From NCBI GenBank assembly GCA_963736115.1, contig CAVTNR010000017.1, positions 1 to 64,000 on the forward strand: a stretch of 64,000 bases of DNA, written 5' to 3'. The notes beneath the pieces were generated by a model. The model was not told where the DNA came from. It saw nothing but the letters and a program-made list of their open reading frames with translations, and searched no databases. A program made the position numbers and the translations under genes. This document shows positions 1 through 64,000 of this stretch, one piece after another (positions within the stretch are counted from its first letter, which is position 1; every line of letters begins with the position of its first letter). This stretch comes from an uncultured bacterium (GTDB taxonomy: Bacteria > Zhuqueibacterota > QNDG01 > DTFT01).

Positions 1-2
1 TC

Positions 3-827
3 TGGCAGGCGCTTCAGGATCCGGGATTCCCCTTTCTCCGGTACGCGCTGGCCGCGGGTCTGCTGTCCAGCGTGGCATTCGGAATTCTCGGCCCCATTGT
101 CGTGGCGCGGCGCATCGGCGCCATCGCGGGATCCATCTCCCACTCCATGCTCGGCGGCATCGGCCTGGCGGTTTTTCTCCGCCACCAGACCGGATGGCCG
201 GGATTCACTCCCGGAGCGGGCGCGCTCGCGGCCGCTCTCGTTTCCGCGGCCGTGATCGGCTCGATTCACAGCCGCGGGAAAGAGCGGGAAGACACGGTCA
301 TTGCCGCGGTGTGGACGGTGGGCATGGCCGCGGGCGTGCTGTTCCTGTCCCTCACGCCCGTTTTCGTCGACCCCATGAGCTACCTGTTCGGCAACATCCT
401 CCTGCTGACCCGGAATGACCTGGTGATGATCGCGGGGCTCGACGCGCTTCTGCTGGTCGTCGCCCTGTTCCTCTACCGTCCCCTGCTGGCCGTGTGTTTC
501 GATGAGGAATTCGCCCGCATCCGGGGGCTCAACACAGGCGCCCTGTCCATGCTGCTGTTCGGACTCACGGCGCTCACGGTGGCGCTTCTGCTGCCCATGG
601 TCGGCACTGTTCTGGTCATCGCCCTGCTGACCCTTCCCGCGGCCCTGGCGGGACGGTTCACGAAGCACCTGTGGAGCATGATGATCGCGGCCGCGGCCCT
701 GTGCGCAGTTTTCGCGGTGGCGGGCGTGGCACTGAGCGCGGTCATCGACATCCCGAGCGGAGCCGCCATTGTTCTGCTGCTGGGCGCGGCATATCTGATT
801 CCGGCCCTGTTCAGGAGGAAGCGATGA
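3..827 (+). CDS. Zn/Mn ABC transporter permease (ZnuB/ABC-3 family), 5'-partial
   Basis: Frame open from window edge (WQALQDPGFPFLRYALAAGLL); motifs GSISHSMLGG, EDTVIAAVW, SYLFGNILL, FDEEFARIRG; highly hydrophobic. Confidence 0.9.
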   Translation, partial: WQALQDPGFPFLRYALAAGLLSSVAFGILGPIVVARRIGAIAGSISHSMLGGIGLAVFLRHQTGWPGFTPGAGALAAALVSAAVIGSIHSRGKEREDTVIAAVWTVGMAAGVLFLSLTPVFVDPMSYLFGNILLLTRNDLVMIAGLDALLLVVALFLYRPLLAVCFDEEFARIRGLNTGALSMLLFGLTALTVALLLPMVGTVLVIALLTLPAALAGRFTKHLWSMMIAAAALCAVFAVAGVALSAVIDIPSGAAIVLLLGAAYLIPALFRRKR

Positions 828-929
828 GCGGCCGGCCGTTCCGTCCGCGCTCCGGCACGATGCGGCTCCCCCCGCCGTCCGTTTCTATGGTCACGGATCC
901 ATTCCGTTTTCATCTTCATCCGGACTCCC

Positions 930-3900
930 ATGCATTCTGATTTTCCATTCATCGGAGTGGATGTCGGATCGGCCAGCGTCAAGCTGGCCGCTCTGGCGTC
1001 CGCGGAAATGGCCCAGCGTCTGGCCGCCGGTTGTCCCCGATTGTTCCGGCCGGAGGGCGCGCCCGTTCTGGACGGGAGGATGGTCGTGCTTTCCCGCTGG
1101 GAGCGGCACGGCGGGGATTCTCTCGGGGCGGTCTCGGCGATTCTCAGCGAGATTCGTTCCGTCCTAAACGGCTTCGATCCAGACCGTCTGGCCATGACCG
1201 GATCGGGCGGCCGGGAGAGCGCGGCTGCGCTCGGCGCGGCATCCGTGAATGAATTCCGCGCCGTCGCTGAGGGCATGAACGTCCTGCACCCGGAGGTCCG
1301 GACGGTGCTCGAAATGGGCGGCGCGAGCTCGAAGATCATCCGGACCGAAAGGGACGCGGACGGGTCCGTGCGCATCGAAGATTACGAGACGAACGGCGAA
1401 TGCGCGGCCGGCACGGGTTTGTTCTTCGACCAGCAGGTGGAACGGCTCGAAATCCGCGTGGAGGATGTGTCGGCTCTGGTCCGGGACGCGCGCCGGTCGG
1501 CAACCGTGGCGGGCCGGTGCTCGGTTTTCGCGAAAAGCGACATGATCCACGCCCAGCAGAGAGGGTACCTGCCGCCGGAAATACTGAAAGGTTTGTGTGA
1601 AGCAGTGGCCCGGAATTTCAAGGGTTCCCTCGTCAAAGGACGGGCGCTGGAGTCGCCTGTGGCCTTCATCGGCGGCGTGTCGCAGAACGGCGGCGTGGCC
1701 GAGGCCCTGCGTCTTCTCCTCGGTCTGGGTGACGGGAACTGGATCGTGCCGCCGCTCGGCCGCTGGGCCGCGGCTGTGGGGGCGGCGGTGGTCGCTGGAA
1801 AAGAAGTTCATAGTTCATGGTTCATAGTTCATAGTTCAAACGCGGGTGATTCCACGTCCGGTTCTGCGATTGTTGGAAAAACGGAGTCCAAGGGGAAAGC
1901 CCGAGCATCCGGCCCCAGGCTTTTAAATGATGACGGTTCCAACTATGAACCAGGAACCATGAACCATGAACTTTCTTACCCCACCACCTCCCCTCTCTCC
2001 ATGTCCAAAGTCGTCCTGCTCCGCGACCGCATCCGGCCTTTCCGCTTCCCGGACTCAGGAACCGTGCCGGCCTATCTCGGCATCGATGTGGGCTCCGTGT
2101 CTACCAATCTCGCGCTGATCACGGAATTCGGCGAGCTCATACACGGCATTTACACCATGACTCGCGGCCGGCCGGTGGAGGTGGTGACCGAGAGCCTGGC
2201 TGAAATGGAATCCGTTGTCGGCGGCCGCGTCCGGGTGCTCGGACTGGGGACCACCGGATCCGGAAGGGACCTGATCGGCCTGCTGGCCGGCGCGGACGCG
2301 GTGAAGGATGAGATCACGGCGCACAAGACAGGCGCGGTCCACATCGGACGATCTCTTCTGGACCGAAGGGTCGATACGATTTTCGAGATCGGCGGCCAGG
2401 ATTCCAAGTTCATTTCCCTTCGCGACGGCACGGTCACGGATTTCTGCCTCAACGAGGCCTGCGCCGCGGGAACCGGCTCTTTCCTGGAGGAACAGGCCCG
2501 TCAGATCGGTGTCGAGATCAAGGGCGAATTCGCGGCCCTGGCCATGGCCTCGCGGCATCCCCTGCGCATCGGCGAGCGGTGCACGGTGTTCATGGCAAAG
2601 GAAATCGTCCCCTATCTCCAGAAGGGCGTCCCGCGGGAGGACTTGATCGCGGGACTGGCCCTGTCCGTGGCGCAGAACTACCTCAACCGGGTCGTCAAGA
2701 AAAGGCCCATCGGGGAGACTGTTTTCTTTCAGGGCGGCACGGCCTACAATGACGCGGTCGCTGCCGCTTTCGCGACCTTGCTGGATCGGGAGATCGTCGT
2801 GCCGCCGCACAACGGCATACTGGGCGCGATCGGCGCCGCCCTGCTCGCGGCCGGGTCCCGTACGGCCGGCAAGCCGACCGCTTTCCGCGGTTGGAAGCTG
2901 GACAGCGTTCCGCGCAGTCTCCGCGAGTTCACCTGCAAGGCTTGTTCGAACCAATGCACGGTGGAGGAATTCACGGTCGCGGGCGAGAAATCGTACTGGG
3001 GTGACAAGTGCTCCGAGAAGTACCGCCGCAGGACCAAAACGGAACGCAAGCCGGTTCTGCCCAACCTGATACGCATCAGGGACAAACAACTGGAACCGTT
3101 CCGAAAACCCGCGGCCGCGGGTCCGGCCGTCCGGGGACGGGCCGGAATCGCGCTGACCCTGCATTTCCAGGACCGCCTGCCGTTCTGGAAAACCTACCTC
3201 GAATCCGCGGGATTCGAATGCGTGTTTTCCGGCCACACGGATCCGGATGTCGCGGCCGCCGGCGTGGAGGCGTGCGTCAATGAACCGTGCTTTCCGGTGC
3301 AGGCGGCGCACGGCCATTTCGTCCGGCTCATGGCCGAGAGGCCGGACATCCTGTTCTTCCCCCATGTCGTGAATGAGGAGGACCCGCTCGAAAGCGTGGC
3401 TTCTTTTCTCTGCCCCTGGGTGCAGACTTTCCCCCTGATCGCGAAACACGTGTCCGTTCTGCAACCGGTCCGGGACCGTATTTTCTGCCCCACCGTGGCT
3501 TTCCGTGAAGGCCCGGTTGCAGTGGAGGAGCGGCTTTACAGGGAAATGTCCGGCCTGGGCGTCAGCCGGGTGCATAACCGCCGAGCCGTGGCCGCCGCGT
3601 ATGCGGCGCAAGCGGGATTCAGGGATTTCCTGCGCCGGAAGGGCGAATTCTCTCTGAAGGTCATTCGCGAGAGCGGTGCGCCCGTGGTGATCCTGATCGG
3701 CCGGCCCTACAATATATATGATGCCGGCATGAACCTGAACGTGCCGGTGAAGTTGGTGGAGCTGTACGGCGCGAATGTGCTTCCCATGGATGTTCTCCCT
3801 CTGGACGGCGTGGACATCAGGCCGGTGCACGATCACATGTTCTGGAATTACGGCAGGCGCATTCTGCAGGCCGCTCGGTACAGCCGGGACCTCCCGAATG

Positions 3901-4073
3901 CGCACCTGATCTATCTGTCGAACTTCAAATGCGGGCCTGATTCGTACATCCGGCATTACGTCGAAGAGGCGGCCGGAAAGCCCTTCCTCTTCCTGCAGTT
4001 CGACAGCCACTCGAACGACGCGGGCATTCTCACGCGGGTGGAGGCGTTTCTGGAGAGCCGGGGGCTTCTTTGA
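930..4073 (+). CDS. CoA-substrate-specific enzyme activase: two BadF/BcrAD-type ATPase domains plus C-terminal DUF2229/dehydratase-like domains
   Basis: Two GxDVGSxS motifs, EMGGASSK/EIGGQDSK, CAAGTG twice, RCSVF/RCTVF, CxxCxNxC linker, NFKCGPDS. Confidence 0.9.
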   Translation: MHSDFPFIGVDVGSASVKLAALASAEMAQRLAAGCPRLFRPEGAPVLDGRMVVLSRWERHGGDSLGAVSAILSEIRSVLNGFDPDRLAMTGSGGRESAAALGAASVNEFRAVAEGMNVLHPEVRTVLEMGGASSKIIRTERDADGSVRIEDYETNGECAAGTGLFFDQQVERLEIRVEDVSALVRDARRSATVAGRCSVFAKSDMIHAQQRGYLPPEILKGLCEAVARNFKGSLVKGRALESPVAFIGGVSQNGGVAEALRLLLGLGDGNWIVPPLGRWAAAVGAAVVAGKEVHSSWFIVHSSNAGDSTSGSAIVGKTESKGKARASGPRLLNDDGSNYEPGTMNHELSYPTTSPLSMSKVVLLRDRIRPFRFPDSGTVPAYLGIDVGSVSTNLALITEFGELIHGIYTMTRGRPVEVVTESLAEMESVVGGRVRVLGLGTTGSGRDLIGLLAGADAVKDEITAHKTGAVHIGRSLLDRRVDTIFEIGGQDSKFISLRDGTVTDFCLNEACAAGTGSFLEEQARQIGVEIKGEFAALAMASRHPLRIGERCTVFMAKEIVPYLQKGVPREDLIAGLALSVAQNYLNRVVKKRPIGETVFFQGGTAYNDAVAAAFATLLDREIVVPPHNGILGAIGAALLAAGSRTAGKPTAFRGWKLDSVPRSLREFTCKACSNQCTVEEFTVAGEKSYWGDKCSEKYRRRTKTERKPVLPNLIRIRDKQLEPFRKPAAAGPAVRGRAGIALTLHFQDRLPFWKTYLESAGFECVFSGHTDPDVAAAGVEACVNEPCFPVQAAHGHFVRLMAERPDILFFPHVVNEEDPLESVASFLCPWVQTFPLIAKHVSVLQPVRDRIFCPTVAFREGPVAVEERLYREMSGLGVSRVHNRRAVAAAYAAQAGFRDFLRRKGEFSLKVIRESGAPVVILIGRPYNIYDAGMNLNVPVKLVELYGANVLPMDVLPLDGVDIRPVHDHMFWNYGRRILQAARYSRDLPNAHLIYLSNFKCGPDSYIRHYVEEAAGKPFLFLQFDSHSNDAGILTRVEAFLESRGLL
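1805..1972. repeat. Inverted pair of 7-nt tandem arrays, (RGTTCAT)5 ... (ATGAACY)4, inserted in frame in the activase gene
   Basis: Left arm 1805-1839, right arm 1941-1972; total 168 nt = 56 codons; translates VHSSWFIVHSS...NYEPGTMNHEL. Confidence 0.9.
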
Positions 4074-4078
4074 AAATC

Positions 4079-4222
4079 AGTTCATAGTTGATGGTTCATA
4101 GTTCATAGTGAAAGAAGTGACGCTGAACCGGTCGATAAACTCCTTTTCTATGAAAAATGAACTATCAACCATGAACGTTTTGTAATTGCCAACTATGAAC
4201 CATGAACTATGAACCATGAACT
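4079..4222. repeat. Intergenic inverted 7-nt tandem arrays (RGTTCAT / ATGAACY)
   Basis: Left arm 4079-4106; right arms 4157-4177 and 4191-4222; variant units agttgat and atcaacc are complementary. Confidence 0.9.
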
Positions 4223-5499
4223 TATTAAAGAAGACATCAGGCAGCTCTGAAAACGTGCATCCACTGAAGGGTCGCCGCATGCTCGTGCCGCGCATGAGCA
4301 CGGTCGGCGCGGAAGCGCTATCGGCGGCGCTCCGTTCATTCGGAATCGACGCGGTCGTTCCGCCGCGCGCGGGCGAGAAGAGCATGGCCATGACCGGCCG
4401 CTTCATCACGGGCGAGGAATGCCTGCCCCAGCGGATCACGCTGGCCGATTTCTTCGAGGCCATGTCGGAACCCGGATTCGACCGAGACAAGGCGGCTTAT
4501 TTCATGCCCACTTCAGCCGGGCCCTGCCGATTCGGCCAGTACGCCAATCTCATGCGGAAGATCCTGAAGGAACTCGGACACGATAACGCCCTGGTTTTCT
4601 CTCCGACGTCCACGGATCAGTACGAAGGCATTGCCGGAAACGTCACGCGCTTCAAGCGCACGGCCTGGCGCGCGGTCGTGTCCTCGGATGCGCTCCGCAA
4701 GATGACCTACATGCACAGGCCCTACGAAGCAGAACCCGGAGCGACAGATAGGATCGCGGACGACGGCCTGAAATCCCTGTGCGCCATCCTGGAGAATCCG
4801 GAAATCCGCCTCAGCCGCCAGCTTCGCATGCTGTCCGGTGTTTTCGAGGAGACCCGCGACCGGATGGCGGGAATTCCGCCGAAGGAAACGCTTGGTACAA
4901 GGCCGCTCATCGGCATTGTTGGAGAGATTTTCATCCGGTTCAACAGCGAGAGCAATCAGCACCTGGTCCGGCGTATCGAGGCGCAGGGCGGAGAAGCGTG
5001 GATCGCGGATGTGTCGGAGTGGATCTGGTACACGAATACGGAGCGCGAGCGGCGTTTGCGAGAGGCCGGCCGGTCCTTTAGCCCGGGCATGGCGGCCGCT
5101 AAAATCCGACGGTGGGTTCAGAAACACGACGAAGAAGGGATACTCGCGCCTCTCCGGGGAATTTTCCTTGGCCGGGAGGAGGAGTCCGTCGAGAAACTGC
5201 TTGAATACAGCCGGCCCTACCTGCCTCATGAAAAGGCCATGGGCGAAATGACTCTGAATACCGGCAAGGTCGTGGCCTTTCATAAAGCCGGATGCGACGG
5301 CGTGATCGACGCAAGTCCCTTCACGTGCATGAACGGTATCGTCACCGAGGCCGTGTACCCGCATGTCAGCCGCGATCATGGCGGCATGCCGGTCCGGATT
5401 TTCTATTTTGACGGCGTACCGGTCGACCTGGATTCAGCCCTGGAAATTTTCATGGAGCTGGCGCGGGGATATAGAAGAAAACAGGGCAGAGGTCAATGA
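4216..5499 (+). CDS. Activase-associated 2-hydroxyacyl-CoA dehydratase-like protein (COG3581-like)
   Basis: GEECLP, GPCRFGQY, IGIVGEIFIR, PFTCMNG motifs; adjacent to activase; true start uncertain because this ATG lies in the repeat. Confidence 0.8.
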   Translation: MNLLKKTSGSSENVHPLKGRRMLVPRMSTVGAEALSAALRSFGIDAVVPPRAGEKSMAMTGRFITGEECLPQRITLADFFEAMSEPGFDRDKAAYFMPTSAGPCRFGQYANLMRKILKELGHDNALVFSPTSTDQYEGIAGNVTRFKRTAWRAVVSSDALRKMTYMHRPYEAEPGATDRIADDGLKSLCAILENPEIRLSRQLRMLSGVFEETRDRMAGIPPKETLGTRPLIGIVGEIFIRFNSESNQHLVRRIEAQGGEAWIADVSEWIWYTNTERERRLREAGRSFSPGMAAAKIRRWVQKHDEEGILAPLRGIFLGREEESVEKLLEYSRPYLPHEKAMGEMTLNTGKVVAFHKAGCDGVIDASPFTCMNGIVTEAVYPHVSRDHGGMPVRIFYFDGVPVDLDSALEIFMELARGYRRKQGRGQ

Positions 5500-5500
5500 C

Positions 5501-5547
5501 CGACCCCGGGGTCGACCCCGGGGTTGAACGCCGGGGTTGAACGGCCG
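5501..5547. repeat. Short GC-rich palindromic tandem repeat after stop codon
   Basis: cgaccccggggt x2 followed by degenerate tgaacgccggggt and tgaacggccg. Confidence 0.55.
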
Positions 5548-5571
5548 CACAGGTAGTGCATGCGATTTTTA

Positions 5572-5600
5572 TTGACATTAGTTGTTCGATTGAGTATCAT
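5572..5600 (+). promoter_or_regulatory. Sigma70-type promoter
   Basis: TTGACA (5572-5577), 17 nt, TATCAT (5595-5600). Confidence 0.65.
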
Positions 5601-5610
5601 TATATCAGTC

Positions 5611-5644
5611 AATAATACGAATCCTGGGATTCGTATTATTTTTT
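5611..5644 (+). promoter_or_regulatory. Perfect 14-bp inverted repeat just downstream of promoter (operator or leader hairpin)
   Basis: aataatacgaatcc-tg-ggattcgtattatt followed by tttt. Confidence 0.55.
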
Positions 5645-5694
5645 CCGCTTTACCGCAAACGTTTGCGGCAATAAGTTGTTCCATGGAGGGGATA

Positions 5695-7369
5695 ATGGGA
5701 GATTCCAGACATCTTCACAAGAGCCTGATCATTCTTTTGATTTTTTTATTTTCGGCGACATGGATGCCAGTCCGGTCAGGGATTATTGTCGATCACACCT
5801 GCATGGACACGGACCGCATTCCGGATCCCTACATCGCGGACGTAAAAAAAATCTGGTTCGACGTGCTCGGTGAATCACATTCAACTGCTTACCTCAAGGG
5901 AGGCGACCTGCTGGAGGCGGAAAACAGCCGTTTTCAGGCGAGCTATGTGGATGGTTTCGGAACGGTTCCGGAGGCATACACGGACACGCGCCTGCGTATC
6001 AGCCGCATTGGACGCGGGGACGTCAACCATACGACAGGTTGGCCCAATCTGCACGGCGAGGAGGATTGGTTCACTTCTGCCCAGGCCGTTTCGGCTACCA
6101 AGGCTCACATCGACTACTGCAACGGAAACGGATGGACGATCGGTATACTCGCGTTCGGCTGGTGCTGGGACATGACCTGGCACCACACAGTTTTCGCAGA
6201 GACTGTGGAGGACTGGGGAGGACGCTGGGGAGGCGCGCTTGATTATTACAATGGGACCTCCATCGTGACCCAGCCGATCTGGGGTCTGACCGCCGAGGAC
6301 ACGCCGAACAGCCCCTTCCTCAGTCTACAGGATTACCTTCTGGCGACGGACGCTTACGCGTCCTACTGCCAGACGCAGGGGTATGCCACCCGTGTGGTAT
6401 TCACCACCGGCCCAGTGGACGGCAACACGACTACTGAGCTGGGTCTCGGCCGGCATGTCAAACACGAGGCGATACGCGCGTATGTCGCCGCAGCAGGAGA
6501 CCGCGTGCTTTTCGATTACGCGGACATTCTCTGCTACAACAGCGCGGGCGAAATCCGGCTCAGTTCATGGAGCGGGCATGCCTTTCCGGTTATCCATTCC
6601 GAAAACATGCAGGACCTGGACGGCACATATACGGAGGATGGGGACCATATCGGCAAGAAAGGCGCGCTCAAAATTGGCAGGGGCATGTGGTGGCTCGCGG
6701 CGCGCCTGGCCGGGTGGAACGGTCTCGGTGTGCGACTCAGGGCACGGGTGTGGCTGGAAGGTGCGTACGGAGCCGGGCAGATGGCGACAGGCTTGCGATC
6801 CTCCGGGCACGTTCCCCTGACGTCGCCGTACCCGGAGGACCCACGCACGGTCACTGTCGTTCCTGAAAATGCCGTGGACTGGGTGCTGGTCCAGCTACGG
6901 GCTACTGCGGACGGTCCTGTTTTGCTGTCGAGGAGCGCCTTCTTGCGGAGTGACGGGTGTGTCATCCGCGACGACGGCGTGACCGGGGATATCGCCCTGG
7001 AAGTTCCGGACGACGATTACTTCGTCGTCGTTCGGCACCGGTGTCATACGGCCGTCATGTCCGACACGGCTGTGACGCTTACTCAGACGAACGATTGCGG
7101 ATCACGATTATACCGGTGCGGTGTCGTGTGCGTACGGTTCCGGCGGATCCAGGGAAATGGAAACCGGCGTCTGGGGCATGTGGGCGGGAGACGTCAATCA
7201 GGATAAGAATGTCACCACTACGGACTACACGTCCTGGTACAATTCCGCGCGGTTGGGGGAGTCCGGTTATAGGGCGACGGATATCAATCTGGACGGCGTG
7301 GTGACGACGTCGGATTATACCATGTGGTACAACAACGCGAGGCTGGGGGCGGCGTCGAAGGTGCCGTGA
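5695..7369 (+). pseudogene. Secreted protein (putative SGNH-like N-domain plus dockerin-like tail) split by a +1 frameshift near 7090; real lesion or assembly error
   Basis: RBS GGAGGG before ATG 5695; signal peptide; GESHS ... DGDH motifs; ORF 7121-7369 continues the alignment to the tail of the 7668-9356 paralogue; removing one A from cagacgaacgatt restores TQTTIADHDYTG. Confidence 0.75.
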
Positions 7370-7476
7370 GTAATTTCGCCACCTATTGTCCTCCTGTGTC
7401 TGATAAGGAGGGAGACCGGGTATAAGCCTTTACCATTTGCAACAAACGGCCCGGGTATTCCTAGCCGGAGCACATG

Positions 7477-7509
7477 AAATGACGGGATTTCCATCCTGTC
7501 ATTTTTTTT
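7477..7509 (+). terminator. Intrinsic terminator
   Basis: aaatgacggga-tttcca-tcctgtcattttttt. Confidence 0.7.
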
Positions 7510-7667
7510 ATCCTACAGGCTTTTCTGCCCCTTTTGGTATATTATATGCTTTTGAATTATTAATTGATCGTATCTTCTTGTTTTTCAACATTTAAAAAAC
7601 GAAGGATGGGGTTGAAGGATTTTGCCGTTTCATTATGCAATATTTGCGCGATGAAGGGAGATTTGAT

Positions 7668-9356
7668 ATGGTGATTCGTATCGTAAAAATAATTGTTGCG
7701 ACATCCGGCTTTTTCTATTCGGGCCTGTTTCCCCAGACTTTTATCCCTCAATCCGTCACGGATCAGACCCCGACGGATCCGCTGTCCAATCCGGGTCCGA
7801 GTTCCTTTGAACCGCGATATATCAGCGGGCTGGGATCCGACAATTCCTTCACGCTCTTTTGCGAGGACCGCGCCTATGTATCCGGCTCCGGGTATGCACT
7901 CAGCCGGGCGGCGACCACTTCAGGGCCGACCGGATTCCCCTCCTCCGTCACCGCGGGCGACATCTACGCCACTCATTTTATCGTGAAAGATTGGCCGATT
8001 AATGTCTACGGGACGGATTACGCCTATCGGGCTTGGGCATCCACGAACTCGCCGGACCATTACTTCTACGTCTCCAACGACCTGAACACCTGGACGCAAG
8101 TCAGTACATTTCAGGTCAGCAATGCCTCCGGATTTACCCCGCCCAGGTCCGGAGTCGTCTATTACGGATTTCATGATGTGATTCAAATAAACGGCACGTA
8201 TTATGCCTTTGCGGAGGCCCAGTCGTCCGCTTTTTATCTGGTTCGCAGTGTCCTGGGAGGCGACGTGTGGGAGGCATTCGCGCTGATGGGAGGGAATACA
8301 GACGGCGACGGGCCCCTTCTGACGGCGCATTCCGGCGGCAACGGCTGGGTCTGCACCGGTAATTTTATCGACCTGGGATACAAGCGCGGCATCGGGAGTC
8401 TGTTCGTGGATCCCTCGTCCGAATCCTATACCAATTATTATCTTGCGATCAACACGGCTGCGAAAACCGGACTGCCCGCAGCCGATCTGGAGGCCGCATT
8501 TATCAATCCGTCCAATTGGACATGGAACGACGGATCCACGGGTCGGGCCGCGAATCCCATACTCACTAAGACGGCGTCGCACGATTTGAGAGAGGGGTGG
8601 ATCGTTCCCAACAGCGATCCGGACGCAGACTGGACGATCATCTACAGCGGGAACTACGGGTCCTCAAAGGGGAGTTATGCGCTGGGCTACGCCACGCTGA
8701 CGCCTCCCGAGTCATCCGTACGGATCAAGCTGAAAACATGGCTTGAGGGCGCTTATGTATCCGGAGGTTCCATGCACACCAGTCTGCAGTCGGCCGGCCC
8801 CATTCCTTCCGTTTCCCCCTACAGCGACGGACGGGACGGCGGGTCCGTTCCCGCGTCAGCGACGGATTGGGTGCAGGTCGAACTCCGCGAAACACCATCC
8901 GGATCCCCGGCCGCGGTACGGTCCTTCTTCCTGAAGAGCGATGGAACCCTCATCGAGCCGGACGGCTCCGAGGACCTGACTGTTCCGGGAGCGGGCGCTG
9001 GCGGGTACTACGTGGTTCTGAATCATCGCAACCACGGTGCGGTCATGTCCGCGGATACAGTGGGGCTCGACGACAGCCACGCGGCCGAATACGATTTCAG
9101 GAATGGGGCCGGCCGATATTACGGCTCAAACGGGGCGAAGGAGATGGAAACGGGCGTGTACGGCATGTGGGCTGGGGATTTGAACCAGGACAAGAATATG
9201 ACGACGACGGATTACACATCCTGGTACAACTCCGCGCGGCTGGGGGAGTCCGGATACAGGGCGACGGATATCAATCTGGACGGCGTGGTGACCACGTCGG
9301 ATTACACGATGTGGTACAACAATGCCAGGCTGGGAGCGGCGTCGCAGGTGCCGTAA
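7668..9356 (+). CDS. Secreted protein, beta-rich (possibly propeller) N-domain plus C-terminal Ig-like and dockerin-like domains
   Basis: RBS GGGAG; WLEGAY...DWVQVELR...HRNH tail and paired Ca-loop motifs GDLNQDKNMTTTDY and TDINLDGVVTTSDY. Confidence 0.75.
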   Translation: MVIRIVKIIVATSGFFYSGLFPQTFIPQSVTDQTPTDPLSNPGPSSFEPRYISGLGSDNSFTLFCEDRAYVSGSGYALSRAATTSGPTGFPSSVTAGDIYATHFIVKDWPINVYGTDYAYRAWASTNSPDHYFYVSNDLNTWTQVSTFQVSNASGFTPPRSGVVYYGFHDVIQINGTYYAFAEAQSSAFYLVRSVLGGDVWEAFALMGGNTDGDGPLLTAHSGGNGWVCTGNFIDLGYKRGIGSLFVDPSSESYTNYYLAINTAAKTGLPAADLEAAFINPSNWTWNDGSTGRAANPILTKTASHDLREGWIVPNSDPDADWTIIYSGNYGSSKGSYALGYATLTPPESSVRIKLKTWLEGAYVSGGSMHTSLQSAGPIPSVSPYSDGRDGGSVPASATDWVQVELRETPSGSPAAVRSFFLKSDGTLIEPDGSEDLTVPGAGAGGYYVVLNHRNHGAVMSADTVGLDDSHAAEYDFRNGAGRYYGSNGAKEMETGVYGMWAGDLNQDKNMTTTDYTSWYNSARLGESGYRATDINLDGVVTTSDYTMWYNNARLGAASQVP

Positions 9357-9415
9357 AAGAAATCGAAACCAAGGTTGACCTTGGGGGCCTCGTGCAATGC
9401 GTCTGCAGCGGAAAG

Positions 9416-9440
9416 GGTAGCCGCGGCCTGAAGGCCGCGC
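9416..9440 (+). repeat. GTAG-family REP (left)
   Basis: gGTAG-ccgcggcc-tgaa-ggccgcg-c. Confidence 0.8.
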
Positions 9441-9478
9441 TGAACAGGGCTTACTTTCTTCTTTTTCAACTAATATGG

Positions 9479-11479
9479 TCAGATCTGCTTTAAGCCGATC
9501 GTTTTAAGGTAGTTGAATGTGGAATTATAGAAAGATGGATCTCTTGTGGGGTCCAATTTGCTCCCTTCCGGGATGAAAACCACCATACCCTGTCGGGCGC
9601 GTGTCAGAAGGACCCTGTAGGCATTTTTCAGATAAGTCTTCCTTGACTCTTTCTTGATATTCTGCCATTTTGTGCCCCGGAACGAGTAATGCTCCCAGCT
9701 GTTGTTGCTGAACCGGAAATCGCCATCCCAGGAAACGCAAGTCCAATCCAGTTCAAGACCCTGCACATGAAATTCCGTGGCAGCATCCTCCAGATAATAT
9801 GAAGAACGGACGTCTTCTTTGCTGTCCAGGAACCATTTCACCGGATTGACCGGAGTTCGGATATCGATTGCATAGGGTTTCAATCGTTCCGCCTGGGAGG
9901 AGACGACGATGCCATATCGTTCACTTCCAGCGGCTTGGCTGCGAAGCCATTGTTTTGAGGTCTCCAGATTTCGGGTCAGAACGATCGGATAACGGTTCTC
10001 TAGATCGCGGTATAATACCTGTGCACGGTTGATATCACAATCCAGGACTGTTTTTATAAATTCCGAAACCGTCTCAGCCCGGAAAGATCGCATGGAAATT
10101 GAGAGATGGAGTTTGGATTCATAATGGATGCCGGCGCGGTCCCGCATGGAGTCGAGAATAGCCTTGGTGTTGTATTCGCTGTCCGTCAGAACAGGAGAAA
10201 TGTAGATGTGCCAATCCTTGAATGACTGCCGCAGGGAGGATAGCCATTCCCCGATACCCGCTTCCCCTGTGTTGATCTCCTGACCGCCTCCAACGAGACA
10301 GATAATAACGGCCCAGTCTTTCTTTCGATCCATGCAGGAAATGAGGTATTCTGGTTCAGATGCGTTAAAATCGGGTATTTTCTTTTTCTGCCGCATCCAG
10401 GCTGAGGTGTGCTCCTTATCCCAGGCGCGTTGTGCCTCGTCAAATAATGCGACGTGATCCGTTGGCGGCCGTGAGGCATCGCGGAGGCATTCATCCCTGA
10501 AATGATGTACGTTTTGAATAAAAGCCCTGACGCGGGCGTGTGCCTCGGACTTTCGAAGCCGATTTCCCTGCTCCGCTTCACGTTGCACGTGGTCCCTGGT
10601 CAATGCCTCCCGCAGAATTTCAACGAGTGGGCCGTTTCCCGACAGAAAAACACTGTGCAATTCACTTTTGGGGTCGTTGTAACGGGTAGCAATGTTCAGG
10701 CCGACGAGAGTCTTTCCCGCTCCGGGAACCCCGGTAATAAAACATATGGCCTTCTGGCCGGTGGTTCGAGTCTTCTCGATGATCTCATTCAGTGTATCGG
10801 ATGTATCGCTTAGGTTAATCGCGCCGGCATCATTTCGAGAGATGTCCGCGACGTTGTGGCCTGAATACAAGGCCCGAGCGGCTTCGATGATGGTCGGAGT
10901 GGGGCAGTAGCGGGATGATTCCCACTCCTCTTGATCGATCAGACGGCCCGGCAGTTCATGCGCGATCTTTCGGATCATTATCGCCAGGCCTTCAGCATTA
11001 ATGCAAATTGTCCGGAACAGACCTGGTATCCGTTGATGGGGTACGAGATCGCCTTTCATGACGCTCGCATGCGTAGCCACGACCAGGGGTATCAAGGTAA
11101 GATCATGACTGCCCTCATGAAAATACTTTAAATCAAGGGCATAATCTATTATCTGATCAATGTCACCGGTACGGTGCTGCTTGGCCCCCACTTTGAATTC
11201 AATGACTATCAGAATCCCGTTTATTAAAATGATGGCGTCAACCCGATGACCCATTCGGGGAATAGTAAACTCGAGATATATCCGTCCTCCGAACCCGACA
11301 AGAGAATTTCGAAGGAGAGGCAATTCATAAAGCCATGCATCTCTCTGTGTTTGCTGAATAGGGAATTCACTCCCGCGGACGAGTTCAGACAGCACGTGGT
11401 CGTCCGAGACTTTCTGAAAGTCGGAAAGAGAACTGGAGTACCAGGAACGGCGGACGATGGAGGGTAAGGTGGAAGTCAT
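9479..11479 (-). CDS. DUF2075 family protein: N-terminal PD-(D/E)xK/NERD-like nuclease plus Schlafen group 3-like helicase
   Basis: EFTIPRMGHRVD...IEFK; Walker A GVPGAGKT; FDEAQR; GQEINTGE; EFHVQGLELD; YRVLLTRAR; visibly lower GC than flanks. Confidence 0.88.
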   Translation of the reverse strand: MTSTLPSIVRRSWYSSSLSDFQKVSDDHVLSELVRGSEFPIQQTQRDAWLYELPLLRNSLVGFGGRIYLEFTIPRMGHRVDAIILINGILIVIEFKVGAKQHRTGDIDQIIDYALDLKYFHEGSHDLTLIPLVVATHASVMKGDLVPHQRIPGLFRTICINAEGLAIMIRKIAHELPGRLIDQEEWESSRYCPTPTIIEAARALYSGHNVADISRNDAGAINLSDTSDTLNEIIEKTRTTGQKAICFITGVPGAGKTLVGLNIATRYNDPKSELHSVFLSGNGPLVEILREALTRDHVQREAEQGNRLRKSEAHARVRAFIQNVHHFRDECLRDASRPPTDHVALFDEAQRAWDKEHTSAWMRQKKKIPDFNASEPEYLISCMDRKKDWAVIICLVGGGQEINTGEAGIGEWLSSLRQSFKDWHIYISPVLTDSEYNTKAILDSMRDRAGIHYESKLHLSISMRSFRAETVSEFIKTVLDCDINRAQVLYRDLENRYPIVLTRNLETSKQWLRSQAAGSERYGIVVSSQAERLKPYAIDIRTPVNPVKWFLDSKEDVRSSYYLEDAATEFHVQGLELDWTCVSWDGDFRFSNNSWEHYSFRGTKWQNIKKESRKTYLKNAYRVLLTRARQGMVVFIPEGSKLDPTRDPSFYNSTFNYLKTIGLKQI

Positions 11480-11633
11480 GTCTGGATTAGGATGACCGTC
11501 AGCGTATCATTCGTGTGCCTGGGTTGAGGAAAGGAGCTATATTTGCAGGAAACCGGCATTTCCAGGACCGATAAGCGTTACAGATACAAATTGTCATCAG
11601 AACGGAGATGATAATGCCATTTAAAAATATCGG

Positions 11634-11807
11634 TCAACTCAGCATTTTGATGATATGTTTTGCCAGACTTTCCGCAATCTCCCTGTGACGGGGTATGGGC
11701 TGACAGGCCTTGGTAACCGGATTCTGGTACCAGTCGTGTTTCCCGCCATGACGAATGAGCATGCAGCCCATCTGTTCAAGAGAACGGATCAGGTCGATGC
11801 GTTTCAT
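11634..11807 (-). CDS. hicA: HicA-family mRNA interferase toxin, 57 aa (absent from supplied ORF track)
   Basis: Manual translation MKRIDLIRSLEQMGCMLIRHGGKHDWYQNPVTKACQPIPRHREIAESLAKHIIKMLS; GxH motif; ATGA overlap with hicB. Confidence 0.9.
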   Translation of the reverse strand: MKRIDLIRSLEQMGCMLIRHGGKHDWYQNPVTKACQPIPRHREIAESLAKHIIKMLS

Positions 11808-11992
11808 GCGATCTGAAGTTCGCCGACATGTCGGATATTGGGAATCTGGCCGCTTGTCAAATCTTTGTACAGATCCTTTAAATTATCCGTCAACTCTTCG
11901 AGCGATTCTCCCTGGGTTCTGTAATCGGGGAATTCTTCGAGCCAGCCGATGTACATTTTATCTTCCTGATAATAGATGTATTTCTTAGTCAT
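11804..11992 (-). CDS. hicB: Short HicB-family antitoxin
   Basis: YIGWLEEFPDYRTQGESLEEL motif; RBS GGAGG; coupled to hicA. Confidence 0.88.
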   Translation of the reverse strand: MTKKYIYYQEDKMYIGWLEEFPDYRTQGESLEELTDNLKDLYKDLTSGQIPNIRHVGELQIA

Positions 11993-12094
11993 GTTGCCTG
12001 TCCTCCTCCCAGGGAGTTATTTCTTCACTGTCGGGGAAGTCTTTTCTTCAGTAAAATAATATATGCTGAATTTCTTGGATTATCAAGTAAAAAT

Positions 12095-12119
12095 GCGCGG
12101 CCTGAAGGCCGCGGCTACC
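12095..12119 (-). repeat. GTAG-family REP (right, inverted)
   Basis: Reverse complement gGTAGccgcggcc-ttca-ggccgcgc; differs from left copy only in the loop. Confidence 0.8.
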
Positions 12120-12207
12120 GCACAGACGGGATTCCCCTGTTTTCCCCCTTGCCTTTGTCCCCCCTTTCCCGTATCTTTTTCGAAACAACCCCAATGACGG
12201 AGGACGA

Positions 12208-14388
12208 ATGGCAGTCCGATCCCGTAAACCGTCCAAAGCCGCACCTGCAAAGCCGGGCGGCACCTCGAATCCGGCAGGCATTCCTGCCAACGCTTACACC
12301 CCCCTGAAACCCGGGGAAAAATACATCCCTTTCGTTCCCGCAGGGAAAACGATTCCCGAAGTCACCCGCAGGTCCGTGCTCACAGGCGTTCTCATGGCTG
12401 TGCTTTTCTCCTTTGCCGCCTGTTATCTCGGACTGGTCGCGGGCCAGGTGTTCGAGGCGGCCATTCCCATTGCTATTCTCGCTGTGGGGCTCGCCGGTCT
12501 CTACGCGAGGAAAAGCTCCATACTCGAAAATGTCATCATTCAGTCCATCGGCGCCGCCTCCGGCCTGGTCGTGGCCGGCGCCATTTTCACCCTGCCTGCT
12601 TTGTACATACTCGGACTTGAAGTAAACCTGCTCCACACGTTCATCGCATCCTGCCTGGGCGGATTCCTCGGCATTCTCTTTCTCGTTCCGCTCCGACGTT
12701 ATTTCGTGGCTGAGGAGCACGGCAAGCTTCCGTTTCCCGAGGCTACGGCCACGACGGAAATACTCGCCACGGGCGAGCGGGGCGGTAAGTCCGCGAAAAT
12801 CCTCGCCCTGTCCATGGCGATCGGCGGGGCCTATGACTTTCTCGTGGAGGCGCTTCAGGCCTGGCCTAAAACCCTCCGAACCGATGTTCTGCTCGGCAAA
12901 TTCGGACACGCCCTTTCCGAAAAGGCGCGATGGGTTTTCAAGCTGGACGGCACGGCCGCGCTGTTCGGGCTCGGGTACATCATCGGCCTGCGTTATTCGG
13001 CCGTGATCGCGGCAGGATCCGTTTTTTCCTTTCTCATACTGGTCCCCCTCATCTGGCAGTTCGGCCAGGCCCTTCCGTCCATCGTCATCCCCGGAACCGT
13101 GCCGATCGGACAGATGACGGACGGCCAGATCTTCTCGGCCTATGCACAGAAGATCGGCATCGGCGCAATCGCCATGGCCGGCGTGCTGGGCATTCTCAAG
13201 ATGGCGAAAATCATCTTATCCTCGTTCTCCGTCGGCGTCCGGGAGATTTTCCGCGGCACGACCGCGTCTGCGAAATCGACGCTTCGGACGGACACGGACA
13301 TCTCCATGAAATACAACCTGGCCTTCATTCTGCTCACTCTGGCCGCGGTGTTCGGCGCGTTCGCCCTATTCGCGTCCGGAGCAGGGGAGCCCGCCTTCGT
13401 GCTTCAGGTCGCGGCCATAGGGCTGGGTATCGTGGCCATACTCGCCTTTCTGTTCACGCCCGTGGCGGTGCGCGCCACGGCCATCGTGGGAGTGAATCCC
13501 GTATCCGGAATGACGCTCATCACCCTGATCCTTTCCTCGCTGGCCCTGGTGTCCATCGGCCTCACTGGCGCGGTGGGTATGACCGTGGTGCTGGTGATGG
13601 GATGCGTGGTGTGCACGGCTCTTTCGATGTCCGGCGGTTTCATCACGGACCTCAAGATCGGGTATTGGCTCGGCGCCACGCCGGCTAACCAGCAGAGATG
13701 GAAGTTTCTCGGCGTCGTGGTCTCGGCACTGTCCGTTTCACTCGCCCTGCTTCTCATCCAGAAGGCGTACGGCTTCACCATCGGAGGGAAGGGGATTCTC
13801 GACGGCGGCGTGCCGAACCCAGCGATTTCGGCGCCGCAGGGCAATCTCATGGCGACCATCATCCAATCCCTGATGGTCGAGTCGCAGATTCCATACGGCC
13901 TCTACGCACTCGGCGCACTGTGCGCCCTGATGATCGAGATGCTCGGCGTGTCCCCGCTCGCCTTCGCGCTGGGCATGTACCTTCCGATCCAGATCAACAT
14001 GCCGCTGCTCGTCGGGGGGCTGGTGTCATGGGCTGTGATGAGGAGTTCCGGGTTCCGGGTTCCGGGTTCCGAAAAGAAAAAGGATGAAACCCGGCAGTCT
14101 CCGAAGGAAAGGGGCATCCTGATTGCTTCGGGATTCATCGCGGGCGGGGCGCTGATGGGCGTCATCGGAGCGGTGCTGAACCTGAATGAAATCGGAAAAC
14201 CGGTCCGCTTCCTCTCCATCGGAGCGGAATACGCGGCGCAGGTTCTCCCGGACAGCGGCAGGACGATATGGGAGATCGCGTCGTTTGCGCCTTATTACCA
14301 GGCCGGACCGGGCCAGTGGATCAGCCTTGGCTGTTTCACGTCGTTGTGCGCGTTCTGCTATTTTTACGCGAGGGGCGGCAGACGCTGA
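12208..14388 (+). CDS. OPT family oligopeptide transporter
   Basis: ILENVIIQSIG, LPFPEATA, NPVSGMT, DLKIGYWLGATP, APQGNLMA, ASGFIAG. Confidence 0.93.
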   Translation: MAVRSRKPSKAAPAKPGGTSNPAGIPANAYTPLKPGEKYIPFVPAGKTIPEVTRRSVLTGVLMAVLFSFAACYLGLVAGQVFEAAIPIAILAVGLAGLYARKSSILENVIIQSIGAASGLVVAGAIFTLPALYILGLEVNLLHTFIASCLGGFLGILFLVPLRRYFVAEEHGKLPFPEATATTEILATGERGGKSAKILALSMAIGGAYDFLVEALQAWPKTLRTDVLLGKFGHALSEKARWVFKLDGTAALFGLGYIIGLRYSAVIAAGSVFSFLILVPLIWQFGQALPSIVIPGTVPIGQMTDGQIFSAYAQKIGIGAIAMAGVLGILKMAKIILSSFSVGVREIFRGTTASAKSTLRTDTDISMKYNLAFILLTLAAVFGAFALFASGAGEPAFVLQVAAIGLGIVAILAFLFTPVAVRATAIVGVNPVSGMTLITLILSSLALVSIGLTGAVGMTVVLVMGCVVCTALSMSGGFITDLKIGYWLGATPANQQRWKFLGVVVSALSVSLALLLIQKAYGFTIGGKGILDGGVPNPAISAPQGNLMATIIQSLMVESQIPYGLYALGALCALMIEMLGVSPLAFALGMYLPIQINMPLLVGGLVSWAVMRSSGFRVPGSEKKKDETRQSPKERGILIASGFIAGGALMGVIGAVLNLNEIGKPVRFLSIGAEYAAQVLPDSGRTIWEIASFAPYYQAGPGQWISLGCFTSLCAFCYFYARGGRR
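14044..14071 (+). repeat. 7-nt tandem array (RGTTCCG)4 inside OPT coding sequence
   Basis: agttccg ggttccg ggttccg ggttccg, translated SSGFRVPGS in a hydrophilic loop. Confidence 0.75.
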
Positions 14389-14532
14389 TGCGGCCGAATT
14401 CCGGTACCGTTTGAAAGGCACCATCTCATTCATTGCTTGATTTATGGGCATTTTTTCACTATTTTATAAAAGCAAGAGACAATTTAGAATCACTGGATCT
14501 TTTCACTCACCCCAAGGAGAAGGAAGATAAAA

Positions 14533-14835
14533 ATGGCAGACAAAGCGAGTCCCATGACCAAGTCCCAGCTGATCTCCGTACTCGCGGAGAAAACCGGGAT
14601 GTCCAAGAAGGATGTCGTCGCGTTCATGGATCTCCTCGTCGATACCGCGTGCAAGGAGGCCAAGAAAAAGGGCCAGTTCATCATGCCCGGTCTCGGAAAA
14701 CTCGTGAAAGTGCACCGGAAAGCCCGCATGGGCCGCAACCCGGCAACCGGCGAAACCATCAAGATCGGGGCCAAGACAGTCTGCAAATTCAAAGTCGCCA
14801 AGGCCTGCAAGGACGCTGTTCTGGGCACCAAGTAA
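14533..14835 (+). CDS. hup: HU family DNA-binding protein
   Basis: MTKSQLI, GLGKL, RKARMGRNPATGETIKI. Confidence 0.93.
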   Translation: MADKASPMTKSQLISVLAEKTGMSKKDVVAFMDLLVDTACKEAKKKGQFIMPGLGKLVKVHRKARMGRNPATGETIKIGAKTVCKFKVAKACKDAVLGTK

Positions 14836-14857
14836 ACTGCCATTCTTGAGATTTAAG

Positions 14858-14895
14858 AAGGCCCTCCGGTATAAGAACCGGGGGGTTTTCTTTTT
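14858..14895 (+). terminator. Intrinsic terminator after HU
   Basis: GC stem ccctccggt...accgggggg followed by ttttcttttt. Confidence 0.7.
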
Positions 14896-15015
14896 GCCCG
14901 GATTTGATGATAAAGTGAATGTTTTTATTGATCTGTCCGTTCGTCATCGGCTTCTATCATCCGGGATTTGCCGGGAAATCCTTAAAAGGATTTCCATTTT
15001 TTTCCTCTATGCAGA

Positions 15016-15075
15016 CCCACGGCTGAAGCCGTGGATATTCCCACGGATAAATCCGTGGGCTGAGGCCGTGGGCTG
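15016..15075. repeat. Cluster of REP-like palindromes
   Basis: ccacggc-tgaa-gccgtgg, cccacgga-taaa-tccgtggg, partial third copy gccgtgggct. Confidence 0.7.
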
Positions 15076-15112
15076 GGGCAATCAGGCGGGAAGGGAGATG
15101 GATCCGGATTTT

Positions 15113-15130
15113 TAGTGAAATTAATCACAA
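15113..15130. promoter_or_regulatory. Rex operator
   Basis: TAGTGAA-ATTA-ATCACAA versus consensus TTGTGAA-N4-TTCACAA (2 mismatches), directly upstream of the rex promoter. Confidence 0.75.
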
Positions 15131-15136
15131 TAATCC

Positions 15137-15165
15137 TTGACTTTTTTTCTTGAAATCCTTACATT
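15137..15165 (+). promoter_or_regulatory. Sigma70-type promoter of rex-hydrogenase operon
   Basis: TTGACT, 17 nt, TACATT. Confidence 0.6.
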
Positions 15166-15198
15166 TTTTGACTCCTGACAGATCGGTTGCGTATTACT

Positions 15199-15831
15199 AT
15201 GGTGAACAAGAAGGTGGTTGCCCGGCTGTCCAGTTACCGGACAGCGCTTCTCCGGTTCCATGAACTCGGCTTCGTCAAAGTGTTTTCGGACACTCTGGCC
15301 GAAGCCGTCGGCGCCACCTCCGCCCAGGTCCGGAAGGATTTTTCCCTGTTCGGCATCTCCGGCAACAAGAAGGGCGGGTATCAGACCGATGTTTTAATCG
15401 AGAAGCTCCAATCCCTTCTGGGCAAGGACCGCGTTCAGCCCGTCATTGTCGTCGGCATCGGGAATATCGGGACCGCCCTGCTCAAGTACCGGGGATTCGA
15501 GGATGAAGGCATTCGAATTGTCGCGGGGTTCGACCTCGACCCGGCAAAGATCAACAGGAAGCTGAAAGTGCCCGTTCTGCCGGCGGATGAAATGCCGGAC
15601 TTCATCCGGGAACAGCGCGTGACAATCGGCATCATCGCCGTTCCGGACGCCGCGGCCCAGGCCGTGTGCGACACACTGGTCGCGACCGGAATCCGGGGCA
15701 TCCTCAATTTCGCGCCGATCGTCCTTCGCGCGGAAGAGGGCGTGATCGTCAACAACGTCAACCTGCAGAACGAATTAGAGAATGTGATCTATTTCGTGAA
15801 TACGCTGGCGAAGCAGATCAAGGTAAAATAA
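15199..15831 (+). CDS. rex: Redox-sensing transcriptional repressor Rex
   Basis: RLSSY, QVRKDFSLFG...GY winged helix; VGIGNIGTAL Rossmann; GILNFAP. Confidence 0.95.
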   Translation: MVNKKVVARLSSYRTALLRFHELGFVKVFSDTLAEAVGATSAQVRKDFSLFGISGNKKGGYQTDVLIEKLQSLLGKDRVQPVIVVGIGNIGTALLKYRGFEDEGIRIVAGFDLDPAKINRKLKVPVLPADEMPDFIREQRVTIGIIAVPDAAAQAVCDTLVATGIRGILNFAPIVLRAEEGVIVNNVNLQNELENVIYFVNTLAKQIKVK

Positions 15832-15977
15832 AGCGAGCGCCGGCGTCATTGATCCGGACCGGCGTAACCGGGGATGAACGAAACCCGCGGGCGCGGTCAG
15901 AAGCCCGCGAAAGTGGATCGAGCGATTTGAACGGATAAAACACGGGCGTCTGACAGCCCGATTGATTGGAGAACGGG

Positions 15978-17003
15978 ATGAGAGCGGTCAAGCTGAAGAA
16001 GAGCCACCTGAAGGGCTTTCTGACCTGCGTCGGCGGGTGGGGCGAACTTTGGGGGCCCGTGAAACGGAACGGGCGGCACGTCCTCGAGTCGATCGAAGAC
16101 ATCAAGGACATCGACCTCACGGCCCTGCGCACGACCCTGCCTTTCAAGAAACTGCTGTTTCCGCCGAAATTCAGCATGTTCCGGTATGACGCGAATAGCT
16201 ACCAGGACACCCTGTCCGCCATTCCGAAGCGCGTGATTTTCGGGCTTCACGCCTGCGACATCAAGGCCCTATGCATCATGGACGAATTTTTCGCCAAGGA
16301 ATACAAGGACCCCTACTACTACGAGCGCCGGAACCGCACCGCCATCATCGGCCATTCCTGCATTCCGGACGACAAGTGCTTCTGCAACGCGACGGACAAC
16401 GAGACGGTCACTGAGGGCTTCGACCTGTTCCTCAGCGACCTGGGCGATTTCTACCTGGTCTGGGTGGGATCGAGCCTCGGAGACGACATGGTCCGCGAAT
16501 GCCCGAAGCTCATCGACACGAACGTGGGGCACGAGGACCTGAAGAAGTACATCCAGTTCCAGAAACACCGGTCCGAGCAGTTCAAGCATCAGATCGATCT
16601 GACCGGCATGCCCGACATCGTGGAACTGAGCGCCGACAGCCCGGTCTGGGAGGAGGAGGGGAAGAAGTGCCTGTCGTGCGGCGCCTGCACGATCGTCTGC
16701 CCGACCTGCCCCTGCTACAACGTCAACGACGAAACCGATCTCGGCAAACCGTCGGGCGAACGGATGCGGCAGTGGGACTCCTGCATGTTCCGCGAGTATT
16801 CCCTGGTCGCCGGCGGCCATAACTTCCGCGAGGCCCGGGCCGAGCGGCTGAAGCTCCGTTTCACCCACAAACTGCAGTCATTCGTCGGCAAGTTCGGAAA
16901 GCCGGCCTGCACCGGATGCGGCCGTTGCATCGCCACGTGCCCGGTGGATATCGACATCTTCACCATGGTCAAGAAACTGCAAGGCGAGGAGGTGCGCTCA
17001 TGA
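15978..17003 (+). CDS. Group 3b sulfhydrogenase beta subunit (AsrA-like Fe-S protein)
   Basis: GLHACD, CLSCGACTIVCPTCPC, WDSC, CTGCGRCIATCP. Confidence 0.9.
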   Translation: MRAVKLKKSHLKGFLTCVGGWGELWGPVKRNGRHVLESIEDIKDIDLTALRTTLPFKKLLFPPKFSMFRYDANSYQDTLSAIPKRVIFGLHACDIKALCIMDEFFAKEYKDPYYYERRNRTAIIGHSCIPDDKCFCNATDNETVTEGFDLFLSDLGDFYLVWVGSSLGDDMVRECPKLIDTNVGHEDLKKYIQFQKHRSEQFKHQIDLTGMPDIVELSADSPVWEEEGKKCLSCGACTIVCPTCPCYNVNDETDLGKPSGERMRQWDSCMFREYSLVAGGHNFREARAERLKLRFTHKLQSFVGKFGKPACTGCGRCIATCPVDIDIFTMVKKLQGEEVRS

Positions 17004-17854
17004 GCGCGGCGGTCGAAATCCAGAATCCCTACCTGCCGGAGCCCTACCGGCTCATCCGGCGGTACCCGCTCACCGACGATGTGCACTTCTTCCAGGTCCG
17101 GGCGGTGGACATGGACCGGGCGCTGTCCCTCCAGTACGCGCCCGGCCAGTTCATGATGGTGTCCATTCCGGGAATGGGGGAGGCGCCGTTCTCCATCTCC
17201 TCGACTCCGTCCCGGCCGGGGCTGATCGAATTCGGCATCCGCCGGGTGGGCCGCATCACGGACCAGATCTTTACACTCAAGGAGAACAGCGTGCTCGGCG
17301 TGCGCGGCCCCTACGGGACCGGCTTCCCCATCGAGAAGATGGAGGGGAAGAACCTCGTCATCGTGATGGGGGGCCTCGGCGCCATTCCGCTCCGCTCCCT
17401 CCTGCAGTACGCGCTTGACAACCGGGACCGGTTCGCCCACCTTGCGCTCATTTACGGCGCGCGGACCCCGGCCGACATGCTGTTCCGCAAGGAATTTCTG
17501 AGCCTCATGGATCGCGACGACATCCAGTGCCTGCTGACCGTCGACAAGGACGACACGGGCAAATGGCCCGGCCACGTCGGACTGCCGACCGTGCTCTTCA
17601 AGCACCTCACCGGGCTTGATCCCAGGGAAACGAACCTCGTCGTGGTCGGTCCCCCGGTCATGTACAAGTTCATCGTCGCGGAAGCGCTCAAGCTCAATAT
17701 CCCCAAGCACCAGATCCTCATGTCGCTCGAGCGCCGCATGAAGTGCGGCATCGGCAAGTGCGGCCACTGCATCATCGGCGGCTACATCTACACCTGCCTC
17801 GAGGGTCCCACATTCTCGTACTGGGATGTGGTCCACATGAAGGGTCTCATCTAA
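17000..17854 (+). CDS. Group 3b sulfhydrogenase gamma subunit (FAD/NAD(P)-binding, 2Fe-2S)
   Basis: PGQF, RGPYG, GGLG, GPPVM, ERRMKCGIGKCGHC...CLEGP; ATGA overlap. Confidence 0.9.
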   Translation: MSAAVEIQNPYLPEPYRLIRRYPLTDDVHFFQVRAVDMDRALSLQYAPGQFMMVSIPGMGEAPFSISSTPSRPGLIEFGIRRVGRITDQIFTLKENSVLGVRGPYGTGFPIEKMEGKNLVIVMGGLGAIPLRSLLQYALDNRDRFAHLALIYGARTPADMLFRKEFLSLMDRDDIQCLLTVDKDDTGKWPGHVGLPTVLFKHLTGLDPRETNLVVVGPPVMYKFIVAEALKLNIPKHQILMSLERRMKCGIGKCGHCIIGGYIYTCLEGPTFSYWDVVHMKGLI

Positions 17855-17871
17855 CCGCAGGAGAGACGGTC

Positions 17872-18645
17872 TTGGAACGCAAGAAACTGGACATCGGCCT
17901 TTACGGGTTCACCGGCTGCAACGGCGACCAGCTTGTCATCGTGCACAGCGAGGACAAACTGCTCGACTTTTTCGGCGCGGCGAACATCAAGTCGTTCTCC
18001 CTCGCCAAGAGCGACAACGACGAATCGGCGCTCGACATCGCGTTCATCGAGGGGTCCATCTCCAACCGCGAGCAGGCGGAACATGTCAAGCACATCCGCG
18101 AGCGCTCCAAGATGCTCGTGGCGATCGGCTCGTGCGCGGTGTTCGGCGGCATCCAGAGCATGCACGTGAAGCCCTCTTGGGAGGAACGGTTCAAGAAGGT
18201 GTACGGCAACAACAAGCTGGCGCTGCGAACGCCCACGCCCTCCGTGCCCGTGTGCGGAGTGGTCAAGGTGGATTTCAGCCTGCCCGGGTGCCCCATCGAC
18301 GCGGACCAGTTCTTCTATGTGTTCGGCCAGCTGCTGCGCGGCCAGACCCCCGCCATGCCCGATTACCCGGTCTGCGCGGAATGCCGGTGGAAGGAAAACG
18401 AGTGCCTCCTGCTGAAGGGCATTTTCTGCGTCGGGCCGGTCACGGCGGGCGGATGTCAGGCCGTGTGCCCGTCGCACAACCTGCCCTGCCTGGGCTGCTG
18501 GGGCCCGGTGCAGGAGGGGAACGCCGATTCCCACGTCGCCCTGCTGAAAGAGAAGGGCTTCTCGGCTGAAGCCATTCAGAACCGGATGGGCATGCACGCA
18601 GGTGCGGGCATTCCCGAATCCGTCAAAAAACTGCTGGGAGCATAG
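17872..18645 (+). CDS. Group 3b [NiFe] hydrogenase small (delta) subunit
   Basis: TTG start with AGGAG; TGCNGD, EGS, GSCA, PGCP, VCAEC...C...C, GCQAVCP...CLGCWG. Confidence 0.9.
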   Translation: MERKKLDIGLYGFTGCNGDQLVIVHSEDKLLDFFGAANIKSFSLAKSDNDESALDIAFIEGSISNREQAEHVKHIRERSKMLVAIGSCAVFGGIQSMHVKPSWEERFKKVYGNNKLALRTPTPSVPVCGVVKVDFSLPGCPIDADQFFYVFGQLLRGQTPAMPDYPVCAECRWKENECLLLKGIFCVGPVTAGGCQAVCPSHNLPCLGCWGPVQEGNADSHVALLKEKGFSAEAIQNRMGMHAGAGIPESVKKLLGA

Positions 18646-18648
18646 ATC

Positions 18649-19941
18649 ATGCGCGAAATTCTGGTGGAACCGATGGCCCGGGTGGAGGGCGACGGCGGTA
18701 TTTCCGTCCGAATCGACGGCGATACGATCAAGGAAGTGAATTTCAACATACTCGAGGGCACCCGGCTGGTCGAGACTCTGGTCGTCGGCAAGACGCCCGA
18801 AGAGGACGTGTCCATCGCCTGCCGTATCTGCGCGATCTGCACGATCTCGCACCGGTATGCGGCCCTGCGCGGCCTCGAGAAGGCGCTTGGAATCACGAAA
18901 CTGCCGCCCAAGGCCCAGCTGATGCGCACGCTCATGCACATGGGCGAATTCATCGAGAGCCAGTCCCTGCACGTGTTCGTGCTGGCGCTCCCGGACTTTC
19001 TGGGATTTCCCTCGGCCATCGCCATGGCCGGCAAGTACGGCAACGAGGTGCTCAAGGCCCTGGCGCTGAAGAAGTACGGGAACAAGATCATGCGCCTGAC
19101 CAGCGGCCGCATGATACACGGCGAAAACCCGACCATCGGCGGGTTCGGCCGTTACCTCGACAAGGCCGCGCTGCTCGAGCTTAAGAAGGAAGCCCAGGAA
19201 CAGATCGAATTCGCGGAACTCGGCGTTCAGCTCGTCGGCGGAATCGACATTCCCTCCTATTTCGAGAAGGAAACGGTGTTCATGTGCTGCGAGCCCGGAG
19301 ACGGCGAGTTCGGGGTGATGGGCGATCAGATCAAGATTTCGGACGGCAAAACCGTTCCGGTCGAGGAATACCGCAGTCTGACGAACGAACTCTTCTCGCC
19401 GCATTCCGCCGCCAAGCACTGCCTCTACCAGGGCAAACCCTACACCGTGGGCGCCATCGCCCGTCTCAACAACCTCGGAGAAAGGTTCAAGGGCCGGTCC
19501 CTGAAGCTGTACGAGAAGTACTGGAACAAGCGCTGGCTGAAGAATCCCGTGTTCAACAACCTGGCGCAGGCTATCGAGATTGTCTGGTGCCTTGAGGCCA
19601 TTCCGGTGCTGGTCGATGCCATTCTCGAGATCGAGGACGATCCGGCCCTGGTGAAGCCGTCCCGTATGGACGGGGAAGGGGTCGGCGCGGTGGAGGCGCC
19701 GCGCGGCACGCTGTACCACAATTACCGGCTCAAGGACGGACTGGTGGCCGAGGCGAACCTCATCATCCCGACCGGCCAGAGCCTCGAGGATATCGACAAG
19801 TACCTGCGGATCGCGGTTGCGGAGCTTCTGAAGCAGAAAGCGGATGACGAAAAGATACGCATGCAGTGCGAAATCATCGTGCGCGCGTACGACCCCTGCA
19901 TCAGCTGTTCAACGCACATGGTCCGTATTGAACGCGTCTGA
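18649..19941 (+). CDS. Group 3b [NiFe] hydrogenase large (alpha) subunit
   Basis: RVEG, L1 RICAICTISH, EAPRG, L2 DPCISCSTH plus short cleavable tail. Confidence 0.95.
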   Translation: MREILVEPMARVEGDGGISVRIDGDTIKEVNFNILEGTRLVETLVVGKTPEEDVSIACRICAICTISHRYAALRGLEKALGITKLPPKAQLMRTLMHMGEFIESQSLHVFVLALPDFLGFPSAIAMAGKYGNEVLKALALKKYGNKIMRLTSGRMIHGENPTIGGFGRYLDKAALLELKKEAQEQIEFAELGVQLVGGIDIPSYFEKETVFMCCEPGDGEFGVMGDQIKISDGKTVPVEEYRSLTNELFSPHSAAKHCLYQGKPYTVGAIARLNNLGERFKGRSLKLYEKYWNKRWLKNPVFNNLAQAIEIVWCLEAIPVLVDAILEIEDDPALVKPSRMDGEGVGAVEAPRGTLYHNYRLKDGLVAEANLIIPTGQSLEDIDKYLRIAVAELLKQKADDEKIRMQCEIIVRAYDPCISCSTHMVRIERV

Positions 19942-20416
19942 CGCTTTTTTCCCGGATCCGGAAGGCCGGATTCGGGCGCTGATCCGGTCTGAACGGACGG
20001 TCGTTGTCGGGTTGGGAAACCCGGACCGGGCCGACGACGGGGCGGGAATCGAAATCGTGAGCAAATGGAAGGCCCGCCTGGGAAGGCGGGCCTTTCTTGA
20101 TACGGAGACGTCCGCGGAGACCATTGTTCTGGATCATCTGTCGGACCCGGACGCGGATGTCTTTCTGTTTGTGGACGCGGCGGATTTCGGCGGAAAGCCC
20201 GGGGATTTCCGGCTGTTCGGCATCGGGGACCAGGAACTCTTCAGACCCGCGCTGTCCACCCATCAGGTGCCCATGGACCTGCTCATGGGCCTGATCGCGT
20301 CGCGCCGCAAGGATGTTTTTCTTCTCGGAATACAGCCGGGATCCCTGGAACCCCTGGGGGGCATGACGCCGGAGGTTTCGGAGACGGTGGAACTCCTGTC
20401 CGGAATTTCAGACTGA
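19928..20416 (+). CDS. Hydrogenase maturation protease (HycI-like)
   Basis: GLGNPDRADDGAG, FVDAADFG, STHQ, LGIQP; start uncertain. Confidence 0.9.
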   Translation: MNASDAFFPDPEGRIRALIRSERTVVVGLGNPDRADDGAGIEIVSKWKARLGRRAFLDTETSAETIVLDHLSDPDADVFLFVDAADFGGKPGDFRLFGIGDQELFRPALSTHQVPMDLLMGLIASRRKDVFLLGIQPGSLEPLGGMTPEVSETVELLSGISD

Positions 20417-20476
20417 GCGCTCAGACGGATCCGGTCCGCGAGAAGGAATGCGGACGCCTGTCCAATCGTATCAAAA

Positions 20477-20518
20477 ATAAAGGGGTTATCCGGGCGAATG
20501 CCCGCACAACCCCTTTAT
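20477..20518. terminator. Probable bidirectional terminator between convergent genes
   Basis: ataaaggggtt...aacccctttat inverted repeat. Confidence 0.6.
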
Positions 20519-20540
20519 CATGCAAACCGTGTTGCGGGTG

Positions 20541-20897
20541 CTACTTGGCGGATTTCTTCTTCATAAACGCGGCGACGAATCCGATCACGGAAATCGCGAT
20601 ATTGATCAGGCTGCCGCCCGTGCCGTTGTCCATCTGAAGGGCTGAGAGCGGGTTGCTGGCGCCGAGGAGGCCGAGAAGTCCCACAACGCCGTTCAGGCCG
20701 GCCACAGCGGGAAGCCCCACTTTTTTCTGGCCAGCGCTCCCCTTCATGCCGAGAAACGACAGCGCGGCGCCGGACACCAGGTTGAAAATACTGCCGCCCT
20801 GTGCGGTCTGGAGCGCTGCATCAGCCGTAGTGGCCGTGCCCAGCAAGCCGAACAAGCCCTGGACAATTCCGATGATTTTCGTCAGATTGTTACCCAT
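20541..20897 (-). CDS. Small four-helix membrane protein, unknown function
   Basis: Four Gly-rich hydrophobic segments, RBS GGAGGAAGAGG, Lys-rich tail. Confidence 0.7.
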   Translation of the reverse strand: MGNNLTKIIGIVQGLFGLLGTATTADAALQTAQGGSIFNLVSGAALSFLGMKGSAGQKKVGLPAVAGLNGVVGLLGLLGASNPLSALQMDNGTGGSLINIAISVIGFVAAFMKKKSAK

Positions 20898-21029
20898 TCC
20901 CTCTTCCTCCTTGTTTGTGTAAACCTCAACGAGCCGGGTCCGGTTCTTTCCCGGGTTCAGGAAACCGAATCCGGAAAAGAACCGGTCGCCCGGTATTCAG
21001 AGACGTGATGCCCTCGGGGGCCTCAAGCC

Positions 21030-21695
21030 TTATTTCGCCTGGGACTCGGCCGCTTTTTTCAGCTTATCATTGGCCATGATGGCGATTTCGACACGGCGGT
21101 TGGCCTGTCGGCCCTCGGGCGTGTCATTGGTCACGACCGGCTGGGCTTCCCCATAGCCCATGAGCGTGAGACGCGTGGCGTCCACCTGATTGGTGCCCAG
21201 CTGGGCGGCAACGGCCTGGGCGCGTTTCTGCGACAGCTGCATGTTGAAGTCGTCGCTTCCCACGTCGTCCGTATGCCCTTCGATCAGGACAGCTGTATCC
21301 GAATATTTGTTCAGCGTGGCGGAAAGCTTGGTCAGATCGGCTTGTGCCTGTTCCTGAAGCGTGGCTTCGCCGGTGTTGAACAGCAGTCCGGATTTGAACG
21401 TGATCTTGATGCCCTCGCCGACGCGCTCCACTTTGGCGCCTTCGATGTCGTTCTGGATTTCCGCGGCCTGCTTGTCCATGTAATTGCCGATGTACGCTCC
21501 GGCCGCGCCTCCCACGGCCGCGCCGAGAATGGCGCCCAGGGCGGTGTTGCCCGTCTGTTTACCGATGACGGCGCCGATGCCCGCGCCCGCGGCTGCGCCG
21601 ATGGCCGTGCCTTGCGTGGCTTTGCTCAGGCCGGCGCACGACATGAACTGGGCCGCCAGAACTGAGACGAGCAGCAGGATGACGATCTTTCGCAT
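21030..21695 (-). CDS. OmpA-family lipoprotein with glycine zipper (YiaD-like)
   Basis: Lipoprotein-like signal ending MSC; GAAAGAGIGA zipper; EGHTD, LSQKRA, NRRVEI. Confidence 0.93.
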   Translation of the reverse strand: MRKIVILLLVSVLAAQFMSCAGLSKATQGTAIGAAAGAGIGAVIGKQTGNTALGAILGAAVGGAAGAYIGNYMDKQAAEIQNDIEGAKVERVGEGIKITFKSGLLFNTGEATLQEQAQADLTKLSATLNKYSDTAVLIEGHTDDVGSDDFNMQLSQKRAQAVAAQLGTNQVDATRLTLMGYGEAQPVVTNDTPEGRQANRRVEIAIMANDKLKKAAESQAK

Positions 21696-22032
21696 GTGAC
21701 CCTCCTTGTGGGAATGATGAGGATTGGTGTTTTTGTCCGGATTGCGGACTCCGGCCTAGCGGGAGCCCCCTGCGGGAAATCTGCCTCGCTGCCGGTTATC
21801 CGAGAATAAGAGAGAAACCCTTTTTCATCTTCCGACCGCACGGTTTTCATCCGGTCAGTTGAACGCCGTCAACCGGCTCAGGGACAGTTCAAGAGCCTGA
21901 ACTGTGATAAAGAGAAAGCGAGTGGAGTATTTAACCGATTAAAATCAATTGTTTATATAGGTAAAGTTAAGATAAATATCGAATTTGTCAAGAGGAATCG
22001 GAGCCGCCCGGAAAACTCCGGGCGGCCTGGTT

Positions 22033-22329
22033 TTATCTTGCCAGCTTCACGAGAAGCAGGATCGGGAGGCCGATGATGAGCAGAGGCAGGAGAAGGGGGA
22101 TCAGGACAACGAGGAGTATGAGTCCCACGAGGCCCAGAACCGCGGCCCCGATGACTCCGACTCCGCCGAAGACCAGGAGCAGGACGAATCCAACGAGCAG
22201 AAGCGCTCCGACCACGGCAATGGGCGCGATGATCAGCCCGCCCAGCAGGCCCAGAATGCCGTGCAGCAGCGGCGCGCCCGCGGCAAGCGCGATGAGGATA
22301 ATGCAGAGCAGAATCAGTCCGTTTCTCAT
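22033..22329 (-). CDS. Very hydrophobic small membrane protein
   Basis: 98 aa almost entirely L/I/V/G/A; RBS AGGAGG. Confidence 0.65.
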   Translation of the reverse strand: MRNGLILLCIILIALAAGAPLLHGILGLLGGLIIAPIAVVGALLLVGFVLLLVFGGVGVIGAAVLGLVGLILLVVLIPLLLPLLIIGLPILLLVKLAR

Positions 22330-22398
22330 GGCAGAAGCCCTCCTGTCTGATGACAGGAGTATATACGTGGATGTCCGTCCGGGGTTGCGAGTATTCTT

Positions 22399-24000
22399 TC
22401 AGGATGGAGCCAGGATGTCCTCCACGCGGGTGAGGCCGCGGATGGCCAGGCCGGGTAGGGCGTATTGGCTCAAGTCATGCACGTATTCAGTCCCCATGCG
22501 GGAGAAAGGCAGGTAGGCCAGGGCTGAGGATTCGAGCTGAAAGGAGAGCGAACCGAACAGGCCCGGTCTGCTCGGCGGGAATTTCGTGAACAATGTGGAC
22601 TGATGGAAGAGGATCATCCGGCACCTTGAAAAAGCTCCCTCGAGCGGAAGAGTGACTGGGAACAGCCCGCGGGTCCGCACGGAATCCGCTTTCCGGACCG
22701 CCGGCGGCCTCCGGGTCACGCGCGCGGCGGCCGTGAGTGATGCGCGGGGCGCCATGCGGAACGCCGGCGCCCAAATCTCCCGGACCATGGAGCCGGTTTC
22801 GGAGAATACGATGTCCGAGGGTTCCCAGTGTATCCCGTCCCCGCCCCATTTGGAGATCCCGTCGATGCGAACAGTCATGCGCCAGAAAGGGAACCGGACG
22901 TCGAATGGTCTTCCGGCGGGCTCCTCCTCGATCGGACTGTCGGAGAACCGGCCTTCGCGGATTACCCACAGCCGGTCGCAATGGCCGCAGGGGAAAAAGA
23001 GCGCGTCGGGATACGCCGGCAGGTCCGTCCCGCAATTGGGGCACAGGAGCGGGTGGGCGGTCCAGCAAGGCCGCGGCCTGGCGAGGCGGAACCGGGGGCC
23101 CTGCAGGGGGTTGTCCGAAACGGGCTCCCGCGTGACGCCGTCGACCAATTTACCCTCCCGGATGAAGAAAGGGAAGTAAACGAGCGCCAAGCGGTCCTCC
23201 ACGAAATCCTCGAATTCACACTCTTTTTGGAAAATGGGTTCGCCGGAGTCCGCTTGGGAATTCTGCTCGTCGGCGAATGAATCCGTCCGGGCAGACGTAT
23301 CAGGAGTGACGCGCCAGCTGGAAGTCAGGAACTCGAGGAACCGGCCTTGAGCCAGGCGCGGGAACGAATGGATGGTTTCCGTAATCGGCCCGTCCAGCCA
23401 GTTGGAAATTTTCTCGTAGAGGACATCCGAGATCCGCTCCCATTTGCCGGCTGGGATTCGCGGATCCGGTTCTTCCGCTTGCGGAGCGGACGGGATGATC
23501 GGGGCCTTCGTCTCCTCGGCGCGGCCGGTGGACGCGGGTGATTCCGTCGTTTTCGAGAAGGCCAATGTCCCCCGCCGCATGAATTTTTCAACGGCCTTCT
23601 GCATGACTTCAGAGGAGCGGTCGTTCTTCAACAGCCGCAGTCCGGGAACCTCCCGCATGAGCGCATGGAGCTTCAGCACCTGATGACGAAGACCGATGGA
23701 AAACGGGATGCGCCGGTCGCAGGAGCCGGAGAATGTGGCGTCCAGAAACCTTTCGTTTATACGGGAGGCATGGACGGACAGGTGCAGGCCTTGAACGAGC
23801 CAATAGGGGGCATAGAAAAGATTTTCGGGCTTCTGATCCGGAAAGATGATGTACACCGGCTCGCCGGATGGGATCAGAACCTGGCGGGTTTTACAGAACG
23901 GGCAGGAAAGGACGTTCTGGCCGGCCTGCAAGCCCGCGGCGGCGCCGCACTGCGGGCAGGCGGCCTCGAACTCGAAGCGTGTCGGATCAGAAACGTTCAC
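22399..24000 (-). CDS. Multi zinc-ribbon protein (YdjG-like partner of SPFH protein)
   Basis: CPQCGA...CPFC and CPNCG...CGHC; overlaps SPFH gene end. Confidence 0.7.
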   Translation of the reverse strand: MNVSDPTRFEFEAACPQCGAAAGLQAGQNVLSCPFCKTRQVLIPSGEPVYIIFPDQKPENLFYAPYWLVQGLHLSVHASRINERFLDATFSGSCDRRIPFSIGLRHQVLKLHALMREVPGLRLLKNDRSSEVMQKAVEKFMRRGTLAFSKTTESPASTGRAEETKAPIIPSAPQAEEPDPRIPAGKWERISDVLYEKISNWLDGPITETIHSFPRLAQGRFLEFLTSSWRVTPDTSARTDSFADEQNSQADSGEPIFQKECEFEDFVEDRLALVYFPFFIREGKLVDGVTREPVSDNPLQGPRFRLARPRPCWTAHPLLCPNCGTDLPAYPDALFFPCGHCDRLWVIREGRFSDSPIEEEPAGRPFDVRFPFWRMTVRIDGISKWGGDGIHWEPSDIVFSETGSMVREIWAPAFRMAPRASLTAAARVTRRPPAVRKADSVRTRGLFPVTLPLEGAFSRCRMILFHQSTLFTKFPPSRPGLFGSLSFQLESSALAYLPFSRMGTEYVHDLSQYALPGLAIRGLTRVEDILAPS

Positions 24001-25099
24001 CGCACGCGTTGCAGAATACGGCGTTCGTCAGGTTCTTTGCGCCGCAATGCTGGCACTTCTTGGAGGCCTTGGGCGGTTTCACTTCCTTTCCGCAGCGGGG
24101 GCAGAACTTTGCGTTGGCTGCGAGGTTTTTAGCGCAGTGCGGGCAGGTCTGCAGAATGACCATCTGATTGCCGCAATACGGGCAGAACCGTGCGTCCGAC
24201 GGCACCGGATTGCCGCAGTCCGGGCACACGTCCCGGGTTCCTTCGACTTTCCGCTCCGTGCTCAGAACCTGAGCGAACATGGAGGGCAGCATCATCCCCA
24301 CGCCCAGCCCGGCGCCGGAGGCCGCCCCGCCCTGTTCCGCAATTTTTTCAACGGCCATGGCCGCCTTCATCTTGAGAAGCTTGTTCAAATCGTCGAACAC
24401 GTTCAGCCTGGACTTGTCGTCCAGCGCCTGCTGGACCTCCGGCGGCGGCGTGATGGAATTGATGTACAACTGGTTCAGCCCGAGGCCAAAACGGCTGAAA
24501 TCATCCGTCAGGCGTTTCACGAGGCCCAGGGATAACTCTTCGTAACGACCGGGGAGGTCCAGGATGGAATCCAGGTTTTCCCCGAGGTGGTCGTTGAAAC
24601 GCGAGACGATCACCCGGCCCAGGTAATCCTCGATGTCCTGCGACAGGAGCATGTGCTGGGTGCCGACGAGGCTGTTGATGAAAAGAACGGGCTGGAGGAT
24701 CTGGACATTGAAAATTCCGAAGGCGCGTATGCGCACGACGCCCAGGCTTTTATCCTTGAAAGCCACGGGGTCATGCGTCCCCCATTTCATGTTCGTGAAT
24801 ATTTTCAGGTTGACGAAATACGCCTCCGCGCGAAGCGGGCTTGTCATCCCCCAGGGAATGCTCATGATCTTGTTCAGGATGGGGAGGTTGCCGGTATAGA
24901 GCATGTGGTTGCCCGGCCCGAACGCGTCGCAGGCCTTGCCGTTGTAAAAAAACACGGCGGCCTGGCTCTCGCGGACGATCAGCCTGGCTCCGAATTTGAT
25001 CTCGCCGGATCCTTTCTCGGGAATACGGTGGACGATTTCCGTGCCGGTCTTGTCGAACCACTCAATGACTTCCAGGAACACCTTGTTGTCCATGCCCAT
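23987..25099 (-). CDS. SPFH/band-7 protein with C-terminal zinc ribbons (YdjI-like)
   Basis: LIVRESQAAVF, KWGT, RAFG; three CxxC...CxxC ribbons. Confidence 0.88.
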   Translation of the reverse strand: MGMDNKVFLEVIEWFDKTGTEIVHRIPEKGSGEIKFGARLIVRESQAAVFFYNGKACDAFGPGNHMLYTGNLPILNKIMSIPWGMTSPLRAEAYFVNLKIFTNMKWGTHDPVAFKDKSLGVVRIRAFGIFNVQILQPVLFINSLVGTQHMLLSQDIEDYLGRVIVSRFNDHLGENLDSILDLPGRYEELSLGLVKRLTDDFSRFGLGLNQLYINSITPPPEVQQALDDKSRLNVFDDLNKLLKMKAAMAVEKIAEQGGAASGAGLGVGMMLPSMFAQVLSTERKVEGTRDVCPDCGNPVPSDARFCPYCGNQMVILQTCPHCAKNLAANAKFCPRCGKEVKPPKASKKCQHCGAKNLTNAVFCNACGERF

Positions 25100-25148
25100 A
25101 TCATCCCTCCATGGTGTGGAGATTCATCTTGGCCGGGATCCGTCCGGT

Positions 25149-25781
25149 TTATTCGGACTTTTCAGCAAGAACTCGGCCGGACTTGTCCACAATCAGCCTT
25201 CCCTTGCCCGTACGGACTGATGCTTTTCCGTCCAGAAACGATTCAGCCTCTTCATATTGAAGTGGAATGATAACCCGTCCTTTGCGGTCGATGAACCCCC
25301 ACGATCCGCCACGGATGGTCCGGTATTCACCGTCCGGTTCCTCGCGGCATCCGCGGCACACAGCGGCCATCCCCTCTGAGAAGGGGAGTGCGAAATCATA
25401 TTCAGCGGAGACGATTATTCGGCCTCTCCTGTCGAAAAAGCCGATACGGCCGTTCTGGACGAAACGGGCCTTATCCTCGGAAAACGGGTCCGGTCCGTTG
25501 TCGATTATAAAAGGCCTAAGAAGGGGCCGTCCCGAGACGTCGATGAGCACCCATCCGAAATCGTCCGCGACCGAGGCAACTCCAAAACGGGTGAATGGTT
25601 CAACGAAATTATAGACCGGAGGGATGACCGTTTCGTTATGCCGATTCCGGAAACCCCAATTTTCAACACCGTCCCGCTCCACAGCGAATGGAATCCGATC
25701 GCGCTCCGGGGATTCAGAGCAGGAGTGGAAGAGAATCAAGCAGGGGAGAGAGAGGAGCAGGCATGCGGAGGATCGCTTCAT
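25149..25781 (-). CDS. WG-repeat lipoprotein
   Basis: Signal ending HSC; repeats WGF/IGF...FSEG; DNGPDPFSE. Confidence 0.82.
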   Translation of the reverse strand: MKRSSACLLLSLPCLILFHSCSESPERDRIPFAVERDGVENWGFRNRHNETVIPPVYNFVEPFTRFGVASVADDFGWVLIDVSGRPLLRPFIIDNGPDPFSEDKARFVQNGRIGFFDRRGRIIVSAEYDFALPFSEGMAAVCRGCREEPDGEYRTIRGGSWGFIDRKGRVIIPLQYEEAESFLDGKASVRTGKGRLIVDKSGRVLAEKSE

Positions 25782-25987
25782 GTTCCCTCTTGGATTGACG
25801 AAAAATCTTTGTTTAATATATATAAAAAGACGGATGTTCGCCAGTTTTATTTTAAACCCCGGATCACCGACAGGAGATATCCGATATAACCGAGAGGATG
25901 TCCGAAAGGCGGGCGAGAAGAAGCGGATCATCATTAATTCAAAAAATCAACGCAGCCCCGCTGCGCGGGCCATTTCGGACCGACAGC

Positions 25988-26050
25988 TGAATCTATGAAT
26001 CCGGAACCCTGAACCTGGAGCCCTAAACCCAGAACCCGGAACCCGGAACT
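25988..26050. repeat. Degenerate 7-nt tandem array (NNGAACC) of about nine units
   Basis: atgaatc cggaacc ctgaacc tggagcc ctaaacc cagaacc cggaacc cggaact; reverse complement of the RGTTCCG unit. Confidence 0.75.
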
Positions 26051-26065
26051 TCACGTAAAGACCCC

Positions 26066-26094
26066 TTGACATCCATATGATTTGTATCTACTTT
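26066..26094 (+). promoter_or_regulatory. Sigma70-type promoter of second hydrogenase operon
   Basis: TTGACA, 17 nt, TACTTT; ATG only 11 nt after the -10. Confidence 0.6.
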
Positions 26095-26105
26095 AATGCA
26101 CCGCC

Positions 26106-27164
26106 ATGGTCCACGAGCGATATTACATCAGCAAAGAGCACTGGCACAATGCTCTGACCGACTGGATGCGTTCGCATGCCCTTTTCGGCCCCATGCCCGG
26201 GGAGGCCGGTCTCCACCTGGAGAAAATAACGGCTTCCAATCTCCATTCGCTTGTCATGGATCAATGCAGGACCGTTGAATCCCCCAAAGACCTTTTGTTC
26301 CCTCTGATCGAAGAATTCCCGTCCGTCCCGGAACCGCTGGGCCCGTCCTGGATTCTTCTCGGGGTCCGGGCCTGCGATCTCAAGGCACTGGCCGTGCTGG
26401 ACCGGGCATTCGGCGGCCCGACGGCTGATCCGTTTTACGAAATCCGGAGGAAAAGGATCGTGCTGGTCGGGTCGGACTGCACCCAGCCCTGGCCGTCCTG
26501 TTTCTGCACCCAAACGGGCGGAATGCCTTATCCGACTGAAGGATTCGATCTGAACGTGGCCAAATTGTGGGACGGCATGGTGGTGGAAGTCGGGACGGAC
26601 CGCGGCCGGGCACTTCTTGAAGACTTTGACCGCGCGTTGAAACCAACGGTGAAAGAGGAGGAAGACGCCCAGGAGAAATGGCGGCGGGAGACGGTTCTGC
26701 GCGTTCACCGCGGGAATCCGGGCGGATCGATGCCGGGCTTTTCCGAATCCTCCGGGTTTCCACGGGGTGACGAAGCGTCCTGGGAGGAGGCTTCGGCCGA
26801 CTGCGTTGAATGCGGGGCCTGCAATGCGGTTTGCCCGACCTGCCACTCCTACTTTTTCGATCTGCGCGGCTCCGGCGGTCGGGGGTTTCACCGCAGGCGT
26901 GTTGCCGATTCCTGCCTCATGCCCGGATACGACCGTGCCGCCGGAGGGGAGGAGGAAAGGGCTTCAACGGCTGGGCGATTCAGGTACCGACTGGTCTGCA
27001 AGCTGATTCATCAGCCGGCACAGACCGGACTGTCAGGATGCACGGGATGCGGCCGGTGCATCGACGCCTGCCCGGCCGGCATTGATATGCGAAGCGTGCT
27101 CAATCGTCTCGGCGGAATCCCTGTTTCCGCGCATGAGCGGAGCGAAGGGCGCATTCCGCTTTGA
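26106..27164 (+). CDS. AsrA/sulfhydrogenase-beta-like Fe-S protein
   Basis: GVRACD, CFC, CVECGACNAVCPTC, DSC, CTGCGRCIDACP. Confidence 0.85.
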   Translation: MVHERYYISKEHWHNALTDWMRSHALFGPMPGEAGLHLEKITASNLHSLVMDQCRTVESPKDLLFPLIEEFPSVPEPLGPSWILLGVRACDLKALAVLDRAFGGPTADPFYEIRRKRIVLVGSDCTQPWPSCFCTQTGGMPYPTEGFDLNVAKLWDGMVVEVGTDRGRALLEDFDRALKPTVKEEEDAQEKWRRETVLRVHRGNPGGSMPGFSESSGFPRGDEASWEEASADCVECGACNAVCPTCHSYFFDLRGSGGRGFHRRRVADSCLMPGYDRAAGGEEERASTAGRFRYRLVCKLIHQPAQTGLSGCTGCGRCIDACPAGIDMRSVLNRLGGIPVSAHERSEGRIPL

Positions 27165-27196
27165 TTTCACGTCCCGGATGATTACGCTTTCAGGAT

Positions 27197-28016
27197 ATGA
27201 CCGGCAGGCGGGCGGCCTCCGTGAAAGGATAAAGCCACGGGCACTCGAAATCCATTTTTAATCCGGAAAGCCGTTGTGGAAGAGTCGGCTGTCATGGGGC
27301 GCGCATCCGTCCGGATCCGGCTCAGGCCGGACGGCGGATTCCGTTTCCGTCCCGGGCAGTTCGCCTTCATATCGATCCCGGGTTTCGCGGAATTGCCTTT
27401 CAACCCGTTTTCTCCCGCGGACGCGGAGGCGACGGTTGAATTGATCTGCCGGATGCACGGTCCGGAGCGGTTGTTCTCGGGTCTGAAACCCGGTGAAACC
27501 ATCGGCATCCGCGGCCCTTACGGCAAGCCGTTTCCGTTTGAAGCATTTACCGGCAGGGATTTTCTGTTCCTCTGCGATGCGATCGGACTGGCGGCGGCCA
27601 GACCGCTACTCATCGAAACCGCAGTCCGCCCGGAGGGTCAGGGGAGGACGCGGCTGATCCTCCTGAACGCTCCGGAAGAGGATGCCGCATTCGCCGCGGA
27701 AACCGCGGCCGGATTGACGGGCGTTCACGTATCCGCCGCAGGAGGCCTGAACGCCCTCTCCTCCGGGGGACCGGATCTCTCCCGCAGCGTGGCCCTGCTG
27801 TTTCTCGGCCGGCGGCAGCTGATTGAAGCAGGGAAAGCGCTCGCAGCGGCCGGATTGGCCGAGGATTCGATGTTCGGCCGGATGGAAAAGCGCATGGCCT
27901 GCGGTATCGGACACTGCCGCCTTTGCGCGGCCGGGCCCGTATTCACATGCGTTGAAGGACCCATTCTTCCATTCGGTCGGCTGATCCCTGAAATTTCCGC
28001 GACGGGGGCCGCATGA
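27197..28016 (+). CDS. Divergent AsrB/sulfhydrogenase-gamma-like flavoprotein; apparent frameshift near 27224 separates start codon from body
   Basis: PGQF, RGPYG, EKRMACGIGHCRLC...CVEGP; conserved NPFL lies upstream of GTG 27276 in a frame closed by TGA 27222, while ATG 27197 and GTG 27221 are one base out of frame. Confidence 0.7.
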
Positions 28017-28510
28017 GCGGGGTTCTGGTCATCAACATCGATCGGTGCCGCGAATGCGGGTCCTGTAGGGTCCCCTGCAGTTATACCCTGCATCCGGAGA
28101 ACAACGGGATATCCCGGTTGAGAGAGATCGCGGAATTCGCACTGTCCTGCAGGCGCTGTGTCCGCCCGCCGTGTATACGGACCTGCCCGGCATCCGCCCT
28201 GCAGCGCTCGACCACGGACGGCCTTATCACCCGCAGGCCGGACCGCTGCGTGTCGTGCGGATCCTGCGCTTTCGCGTGCCCGTTCGGCGCCATTCCAGTG
28301 GAAGTGCTGGTCTCTCCCGAATCCGTGTGCGACCTGTGCGCGGGCCGGCTCGCGGAAGGAGAGAGTCCGGTCTGCGCGGGCGGATGCGGCCGGGGGGCCA
28401 TCTCCTTTGTGCCTCTGGAAAAAGCGGCCGGCATCGAGCTGCGCGCGGGTTCCGGCTCGTTTTTCGCGGTGGGGAAGTCCTGGAAAAAACAGCCGGGAGC
28501 CTCGGAATGA
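28013..28510 (+). CDS. 4Fe-4S dicluster ferredoxin-like subunit (HycB/CooF-like)
   Basis: CRECGSC...C, CRRCVRPPCIRTCP, CVSCGSCAFACP, CDLC...C...C. Confidence 0.85.
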   Translation: MSGVLVINIDRCRECGSCRVPCSYTLHPENNGISRLREIAEFALSCRRCVRPPCIRTCPASALQRSTTDGLITRRPDRCVSCGSCAFACPFGAIPVEVLVSPESVCDLCAGRLAEGESPVCAGGCGRGAISFVPLEKAAGIELRAGSGSFFAVGKSWKKQPGASE

Positions 28511-29424
28511 ACGGGCCCATCCTCTCTTGGATTCTTTTTCCAGGCGTCATTTTTGTGCTCACAGGCGCTCTCCTCGCGGGCTGGATCGAGCGGAAGGTGC
28601 GCGCCCGGATGGAATACCGGCAGGGTCCGCCGCCGTTACAGATCCTGTACGACTGGATCAAACTGTCGGTCAAGAGGCCCGAGGGCCGCCGGTCCCCGAG
28701 GGGATTGCTGCGGACAGCCGCGGCTGCGGCCGGCCTGGCCGGGGCATTCGGCTTCGGCATCCTGGTCTGGCAGGACCGTTTCATCCCGTTCAGCGGCTTT
28801 CCGGGAGACTTCTTTGCGTGGCTGGCCTGTTTTTCCGCGGCTTCGCTTCTGCCGGACTTAGCGGATACCGCGGGCCGGGGCCGTTCCCGGTGCGGGCCGG
28901 GTTCCTTCAACATCCGGATCACATCCATCTTCCCCCTGTTCATCGCATGGGGTGTTCCTCACCTCGGAGCGGGCGCCTCGTTCGGCATTCCGGACCTGAT
29001 CCGGTCCCAGTCCGTTTACGGTCCGGCGGTTTTCTCGCCGGAGGGCGGACTTGCCTTCGCAGTGTCTTTTGTTTCGGTTTTTGCCGCCGTCCGTTCCGCG
29101 GATTCGGACGGGTCCGAAGCCGGGATGCGGATCGCGGGACCCGCGGCGGAACCCCATCCGGGAATCCGGATCGCATTGGCCGATATGAGCCGTCTCATTT
29201 TGCTGTTTACCGTACCGGAGGCGATGGTTCTGCTGTTCACGGGAGGCGCCGCGGCGACGGGCCGCATGGTCTCGATTTTACTGTACGCCGCGGTTTTTCT
29301 GGCGTTGACCGCAATCCCGAATCTCGGTCCCGCCAGAACCCGCGGCCGGTCGCTCCGCGGGCATCTCGGCCCCCTGACCCTGGCGGCCCTGGCCGCCGTG
29401 GCCCTGACCCTCATCGGGCGGTGA
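28507..29424 (+). CDS. NuoH/HyfC-like membrane subunit, divergent
   Basis: WIERKVRARMEYRQGPPPLQILYDWIKL; multiple TM segments; ATGA overlap. Confidence 0.75.
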   Translation: MNGPILSWILFPGVIFVLTGALLAGWIERKVRARMEYRQGPPPLQILYDWIKLSVKRPEGRRSPRGLLRTAAAAAGLAGAFGFGILVWQDRFIPFSGFPGDFFAWLACFSAASLLPDLADTAGRGRSRCGPGSFNIRITSIFPLFIAWGVPHLGAGASFGIPDLIRSQSVYGPAVFSPEGGLAFAVSFVSVFAAVRSADSDGSEAGMRIAGPAAEPHPGIRIALADMSRLILLFTVPEAMVLLFTGGAAATGRMVSILLYAAVFLALTAIPNLGPARTRGRSLRGHLGPLTLAALAAVALTLIGR

Positions 29425-29427
29425 ACC

Positions 29428-29859
29428 ATGGGCATCCGCCTTCAAATCGTCACCCGTTCCCTTTGGATCTATCCGGTTGTGGCCGGGGGCTGTAACGGCT
29501 GTCATCTGGAGACACTGGCCTGCCTGGGGCCGAAATATGATCTGGAACGGTTCGGCGTCCGCATTGCCTCCTCACCGAACCTGGCGGACGCGCTGCTGGT
29601 GTCGGGTTCCCTGATCCATCCGGATGACCGACGGCTGAAACGCATGGTGCTCGAGATGGCCGGACCGAGCCTGGTGCTGGCCGTCGGCACCTGCGCCCTT
29701 GATCAGGGACAGTTCAGGGGCGGGGCCGTTCAAACCCACACCGCGGATTCCATCCTGCGGGTCGACCTGCACATACCCGGCTGTCCCCCGAGGCCGGAAG
29801 CCGTCATCGCCGGATTCGGGAAACTCATCCGGCTGATCCGGCAGAACCCCGACCGATGA
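29428..29859 (+). CDS. Group 4 hydrogenase small subunit (NuoB-like)
   Basis: GCNGC, YDLERFG, VGTCA, IPGCPPRPEA. Confidence 0.9.
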   Translation: MGIRLQIVTRSLWIYPVVAGGCNGCHLETLACLGPKYDLERFGVRIASSPNLADALLVSGSLIHPDDRRLKRMVLEMAGPSLVLAVGTCALDQGQFRGGAVQTHTADSILRVDLHIPGCPPRPEAVIAGFGKLIRLIRQNPDR

Positions 29860-30269
29860 GCTGGAAGGAAATCGAAAAAGATCTGCTCGAGCGGCTCGGG
29901 GATGATTTCTCCGAATGGCAATGGTTTGGAAGCAACCGGGTCCGCGCCCGTCTGAGACCCGGGGCACTTCCGGCGGCGGCACAATTCCTGGCGGAGAACG
30001 GCCGCGTCCGGTTCATTTCCGCAACGGCTCTGCAAACCCCGGCCGGGGCGGTCGATGTCTGGTACCATTTTGATTTTTTCCAGACCGCGCAGGTGCTTTC
30101 CGTCCGGGTCACGGCGCCGCAGGACGACCCGGTTCTCCCCTCCATCGCGGCGGTCTGGCCCAACGCCGGATGGAGCGAGCGGGAAGCCGCGAAGGCTTTC
30201 GGCGTACGGTTCGGAAAGGATGCCGGTGTATCCCGGAGCGGCGGCAGACAGAAAGAGAAGACCGGATGA
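29856..30269 (+). CDS. NuoC-like subunit
   Basis: YHF, LPSIA..WPNAGWSERE...FGVRF. Confidence 0.8.
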   Translation: MSWKEIEKDLLERLGDDFSEWQWFGSNRVRARLRPGALPAAAQFLAENGRVRFISATALQTPAGAVDVWYHFDFFQTAQVLSVRVTAPQDDPVLPSIAAVWPNAGWSEREAAKAFGVRFGKDAGVSRSGGRQKEKTG

Positions 30270-31582
30270 CGGATCCCGCGGTGAATGATGAATCCCGCCG
30301 CAAGCAGCGGGGTATCGAAAAAACTTGGATCATGGACGCCGAAAGCGGCGGGGGATCAAACTCGTCGGAGCGGCCAGAAGCCCAATCTCCGATCATCCAG
30401 AAAAAGTTGAACCAGAATGACCAGGCTTCTGGCCGCCCGATTGAAATGACGCGTCCCGAATTCTGGGCCGGCGACTTGTTCCGGATTCATGCCGCGGAGG
30501 GACGGGTCGTCCGCCTCGAGGTGGTGACGGGTGTCCGGCACCGCGGAATCGAAAAGCTTGCGGAGACGAAGTCCTGGAGCCGGCTCATTCCCCTGCTGGA
30601 ACGGATATGCGGCATCTGCAGCGCGAGCCATCCGGCCGCGCTGGTGCGGGCCGTCGAGGAACTGGCCGAGGTCCGGCCGCCCGAACGGGCGCAGTACATC
30701 CGCACTTTATCGTGCGAGCTGGAGCGGCTGCAGTCGCACCTGCTGTGGTTCGCCACGCTCGGGCATCTGGCGGGTTTTGACACGCTGTGGATGTGGGCAT
30801 GGCGGTACCGGGAGGAACTGCTCGTCCTCAACGAGCGGATATCCGGCAACCGCCTCATCCCGTCTCTGATCGTCCCGGGAGGGGTGCGGCGCGACCTCGA
30901 CGGGGATCTGAAGGACGAAGCGCGCCGCGCCCTGGAACGGTTTCGGCCGGTGCTTGATCTGCTGGACGGCCAGTTGTCCGCGGATCCCGTTCTGCGCTCG
31001 AGAATGCGCGGCATCGGCGTGCTGGACGCGGAGACTGCGCGGCGCGTCTGCGTTGTGGGGCCGATGGCCCGGGCTTCAGGTGTGGCCCTCGATGTCCGGA
31101 AGGACGATCCGTATTTCGCCTACCCCTGGGTGGACTGGAATCTGTCCCTGCGGGCCGAAGGAGATGTTCAATCCAGGGCCGAGGTGCGGCTGGACGAAAT
31201 GCGTGAATCCCTCGATATCTGTCTTCAGTGCCTGGAACGGATGCGGCCGGGGCCCGTACTTGCCGAAATGCCGGCGGTTCCGGCCGGAATGACCGTGGGC
31301 CGTGTTGAGGCGCCGCGCGGCGAGCTGTTCACCTGCATGGTCAGCGACGGATCCGCGGCGCCGGTGCGTCTTCAGATCCGGCCGCCCAGCGTGCCGAATC
31401 TGCAGGCGCTTGAAACCGTCTGCCTTGGCACGGATCTTGAGGATGTCGCGATCGTGCTGGCCTCAGCGGATCCATGCACCGGGTGCGCGGAGCGGATGAC
31501 GGTCATCGAAGGGACAGGCAGGAAAGGGCCGGATCCTCTTCTGCTCTCCCGCGGGAAAACCGCCCGGAGGCGGCCGGCATGA
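30266..31582 (+). CDS. Group 4 [NiFe] hydrogenase large subunit (NuoD-like)
   Basis: HRGIEK, L1 ERICGICSASH, ELERLQSH, EAPRGE, L2 DPCTGCAER; start uncertain. Confidence 0.88.
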   Translation: MTDPAVNDESRRKQRGIEKTWIMDAESGGGSNSSERPEAQSPIIQKKLNQNDQASGRPIEMTRPEFWAGDLFRIHAAEGRVVRLEVVTGVRHRGIEKLAETKSWSRLIPLLERICGICSASHPAALVRAVEELAEVRPPERAQYIRTLSCELERLQSHLLWFATLGHLAGFDTLWMWAWRYREELLVLNERISGNRLIPSLIVPGGVRRDLDGDLKDEARRALERFRPVLDLLDGQLSADPVLRSRMRGIGVLDAETARRVCVVGPMARASGVALDVRKDDPYFAYPWVDWNLSLRAEGDVQSRAEVRLDEMRESLDICLQCLERMRPGPVLAEMPAVPAGMTVGRVEAPRGELFTCMVSDGSAAPVRLQIRPPSVPNLQALETVCLGTDLEDVAIVLASADPCTGCAERMTVIEGTGRKGPDPLLLSRGKTARRRPA

Positions 31583-32244
31583 AGCGCTGGATGAAAACCC
31601 GGGACATCCGCGAGGCGCTGCGGTCGCTTTTTTCGATGCCGGTCACGACGGATTTCCCGAAAACCAGACGTCCGCCGGAGGATGGGTTCAGGGGCAAGCC
31701 CCTGTTCGATGAATCCGGATGCGTTGCGTGCGGCTCATGCGCCCGGGTGTGCCCGTCCGGCGCAATACGCGTCCATGATCCGAAGCCCGGTGCGCCGGGC
31801 CGGAAGACGCGGGCCGTGCGGCGCATGGAAGTGCGGTATGACGCCTGCCATTTCTGCGGGCTCTGTGAAGAGCGCTGTATCACCGGCCGGGGTATCCGGA
31901 TGACAGCCGGATACGACCTCGCCCTCATCGACAGAACCCTGGCCTCGGAATCGGTTGAGAAGGAGATGGTTTTCTGCGAAGGATGCGGCCGGGGCGTCAC
32001 CACGGCCGAACACCTGCGGTGGATCAGCGGCCGTATCGGCGAAATGGCGTATGCCAACCCGTCCCTGATCCGCATTCAGATGGAACCCCGTCTGACGATT
32101 CAGGCTTCTCCGGCCGGAACTTCTCTTCAGAGGGGTGATGACGTGAAAATTCTCTGCCCGGACTGCAGAAGAAAAGTCCGATCGGCCGGCGGGCTGGTAC
32201 CGCCGGTATCCCATCCGCATTTCGTCGAAGGGAGTCCGTCATGA
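31579..32244 (+). CDS. NuoI-like 2x[4Fe-4S] subunit with extra CxxC pair
   Basis: FRGKP, CVACGSCARVCP, CHFCGLCEERC, CEGC...CPDC. Confidence 0.88.
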   Translation: MKRWMKTRDIREALRSLFSMPVTTDFPKTRRPPEDGFRGKPLFDESGCVACGSCARVCPSGAIRVHDPKPGAPGRKTRAVRRMEVRYDACHFCGLCEERCITGRGIRMTAGYDLALIDRTLASESVEKEMVFCEGCGRGVTTAEHLRWISGRIGEMAYANPSLIRIQMEPRLTIQASPAGTSLQRGDDVKILCPDCRRKVRSAGGLVPPVSHPHFVEGSPS

Positions 32245-33821
32245 AGAAAAAAGTCGTTCTGGCGCATGACATGGGAACCAGCGCGGACAAGGCCGTTCTT
32301 GTCACCGTGACGGGAGAGATACTCGACGCCGTTACGATGCATTATCCGCTGTCGCATCCCCAGCCCACCTGGGCCGAGCAGAATCCGGAGGACTGGTGGA
32401 ACGCCGTGGGCGCGACGACCCGGGCCGTTCTCCGCAAGGCCCGCGTCAAGTCCGAGGACGTGGTGGCCGTCATTTTTTCCTCCCAGACCCAGGTGCTGGT
32501 TCCGCTGGACGGGAGCGGCAAACCCCTTCGGCCCGCGATGTCGTGGCTGGACAGCCGCAGCGCGGAAATTCTCCGGGAGGAGCTCTGGACGGCTCCGAGG
32601 GTGATGGGCTACCATCTGCCCCGTCTTCTGCGCTACATCCGCGTTACGGGCGGGAGCCCGGGCCAGACAGGCAAGGACCAGATCGGCAAGATTCTCTGGC
32701 TGAAGCGGCATGAACCGGACGTGTTCCGCCAGGCGGCCAAGTTCGTCGATGCCAAGGATTACATCAATTTCCGCCTGACCGGATCGCTGTGCACGTCCGT
32801 TGATATTGCCTATCTCTGGTGGTTCATGGATTCCCGCCGGATGCGGAACCGGTGGGATCCGAAGCTGTGCCGGCTCGGCGCCATCACACCGGACCGGCTG
32901 GCAGAGATTCGCGAGAGTGTCGCCGTGGCCGGCCGCATCACCCGCCAGGCCGCCCGGCACACCGGCCTCACTGAAGGGACTCCCGTGGTGAACGGGTGCG
33001 GGGACCTGGCCGCTTCGGCGCTCGGTTCCGGCGCCCTCGGCGACGGGGAGCTGTTCCTCAACCTCGGCACCAGCGGCTGGGTCGCGGGGCACGTCGCGAA
33101 GCGAAAAATCGACATCCCGCATTACACCGGGTGTATCGGCAGCGCATGGCCGCAGAAATATTACCTCGGCATGGCGCACCAGGAAACGGCCGGCGTCTGC
33201 CTCGAATGGCTCAAGAACAAGGTGCTGTACCACGAGAAACAGCTCAAGAAGGAGAGTCAGGTCGGTTCCGTCTACGAGATCCTCGACCGGCTGGCCGAGA
33301 AAGCCGGCCCCGGCGCGGGGGGCCTGATGTTCACGCCCTGGATGTTCGGCGAAAGGTGCCCCATCGACGATGAATTTGCGCGCGCCGGACTTTACAACAT
33401 CGGGCTCAACCATTCGAGGGAACACATGGTCCGTGCGGTGTTCGAGGGCATCGCTTTCAATTCGCGCTGGGCCATGGAGACGATTGAAAAAATGTACCGG
33501 CCCGTCCCCAAGCTGAATTTCACGGGCGGCGTGGCGCAGAGCGACGTCTGGTGCCAGATCATCGCGGACGTGATGAACCGCGAGATTCACCGAGTGTCGA
33601 ATCCGCAGCAGGCGGGCGCCCGGGGTATCGCGCTTCTGGCGTCGCTGGCCATGGGTTACATCGAATCCTTCGAGTCCATCGCGAACCACATAAAAATCGA
33701 CCGGATCTTCCGCCCGAATCCATCTAATCGTCAGCTCTACGACAGGCTGTTCCGCGAATACCGGAACCTGCACAAGCAGAACAAGGGGTGGTTCAGGAGG
33801 ATGAATCAAAAAAGTTCATAG
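32241..33821 (+). CDS. FGGY-family carbohydrate kinase (xylulokinase-like)
   Basis: DMGTSADKA, WAEQNPEDWW, WLDSRS, GCGD, LGTSGW, GERCP, RAVFEG. Confidence 0.92.
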   Translation: MKKKVVLAHDMGTSADKAVLVTVTGEILDAVTMHYPLSHPQPTWAEQNPEDWWNAVGATTRAVLRKARVKSEDVVAVIFSSQTQVLVPLDGSGKPLRPAMSWLDSRSAEILREELWTAPRVMGYHLPRLLRYIRVTGGSPGQTGKDQIGKILWLKRHEPDVFRQAAKFVDAKDYINFRLTGSLCTSVDIAYLWWFMDSRRMRNRWDPKLCRLGAITPDRLAEIRESVAVAGRITRQAARHTGLTEGTPVVNGCGDLAASALGSGALGDGELFLNLGTSGWVAGHVAKRKIDIPHYTGCIGSAWPQKYYLGMAHQETAGVCLEWLKNKVLYHEKQLKKESQVGSVYEILDRLAEKAGPGAGGLMFTPWMFGERCPIDDEFARAGLYNIGLNHSREHMVRAVFEGIAFNSRWAMETIEKMYRPVPKLNFTGGVAQSDVWCQIIADVMNREIHRVSNPQQAGARGIALLASLAMGYIESFESIANHIKIDRIFRPNPSNRQLYDRLFREYRNLHKQNKGWFRRMNQKSS

Positions 33822-33871
33822 TTCATAGTTCATGGTTCATGGTTGAAAAAGTTCCGGGGTTTCGGGTTATG
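33813..33871 (+). repeat. 7-nt tandem array (RGTTCAT)4-5 followed by RGTTCCG-like units; supplies kinase stop codon
   Basis: agttcat x3, ggttcat, ggttgaa, then agttccg.. ggtttcg ggttatg. Confidence 0.8.
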
Positions 33872-33877
33872 GGGTGG

Positions 33878-33910
33878 TGTCATCCCCGAAATCTTTTATC
33901 GGGGATCCAG
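33878..33910 (+). repeat. GTCAT/CGTC-type REP-like palindrome
   Basis: tgtcatccccga-aatctttta-tcggggatccag. Confidence 0.55.
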
Positions 33911-34052
33911 GGGAGGGGTGGAAACACAGTTTTCAGGTTCGTGGCTGTGAGAAAAGAGTCCCCAGTTGTAGGTCTGAAATGGCTCGCGTTTTTCAGCGAG
34001 CCTTTCGGACATTCCTGACGTGTGCTTGACTTCAAACATTCAGGAGCCTGCA

Positions 34053-34913
34053 TTGAAAAAAACGACGATCACCGAGAATATCCGAGACTACTGCGCCGAA
34101 GGCGCGAGCTGGAGCGAAGAAATGGTGCCGGTGTCGGACGGGGTCCGGCTGCGTGTGATCACGTTCCGGCCGTCGAAACCCTCATCCGATCCCCCGGTCG
34201 TCTTTGTCGCGGGCTGGATCACGCTGATGGCGGCCTGGAAGGACGTTCTCCGTGAGATGACGAAGGACTTTACGGTTTATTATGTGGAAACGCGGGAAAA
34301 GATATCCTCCGAGGTGTCCGGACGGGTTCCGTACACGGTCGAGGCGCTCGGAAGGGATATAGACGCCTTCGTCTCGAGGCTGTCACCGGGTAACGGCCGG
34401 TATGTCCTTTTCGGAAGTTCCCTGGGCGCCACCGTGGTGCTCGATTGCGTCCGGTTTATCCGCGTCCGACCGAAATCCGTGGTCGTTGTCGGGCCGAACG
34501 CGGAGTTCCGAGTGCCCTGGTGGGGAATGATCGTTATCGCCCTGTTCTGGCCGCCGAGTTACGGGATTATGAAACGTTTCATCAAATGGTATCTGCGCAA
34601 TTTCCGCTTGGACGTGCAGAGCGACCGGGCGCAGTACGAGAAATACTGCAACAACCTGGACGCCGCGGATCCCTGGAAGCTCAGGCGTGCGGCCTGGGCG
34701 TTTTCCTCCTATAAGATCTGGGACCTGCTCCCGAAAATCGACCTTCCGGTTCTTCTGGTGTCGGCTTCAAAGGACAAGCTGCATGAGCCCGAGAACCTGA
34801 AACGAATGGCGGGATTGATCCCCGAATGTACAATGGCGGACTTCGAGACCAACAAAGGCACGCACAGCGCGGAAATGGTGCAGGCGATGAAGCGGTATCT
34901 GGAAACGATATAA
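34053..34913 (+). CDS. Alpha/beta hydrolase
   Basis: TTG start after AGGAG; FVAGW, GSSLG nucleophile elbow, KDKL, GTH. Confidence 0.85.
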   Translation: MKKTTITENIRDYCAEGASWSEEMVPVSDGVRLRVITFRPSKPSSDPPVVFVAGWITLMAAWKDVLREMTKDFTVYYVETREKISSEVSGRVPYTVEALGRDIDAFVSRLSPGNGRYVLFGSSLGATVVLDCVRFIRVRPKSVVVVGPNAEFRVPWWGMIVIALFWPPSYGIMKRFIKWYLRNFRLDVQSDRAQYEKYCNNLDAADPWKLRRAAWAFSSYKIWDLLPKIDLPVLLVSASKDKLHEPENLKRMAGLIPECTMADFETNKGTHSAEMVQAMKRYLETI

Positions 34914-34980
34914 TCCGGCTGCCACGGACGTTGCGGCGATTCGGCCGAGAGGTCTTGAGGCGACTTTTAATGGTCTGATA

Positions 34981-35022
34981 AAAAAGCCTCCAGCGGGTCT
35001 CTGAAAACCCGCGGGAGGCTTT
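34981..35022. terminator. Hairpin/terminator between convergent genes
   Basis: aaagcctcc..cgggt...acccgcgggaggcttt. Confidence 0.55.
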
Positions 35023-35035
35023 GTCGTTTAGTTGA

Positions 35036-35070
35036 AACCCTCCCGGAGGCTTGAAGCCTCCGGGAGGGTT
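35036..35070. repeat. Repeated hairpin family, copy 1
   Basis: aaccctcccggaggct-tga-agcctccgggagggtt; related copies at 49148 and 49991. Confidence 0.7.
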
Positions 35071-35074
35071 GTTC

Positions 35075-38000
35075 TCATTTCACCAGCAGCATCCTCTGCA
35101 CGGCGCGGAATCCGTCGGTCTGCATGACCGCGAAATACACGCCGCTCGCAAGGTTTGATGCATCCAGCAGGACAACATGTTCTCCCGCTGTCCGTTTGCC
35201 ATCCACCAGGACAATCGCTTCCCGGCCCCGCACGTCATAGATTCTGAGCGTGACATGCTGATCCTTCGGCAGGGCGAACCTTATCCGTGTGGACGGATTG
35301 AACGGATTCGGATAGTTATGGAACAGGGCCGCGGTCCGGGGAGCCGTGTCCGCGATGCCCTGCGGAACGGCCGGATTTCCGGTCGTGGTCCATTTTGCGG
35401 CGTGACCGCCCGTGATACCGTTTTCAAACCAGCCTTCGTTGGCGAAAGGTCCGAGCGCGGTGTCGACCGGGGTTACTGCGATCCAGTACGTGGTCCCCGG
35501 CTTGAGTCCGCTCAGATTGAACCGGGTCACGTCCCCGACGGTCACTCCCTGCAGGGGCCTGACGGCCGGAGCGAAGCGGGTGGAATCTTCCGAGTAATAG
35601 ATATGGTACTGGTTCGCAGACGGCGCCTTTTCCCACGCCACCTGCACAGTCGAGTCATTCAGTGTGAGGAAATGAACCGGCTGAGGCGCCACTCCCGCGG
35701 CAACATCCGCCCAATCCATGGCTGATGCGTAATCACCCGCGAAGAAAGACGCATAGGCCATCTGCAGACGGACCCGGACCGAATCGTGATCAACCGGGCG
35801 GAGCGCCTGCGCCCGTTCCGCCTGCATCAGGTGCAATGGCACGACCAGCCCGAGGTCGGACGCGCCCTTCCAGCCCGCGCCGGCGGCCTTCCAGAGCCGA
35901 GCCTGGTCTCGGGTGAAGCGGACGAAGCGGTGACCGTGCTCGAGAGAAGCCTCGATTTCCGTGCCGCGGTTGAAGTCGTTCCAGGACTGAATCATCACCC
36001 ACGGCATTGGCAGGGTTTCGCCTGCCTCCAGGGCTTTGCGCCAGGTCTGGATGTAGACCGCTGAATCGGACCGGTTCATGAAGCGGTCCTGCCCTTCGAC
36101 CCAGTTGCGGTCATCGAAGCCGGGCCAGACGCCACCGATCGCGAAGGTGAGCCGGTCGTTGTCCATCAGCCGGCGGGCCCTGGCGTAACTCGTGTCGAGG
36201 TAAGCTTCGCCCCAATCCGCGCCTTCCATTTCCCACCGGCCGCTGGACGTCCGGACCCGCGGGAATGCGGCTTCCGCGGCTCCGAAACCTGTGGTGTCGA
36301 GCCGGTTCCAGACGACAAAGGCGTCCTCCGGAAGAATGGCGTTCGCGGTCACCCGGAAGCGGGCCAGAGAATCCGGCAGGTCCGCTTCCACGAACAGGGG
36401 CCGGCGGGTCAGGGAACGCTGTCCCCAGTAAGCCGGATGTTCCAAGATGGAATCCGCCAGGAACACCAGATTTGAATCCCGCCTTCCAGAGGCATCTTTT
36501 CCGTAGGAGGCGGCAATACCGAAACGGAAGCCCTGCATTTCGTAGGTATTGTTCAGACGATCCGTTTCGTCGAGCAGGGCTTTGAGTGCCCTGTTTTCAA
36601 CAGAGGCCGATCCTTTCCAGTCCACAACGAATCCATCGATACCGGCCGCCCAGGCAGACAGGATCTGGTGCCGGGCAGTGACAGAGTCGGATCCGTCATA
36701 CCATCCGGCCAGGGCCGTGTCCGCGGTTCCGCCGCGGTTTTCCGGAACCCAGAAACGGAGTGTTTCCGCCGTGTATCCGGCTTTGAGCCCGGCGAGTATA
36801 GCGCGGCGGTCCGTGCCCCACGGCCGGACTGTTTTAAAACCGAAGTCGGCGTTCGTGACCGAGCCCGATCCCGGGAGGAAGAACGCGAACGGCAGATTAC
36901 GGGTCGTGCCGGTGTACCCGGGAGGCACGGTCGCGGCGTCGATTGTGATCTCGTAGTCGCCGGGAGCGACCTCATCGAACCGGTAGGAACCGTCCGGTCC
37001 GGTGACCGCGGTTGCGGCCGTGACGCCGGAGGCGGACAGCCTTACCGTCACGCCGGGCAGACCGGGTTCGCCGCCGTCCGGACGGCCGTTTCCGTTGCGG
37101 TCGTTCCAGACCAGGTCGCCCGCGCTTCCCGGAACGGCTTCCCAGGGATAGGCGAATCCGAAATTGGCGTTCATGACATGTTCGCCCGCGCCCAGTCGGA
37201 TGAAAATCCGATCCGGCGTGGTGATGCGCCAGACGCCGGACGGATCCGGGCCGTACTGGCTCGCCTGGATCACATATTCGCCGGCAGGAAGATCAGCGAA
37301 CACGAAATTACCGAAATAATTGGACTTCACGCTGTCGACCTGGACTTCCGCCTGCGCAGAGGGCCGGATGCCGGCGGTTGAACCGCGGACTGCCATTTCG
37401 ATGCGGTTCTCCTCGCGGCCTGCGCTCAGGCCCTGGTTCTGGATCACCCGGAACAGGCGCACAGCGACATAAGGCAGCATGCCTTCCATCTGACCCTTGG
37501 TCCGGTCCCAGTTGGAATCATGCCAGGTGAAGAAGCCGATGGAACCCAATCCGGTTTCATTCGACGCAAAACCGAAATCGACGGTGAGGCCGATGTCCTC
37601 AGGCAGAACGACGATTCTTGCCGGATGATTGCCCGTGGTGTTGATGGGATCGCCCGGCATTGCCGGGTCGGTCAGATCCGCGGACACATAATACACGCCC
37701 GGAGCCAGTCCCGTAAAGGAGTAGTTGCCCGAAGCATCGGTTGAATCCTCGGCCACGACATTCCCCGTGGAGTCCGAGATGACGACGGTGACGTACGGAA
37801 GAACAGGTTCTCCGCCGTTCCGGCTCGCATTCTTGTCCGCGTCGTTCCAGATGTTGCCCGTGATCGACGCCAGAACATGCGTGCCCGTGAAGTTGACGTT
37901 GGGCTTGTCTTCGGTGATACCCGTGAAACTGGAATCCGCCGGTCCGAAGGTGTAGCCGGGCTTGGAGGGCGTCACGGTCTCGTCGGAGCCGTAGGGAGCC

Positions 38001-41000
38001 TCATGGTCCCATGAGCCGTCGGAGCCCGTGATGACCGTGTCGCCATCCGCGAAGGTGATGACCACGCCCGGGATCGGGTTGCCGCCCGGATCCTTCACGA
38101 TGCCCGACAGGAGATGCCGGTTGAGTGTGCATGTGAAGTTCTGCAGAAGATGAGAACGTGAAATGCTCTCCAGTAACCGCTCAGGGGGCGTCCATCCGCC
38201 GTAACCCGTTTTCGCCGCGGTGATTGTCGTCGTGGTGCCGTGCTGGATGAGCGTGGAGTAGAACCCGAGCGAGTTGGTTGTCTCGGTGCGTCCGTCATGA
38301 GAGAAAGTGACGGTGACACCGGAGAGCGGACGACCTTCGCACATCACGAATCCGGAGACCACATAGTTTCGGAGGGTGGCGGTGAAATTCTGAACCTTGT
38401 CGGACTGCACATTCAGCCAGGTTTTCATCATCGGCGAAAAAATGTGACCTTCCTTGAGAGGCGTGATCAGAACGGTCGCGCCCTTGTTGACCGTTTTGGA
38501 ATAGGAGCCGGTCGAATCCGTGACGACGGATCCGCCGCCGCCTCCGGTGAAGGTTACTGTCACGCCGGGAACCGGAACGCCGTCCAGAGTGATGATCCCG
38601 GACAGGACGAAAGTGGTTCGGGTCGCGGTGAAATTCTGAACCTGGTCGGTGATAATATTCGTCCAGCTCTTCGAGACCGGAGTAAAGGCGTATCCGGTCT
38701 TCGTCGGTGTAACCGTCAGATTGGATCCGAAGGGAACGGACTTGGAATAGGCGCCGTCGACTCCGGTCGTCATGGATGTGCCGTCCGAGAAGCTCACCAG
38801 AACGCCGGCCAGCGGTACGCCGCCGGATGTAATCGTTCCGGAGACGAGTTTGGTGTCGAGGGTGCCCGTGAAGTTGACGTTGGGCTTGTCTTCGGTGATG
38901 TTCGTGAAACTGGAGTCCACGGGCCCGAATGTGTAACCGGGCTTGGAGGGCGTCACGGTTTCGTCGGAGCCGTAGGGAGCCTCACGGTCCCATGAGCCGT
39001 CAGAACCCGTGATGACCGTGTCGCCGTCCGAGAATGTGATGACGACTCCCGGAATCGGGTTGCCGCCCGGATCCTTCACGACGCCGGAGAGCAGAAGCTG
39101 AATGCGGACCATGCCCGCGTCCCAGGTCGAATTCGATTCACCCGGGGAGAGGAAGAATGTGACGGTTCTGCCGGTCGACACGTCCGCGTCGCTGTCAATG
39201 GCATCGTCTCCTCCCTGGTCTTGGCTGCTGAATGCGTACCCCGCGGGCAGAACGAACTCAATCCCGTACATTCCTGCCTGCAAATCAGGGAAACTGTACC
39301 GGCCTGAAGCATCGGTTGTCGTTGACCGGAAGAACCCGACGACCGCGGCAGGTGACGCGATTCTGGATTTGCCTGTCGGACTGCCGCCGCCGGCCAGGTA
39401 AAGATTGACGGTGATACCCGGAATCCCGGGCTCGGAAACGTCCTGAATTCCATCTTTGTCCAGATCGTTCCAGACAAAGTCACCGACACTGGACGGCATG
39501 GCTGTCCACTGAGCGTAGAGGGTGGCACCGGACTCGACTGAGTAGGTTCCACCAGCGGTGTAGGAGGTGCCTGAACCATCAGCAGACGTGTTCCAGCCTG
39601 AGAACGCGTAACCGGTCTTGACCAAAGTCCCCTGATCGGAAAGAGTCAGGTCAACGCCATAGGTCTTGGTCTGATCGGCAGGATCGGTTCCGCCGGTCGA
39701 GCCGTTGCCTTCATAAGTCACGGTGTACGTGTCCGCGGTCCACTGGGCGTAGAGAGTGGCTCCTTCTTCAGCGGAATACGTACCGCCAGCGGCATAGGCC
39801 GTTCCTGAACCATCCGCGGCCGTGTTCCAGCCGGAGAACGTATAACCAGTCCTGTCGAGGGTTCCCTGATCGGAGAGAGTCAGGTCAAGGCCAAAGGTCT
39901 TGGTCTGGTCAGCAGGATCGGTTCCGCCGGTCGAGCCGTTGCCTTCGAACGTGACGGTGTAGGTGTCAGCAGTCCAGATGGCAAACAGGTCAAGGTTTGC
40001 GTTGTTGGTGTAGGAGGCGGACTCGGCGTAGGAAGTTCCGGATCCGTCAGCAGCCGTGTTCCACTCGACGAAGGTATACCCTGTGCGGACCAGGGTTCCC
40101 TTGTCGCTGAGGGTCAGGTCCACGCCATGGGTCTTGGTCTGATCGGAAGGCTCGGCGCCTCCAGTGAACCCGTTTCCGTCATAGGTCACGGTGTAGGTGT
40201 CAGCAGTCCACTGGGCGTAGAGCGTGGCTCCGGACTCGACGGAGTACGTGCCGCCTGCGGAGTAAGAGGTGCCTGAACCGTCAGCGGACGTGTTCCAGCC
40301 TGAGAACGTGTAACCAGTCTTGACCAGGGTTCCCTGATCGGAGAGAGTCAGGTCAACGCCATGGGTCTTGGTCTGGTCAGCAGGATCGGTTCCGCCGGTC
40401 GAGCCGTTGCCTTCGAACGTGACAGTGTATGTGTCAGCGGTCCAGATGGCAAACAGGTCGAGGTTCGTGTTGTTGGTGTATGAGGCGGACTCGGCGTAGG
40501 AGTCTCCGGACCCGTCTGCAGTAGTGTTCCACTCGACGAAGGTATACCCTGTGCGAACCAGGGTTCCCTTGTCGTTGAGGGTCAGGTCCACGCCATGGGT
40601 CTTGGTCTGATCGGAAGGCTCGGCGCCTCCAGTGAATCCGTTTCCGTCATAGGTCACGGTGTAGGTGTCAGCGGTCCACTGGGCGTAGAGAGTGGCTCCA
40701 GACTCGACGGAGTAGGTTCCGCCTGCGGAGTAAGAGGTGCCTGAACCGTCAGCAGCCGTGTTCCAGCCTGAGAACGTGTAACCGGTCTTGACCAGGGTTC
40801 CCTGATCGGAGAGAGTCAGGTCCACGCCATGGGTCTTGGTCTGGTCAGCAGGATCGGTGCCGCCTGTGTTGCCGTTGCCTTCGAACGTGACAGTGTAGGT
40901 GTCAGCCGTCCAGATGGCAAACAGGTCAAGGTTCGCGTTGTTGGTGTATGAGGCGGACTCGGCGTAGGAGTCTCCGGACCCGTCTGCAGTAGTGTTCCAC

Positions 41001-44000
41001 TCGACGAAGGTATACCCTGTGCGGACAAGGGTTCCTTTGTCGCTGAGGGTCAAGTCCACGCCGTGGGTCTTGGTCTGATCGGAAGGCTCGGCGCCTCCAG
41101 TGAACCCGTTTCCGTCATAGGTCACGGTGTACGTGTCAGCAGTCCACTGAGCATAGAGCGTGGCGCCGGACTCGACGGAATACGTCCCGCCAGCGGTGTA
41201 GGAGGTGCCTGAACCGTCAGCAGCCGTGTTCCATCCTGAGAACGTGTAGCCGGTCCTGACAAGAGTTCCCTCATCTGAGAGAGTCAGGTCCACGCCATAG
41301 GTCTTGGTCTGGTCAGCAGGATCGGACCCGCCTGTCGAACCGTTGCCTTCGAACGTGACGGTGTAGGTGTCCAGGGTTCCAGTGAAGTCTTGATTCGGCC
41401 GATCTTCAGAAAGTTCTGCCAGCGACCGGTTGATGGGATCGAATGTGTAGCCTGTCTTAGAAGGAGTGATATCAGTCTCTGTGTTGAAGGGAACGCCGGA
41501 CTTGGAGTAGAACCCTGAAGCGTCGGTGGTGACGGTGGACCCGTCATAGGAGAACGTGACCGTGACGCCTGCCAGGGGGTTGGTACCGTCGTCAATCGTA
41601 CCGCTGATAGTGTACGCAATTTCAGTCCACTGTGCATAGAGCGTGGCTCCGGCTTCGGCGGAGTAAGTGCCGCCTGCGGCGTAAGAGGTGCCTGCGCCAT
41701 CCGCGGCCGTGTTCCAGCCTGCGAACGTGTAACCGGTCTTCACCAGGGTGCCCTGATCGGAAAGAGTCAGGTCAACGCCATGGGTCTTGGTCTGATCGGC
41801 AGGATCGGTTCCGCCGGTCGAGCCGTTGCCTTCATAAGTCACGGTGTACGTGTCCGCGGTCCACTGGGCGTAGAGAGTGGCTCCGGACTCGACTGAGTAC
41901 GTGGCTCCTGCGGAGTAAGAGGTACCTGAGCCGTCAGCAGCCGTGTTCCAGCCGGAGAACGTGTAGCCGGTCCTGACAAGAGTTCCCTCATCTGAGAGAG
42001 TCAGGTCCACGCCATAGGTCTTGGTCTGGTCAGCAGGATCGGACCCGCCTGTCGAACCGTTGCCTTCGAACGTGACGGTGTAGGTGTCAGGGGTCCAGTG
42101 AAGTCTTGATTCGGCCGATCTTCAGAAAGTTCTGCCAGCGACCGGTTGATGGGATCGAATGTGTAGCCTGTCTTAGAAGGAGTGATATCAGTCTCTGTGT
42201 TGAAGGGAACGCCGGACTTGGAGTAGAACCCTGAAGCGTCGGTGGTGACGGTGGACCCGTCATAGGAGAACGTGACCGTGACGCCTGCCAGGGGGTTGGT
42301 ACCGTCGTCAATCGTACCGCTGATAGTGTACGCAATTTCAGTCCACTGTGCATAGAGCGTGGCTCCGGACTCGACGGAGTAAGTGCCGCCTGCGGCGTAA
42401 GAGGTGCCTGAGCCATCCGCGGCCGTGTTCCAGCCGGAGAACGTATAACCAGTCCTGTCGAGGGTTCCCTGATCGGAGAGAGTCAGGTCAACGCCATAGG
42501 TCTTGGTCTGATCAGCCGGATCGGTTCCGCCGGTCGAGCCGTTGCCTTCATAAGTCACGGTGTACGTGTCCGCGGTCCACTGGGCGTAGAGAGTGGCTCC
42601 GGACTCGACTGAGTACGTGGCTCCTGCGGAGTAAGAGGTGCCTGAACCGTCAGCGGACGTGTTCCAGCCTGAGAACGTGTAACCGGTCTTGACCAGGGTT
42701 CCCTGATCGGAGAGAGTCAGGTCCACGCCATGGGTCTTGGTCTGGTCAGCAGGATCGGTGCCGCCTGTGTTGCCGTTGCCTTCGAACGTGACGGTGTAGG
42801 TGTCCAGGGTTCCAGTGAAGTCTTGATTCGGCCGATCTTCAGAAAGTTCTGCCAGCGACCGGTTGATGGGATCGAATGTGTAGCCTGTCTTAGAAGGAGT
42901 GATATCAGTCTCTGTGTTGAAGGGAACGCCGGACTTGGAGTAGAACCCTGAAGCGTCGGTGGTGACGGTGGACCCGTCATAGGAGAACGTGACCGTGACG
43001 CCTGCCAGGGGGTTGGTACCGTCGTCAATCGTACCGCTGATAGTGTACGCAATTTCAGTCCACTGTGCATAGAGCGTGGCTCCGGACTCGACGGAGTAAG
43101 TGCCGCCTGCGGCGTAAGAGGTGCCTGAGCCATCCGCGGCCGTGTTCCAGCCGGAGAACGTATAACCAGTCCTGTCGAGGGTTCCCTGATCGGAGAGAGT
43201 CAGGTCAACACCAAAGGTTTTGGTCTGATCGGCAGGATCAGTGCCGTCGGTGTTCCCGTTCCCATCATAGGTGACGGTATACGTGTCAGCAGTCCACTGT
43301 GCATAGAGCGTGGCGCCTTCTTCAGCGGAATACGTACCGCCAGCGGCATAGGCCGTTCCTGAACCATCCGCAGCCGTGTTCCAGCCAGAGAACGTGTACC
43401 CGGTCTTCACCAAAGTTCCCTGATCGGAAAGAGTCAGGTCAACGCCGAACGTCTTGGTCTGGTCGGCAGGATCGGTTCCGCCGGTCGAACCGTTGCCTTC
43501 GAACGTGACAGTGTAGGTGTCAGCCGTCCAGATGGCAAACAGGTCGAGGTTCGTGTTGTTGGTGTAGGAGGCGGACTCGGCGTAGGAAGTTCCGGATCCG
43601 TCAGAAGCAGTGTTCCACTCGACGAAGGTATATCCTGTGCGGACCAAAGTCCCCTTGTCGCTGAGTGTCAGGTCCACGCCATGGGTCTTGGTCTGATCGG
43701 AAGGCTCGGCGCCTCCAGTGAATCCGTTTCCGTCATAGGTCACAGTGTAGGTGTCAGCGGTCCACTGGGCGTAGAGAGTGGCTCCAGACTCGACGGAGTA
43801 GGTTCCGCCTGCGGAGTAAGAGGTGCCTGAACCGTCAGCAGCCGTGTTCCATCCGGAGAACGTGTAACCGGTCCTGACGAGAGTCCCCTCGTCGGAGAGA
43901 GTCAGGTCAACGCCATAGGTCTTGGTCTGATCAGCCGGATCGGTTCCGCCGGTGGAGCCGTTTCCATCATAGGTGACGGTATAGGTATCGGCGGTCCACT

Positions 44001-47000
44001 GTGCATAGAGCGTGGCTCCGGCTTCAGTGGAGTAAGTGGCTCCAGCGACGTAGGCCGTACCAGAACCGTCAGCAGCCGTGTTCCAGCCTGCGAACGTGTA
44101 ACCGGTCTTCACCAGGGTTCCCTGATCGGAAAGAGTCAGGTCAACGCCGAACGTCTTGGTCTGGTCGGCAGGATCGGTTCCGCCGGTCGAACCGTTGCCT
44201 TCGAACGTGACAGTGTATGTGTCAGCGGTCCAGATGGCAAACAGGTCGAGGTTCGTGTTGTTGGTGTAGGAGGCGGACTCGGCGTAGGAAGTGCCGGACC
44301 CGTCAGAAGCCGTGTTCCACTCGACGAAGGTATATCCTGTGCGGACCAAAGTTCCCTTGTCACTGAGGGTCAGGTCCACACCATGCGTTTTGGTCTGATC
44401 GGCCGGGTCGGCGCCTCCAGTGAACCCGTTTCCGTCATAGGTCACGGTGTAGGTGTCTGCGGTCCACTGGGCGTAGAGCGTGGCGCCTTCTTCAGCGGAA
44501 TACGTACCGCCAGCGGCATGGGCAGTGCCTGAACCGTCAGCAGCCGTGTTCCAGCCTGAGAACGTGTACCCGGTCTTGACCAGGGTGCCCTGGTCAGAGA
44601 GCGTCAGGTCAACGCCATAGGTCTTGGTCTGGTCGGCAGGATCGGTTCCGCCGGTCGAGCCGTTGCCTTCGAACGTGACGGTGTAGGTGTCGGCGGTCCA
44701 GATGGCAAACAGGTCAAGGTTGGCGTTGTTGGTGTAGGAAGCGGACTCGGCGTAGGAAGTGCCTGATCCGTCGGATGCCGTGTTCCACTCGACGAAGGTG
44801 TACCCTGTGCGGACCAGGGTACCCTTGTCGCTGAGGGTGAGGTCCACGCCATGGGTCTTGGTCTGATCGGAAGGCTCGGCGCCTCCAGTGAACCCGTTTC
44901 CGTCATAGGTGACGGTGTAGGTATCAGCAGTCCACTGCGCGTAGAGGGTGGCCCCGGACTCGACTGAGTACGTGGCTCCTGCGGCATAGGCCGTTCCTGA
45001 GCCCTCCGCGGCCGTGTTCCAGCCTGAGAACGTGTAACCGGTCTTGACCAAAGTCCCCTGATCGGAAAGAGTCAGGTCAACGCCATGCGTTTTGGTCTGG
45101 TCAACAGGATCGGTTCCGCCTGTGGAGCCGTTGCCTTCATAGGTGACTGTGTAGGTGTCGGCTGTCCAGATCGCAAACAGGTCGAGGTTTGCATTGTTGG
45201 TGTAGGAGGCGGACTCGGCGTAGGAGTCTCCGGATCCATCTGCAACGGTATTCCATTCGGAGAACGTGTGCCCAGTGCGAGTCAAGGTTCCCTTGTCGCT
45301 GAGTATCAGGGCAATGCCATGCGTCTTGGTCTGATCGGCAGGTCCCGTGCCTCCAGTGAACCCGTTTCCGTCATAGGTGACTGTGTAGGTATCAGCAGTC
45401 CACTGAGCGTAGAGCGTGGCGCCTTCTTCAGCGGAGTAAGTCCCGCCGGCGGCATAGGCAGTGCCCGAACCGTCAGCGGCCGTGTTCCATTCTGCGAACG
45501 TGTGGCCTGTCCGGACAAGGGTTCCCTCATCCGAGAGCGTCAGGTCAACGCCGAAGGTCTTGGTCTGATCGGAGGGATCGGTTCCGCCGGTTGAGCCGTT
45601 GCCCTCGAACGTGACGGTGTAAGTGTCGAGAGTTCCGGTGAAATCCTGATTCGGGATGTCTTCGGAAATTTCAGCCAAGGAACGATTGATGGGATCGAAG
45701 GTATATCCTATTTTCGACGGCGTGATCTCCGTTTCCGTATTGAACGGGACTCCGGGCTTGGAGTAGAACCCGGAGGCGTCCGTAGTGACAGTGGATCCGT
45801 CATGGGAGAATGTGACCGTGACACTGGCCAGGGGGTTGGTGCCGTCATCGATTGTGCCGGAGATTGTGTATGTGTTTTCGGTCCACTGGGCGTAGAGCGT
45901 TGCGCCCTCTTCAGCGGAATACGTGCCGCCAGCGGCATAGGCGGTGCCAGAGCCGTCAGCAGACGTGTTCCAGCCTGCGAACGTGTGGCCTGTCCTGACC
46001 AGAGTGCCCTCATCCGAGAGCGTCAGGTCCACGCCATGGGTCTTGGTCTGGTCTGCAGGATCGGTTCCTCCTGTCGAGCCATTGCCTTCATAGGTGACGG
46101 TGTAGGTGTCGGCTGTCCACTGGGCGTAGAGCGTGGCGCCTTCTTCTGCGGAGTACGTTCCGCCCGCGGCATAGGCGGTGCCGGAGCCGTCAGCGGCCGT
46201 GTTCCAGCCTGCGAACGTGTGGCCGGTCCTGACCAAAGTGCCCTGATCGGAGAGAGTCAGGTCCACGCCGTGTGTCTTGGTCTGGTCTGCAGGATCGGTT
46301 CCGCCGGTTGAGCCGTTGCCCTCATAGGTGACTGTGTACGTATTGAGTCCGGTACCCTGAATAGAGAAATTATAGGGATTCTCATCCCCGTCGTCGTTTT
46401 CAATGCTGATCGTTGCTGATCGCGTTCCACTGGCCGAGGGATCGAAACTCACCTGGAATGTCCGGGTTCCGCCGGAAGAAGCGACCGGACTGACGGGCTG
46501 GCTTGTAACCGTAAAATCCCCGGAATGGGTTCCTGAAATCGTCACAATGGGAGATCCGGTCAGAAGAAGATCCGCATCGCCCGTATTCACGATGGTAAAG
46601 GTTCGCACAACGGTGCCGCCTGTCACGGTCGTGGCACCGAAATCCGTGTGATCCGTGGAAGACGGGACGACATCCCCGTTGGAAATGGAAGTCGAATTTC
46701 CCTGTACGTCCATTTCAGGCACGAGCGGATAGGCGCCCGCATCCCATGTATAATCCGTTTCCGCGGCCGACAGGGTGGTTGTGGCGGTTCCTCCCGTGGA
46801 GGCGTTCGCGTCACTGTCCGCCGCGTCGTCTGCCCCCTGATCCTGCGGACTGAAGGCGTAGCCGGAGGGAAGGCCGGAGAAAATGAGGTAATAATCACCC
46901 GGAGCCAGTCCGGTGAACGCGAAAGTGCCGTCGCTTGCCGTGGTCGCGGATGATCCGATCTGTGTCCCGGATCCGTTGTACAGGGTGACCACAACGCCCG

Positions 47001-48234
47001 AGAGGCCCCCTTCGCCCGCATCCTGAATTCCATCTCGGTCCAGGTCTTCGAATACCTTGTCTCCGATATTGGCCAGGGAACCGGAGGGAAGATAGGCGCC
47101 TGCGTCCTGAAAATCGTTGTTGTCGCCGAGGTTCAGCGTGAAGGTGCCCGTCCTTCCCGTGACCGGGCTGACGTCGCTGTCCAGCGCGTCGTCGCCGCCC
47201 TGATTCTGGGCCGTGAACTGCCAGCTCGAAGGAAGGGTCGAGAATTCCAGATAGTATTCGCCGGGGATGATGTTGGTGTAGGCATAAAGCCCGTTGGAAT
47301 CCGTAGTGCGCGTCCCGATCAGGGAGTTGCCCGTCGTGTACAGCTTTACCGTGACATTCTGGACGCCCGCTTCACCCGCATCCTGTATGCCGTCATTGTC
47401 CGTATCGTTCCAGACCCGATTCCCGACCGAGGCGGAACCGGCAAAGGGGGAAGCGGCCAGGGGGCAGGACGCCGCATCGTTCACCGAGAGTCCGCTTTGC
47501 CCGGTGCCCACGTAAACGGAGGAGCCGGTGGTAATGTTGATCTTGTAAAGCCGTCCGCTCGTATTGTTGCCGACGTACAGATAGTTGTCATTGGCGGTCC
47601 AAGAGGCGCCCCACTGGTTTCCGTTGCCCGGATCGGTCTCCAGGGATCCGGTGATATCCACCGTCCAGACCGCGCCGGTACTCGGGTTGAGTCCGTACAC
47701 AACCGCGCTCGTACCGCTGTTGTGTACGCCGTACAGGTTCCCGTCCGCGGCCATATAAGCGCCGTCCAGGGCCTGGAAATTCGAGCTGAGCGCGCGCGTG
47801 GTGACGGCCCCGGTCGAGAGATTCACGATGTACAATGTGGAGGCCGACATCGACATGTAGTTGTTGCTCAGATCGCAGTCGCCGCGGACATTGCCGCTGG
47901 CAAGCGGCCGGAAGCCGGTGTCCGTGAAGTTGCCGGCGGCGTCCATCTTCCAGATGCGGTATGGAGAGGCCTGGTCCTGGAAATACAGATATCCGTCCGC
48001 GTTGTTGTAGGCCGCCGCGTTCAGGCTCCTGCCGAATGTCGCGATAGTCTGATACGTGAACGGGTTCGTGCTCGCATCGAGGCGGGATACGATGCCCGAA
48101 CTGGTGTAAATGTGGAAAAAATTGGGCAGGCAGGAATATCCCTGGGCCGCCACCGGATTCGGGTTCAGAAGGGAAATGAGCGCGGCCATCAGAAGCCAGA
48201 CGGCCAACAGGTTGAAACGGAACGGATTACGCAT
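35075..48234 (-). CDS. Giant secreted repeat adhesin, about 4390 aa when rejoined: DUF6923-like head, SdrD-B, choice-of-anchor D, ~25 InlB-B repeats, carboxypeptidase-regulatory-like Ig repeats, GH99-like domain, FN3, T9SS-type CTD; 1-nt frameshift near 42090
   Basis: Signal peptide after MRNPF; GNRVWNDTDNDGIQD SdrD motifs; YTVTxxGNG...GYTFxGWNT...LYAQW repeats; terminal NYPNPFNP...LASGVYF...RMLLVK; ORFs 42001-48294 and 35075-42010 join inside a repeat. Confidence 0.85.
39500..46340 (-). repeat. Coding tandem array: ~25 units of ~234 nt (two subtypes) with 4 Ig spacers
   Basis: Subtype A ends TLYAQW, subtype B ends NLDLFAIW; spacers near 41370, 42090 and 42805 appear near-identical at DNA level, the one near 45630 is diverged. 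Confidence 0.9.
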
Positions 48235-48437
48235 GGATCTCCCCTGCCTTGATGTAGGTGTGTTTTCTTTCAGAAGCATTGGTTGAAAATTCATTCACCA
48301 AATTCGAGTACGGACATGGAATGTATTGTTCAAAAGAAGGATAATGCTGATTTGAACCCTGAACGGGGAAGTCGAAAGGCGAGGGGTTCCCATGACAGGA
48401 ACACTCGGAGAGGATGTTGCCGGGAATATGATTCATC

Positions 48438-48848
48438 TCATTCCCTCATTTTCTCTGTCAGGATAATCTCGCAGGTTTGAACGCAGGCAGGCTGTTCTAC
48501 GAAAAGAGGGGCTCTTTCGCGTTCGATGCCGGCGCGTACCGGATCAGAGACCCATATACGATGATACAGTCTGTCCTTCATGACAAATCGGTATTCTTTC
48601 TTGTCGCTCCGGTACTTGTTCGTGATCGGGGTAATCGGGACGTTATTACCGCTCTGGTTCAAATGAAGATCCCAGAAATTATTGACACCGGACAGAGCAG
48701 GTTTCGGCCGGAGCGGTCCGGAATCGGATTCACCGGACAGTGATATTTCATCCATGCAAATGGAATTGACAGGGGCTTCCATTGCAAGAATACCAATGCA
48801 ACTCAATAGGAATAATCCAAAAAGAATAATTTGAATTTTTCTTGTCAT
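48438..48848 (-). CDS. Hypothetical exported protein
   Basis: Signal-like N-terminus MTRKIQIILFGLFLLSC; lies between AT-rich promoter region and adhesin; no recognised domain. Confidence 0.35.
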   Translation of the reverse strand: MTRKIQIILFGLFLLSCIGILAMEAPVNSICMDEISLSGESDSGPLRPKPALSGVNNFWDLHLNQSGNNVPITPITNKYRSDKKEYRFVMKDRLYHRIWVSDPVRAGIERERAPLFVEQPACVQTCEIILTEKMRE

Positions 48849-49038
48849 CTTAATTGTTGTATTTAATATAATTAATTGTTAAAAATGGTTAATTTAATTT
48901 TGGAATGATTCCTATTATTATTGAATCGAATAGTCCTATAAATTCAATATAAACATATAATTCATTTTTTCAGGGATAAGATGCTTTTTTCATTTTAGAA
49001 TGATTTTATCAATAATTCCATTCAATAATCCTCTATTC

Positions 49039-49054
49039 TCAATTTGCATGCCAA
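49039..49054 (-). promoter_or_regulatory. Possible sigma54 (-24/-12) promoter facing the adhesin
   Basis: Minus strand TTGGCAT-GCAAA-TTGA versus TGGCAC-N5-TTGC. Confidence 0.45.
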
Positions 49055-49147
49055 TTACACCGATGGATAATATGTTCAAGTCTGTTATGTGGCACAAAGT
49101 GCCGTTGTTTACGATGGAATCCTGTCCACTGATTTCTATATAAAAGA

Positions 49148-49180
49148 AAACCTCCCGGAAGCTGAGAGTCTCCGGGAGGT
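49148..49180. repeat. Repeated hairpin family, copy 2
   Basis: aaacctcccgga...tccgggaggt downstream of minus-strand gene. Confidence 0.6.
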
Positions 49181-49209
49181 CGAATAAAGTGATACGATAT
49201 GAAACGGGA

Positions 49210-49875
49210 TTATTTTATCAGCAGCATGCGCTCCATCACCCTGAATTCCCCGGCATTGAGGACCGCCAGATAGACCCCTCCAGCCAGGTTTGAAGCATCG
49301 AAATTCAGGGTGTGTGAACCCGCGGACCGCCTTTCATCCAGCAGAACCGAGATACTCCGCCCCCGGACGTCGAGCACATGGAGGGAAACATGCATATCCC
49401 TGGGCAATTCAAACCGGATAGCGGTATACGGATTGAATGGATTCGGGAAATTGGGATGGAGAACAGGCCGCAAGGGAAGCGCCGCTCCATTTCTGTATTC
49501 CACCGCGCTCGGGGGTTTGCTGGTGGACGTGCCCGGATTGGTGACGGACGCGTATACTCCCGGCGCAGGGCTCCCAGTGGTCCAGGCCCCGGACGGATCC
49601 TGCAATTCAATCCCGTTCGAGAACCCATCCCCATCCGAATCGAGGTCGGCGAGGCCTGCTCCCCAGATCACGTTACCGTTCGAATTCACCTCAGTCAGGT
49701 ATCCGGATTGGATCGCCAGGCCGAAACTGTTTCTCGGCCCGCCCTGGCCGTTATGGCAATTGCCGCAGGTGAACTTGGCGCCGTTGGGGATTTGGTTGAC
49801 GCGTTTTTCCCGAGCAATTCCATTAATATAGAACATGGAAACAGCCAGGCCAATTAAAAACATACGCTTAAGCAT
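49210..49875 (-). CDS. Small secreted protein: CxxCH motif in temptin-like domain plus T9SS-type CTD
   Basis: RBS GAGGAGG; signal peptide; CGNCH, GGPRNSFG, DSDGDGFSNGIELQDP; NFPNPFNP...RMLLIK. Confidence 0.8.
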   Translation of the reverse strand: MLKRMFLIGLAVSMFYINGIAREKRVNQIPNGAKFTCGNCHNGQGGPRNSFGLAIQSGYLTEVNSNGNVIWGAGLADLDSDGDGFSNGIELQDPSGAWTTGSPAPGVYASVTNPGTSTSKPPSAVEYRNGAALPLRPVLHPNFPNPFNPYTAIRFELPRDMHVSLHVLDVRGRSISVLLDERRSAGSHTLNFDASNLAGGVYLAVLNAGEFRVMERMLLIK

Positions 49876-49990
49876 TTCCCGTTCCTCCTCTTTGTCTACG
49901 GAAAACTTCGGATGCAGGATTTCGATCATGAAAAAATCTGGAAATAATAATGAATTTTCGGGAAAAACGCAAACGATTTCATTCTGTAAA

Positions 49991-50023
49991 AAAACCTCCC
50001 GGAGGCATGAAGCCTTCGGGAGG
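49991..50023. repeat. Repeated hairpin family, copy 3
   Basis: aaaacctcccggaggc-atga-agccttcgggagg downstream of barrel gene. Confidence 0.6.
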
Positions 50024-50048
50024 CGGAAGGTCCCGGGGGGAATCGGGG

Positions 50049-53000
50049 CTACTTCCAGTCGAATATGCCCTCGCTGAACTTCATCCTGAGTACGATGTAG
50101 AGATTGGAATAGCTGTATTCGGAATAGGCGAAATCAGGATCGTCCAGTTTCTTGAAAACATACCCGACGCCCGCGGTCATGTTCTTTTTCAACAGAAAGC
50201 CGATGTCCGCGGCCCCGCCCGTTTTGCTCTGACCCGCGGGGGACAGGGTGACCAGCCGTAAATCAATGCCCGTGCTCCATCGCGGCATCCAGGAGAATTC
50301 CGCGCGGAGCGCATAGAGCGCGGTCGTGGTCCGGCTGGAGAACAAACCGATTTCCTCGTCGAGCAGGCGCCGTAGCGCGAACCGGGCCCCGAACTCCAGC
50401 CGCGGCGCGGGTTCCCAGTAGGCATGGCAAGAGACAATGGCCCGGTCGAGCCGCGTCTTCGGCGCCACGTGCGTGTTTTTGTCCGTGAGAATCTGCATTT
50501 TCGCGATGCCGTTGAACGCGTCGCTGCGCTCCGGCCGGAAAGCCATGCCGACCTGGTATTCGTTTCGGTTCCAGACGTCGCCCGACTTTTTCAGGTATTC
50601 GGCTCCGGTCAGCTCCATCCGTCCGATGGCGCTCAGTCCGGCCATGAGCCGGCTTTCCCCGCCCAGGCTGACCACGCGCTTGCGCAGAATCCTGTCCTGG
50701 CGCATCTCGAATTTTCCCGCGGCTTTCCAGGGCTTGTCGGGCAGGTATTCCAGGGCCACGGAAACGGCGTTGTTCTCCGGGGTGGGCACCTCGAGGGAGT
50801 CGACGGTCGCCACGCTTTCCAGCGCGATGTTGAGCGTCAGGTCGGGACGCACGGCCCACTTGTTCTTCAATCCGATGGATGCGCGGCTCATATCCTCGCC
50901 CGTGACCCCGCCGATTTCGTATTTGCCGGTCACGAGGGTGTTCCTGCCGAAGCGGGAATCGATGCCCAGGAGGGTCTGCGTCCGGCGACCGGCGCCGCTG
51001 AGCAGCCGTTCCTTGGCGAAGAACTGTATCCTCTGGGTCAGGTCCACGCGGATGCCGACGGCCGTTCCGGTGGGCAGGGAGGTCCGGCCCTCGGCCAGGT
51101 TCTGGTCGTGCTCCAGAGTCGTCGAGAGGCGCTTCCACCATCGGTGGCTCAGCTGGGCCTTCAGCATTTTCGAGCGGTAGTCCCGGGAGGACGCGGAATC
51201 GGCTCCGGCGCGGTTCCGCTCCGCGTCTTCGTATCCGAGCTTCGCGGTTGTCGCCTCGCCGAGCGCGTACTCGTAGAACGCGTTGACCACCCGGGTCCGG
51301 TTCTCGTTCACCGTGCCCTGCTCGATCACCTGCCGGTAGGCCTGTGATTGGATGCGTCCGAATTTTCCGAGGCGGAGCGTGTGGTCCATCCCGACCTTTT
51401 CGCTTCCGACCTGGAACGCGCTTCCGGTCAGTGACGGGTTCTCGAAATCCTCGTCCACGCGGCGGTAATAGCCGTTCGACTCGAGTGCCGTGAAGGGCTT
51501 GAGCTTCAATTCGGCGCGAACCGCGCCGCCGTTCCGCTTCTCACCGTCGAAACCGGAGGAGAGACTGCGGGCCGCCTCGCCGCTCAGCGAGATCCGCCTG
51601 CCGATGGGAAGCGAGAGATCCGCGCCCGCGAGCACATAGTTGGAGGGCTTTTTCTCCTCGAAGACCAGGGTCGAACCGAGCCGGATCCCCTTCTTCCAGT
51701 CGCCGTCGTACCGGAGCCCGCCGATCACGTTGCGGGCCGCGCCCCCGCGGTATTCGTACGAGGCGACGATCCAGACCGGATTGCCCCCGGCGTCCTGGCT
51801 CGACACCGGCTGCTTGAACATGAGGGTGCCGTCCACGTAGTTGATATCGTAGTCCTGAAACCGCACCAGTTCGTCTGACGACAGTATCCGCTCGGGATGG
51901 TAGCGGTCGCGCGTCTCGATGCGGACCTTGTCGGTATTGATCGTGATGCGGCCGCCGGACAGGAAATAGAATCCGGATATGCCCTCGCCGCGTATCTCGT
52001 CAAGCCGCATGGTGCGGTCGTTCAGGGTGGAGAAGCCGCTCAGGGACTGGCCCTTCCAGGAGAGGCGGCCGAATACGCCGTTGAACGACCGGTCGTATTT
52101 CGCGAATTCCGCGGTTCGGAACTGGGTGTTGAAGTCGCCCGCTGCGAGAAAGGACTCGTTCCGCTCGATCTTGCCGAAGAACTTCGACTGGGTCTGGGCG
52201 TCCCAGGTCAGGGTGCTGGCGTCTCCGTACAGGGCGTACTGCTTCTCGGGGTCCAGGTCCCGGAACAGCTGGTTCTCCCGCGTCCGCCGGCTGTCGAAGG
52301 ATACCGTGGCCATGTATTTTTTCGCCACCGCGCCCTTCGCGTAAAGGGCCATGCGGCCGCTTACGGGAAGACCGCGCCATTCCCCTTCCTGAGCGGTCCA
52401 GTCGGCCAGCGTGAATTTCGGGAAGCCGGGATCCTTCAGTCCCCACTGCCGGCCGGCCACGGCCGCGTCCGCGGAACCCACCAGGATCAGCGGGCTCAGG
52501 GGCGTGGTGTAACGGACGGGCACGGCGAGGGATGCCTGCCCGACTTGCACGACGGCCTCCTCACGGCCGACGGCCCGGGCCGCGCGGATCCGGAATTCAA
52601 CGCGGTCGTCCGTCACCGGCACCTGGATGCCCGCGGACAGGGAATCCAGATCCGGGTCCGCGACGGACCCTGCGGCGATTCTCACATCCGCGGACTTCAG
52701 GCGGCGGACAGGGAACCCCCATGCGTCCTCCACGCGGATCCGGATGCCGGCTGTCGACTGGCTGTCGGCCGGAAGTTCCACACCCGCACCTTCTAACTTC
52801 AGCGACGCCGGAGCGCCGACGATGTGCACGGCGTGAACGGCTTCGAACATCCGCCCGCCGGCGCCGACGGCGCGGGCGCGCAGTTCCACGGGTCCTTCCG
52901 GAACCGGGATGTTCAGAAAGTCATACCGGCCGTCGATCCGGATTTCCCCGGAATCGGCGGGCGCGCCGTTGACGAAGAGCCACGCCCTGGCGCCCGGTTT

Positions 53001-53147
53001 TCCGGACACGACCACGGCGATGCGCCCCTGCTCCAGGACGCTGTTCTTCTTCGGCGACTTGATGGAGAGCTGTCCGGACGCGGGCACCGCGACCGCCAGA
53101 ACGGCGCACAGCAGCGGCGGGAGCCATTTTCGGTTCAGGTTCTTCAT
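50049..53147 (-). CDS. Large outer-membrane beta-barrel protein with N-terminal Ig-like domains (DUF11-operon associated)
   Basis: Signal peptide; YALYGDAS, GDFNT, DYDINYVDGTLMF; long amphipathic beta-strand C-half ending in aromatic-rich YIVLRMKF...FDWK. Confidence 0.8.
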   Translation of the reverse strand: MKNLNRKWLPPLLCAVLAVAVPASGQLSIKSPKKNSVLEQGRIAVVVSGKPGARAWLFVNGAPADSGEIRIDGRYDFLNIPVPEGPVELRARAVGAGGRMFEAVHAVHIVGAPASLKLEGAGVELPADSQSTAGIRIRVEDAWGFPVRRLKSADVRIAAGSVADPDLDSLSAGIQVPVTDDRVEFRIRAARAVGREEAVVQVGQASLAVPVRYTTPLSPLILVGSADAAVAGRQWGLKDPGFPKFTLADWTAQEGEWRGLPVSGRMALYAKGAVAKKYMATVSFDSRRTRENQLFRDLDPEKQYALYGDASTLTWDAQTQSKFFGKIERNESFLAAGDFNTQFRTAEFAKYDRSFNGVFGRLSWKGQSLSGFSTLNDRTMRLDEIRGEGISGFYFLSGGRITINTDKVRIETRDRYHPERILSSDELVRFQDYDINYVDGTLMFKQPVSSQDAGGNPVWIVASYEYRGGAARNVIGGLRYDGDWKKGIRLGSTLVFEEKKPSNYVLAGADLSLPIGRRISLSGEAARSLSSGFDGEKRNGGAVRAELKLKPFTALESNGYYRRVDEDFENPSLTGSAFQVGSEKVGMDHTLRLGKFGRIQSQAYRQVIEQGTVNENRTRVVNAFYEYALGEATTAKLGYEDAERNRAGADSASSRDYRSKMLKAQLSHRWWKRLSTTLEHDQNLAEGRTSLPTGTAVGIRVDLTQRIQFFAKERLLSGAGRRTQTLLGIDSRFGRNTLVTGKYEIGGVTGEDMSRASIGLKNKWAVRPDLTLNIALESVATVDSLEVPTPENNAVSVALEYLPDKPWKAAGKFEMRQDRILRKRVVSLGGESRLMAGLSAIGRMELTGAEYLKKSGDVWNRNEYQVGMAFRPERSDAFNGIAKMQILTDKNTHVAPKTRLDRAIVSCHAYWEPAPRLEFGARFALRRLLDEEIGLFSSRTTTALYALRAEFSWMPRWSTGIDLRLVTLSPAGQSKTGGAADIGFLLKKNMTAGVGYVFKKLDDPDFAYSEYSYSNLYIVLRMKFSEGIFDWK

Positions 53148-53154
53148 GCCCGGT

Positions 53155-56100
53155 TCACCTGCTCTTCTCAATCGTGAAATTCGCCTTGGCCATTCCGCCC
53201 GGCGGAACCAGGACGAGGCGCGATTTCGGGTCGTCGAGGAAACCGAAGTCCGACACGGTGACCCGCGTCCCCTCCGGAAGCGTCTTCTCGTTCAGCCGGA
53301 CGACGTGCTGGCCCTCCCCGACGTCCGGTATGGAATACTTGCCGAAGGTGTCGGTGCGGACGCGCGTTCCGTCCTCGAGGATCAGCTCGATGTTGCCGAT
53401 TCCGGGTTCCCCGCGGTCATGGGACGCGTTTCCGTCCAGGTCCTCGTACACCTTGCCGATGATCAGGCCGCGCTCGTCGAACGCGCCTCCGGACACGAGC
53501 ACAGCGGCGCTGGCCTCGGGAGAAACCACGAGAACGCCGCCCGCGGTCGAGGCCGTGGCCGTCGCGAGATTCTTCAGCTCCCCGCGGCCCGCGGAGAGTC
53601 CGATCCGGACACGGTATTTGATCTGCACGCTTCCTGCCGGCGGAACGGCGCGCCGGATCGTCCACGTCATCAGGGGCCGGCCGCCGGATTCCGTGACGGA
53701 TGGATCCGGTCCCGGAATCGAGTCGATCCGGGTCGTGCCGGGTTCGTACCGGAAGCCCTTGGGAAGACGGTCGAACACCATGACGGAGACCAGGGAGTCG
53801 TCCGCGCTCTGGTTCAGGCAGGTGACGGTGTAGGTCAGGACGTCGCCGCCCTGGGCCGTTTTCCGGTTCACGGTCTTGTGGACGTCCAGGAAAGACCGGA
53901 CGAGCCGCGTCCGGGCTTGGGTGCGGGAATGGTCCGCGCTTAGGGCGGTGTCGCCGTCGCAGATGATGCGCGCCGTGTTCTCGATCTCCAGGACTCCGGG
54001 CGCCAGGCCGGGCCGGACCACGGTTTTCAGGACGATCGAGTCCGGACGGCCCGCGGCGAGGCCGGACTGGACGAATTCCAGGAGGTTCGTCACCGGATCG
54101 TAGGAAACCAGCCTGGCGGAGGGTTTCAACAGCACCGATTCGGGAACCAGCGCGAGTTCGGGGGGCAAAAAGTCCGTGATCCGGACATCGCCCGTCACGT
54201 CCCGGTCGGGCACGCCGAAACGAAGAACATAGGAGAGAGTGTCACCGGAAACCGCGGTGGTTTTATCCACGGTTTTCGACAGCCAGAGGCCGTTCCCGGG
54301 CAGCAGGGTGATTGCCGCGTCCGTCACACGGATCGCGCCTGTGGAGTGCACGCAGGTCAGCCAGGCGATGTTGTCCACCCGGGTGCGCGAACCCAGCCTT
54401 TCCGTGACGCGGACGTCCAGGAACACCGTGTCCCGGTCCCCCGGAACCAGGTCGGGAAGCCGCCAGATCACGGCGCCGGTCGAACCGGACCCCGTGCCGG
54501 CCCCTGTTTTGGGCGCGGCCGTCACGGTGCGTGCCGACGCGTCGAACGTCCAGTCGGCCGTGGCGCCGATGAATTCGAGATACTCCGGCAGGGTGTCGGT
54601 CAAAACCGGATTGAACGCGGGGATGTCTCCGATGTTCGTGGACACCAGACGGTACCGGATCGTGTCGCCGATGAAGGTGGTGCGGGGTCCTGTGATCTCC
54701 AGGGCCAGCACCGGAGGCGAAATCACGGTGATGCCCCAGCGGGAACTGTCCTGGGCGCCGGCCGAGGAAACCGCCCAGACCCGGTTGTCGATGAAGGTGC
54801 TGTCCGGCACCGGCCTGGGGACGGTCACGGTGAGACGGAGCGTGTCGTGGAATCCCGGAGAGAGGTTCCGCAAAGTCCAGGTCACGATGCTGTCCCGGCA
54901 GGTGCCGCCGTGCGTCGCGGACATGAATTTCAGTCTCGGGTTCAGGGTGTCGAGAACCGTGACGGTCGTGGACTGGGCGGGAACGCCGTTCGACAGGATC
55001 AGGTCATAGGTCAGCGTGTCGCCGGCCCACCAGGTCCGTTTTGCCGCCTGCTTGATGATTTCAATGCCGGATCCGGTGTTCCGGAAGGCCGAGGCCGCGG
55101 AAGCGAGGACAGGCCCGGTCTCAACGGAGGTGAATCGGGCCGTGTTCCGTATCGTGTCCCCGGACACGGTCGCGGAAACCCGGGCCCGCAGTCGGAACTC
55201 GCGGCTCGTCCGGTAATCCAGAGAACCGATTGTCCATGTCAGGACGCCGCCGGATGTGTCCGCGGCCGGATCGGACGAGATCAGGTCCAGGCCCGCGGGC
55301 AGGATGTCGGAAACGGTCACGGAATTGAGGACTTCCGTGCCCGTGTTCGACGCGGTCATCAGGTACTCGAGCGTGTCTCCCGGGGCGCATTCGGAAGCGC
55401 CTGCGCGTTTTTCGAAGAGAATGCCCGGTTTCGAGGAAACGCGGATTTCCCAGGCCGAGCTGTCCCGCACGCCGAAGGCCGCGCGGGCCCAGGCTTCGTT
55501 CCGGATGCGCGTCCCGTCCCGGACGGGGACCGTGATTCCGGCCATGAGCTTCAGCGTGTCGCCGAAATCCGGCTCGAGACCGGAAAATTGCCAGGTGACG
55601 ATGCTGTCGGCGCAGACACCGCCGTGGGAGGCGTGGATGAAAGCCAGCCCTGGCGGCAGGGTGTCGGTCAAAGTAACATCGACCAGCGGCCGGACGCCTG
55701 AGCCCCTCAGGACCAGGCTGTAGGCGATCGTGTCGCCCGCTGCATAGGCGGTGTCACGCGCAAGCTTGACCAGCTCGATTCCGGCGCCGGGTCCGAGCGA
55801 GACCGCGGCGGCTGAGGCTGTGTCTGAATCGGCCTCGGAGGAGACGAGGACGGCGCGGTTCAAGAGCGTGTCGCCGGCCGCGCCGGATAGGGCGCGGGCC
55901 AGAAGGGTCAGGCGGGCCTGCCCGTCTTTGGGGAGAAGGTCGACCGTCCAGGAGACGACGGATCCGTCGACTTCCACGGTCCGGTCGGATGAAAGGAATG
56001 TCAGCCCTTCGGGCAATGTGTCGCGGACCGCCACATGGGTCAGGTCCGTGACACCGGTGTTGCGGGCCGTCAGGGCATAGGCGAGCGTGTCGCCCGCGTA

Positions 56101-56688
56101 GAAGCGCCGAGGCGAAACGGTTTTCGAAAGTTCCGCCTCGGACCACGGCAACCAGCGGACAGGAACGGGCGCCGACCGGCCGGCCGGCGTCCCGTCCGCC
56201 GAATAGGATACGCGGTTGACAATGGTTTCGGAGTAGTTGGATTTCAGAACCCTGCAATGGAGCCGGAGGGTGACGGACGCGCCGGGATCAATCGAGGGAA
56301 GAATCCACTCGACCGCATTTCCCCGGACCGTGCCCGAAGGAACGGATGAAACGAGGGAGAGCATGACGGGAAGCGAGTCCGTGATCGTGACCCGGGTCAG
56401 GCGGGCGGTTCCCGCGTTCCTCGCCGTGATTTCATACGCGAGGGTGTCGCCAGCGGACACGGACGTGCGGGAGGCGGTCTTCACCACCTCCAGCACGCCG
56501 GCCCTGACTTCGGTCACGACCGTGTCGGTCGGCAGGGTGACCACCGTGCCGGCGCCGCCGTCATACGACACATAGGCCGTATTCACGATGGCGGCGCCGG
56601 CCGGGGCCTGTGCCGCCCATGCCGAACCGGTCAGGATCGCTGTGAACAATCCGGACAGTAAGGAAAATTTACTGTTCTGCCGCTTCAT
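53155..56688 (-). CDS. Secreted protein with 8 DUF11 (TIGR01451) repeats and C-terminal SdrD-B-like domain; putative pilus base
   Basis: Repeats K...GDTLxY...N...DxLP...IxNxA; N-terminal orphan strand APAGAAIVNTAYVSY; IGKVYEDLDGN tail. Confidence 0.85.
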   Translation of the reverse strand: MKRQNSKFSLLSGLFTAILTGSAWAAQAPAGAAIVNTAYVSYDGGAGTVVTLPTDTVVTEVRAGVLEVVKTASRTSVSAGDTLAYEITARNAGTARLTRVTITDSLPVMLSLVSSVPSGTVRGNAVEWILPSIDPGASVTLRLHCRVLKSNYSETIVNRVSYSADGTPAGRSAPVPVRWLPWSEAELSKTVSPRRFYAGDTLAYALTARNTGVTDLTHVAVRDTLPEGLTFLSSDRTVEVDGSVVSWTVDLLPKDGQARLTLLARALSGAAGDTLLNRAVLVSSEADSDTASAAAVSLGPGAGIELVKLARDTAYAAGDTIAYSLVLRGSGVRPLVDVTLTDTLPPGLAFIHASHGGVCADSIVTWQFSGLEPDFGDTLKLMAGITVPVRDGTRIRNEAWARAAFGVRDSSAWEIRVSSKPGILFEKRAGASECAPGDTLEYLMTASNTGTEVLNSVTVSDILPAGLDLISSDPAADTSGGVLTWTIGSLDYRTSREFRLRARVSATVSGDTIRNTARFTSVETGPVLASAASAFRNTGSGIEIIKQAAKRTWWAGDTLTYDLILSNGVPAQSTTVTVLDTLNPRLKFMSATHGGTCRDSIVTWTLRNLSPGFHDTLRLTVTVPRPVPDSTFIDNRVWAVSSAGAQDSSRWGITVISPPVLALEITGPRTTFIGDTIRYRLVSTNIGDIPAFNPVLTDTLPEYLEFIGATADWTFDASARTVTAAPKTGAGTGSGSTGAVIWRLPDLVPGDRDTVFLDVRVTERLGSRTRVDNIAWLTCVHSTGAIRVTDAAITLLPGNGLWLSKTVDKTTAVSGDTLSYVLRFGVPDRDVTGDVRITDFLPPELALVPESVLLKPSARLVSYDPVTNLLEFVQSGLAAGRPDSIVLKTVVRPGLAPGVLEIENTARIICDGDTALSADHSRTQARTRLVRSFLDVHKTVNRKTAQGGDVLTYTVTCLNQSADDSLVSVMVFDRLPKGFRYEPGTTRIDSIPGPDPSVTESGGRPLMTWTIRRAVPPAGSVQIKYRVRIGLSAGRGELKNLATATASTAGGVLVVSPEASAAVLVSGGAFDERGLIIGKVYEDLDGNASHDRGEPGIGNIELILEDGTRVRTDTFGKYSIPDVGEGQHVVRLNEKTLPEGTRVTVSDFGFLDDPKSRLVLVPPGGMAKANFTIEKSR

Positions 56689-56699
56689 ATCTCCCGGTG

Positions 56700-56719
56700 A
56701 CCGTCCCGTTGGGGACGGT
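56700..56719 (-). terminator. Hairpin immediately after putative major subunit gene, no U-tract
   Basis: accgtccc-gttg-gggacggt. Confidence 0.5.
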
Positions 56720-58380
56720 TAATCGATGACCACCTGGAACGAAACCGTCACCGAAGCGCCGGCTGCAACCGTTCCCACTCCGAAAACCGCAGTCGTGCCG
56801 TCGCACTCGCTTTCATCGGTCGGAGAGTCGGAGGCGTCGGTTGGATTCGCGGCGCCGACATACAGAGTTCCGGACTGATAGGTGGTGTTCGCCGGAACAG
56901 CGTCCTTGACAACGACATTGGTCGCGTCTCCGGACCCGCTGTTGGTGATCGTGACCGAATAGGTCAGCGTGGCTCCCGGGGGTTGGTCGCCGGCGGGGGA
57001 CACTTCCTTGTCGAGGCTGAGGACGGGAGCCGTCACCGTGGTGGTGGCGGTCTCGTCGCTGGTGGCCGAGTTGTCGTCCGATGTGGCGCGGAACACGGAA
57101 GCGTCCACGGTGGCGTCCGCCGTCCCCGCGGGTATGGTCGCGACCGCCCACATGGCCTGGGAGCCGCCCGATGCAATCGAACCGGTGTTCGTGGCGGCTA
57201 CGTCGCCGGCGTCGAAAATGCCGTTGTCGTTGGCGTCGATGTAAAACGTCCATGACCAGGTCTGGGTGCTCGACACGTTGGAGAGCGTGTAGCTGTCCGC
57301 CCCGTTTCCGCTGTTGTTCACCGTGATCAGGTAGCGGACCACGTCTCCGGGATCGCCGCTCTGGGAGGCCGGAGCGATGTCGGTCGAGAAACCGTAGGTT
57401 TCGTTCACGGTCACGCGTCGGCCGTTGGTGTTGTTCGCGACCGCGACGACCTGCGTGTACGGCTGGGTGGCGCTGTCGTTGTAGTCAAGCGTGATCTGGT
57501 TGTCGATGGTGGTTCCGGCGGCCAGGGGCGAGTTCACCTGCACCTGGTAGGTGATGGTGCCGGATCCGCCCGCGGTCACGTTGCCGACGGACACCGGAAC
57601 GCCTGAGCCCGTGCCCGTGGGCGTACCGTTGAGCGTCACGTTGCCCACCCACGCGCAGTTGGCAGGCACCGGAAGGGCGACGGATACGCCGTAGGCCGTC
57701 TCGGAGTTGGTGTCGTTGCTGTTGCCGTAGGTGACCGTGTAGGTGATGACGTCGCCCGGATCCTTGGCAACGGCGTCCGGAGAAAGGCCGGCGGTCATCA
57801 GGGCGGCCTGGACGGTGGTGGTCAGAACCGAATTGTCGGTCGCGGCGCCGCTGCCCTGCGACGTTGCGGTCACGGTGGTCACGTACTGTTCACCCTGGGT
57901 GCCGTCCGCGTCGGAAACGACCACAACAAGATAATAAACGGAGTCTGCGGCAAGAGCGGACGTCGCGGACACGACTGATTCGCCTGCGTCATAAACTCCG
58001 TCCCGGTCCGTGTCCTCGTAAATGGTGACCGTGTGGCCGGAGCCGGTTGTGAGCTGGGACAGATCGAACGTGTCCGTCCCGTTCCCGGTGTTCTCGACGG
58101 TCAGGGCATAGGTCACGCTCTGGTTGCGCGGCAGGTTCTTGGACTGCGTGGACTCGATATCCACGCCGAAGGCCTGCGCGACCGTGGTCGACACTTCATC
58201 GGACTCGATTCGTGTCGCGGGGTCGTCGACGTCGGCGATGACATTGCCGTTTGCGTCGCTGTAGCCGCCGTAGGCCCGGTTGGTGATGACCGTTCCGGCA
58301 GGCGTGCCCGCCGCGAACGTCTGCGCCGCGAGGCCGAAGGCCAGCAGCACAGTCATTGCGAATGACATCTTCCTGTTCAT
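56719..58380 (-). CDS. Secreted DUF11/Ig-repeat protein; putative major pilin
   Basis: RBS AAGGAG; signal ending QTFA; mature N-terminus AGTPAGTVITNRAYGGY; C-terminal DUF11 truncated at VSFQVVID. Confidence 0.85.
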   Translation of the reverse strand: MNRKMSFAMTVLLAFGLAAQTFAAGTPAGTVITNRAYGGYSDANGNVIADVDDPATRIESDEVSTTVAQAFGVDIESTQSKNLPRNQSVTYALTVENTGNGTDTFDLSQLTTGSGHTVTIYEDTDRDGVYDAGESVVSATSALAADSVYYLVVVVSDADGTQGEQYVTTVTATSQGSGAATDNSVLTTTVQAALMTAGLSPDAVAKDPGDVITYTVTYGNSNDTNSETAYGVSVALPVPANCAWVGNVTLNGTPTGTGSGVPVSVGNVTAGGSGTITYQVQVNSPLAAGTTIDNQITLDYNDSATQPYTQVVAVANNTNGRRVTVNETYGFSTDIAPASQSGDPGDVVRYLITVNNSGNGADSYTLSNVSSTQTWSWTFYIDANDNGIFDAGDVAATNTGSIASGGSQAMWAVATIPAGTADATVDASVFRATSDDNSATSDETATTTVTAPVLSLDKEVSPAGDQPPGATLTYSVTITNSGSGDATNVVVKDAVPANTTYQSGTLYVGAANPTDASDSPTDESECDGTTAVFGVGTVAAGASVTVSFQVVID

Positions 58381-58561
58381 TGCTGTTGCTCCTTGTCTTG
58401 GTTTTTTAACAGTTTCGATTGCCGTTGATGACACAGTTCCGGTCTTCGTCCGGCGCTACGGAGGGCCGTGATTGGCGGATCCTCCCCGATAGTCGAGGGA
58501 TCTCATACAGATACCTCCTTTTCTTTTTTTTTGTTTATACTTTATTAATTTAAATATCGCA

Positions 58562-59044
58562 TTATTCCACAACCGCGCGGAAGGACAGGGTCTTCCGCCC
58601 CCCAGGCGCCAGAGTGTCTTTCAGGATCCACTTGATGTGCGTAACCTCTTCATTTCTGGCCGGCCGTTCGATTTTCACGCCATTGACGTTGGTGGCCGTT
58701 ACCATCACGGGCCATACCGAGTAGACCATCCCCTTGTTGACCGAGAACACGATTCTGCAGTTGTCGCCTCTGGCCGAGTCGACGATGTAACGGACACCCT
58801 CCGGAACGGGATCCACGACCTCGGGCTGGGTCATGACCCCTGTCCCCGCGTTCCCGGCGAGAATGACGTATTCAATGGTATCGCCGGGCGCATAGGACAC
58901 CGGCGTTTTGCCGGATATTTCGTCCGCGGTCATGTTGATTTTCCGCTCGGAGACGTCCAGCTGCAGCTTCGGCTTCCCCTGGGCGAACGCCTGGAGGGCG
59001 GTCAGGGCCAGTCCGAGAGACAGGATGATGCGGATGCGTTTCAT
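58562..59044 (-). CDS. Small secreted single DUF11-like domain protein; putative chaperone or cap
   Basis: Signal ending QAFA; PGDTIEY...N...DPVP...VTHIKW...LAPG...LSFRAVVE stop. Confidence 0.8.
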   Translation of the reverse strand: MKRIRIILSLGLALTALQAFAQGKPKLQLDVSERKINMTADEISGKTPVSYAPGDTIEYVILAGNAGTGVMTQPEVVDPVPEGVRYIVDSARGDNCRIVFSVNKGMVYSVWPVMVTATNVNGVKIERPARNEEVTHIKWILKDTLAPGGRKTLSFRAVVE

Positions 59045-59070
59045 GGTGTTTCCCCCTTCGTGGATGGTGG

Positions 59071-62000
59071 TCATTGTATCCTCACTCTGAATGTGACTTC
59101 GCCGGATTCAGCCGGCGCCAGCGCGGAAGGCCGCTGGAACCTGATGTGCGTGACCGGCGCCGTGTCTGCGCCGTCGTAACTGGAACCGCCGTTGTGGCTG
59201 TAAAAGACGTTCATGCCGGATGCGGAGACGGATCCGGTGACGAAGGTGGTGCGTGCCGGTATGGTCTCCAGGACGGTTACGGCCGTGGCGTTTCCGTCCC
59301 CGATGTTCTCGTATCCGATGGTGTAGGTCAGTTCTTCGCCCGGCGCGGCGGTTCCCTTGTCCACGGACTTGGAAAGAACAAGCTGGGGAGCGCCGACGCC
59401 CGTGCCCTGGATGGCAAAGGTGTAGGGATTCTCATCCGAGTCGTTGTTCTCGATGGAGACGGAGGCGGAACGGGCGCCGATGGCCGACGGATTGAATGTG
59501 ATCTGGAACGAGGTGCTGTCACCCATCGGGTCCACGGCGGACTCGGGCGTCAGGGTCACGGTGAAATCGGAGGCGTGGGCGCCGGAAACGGAGACATGGG
59601 GGGAACCGCCGGTCAGGGTCAGCACCGCGCTGCCCGGATTCCGGATTTTGAACGTGTGGGTGACCGTCGCCCCGGAGACCGGGGCGTTCCCGAAGTCCGT
59701 GTCGTCCGCGACGGACGGGGTCGCGTCGCCGCTGGCGATCTCCACGTCCCGGCCGGTCACCTTGATTTCGGGGGCCGCCGTTCCGGTGCCCTGAACGGTG
59801 AAGTTGTAGGGATTCTCGTCCGAATCGCCGTTGAAGATCCGGATCTCGGCCTGCCGCAGTCCCGTGAGAGTCGGGTTGAAAGTCACCCGGAAGGTCAGGG
59901 ATCCGCCGCCCGCGGGCACGACGCCGGAGGAAGGCTGCTGGCTGACCAGGAAATCGCCGGCATTCGCGCCCGTGATTTCCACGCGCGGCGTGCCGGTCAG
60001 GCTCAGGTCCGCGCTGCCGGTGTTGAAAATCGTAAAGGTGCGGGTGATGGTATCCGTCAGAATGTCCCCGCTGCCGAAATCCGTGGAATCCGTGACGGAC
60101 GGAGCGGCGTCTCCGTCCGCGATGGATACGCCGTTGCCCCGCACGTCCATTTCCGGAGTCGCGGTGCCGGTGCCCTGGATGGAGAAGTTGTACGGATTCT
60201 CGTCCGGGTCCGTGTTGGCGACGGTGATTTCAGCGGACCGGAGTCCGACGGCGGAGGGGTTGAAGCGCACGACGAAGGTCACGGAGCCGTTGACGGCCAC
60301 GGTGCCGGACGCGGGCTGGGTCACGACGCTGAAATCCGCCCCGTTCGCGCCCGCGATCTGGACACGGGGCGAACCGGTCAGGAGGAGGGACTCGGTGGCG
60401 GTGCCCAGGTTCCGGATGGTGAAGGTGCGGTCGATCGTGCCCGTGAGGATGTCGAGGCTCCCGAAATCCGTGTGGTCCGACAGGGAAGGCGCGGTGTCTC
60501 CGTCGGGGATCGACACGGAATTGCCCTGCACGTCCATTTCCGGGGCCAGGCCCGTGCCCTGGATCGCGAAATTGTACGGATCCTCGTTCGAGTCGTTGTT
60601 GTAGATGGTGATGGTCGCGGACCGCAGGCCTATGCCGCCGGGGTCGAAGCGCACCTGGAAGGTGGTGGAAACGTTCCTCGCGATGGTCGAGGACGGGTCG
60701 ACGATCACGGTGAAGTCCGCGGCGTGTGTCCCGCCGATCTCCACGAGGGGCGTGCCGTACAGGGTCAGTGCGGCTGCGCCGGTGTTGCGGATGGTGAACG
60801 TCCGCCTGACGGTTCCGAGATAAGCCGAAGCGCTGCCGAATTCCGTGCTGTCCAGAACGGACGGCGTGGCATCACCGTCCGCGATGGTCCTGTTGTTGCC
60901 TCGCACATCGATTTCAGGGAAAGTCGTCTGCCGGATGGCAGCGTCGCAATTCGTGATGAGAATGTTGGCGGTCATGAGGTAATTGGCCGTGTTCCCGGTT
61001 GTCGCGTTGGGATCGCTGTCCAGGTCGTCGTTGCCGCCCAGGTTCTGCTTTCCTATGATGTAACCGCCCGGCAGGCCGCCGTTGAAATTCACGTAGTACT
61101 GGGATCCAGCGGTCAGTCCGCCGAAGTAGTAGAATCCGTCCGAATTGGTCGTGGTCGTTGATGTCAGAACCCCGCCGGATGTGTACAGCCGCACCAGAAC
61201 GCCGGGCACGCCGAGTTCACCCGAATCCTGTATCCCGTCGTTGTCCGTGTCCTCCCAGACCCGGTCCCCGATGCCCGTGGTGCGCACGCCGGCGTCGTAC
61301 AAGTCTTTGATTTCGCCCGCGGACAGGCTGAATGTCGCCGTAATGCCGGTCGCATCCGCGTCGCTGTCGATGAAGTCGTTCGATCCCTGATCCCGCAGGG
61401 CGAAGGAAAAGCCGGCGGGAAGTCCGGAGAACCGGAGGTAGTATTGCCCCACGGTGATGCCGCTGAAACCGTACGCGCCGTCCCCGTCCGTCACCGTCGA
61501 CGCCACTATTGCGCCGCCGCTGGTGTGCAGGGTGACGGTCACGCCGGACATTCCGGGTTCCTCCGAATCCTGGATGCCGTCGTTGTCCTGGTCGATCCAC
61601 ACGAAATTGCCCGCGTAGCCCGTGCTCGGGAAGGGCGCCGGGGCGAGGGGGCAGGAAGCGCCGTCGTTGTTGTTCAGGCCTGATACGCCGGTGCCGATAT
61701 ACACGCTCTCGCCCGAGGAAACATCGATACGATACAAACGGCCGCTCTGGTTGTTTCCCGCGTACAGATAGCCGTCGCTGGCCGTCCACGTGGCGCCCCA
61801 GGTGCCGTTGTTGATGCCCGCGTCATAATCGTCCGCCAGGCTGCCGGTGATGGAAGAAGCGACTGTCTGCCCCGATGATCCGTTGAAACGGTAGAGCTCC
61901 TTGTAGTACACCCCCCAGAAATACCCGTCCTGCGTCCGGTAGGCCATGTCGCGCGCGAGAAAGGCCGGTCCGCCCGTGGCCTGTGTTGTCACCGTGTTCG

Positions 62001-64000
62001 CGCTGATGTCGTATCGCGCCATCTGGGTTCCTGCGTCGTTGATCACGTACAGATTTCCCGAAAGGTCGCAGTCTCCCACCCACCCAAGCCAGGGCGCGGC
62101 CCTCATGTTGGTGATGGCTCCGGCCTCGTCGATGCGGATGAAGCGGTCTCCGCTGTAAACGGACCCGCGCTCGATGGCGTACATGAATCCGTCCTCGTAA
62201 TTGTACCCCACGGCATTGATCGTGTATCCGGCGGAGCGGATGTTGATATAGGAATACGGGTTGGTCGAGGGATCGAGGTACGTGATGCTTCCGCTCGTCT
62301 CGTAGATGTGAAAGAACCGGGACATGCAGGGGATGGGATTGCCGGAGGATGTGCCCGTTCCCTGAATCGCGAACGTATAAGGGTTCTCGTCCGGATCATT
62401 GTTGCCGATCGTGACGAGGGCGGTCCGCAGATCGATCGCGGAAGGGTCGAATTCGATGGTGAACGTGACGCTGGCGTTGACGGCCACCGGCGTGGGCGGC
62501 TGGGCCGTGACCGTGAAATCCGAGGCATTCGTTCCTGAAATGCTCACGCGGGGCGAACCGGACAGGTTCAAGTCGTCGCTTCCGGAGTTGGAAATCGTGA
62601 AGGTCCTCGATTCGGTGACACTGCCCGCGGACTGGACGTCCCCGAAATCCGTGCCGTCCGCCGTTTCCGGCGCCAGATCGCCGCTCGCGATCGTGAGGCC
62701 GTTCCCGGACACGGCCATCTCCGGAAGAATGACGCCCCTGCCCTGAATGGAGAACGTGTACGGGTCCTCATTGTCGTCCACGTCGTCGTTGGCAATGCTG
62801 ATCACGGCCGTGCGGACTCCCGTCGCGGACGGGTTGAAACGCACGGTGAACAGAACCGTACTGCCCGGGGCGATGGGCGAACTCGGCTGGAGGGTCACGC
62901 TGAAGTCCGCGGCGTGCGTCCCGGAGAGCGCCACGAGGGGCGAGCCGGTCAGGCTCAGGTCCGACGTTCCCGCGTTCAGGATGGAATAATTGACCATCCG
63001 CACGCCTGAGGTGACTTCCACGCTTCCCAGATCCGTGCTGTCCGTTGCGGACGGTGTCGGGTCTCCGGACGCGATCTCGACCGAGTTGCCGGTCACAACG
63101 ATTTCGGGATCGTGCACGAGAACGCCTGCGCCGGAGAGCGGCGTGAATCCGTCCAATCCGGCGGATTTCTCGGAGGAGGCGTCGAGGCCGTCCAGCTGAA
63201 ACGCGCCGCTCTTCGAACCGGCGGCAGGGCCGGCCGCGGTTTCCGCGGAAATGCCGGTGCCCTGCAGGTTCAGGATCAAACGGCTCGCATCCGGATCGTT
63301 GTTCGTGATCGTGAGAAAGGCCGTTTTCAGCCCGACGGTCAGGGGACGGAAGCGCATCGACAGTTCCGTTTCCCCGGCCGGCGGCAGGAAGGATGCAGGC
63401 TGGTTGAGGATGAGGAAATGGGCGGCGTCGTTTCCTGACACGAACAGAGGCGTTTCGACAGCCAGGTCCGAACCGCCTGTATTGACGAGGGTGAAGGTGA
63501 CGAGTGGTTCCGAACCGAAATCGTAAGTCGCGCCGTCGACCAAGGGGGCGCCGTTCACGAGCACGCCGATCCGGCCGGGTTCCGCGGCTGTTTCTGGTAC
63601 GGCTTCGGCCGTGCCTGTCAGATATAAATAGTACGGATTCTCATCCGCGTCATTCGTTCCGATCGCAAGGGACGCGTTTTGGACGCCTGCGGACAAGGAA
63701 CTGAAGCGGACTGAGAAGGAGGTTTCGGCTCCTGGATCCACATCGCCGGATGGCTGTGAAACAACCCGGAATGCATCCGAACTGTCCAGCGTCAGCGGAA
63801 CGGTCAGGGTCAGAACTTCATTCCCTGCATTACGGACCGTGAAAGTGACGGTCGTGTCCGATCCGGCCGGGAGAGTTCCAAAATCCAGCGTTCCGCCTGA
63901 AGAAACCGCGAAGCCGCCCGCGACCGTCACATCCGCTTCCGCGGCTTTGGGCAGGCTGCCCTGGAAATCGATGCCGGTCGTGTCGGACAGGACGTCCATC
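59071..64000 (-). CDS. Large adhesin, 5'-partial: choice-of-anchor D repeats, DUF6923-like domain, 2 SdrD-B, C-terminal truncated DUF11; putative tip adhesin
   Basis: Repeated TDFG...FTIxN.G...F.P...G.R.A...NDxDENPY; GDRVWEDTDNDGIQD; ends LSKSVD...ETIP...VTFRVRIQ. Confidence 0.85.
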   Translation of the reverse strand, partial: MDVLSDTTGIDFQGSLPKAAEADVTVAGGFAVSSGGTLDFGTLPAGSDTTVTFTVRNAGNEVLTLTVPLTLDSSDAFRVVSQPSGDVDPGAETSFSVRFSSLSAGVQNASLAIGTNDADENPYYLYLTGTAEAVPETAAEPGRIGVLVNGAPLVDGATYDFGSEPLVTFTLVNTGGSDLAVETPLFVSGNDAAHFLILNQPASFLPPAGETELSMRFRPLTVGLKTAFLTITNNDPDASRLILNLQGTGISAETAAGPAAGSKSGAFQLDGLDASSEKSAGLDGFTPLSGAGVLVHDPEIVVTGNSVEIASGDPTPSATDSTDLGSVEVTSGVRMVNYSILNAGTSDLSLTGSPLVALSGTHAADFSVTLQPSSPIAPGSTVLFTVRFNPSATGVRTAVISIANDDVDDNEDPYTFSIQGRGVILPEMAVSGNGLTIASGDLAPETADGTDFGDVQSAGSVTESRTFTISNSGSDDLNLSGSPRVSISGTNASDFTVTAQPPTPVAVNASVTFTIEFDPSAIDLRTALVTIGNNDPDENPYTFAIQGTGTSSGNPIPCMSRFFHIYETSGSITYLDPSTNPYSYINIRSAGYTINAVGYNYEDGFMYAIERGSVYSGDRFIRIDEAGAITNMRAAPWLGWVGDCDLSGNLYVINDAGTQMARYDISANTVTTQATGGPAFLARDMAYRTQDGYFWGVYYKELYRFNGSSGQTVASSITGSLADDYDAGINNGTWGATWTASDGYLYAGNNQSGRLYRIDVSSGESVYIGTGVSGLNNNDGASCPLAPAPFPSTGYAGNFVWIDQDNDGIQDSEEPGMSGVTVTLHTSGGAIVASTVTDGDGAYGFSGITVGQYYLRFSGLPAGFSFALRDQGSNDFIDSDADATGITATFSLSAGEIKDLYDAGVRTTGIGDRVWEDTDNDGIQDSGELGVPGVLVRLYTSGGVLTSTTTTNSDGFYYFGGLTAGSQYYVNFNGGLPGGYIIGKQNLGGNDDLDSDPNATTGNTANYLMTANILITNCDAAIRQTTFPEIDVRGNNRTIADGDATPSVLDSTEFGSASAYLGTVRRTFTIRNTGAAALTLYGTPLVEIGGTHAADFTVIVDPSSTIARNVSTTFQVRFDPGGIGLRSATITIYNNDSNEDPYNFAIQGTGLAPEMDVQGNSVSIPDGDTAPSLSDHTDFGSLDILTGTIDRTFTIRNLGTATESLLLTGSPRVQIAGANGADFSVVTQPASGTVAVNGSVTFVVRFNPSAVGLRSAEITVANTDPDENPYNFSIQGTGTATPEMDVRGNGVSIADGDAAPSVTDSTDFGSGDILTDTITRTFTIFNTGSADLSLTGTPRVEITGANAGDFLVSQQPSSGVVPAGGGSLTFRVTFNPTLTGLRQAEIRIFNGDSDENPYNFTVQGTGTAAPEIKVTGRDVEIASGDATPSVADDTDFGNAPVSGATVTHTFKIRNPGSAVLTLTGGSPHVSVSGAHASDFTVTLTPESAVDPMGDSTSFQITFNPSAIGARSASVSIENNDSDENPYTFAIQGTGVGAPQLVLSKSVDKGTAAPGEELTYTIGYENIGDGNATAVTVLETIPARTTFVTGSVSASGMNVFYSHNGGSSYDGADTAPVTHIRFQRPSALAPAESGEVTFRVRIQ

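Follow-up and report, generated by a model that had tools for sequence, protein, structure and literature searches.

The five genes at positions 50049-64000 of the window (the whole stretch of 64,000 nucleotides that was analysed) probably encode a surface fibre of a diderm bacterium, built from split CLIPPER domains. Its joints would be completed by strands lent from one subunit to another and are likely locked by isopeptide bonds. All the evidence is computational. A preliminary description had read the operon as a self-crosslinked pilus of this kind, and most of our tests support that interpretation; the fold of the single chain remained ambiguous, and two profile tests of the donors against the domain tail were not significant.

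Organisation of the operon

The five genes are co-directional on the minus strand and encode an adhesin and proteins of 170, 571, 1177 and 1040 aa. Their parts are as follows.

59071..64000, minus strand: adhesin of 1914 aa, the putative tip; its 5' end lies outside the window, at contig position 64815; signal peptide, choice-of-anchor D / HYDIN-like Ig, DUF6923 repeat, SdrD_B and a C-terminal truncated DUF11 domain
59074..59394, minus strand: acceptor domain of the adhesin, approximately residues 1808-1914, ending at HMM position 82/119
58562..59074, minus strand: 170-aa protein, acceptor-only; signal peptide and a single truncated DUF11 domain with a long insertion
56719..58434, minus strand: 571-aa shaft candidate; signal peptide, donor hairpin, three Ig-like domains and a truncated C-terminal DUF11 acceptor
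58150..58311, minus strand: donor hairpin of the 571-aa protein, residues 42-95; Asn strand (N52) and second strand
56722..57039, minus strand: acceptor domain of the 571-aa protein, residues 466-571, holding K476 and D511
53155..56688, minus strand: 1177-aa base or terminator candidate; signal peptide, donor hairpin, repeats and an SdrD_B-like end, without acceptor
56494-56613, minus strand: donor hairpin of the 1177-aa protein, residues 26-65, right behind the signal peptide
53467-56493, minus strand: eight complete DUF11 repeats of the 1177-aa protein
53158-53466, minus strand: C-terminal SdrD_B-like domain of the 1177-aa protein
50049..53171, minus strand: 1040-aa outer-membrane protein; signal peptide, two Ig-like domains, then about 36-39 beta strands
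52452-53069, minus strand: Ig-like domains of the 1040-aa protein, residues ~35-240
50076-52370, minus strand: beta-strand region of the 1040-aa protein, residues 268-1032, from the AF2 model

Met19 is the likely start of the 571-aa protein, which gives 553 aa, the length called elsewhere. By eye, the signal peptides have Ala-x-Ala-type sites without a lipobox Cys. The neighbouring gene at 49210-49929 ends in a T9SS-like tail (also read by eye), so such sorting may exist in the source organism.

Three acceptor domains stop before the Asn strand

Searches against Pfam and NCBIfam placed DUF11/TIGR01451 domains in four of the five proteins, and the C-terminal match is truncated in three of them; that of the 571-aa protein spans profile positions 2-82 of 114. 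With PF01345 (cut-off 24.6 bits) the 1177-aa protein scored 335.7, the 571-aa protein 66.5 and the adhesin 34.6. The 170-aa protein remained below this cut-off (21.9 bits) and passed that of TIGR01451 (26.6, cut-off 24).

The truncation was located with a custom HMM of 119 positions, for which the 1177-aa protein supplied its eight complete repeats. These repeats carry the strand-A Lys in seven cases out of eight, the Asp of DxLP in 8/8, and a visible Asn in the following, penultimate strand in 8/8. Against this profile, the last domain of each of three proteins (adhesin, 170-aa and 571-aa) runs out at position 82/119 with one residue remaining; the Asn strand and the last strand are missing from all three. 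The earlier claim that three proteins end ahead of the Asn strand therefore holds, and the C-termini, N-termini and Lys/Asp motifs that it quoted were all found exactly as given. In the acceptor of the adhesin, the Lys lies within LSKSV and a Glu within LETIP.

The same end point is found elsewhere. In 80 related loci, 51 ORFs have their last DUF11 match at most 5 residues from the C-terminus; 50 of these end at HMM positions 78-84 (40 exactly at 82) and one is complete. The source genome has 7752 ORFs of 120 aa or more; five of them match the DUF11 profile, and four of the five belong to the operon, including all three truncated ones. These data confirm that the C-terminal truncation is real and not due to chance.

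A profile search also linked these domains to a solved structure: the Lys and Asp columns of the CLIPPER domain 9IFR coincide with those of the operon domains. The isopeptide of 9IFR (Lys715/Asp748/Asn806) was proven by crystallography, according to the portion available of PMC12617251. Such a search was needed to reach 9IFR and GhpA among the PDB sequences, where phmmer with the 1177-aa protein found only SdrD, for the last domain.

Two-strand hairpins at the N-termini

The 571-aa and 1177-aa proteins open, after the signal peptide, with a two-strand hairpin bearing IxNxA. In the 571-aa protein it directly follows the cleavage site, and in the 1177-aa protein residues 26-65 align with the part of the domain that the acceptors lack. 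The missing piece announced for these two N-termini is thus present with its motif, in a form that has to be corrected: it comprises the Asn strand together with the last strand and is not a single strand. The N-terminus of the adhesin has no donor motif. HMM ends and N-terminal alignment together uphold the roles proposed at the outset, with the adhesin as acceptor-only, the 571-aa protein as donor plus acceptor and the 1177-aa protein as donor-only; the 170-aa protein is acceptor-only as well.

A strict donor pattern was then counted in the first 130 residues of the ORFs of related loci. It occurred in 91 of 166 ORFs matching DUF11 versus 35 of 893 other ORFs, and about 11 of these 35 are operon pilins missed by the DUF11 profile. 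At the profile level, the sequence similarity between donor and domain tail is weak and not statistically significant. Comparison by hhalign of 71 donor hairpins with the eight complete repeats put the motif on the Asn strand (positions 89-99) with an E of 0.15 and a probability of 0.4%. A profile of the last 37 repeat columns gave no score of 8 bits or more against the N-termini of 1059 locus ORFs; it was based on eight divergent short rows, too little to build on. The invariant Asn of donor alignment A4 was dropped as evidence, because its rows had been picked by a pattern that itself contains the Asn and the argument would be circular.

Predicted docking of the hairpin into the truncated domain

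The fit of the two halves was evaluated by complex prediction with residues 466-571 and 42-212 of the 571-aa protein. The hairpin was placed in the truncated domain with an ipSAE of 0.82, as against 0.00 for the best of three controls. At least 99% of the contacts agreed between runs, and the partner pLDDT was at least 89. The acceptor reached a pLDDT of 89-90 with the donor versus 63-70 with unrelated partners. In the predicted complex, donor residues 50-61 pair with acceptor residues 502-512, and donor residues 76-88 with acceptor residues 472-478 and 482-490; the donor interface comprises residues 42-44, 48, 50-61, 63, 65-67, 69-70 and 76-88. The hairpin was placed in the acceptor even when its own first domain was included. 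Of 80 solved complexes, 58 came up to the mark used for docking, as did 2 of 110 mismatched pairs; these counts serve only as a rough guide because our own alignment was used. Moreover, the docked pair are halves of a split domain whose complete form has been solved, and the pass may partly reflect this likeness.

The preliminary description required the donor Asn to sit beside the acceptor Lys and Asp or Glu. K476, D511 and N52 all belong to the predicted interface, in agreement with this, but a K476-N52 contact is absent from the 25 pairs listed.

Folding back of the N-terminal strand within its own chain had been named as a refutation, and on this point the result is ambiguous. When the 571-aa protein was modelled alone by AF2, the hairpin came out structured (pLDDT 86-92) and the C-terminal domain scored 82-95, so that the model packs the hairpin somewhere in cis; its place is unresolved, and cis and trans are not separated. 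Completion in cis is therefore not excluded, for the 571-aa protein only; acceptor-only and donor-only proteins admit none. Closed, self-complemented monomers are known for FimA (PMC6615685, available in part).

The structured hairpin of the monomer would also suit ordinary, independent surface proteins, in which the last domain is degenerate or acts as a sorting signal (for example of T9SS type) and the hairpin belongs to its own first domain or closes the protein on itself; the T9SS-like tail on the neighbouring gene points the same way. We consider this highly improbable. No Por_Secre_tail-type sorting domain was matched at the three C-termini in Pfam or NCBIfam (E ≤0.01), the truncation point is identical in 50 of 51 cases, and the architecture also exists in Proteobacteria and Planctomycetota. 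Neither acceptor-only nor donor-only chains could be completed in cis, and the hairpin still docked into the acceptor when its own first domain was present. Sorting by T9SS and closure in cis were accordingly ranked low.

Conservation of the residues at the predicted joint

The family of the 571-aa protein was collected on similarity over the whole protein (115 rows, mean column identity 39%). K476 and D511 do not vary in it, and N52 is conserved in at least 90%. Alignment A5 holds 114 of 120 listed matches, without P0116 (the window's own protein), the near-twins P0119 and P0187 and the partial P0127, P0132 and P0211. Alignment A2 holds 86 of 115 matches, without fragments, near-duplicates and fused forms of more than 1500 aa. 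Homologues of the tip retain L[SN]KS..DK and E/D.IP.

The triad is not universal across the system. The orthologues of the 170-aa protein form a conserved family in which the Lys/Asp pair is not conserved: no Lys is conserved, and Asn replaces Asp in Proteobacteria. One branch of Bacteroidota has no Lys at the expected site, and one locus carries a Lys at the position of the donor Asn. Asp at position 39 was present in 39 of 48 donor-plus-acceptor domains and in 14 of 29 larger acceptor-only domains. The trimmed hmmalign dropped strand A from most acceptors. A crude count relative to the PG motif placed the Lys where expected in 12 of 55 donor-plus-acceptor domains and in 13 of 26 larger acceptor-only domains with the motif. 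The proteobacterial shafts have a conserved Lys in a different register (NPK ahead of the PG motif), and no conclusion was drawn for those lineages.

The intersubunit Lys-Asn bonds postulated earlier are thus backed by the conservation of K476, D511 and N52 and by their place at the predicted interface, while the bond itself is only inferred and its triad is not found throughout. The same strand-complemented fibre could be held together non-covalently, as chaperone-usher pili are, with Lys, Asp and Asn serving folding or hydrogen bonding. The 170-aa family has no intact triad, nor do several lineages in which the split is retained, so complementation seems workable without it; the K476-N52 contact is not explicitly listed in the complex prediction; and some DUF11 domains are reported to lack the bond in what is available of PMC12617251. 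However, a fibre without the bond does not readily account for two invariant residues and a third kept in at least 90% at a mean column identity of 39%, nor for their falling in the columns of the proven 9IFR triad. Engineered split Cna-type domains, moreover, ligate unaided (PMC5333627 and PMC6539128, each available in part). We regard the non-covalent fibre as unlikely, although it deserves to be kept in mind.

The barrel protein and its fusion to the base

The AF2 model of the 1040-aa protein (mean pLDDT 81, pTM 0.73) shows two Ig-like domains followed by about 36-39 strands. The protein matched no Pfam (E ≤0.01) or NCBIfam family, and its N-terminal domains correspond to Ig/FN3-like modules of a generic kind. 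For the barrel, the TM-scores from Foldseek were about 0.2 (SlpA, MtrB, FimD, LptD, BtuB), and VIA-align gave Z values of about 11 to porins, AlgE, PapC/FimD, MtrB and SlpA. Neither program found a specific structural relative, which excludes no family, and the assigned role therefore rests on context.

In Proteobacteria, base and barrel are fused in one polypeptide. Residues 934-1140 of the 1177-aa protein are collinear with residues 363-559 of a proteobacterial protein of 1695 aa (E 2e-16), the C-terminal part of which is the barrel. Thirty-five barrel ORFs reach 1400 aa or more; the donor motif was found in 29, and four of the six others are cut by a contig end. An OmpA peptidoglycan-binding domain lies ahead of the barrel part in two of the four fused forms scanned. 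The earlier assignment of an outer-membrane barrel is supported by the model and by the fusion; its function in export and anchoring is inferred.

The arrangement recurs in many phyla

Barrel homologues are numerous (2778 representatives at E ≤0.001 and 1153 at E ≤1e-30, in 50%-identity clusters), and the same donor/acceptor architecture is found next to them in many phyla, including Proteobacteria and Planctomycetota. Four other loci (L002, L003, L022, L007) share the order tip, small protein, shaft, base, barrel. Loci whose barrel ORF is preceded by 2.5 kb or more of sequence numbered 52; a donor-plus-acceptor ORF was present in 40 of these, an acceptor-only ORF in 26, and a donor, carried either by the barrel ORF or by a DUF11 ORF of donor-only type, in 31; all three roles came together in 17. 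The 12 misses comprise five motif variants, one motif past residue 130, and others that are cut or masked or whose space the base gene takes up. The system is patchy, with the barrel in 8 of 167 genomes of the phylum. The survey of gene order and donor/acceptor pattern called for at the start thus came out in its favour: truncation and donor motif, their conservation and their co-occurrence have been shown by computation, as has the predicted docking.

A model for the fibre

We propose that each joint would consist of a C-terminal domain without its last two strands and of the N-terminal two-strand hairpin of the next subunit, exposed by removal of the signal peptide. An acceptor-only subunit, either the 1914-aa adhesin or the 170-aa protein, would form the distal end, and the 571-aa protein, having both donor and acceptor, could add head to tail. 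The 1177-aa protein, with a donor and no acceptor, would end the chain. The polarity would resemble that of chaperone-usher pili, with basal growth and a terminator unable to accept a strand. Docking of the hairpin would bring N52 beside K476 and D511, after which a Lys-Asn isopeptide could arise with no enzyme involved, in the way known from complete CLIPPER domains. The very large barrel of the 1040-aa protein, with its two N-terminal Ig-like domains, would let the chain pass and hold its base; this protein is proposed as export pore and anchor. For the 170-aa protein we propose the part of a default distal cap, or else of a chaperone that caps donors. Homopolymerisation and growth direction, like the covalent bond and the functions of the barrel and of the 170-aa protein, are inferred.

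The same parts could also give an assembly of fixed size, in which the tip, one or a few 571-aa adaptors and the base snap together and the whole is inserted into the barrel, as a giant adhesin delivered piecewise and not a polymeric pilus. The eight repeats of the base could supply most of the stalk, the tip is very large, and there is no evidence of shaft-to-shaft addition in vivo; the two different donor-plus-acceptor genes of some loci (L076, L065, L007) would suit an ordered chain. Against this, the donor of the shaft is predicted to dock into the shaft's own type of acceptor, and with compatible donor and acceptor there is no evident bar to repeated addition. We judge the fixed adhesin to be quite unlikely and retain the polymeric fibre.

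The machinery of other pili appears to be missing. In the source genome, which is 87% complete, no match was found for sortase (PF04203), usher (PF00577) or PapD_N chaperone (PF00345); control searches were positive in three Gram-positive genomes for the first, in E. coli for the second, and in E. coli and Deinococcus for the third. The absence of sortase and classical usher, asserted earlier for the window, thus extends genome-wide within that completeness. The operon proteins end in a beta strand, without an LPXTG. How an unfinished domain would survive in the periplasm without a chaperone is unexplained and counts against the fibre model.

Relation to known systems

Chaperone-usher pili share with the proposed fibre an acceptor-only tip, a chain terminator, an outer-membrane barrel for export and holding, and the same polarity. 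In chaperone-usher pili, the N-terminal extension of the next subunit completes an unfinished Ig-like fold; for the operon such completion is predicted and implied by the anatomy, without experimental proof, and the donor is a two-strand hairpin instead of one strand. The subunits also differ in being CLIPPER/CnaA-like with a likely covalent lock, and PF00577 and PF00345 are unmatched. The barrel of the usher has 24 strands, whereas that of the operon is larger (about 36-39); its likeness to PapC/FimD is only generic (Z 10.9, rmsd 5.6 Å over 309 aligned residues). As in classical type Va autotransporters, the fused proteobacterial forms have an N-terminal passenger and a C-terminal barrel, but the barrel has no Pfam match and about three times the strands of the 12-strand barrel.

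The principle of strand exchange followed by a self-catalysed Lys-Asn bond is not without precedent, being known from BsaA of Clostridium perfringens. In its fibres, donor-strand exchange is followed by an intermolecular isopeptide (N35-K74, catalyst Glu56), with support from mutants, as described in the part available of bioRxiv 10.1101/2024.11.04.621531. According to the same portion, BsaA differs in its TasA-like fold, its monoderm host and its processing by SipW. It also has no outer-membrane barrel, no set of tip, shaft and base and no sequence relation to DUF11. Among the Pfam and NCBIfam matches of the five operon proteins there was no TasA/camelysin-like family, and none of the five genes encodes a peptidase. 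Nor was there a fimbrillin family (FimA/Mfa) as in the type V pili of Bacteroidota, whose lipoprotein precursors polymerise once a protease has cleaved them. The threads of Sulfolobus acidocaldarius likewise combine donor-strand complementation with covalent links for which no enzyme is known (PMC9715654, available in part). Their bond, however, links Asp24, through its N-terminal amine, to Asn57 of subunit n+2, and they are archaeal, with another fold, no Pfam family and no outer membrane.

The domain family itself and the Lys/Asp/Asn columns are those of the CLIPPER fibrillar adhesins (9IFR), of which the 1177-aa repeats are ordinary members; there the bond lies inside one chain, as far as the portion available of PMC12617251 goes. 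The sortase-assembled pili of Gram-positive bacteria, too, have pilins for tip, shaft and base and consist of covalently joined Cna-type Ig-like domains, but a sortase links their subunits at LPXTG, and neither a sortase match nor an LPXTG was found here. SpyTag/SpyCatcher and split RrgA show that a Cna-type domain in two parts can reassemble and ligate without an enzyme. Those splits are man-made, whereas that of the operon would be natural, conserved and used for polymerisation.

Prior description in print would have ruled out the novelty claimed for the system, and none was met in the literature searched, subscription-only papers excluded. It is undescribed in the parts available of PMC12617251, PMC13721041, PMC11821415, 10.1101/2025.08.19.671072 and PMC12357932. 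The words 'split', 'truncated' and 'SpyTag' are absent from the main text of PMC12617251, supplements being outside the scope; its Tables S2 and S3 might list truncated CLIPPER proteins, which would limit any statement that the system is not in print.

Whether these loci form a widespread class of diderm fibre, with self-ligating split-CLIPPER joints, one covalent chain from tip to terminator, a new barrel family as pore and anchor and no chaperone, usher or sortase, is a more tentative matter, which we hold plausible without calling it probable. A review of October 2026 gives, in its available part, chaperone-usher, type IV, sortase-assembled and curli as assembly routes. If true, this list would gain a route, that of fibres which are covalent, strand-complemented and made without an enzyme and which have a barrel family of their own, and the class would take its place beside the chaperone-usher, type IV, type V and curli fibres. 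In the fused forms, the covalent chain would then extend into the polypeptide of the outer-membrane barrel itself, and folded, cross-linked Ig-like domains might be seen to cross the outer membrane through a barrel of about 36-39 strands. The apparently broken terminal domain of thousands of 'DUF11 domain-containing proteins' would be explained, with a rule for annotation: acceptor-only for tip, donor plus acceptor for shaft, donor-only or barrel-fused for base. The lineages would represent a natural library of Tag/Catcher-like pairs, from which new self-ligating peptide/protein pairs for protein engineering could be drawn. Two cultured carriers, Thalassolituus alkanivorans and Erythrobacter sanguineus, could make the system testable.

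Organization of the operon

Five co-directional open reading frames (ORFs), all on the minus strand and separated by gaps of 0 to about 180 nt, encode the proteins listed here with their proposed roles.

Genes of the DUF11 operon
59071-64000 (extending past the window to position 64815 of the contig), minus strand: adhesin, 1914 aa, tip
58562-59074, minus strand: 170-aa protein, small protein
56719-58434, minus strand: 571-aa protein, shaft
53155-56688, minus strand: 1177-aa protein, base
50049-53171, minus strand: 1040-aa protein, outer-membrane barrel

A signal-peptide-like segment was found at the N-terminus of all five proteins; the true start of the 571-aa protein is probably Met19 (a 553-aa form is on record). 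Searches of Pfam and NCBIfam identified seven to eight DUF11/TIGR01451 repeats and an SdrD_B-like last domain in the 1177-aa protein, and HYDIN-like/choice-of-anchor D Ig domains, DUF6923, SdrD_B domains and a single C-terminal DUF11 match in the adhesin. The 571-aa protein carries DUF11-type domains, the final match being confined to positions 2-82 of the 114 in the profile. For the 170-aa protein the DUF11 match was weak, and the 1040-aa protein had no match in either database. Public annotation of the homologues says nothing more than DUF11 or TIGR01451 repeat protein, or hypothetical.

A DUF11 domain proposed to be divided between subunits

For a DUF11 profile (119 positions) we used the eight repeats that are complete in the 1177-aa protein. 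Against this profile the adhesin, the 170-aa and the 571-aa proteins each have a C-terminal domain that ends at position 82, with one residue remaining, which bears out the claim of the preliminary description that three proteins stop before the Asn strand. The absent 37 positions comprise a loop and two strands, the Asn strand and the final one. Exactly this part is matched in alignment by 40 additional residues of the 1177-aa protein, located between its signal peptide and first complete repeat, and an equivalent hairpin occupies residues 42-95 of the 571-aa protein. Hence a donor is present after the signal peptide as had been proposed, not as a single strand but as a two-strand hairpin.

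The profile matched the CLIPPER domain 9IFR (E 1.2e-8) with coincident Lys and Asp columns. In 9IFR, an isopeptide involving Lys715, Asp748 and Asn806 is proven by crystallography (PMC12617251). In the eight complete repeats, the strand-A Lys is found in seven, and the Asp of DxLP and the Asn in all. Comparison of the donor hairpin with the domain tail by hhalign placed the donor motif on the Asn strand only weakly (E 0.15), and a tail-only profile of the domain did not match the donors. The case for a split domain rests on position, motif, conservation and docking prediction, and not on significant sequence similarity.

The operon is single-copy in the genome. Only 5 of its 7752 ORFs of at least 120 aa matched the DUF11 profile, four of them in the operon, including all three truncated ones. 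As a sequence observation, the five-gene DUF11 operon with split domains was confirmed by the ORFs, by Pfam/NCBIfam and by our profile.

Predicted docking of donor and acceptor

A complex prediction for the shaft was performed with residues 466-571 (acceptor) and 42-212 (donor) of the 571-aa protein, with a family alignment for each. It placed the hairpin in the truncated domain with a score of 0.82, against 0.00 for the best of three controls. The score mark was attained by 58 of the 80 solved complexes and by 2 of the 110 mismatched pairs of the benchmark, counts that are only rough here because our own alignment was used. The runs shared at least 99% of contacts, the partner pLDDT was at least 89, and the confidence of the acceptor, 63-70 when paired with unrelated partners, rose to 89-90 in the presence of the donor. 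Residues 50-61 of the donor were predicted antiparallel to acceptor residues 502-512, and residues 76-88 against 472-478 and 482-490. K476, D511 and N52, the presumed triad, were all at the predicted interface. The listed contact pairs fit a register with V507 opposite Y58 and D511 opposite A54; inferred from this register, N52 would lie diagonally beside D511 on the core face. The score may owe something to prior knowledge of the fold in the predictor, because the inputs are halves of a domain that has been solved in complete form.

Completion of the domain within one chain has also to be weighed. In the AF2 monomer of the entire 571-aa protein (pLDDT 81.5, pTM 0.54) the hairpin formed confident strands, and it is therefore packed somewhere in cis in that model, at a site that we did not locate. 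Predictors often self-close donor-strand subunits, and TafA is described in this way. For the adhesin, the 170-aa and the 1177-aa proteins, completion in cis is impossible.

Conservation across related loci

The 1040-aa protein had 115 word-indexed homologues; an exhaustive search gave 2778 representatives at E<=0.001, 2219 at 1e-10 and 1153 at 1e-30. With an alignment of 17 barrel homologues, we fetched 80 loci assigned by record title to Neomarinimicrobiota, Bacteroidota/Ignavibacteriota, Lentisphaeria, Planctomycetota, Verrucomicrobiota, Nitrospirota, Desulfuromonadales, and Alpha-, Beta- and Gammaproteobacteria. Cultured carriers include Thalassolituus alkanivorans and, with a four-gene cassette, Erythrobacter or Sphingomonad strains. 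Within the phylum of the window the distribution is patchy, the barrel being found in 8 of 167 genomes (5 of the 105 of high quality).

The DUF11 profile matched 166 plus-strand ORFs in these loci. Its last match lay at most five residues from the C-terminus in 51 of them, stopping at positions 78-84 in 50 (exactly at 82 in 40) and being complete in one. Directly after the signal peptide, shaft-like and base-like proteins share a motif close to GTxAGTxIxNxAxxxY, followed about ten residues on by SNxVxxxV. The strict donor pattern was found in 91 of the 166 DUF11 ORFs versus 35 of 893 other ORFs. Co-occurrence was counted in the 52 loci whose sequence extends 2.5 kb or more upstream of the barrel ORF.

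Features of the 52 loci
Donor+acceptor ORF upstream of the barrel: 40/52
Acceptor-only ORF upstream of the barrel: 26/52
Donor on the barrel ORF or on a donor-only DUF11 ORF: 31/52
All three features together: 17/52

The 12 loci lacking a donor+acceptor match were inspected individually. Four, from Bacteroidota, have a motif variant with the Asn shifted or lost; one has Lys instead of the donor Asn; in one the motif lies past residue 130 of an over-long ORF; in four others the base gene occupied the place (two), or the locus was fragmented (one) or masked (one); and two, from Uabimicrobium, contain no pilin genes whatsoever. Tip, small protein, shaft, base and barrel follow one another in this order also in L002, L003, L022 and the second operon of L007. 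The donor/acceptor pattern and gene order anticipated across genomes do recur.

Two further arrangements were observed among these loci. A Marinimicrobia-type contig carries two such operons in tandem (L007 825-13006 and 13666-23001), the second with two shaft paralogues (630 and 574 aa). In Candidatus Uabimicrobium (L066 9239-13093, L068 8879-12745) the barrel protein of about 1285 aa opens with an apparently complete DUF11 domain; no donor motif was found in these proteins and no pilin genes upstream. They may represent a stand-alone form or another use of the barrel.

Triad residues and the proposed covalent lock

The 571-aa family, collected by whole-protein similarity, comprised 565 matches, and 114 of the best 120 were aligned with the protein of the window. 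In this alignment (mean column identity 39%), the acceptor residues K476 and D511 are invariant, and the donor residue N52 is conserved in at least 90%; the corresponding triad residues of the internal domains are absent from the conserved columns. In tip homologues of the same lineage the Lys of L[SN]KS..DK is kept, as is an acidic residue (Asp or Glu) preceding IP.

Other lineages give a mixed picture. Asp occupies position 39 in 39 of 48 donor+acceptor domains and in 14 of the 29 larger domains that are acceptor-only. Where the Lys would be expected there is often none, and a Lys in a different register is conserved in the shafts of Proteobacteria. In the 170-aa family (25 members aligned) there is no conserved Lys, and Asn replaces Asp in Proteobacteria. 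The covalent lock is consequently well supported for the lineage of the window only, and the bond itself is inferred.

A shaft branch of Bacteroidota/Ignavibacteriales (L011, L016, L025, L033, L023) has a donor motif of the type ITSNAS; the donor Asn is lost in L033 and is Lys in L023 (ITTKAK). The acceptors of this branch have no Lys at the usual place, and the cross-link chemistry may be different or lacking.

The barrel and its fusion to the base

The AF2 model of the 1040-aa protein, built from 87 rows (mean pLDDT 81, pTM 0.73), contains two Ig-like domains (about 35-240), then about 36-39 strands in residues 268-1032, with a small strand-rich insertion at about 395-460; that all these strands form one barrel is presumed. 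Structure searches returned generic outer-membrane barrels only (SlpA, MtrB, PapC/FimD, LptD, porins).

Among the matches listed, most barrel relatives are long fusions in which the barrel is C-terminal. One of them has 1695 aa; its residues 363-559 align, in the same order, with the final DUF11 repeat plus SdrD_B-like domain of the 1177-aa protein (E 2e-16), and the barrel match starts at about residue 650. The donor motif was found at the N-terminus of 29 of 35 fused ORFs, and four of the other six are cut by the contig end. In two gammaproteobacterial forms an additional domain separates the stalk domains from the barrel part.

OmpA-family peptidoglycan-binding domain in fused base-barrel proteins
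L065 7040-13012: residues 801-903
L067 6959-12838: residues 782-884

Its presence suggests that the segment just before the barrel is periplasmic; such a domain would tie the anchor of the fibre to the cell wall. That base and barrel function together is best supported by this fusion; the role of the barrel in the fibre is inferred.

Proposed assembly and relation to known systems

Subunits would be exported by Sec, and the fibre would start with an acceptor-only subunit. The hairpin of each incoming subunit would insert in the unfinished domain of the previous one, and the joint would then ligate. The donor-only base would end the chain and remain with the barrel. Such a fibre would have the same polarity and logic as chaperone-usher pili. 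Searches of the genome (87% complete) found neither an usher nor a PapD chaperone nor a sortase, which extends to the genome the absence of sortase and classical usher claimed for the window. Since the 170-aa protein occurs in almost all lineages and is the sole acceptor-only protein in cassettes such as L076, we tentatively read it as the default distal cap; alternatively, it could be a reversible, chaperone-like donor cap. The interpretation as a strand-complemented, self-crosslinked fibre is supported as far as computation goes, covalent bond and polymerisation being inferred.

The principle is not new, since a Lys-Asn bond that forms by self-catalysis after strand exchange is reported for BsaA of Clostridium perfringens (10.1101/2024.11.04.621531), and strand complementation with covalent links for archaeal threads (PMC9715654). 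As the preliminary description had supposed, no account of this system was found in print, whether of a split CLIPPER domain, of this barrel family or of a covalent enzyme-free diderm pilus; supplements and subscription journals were not covered. The words 'split' and 'truncated' are absent from the main text of the CLIPPER paper (PMC12617251), and the accessible part of a 2026 review of fibre assembly lists no such route.

Neighbouring genes

Other genes on the contig
42001-48294, minus strand: second giant secreted protein, 2097 aa
48438-48848, minus strand: small ORF, 136 aa
contig 64817-65215 (L001 5818-6216), minus strand: paralogous small ORF, 132 aa
49210-49929, minus strand: secreted protein, 239 aa

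By eye, the N-terminal part of the 2097-aa protein is similar to the adhesin region that holds DUF6923 and SdrD_B; numerous repeats of some 70 aa (TYTVTYEGNG...) come next. The protein lacks a terminal DUF11 acceptor, and the final 30 residues show no apparent relation to the repeats; truncation or misassembly is possible. One of the small paralogous ORFs lies directly before each giant adhesin gene, in a low-GC stretch. At 48001-50000, between the two adhesin loci, the GC content is 0.47, versus 0.58-0.67 in adjacent 2-kb windows. The two small ORFs have the motif NKYRSDKKEYR in common and an identical 16-nt junction containing the stop codon of the small ORF, then ATG; their DNA alignment shows 65% column identity. 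The 239-aa protein combines a CxxCH-like motif (CGNCH) with an Asp-rich stretch like a calcium site and, by eye, ends in a tail of the T9SS type. Also encoded on the contig, upstream of the adhesin, are a porin-like protein (L001 6740-7960) and a 1062-aa protein with a similar T9SS-like tail (L001 8044-11232).
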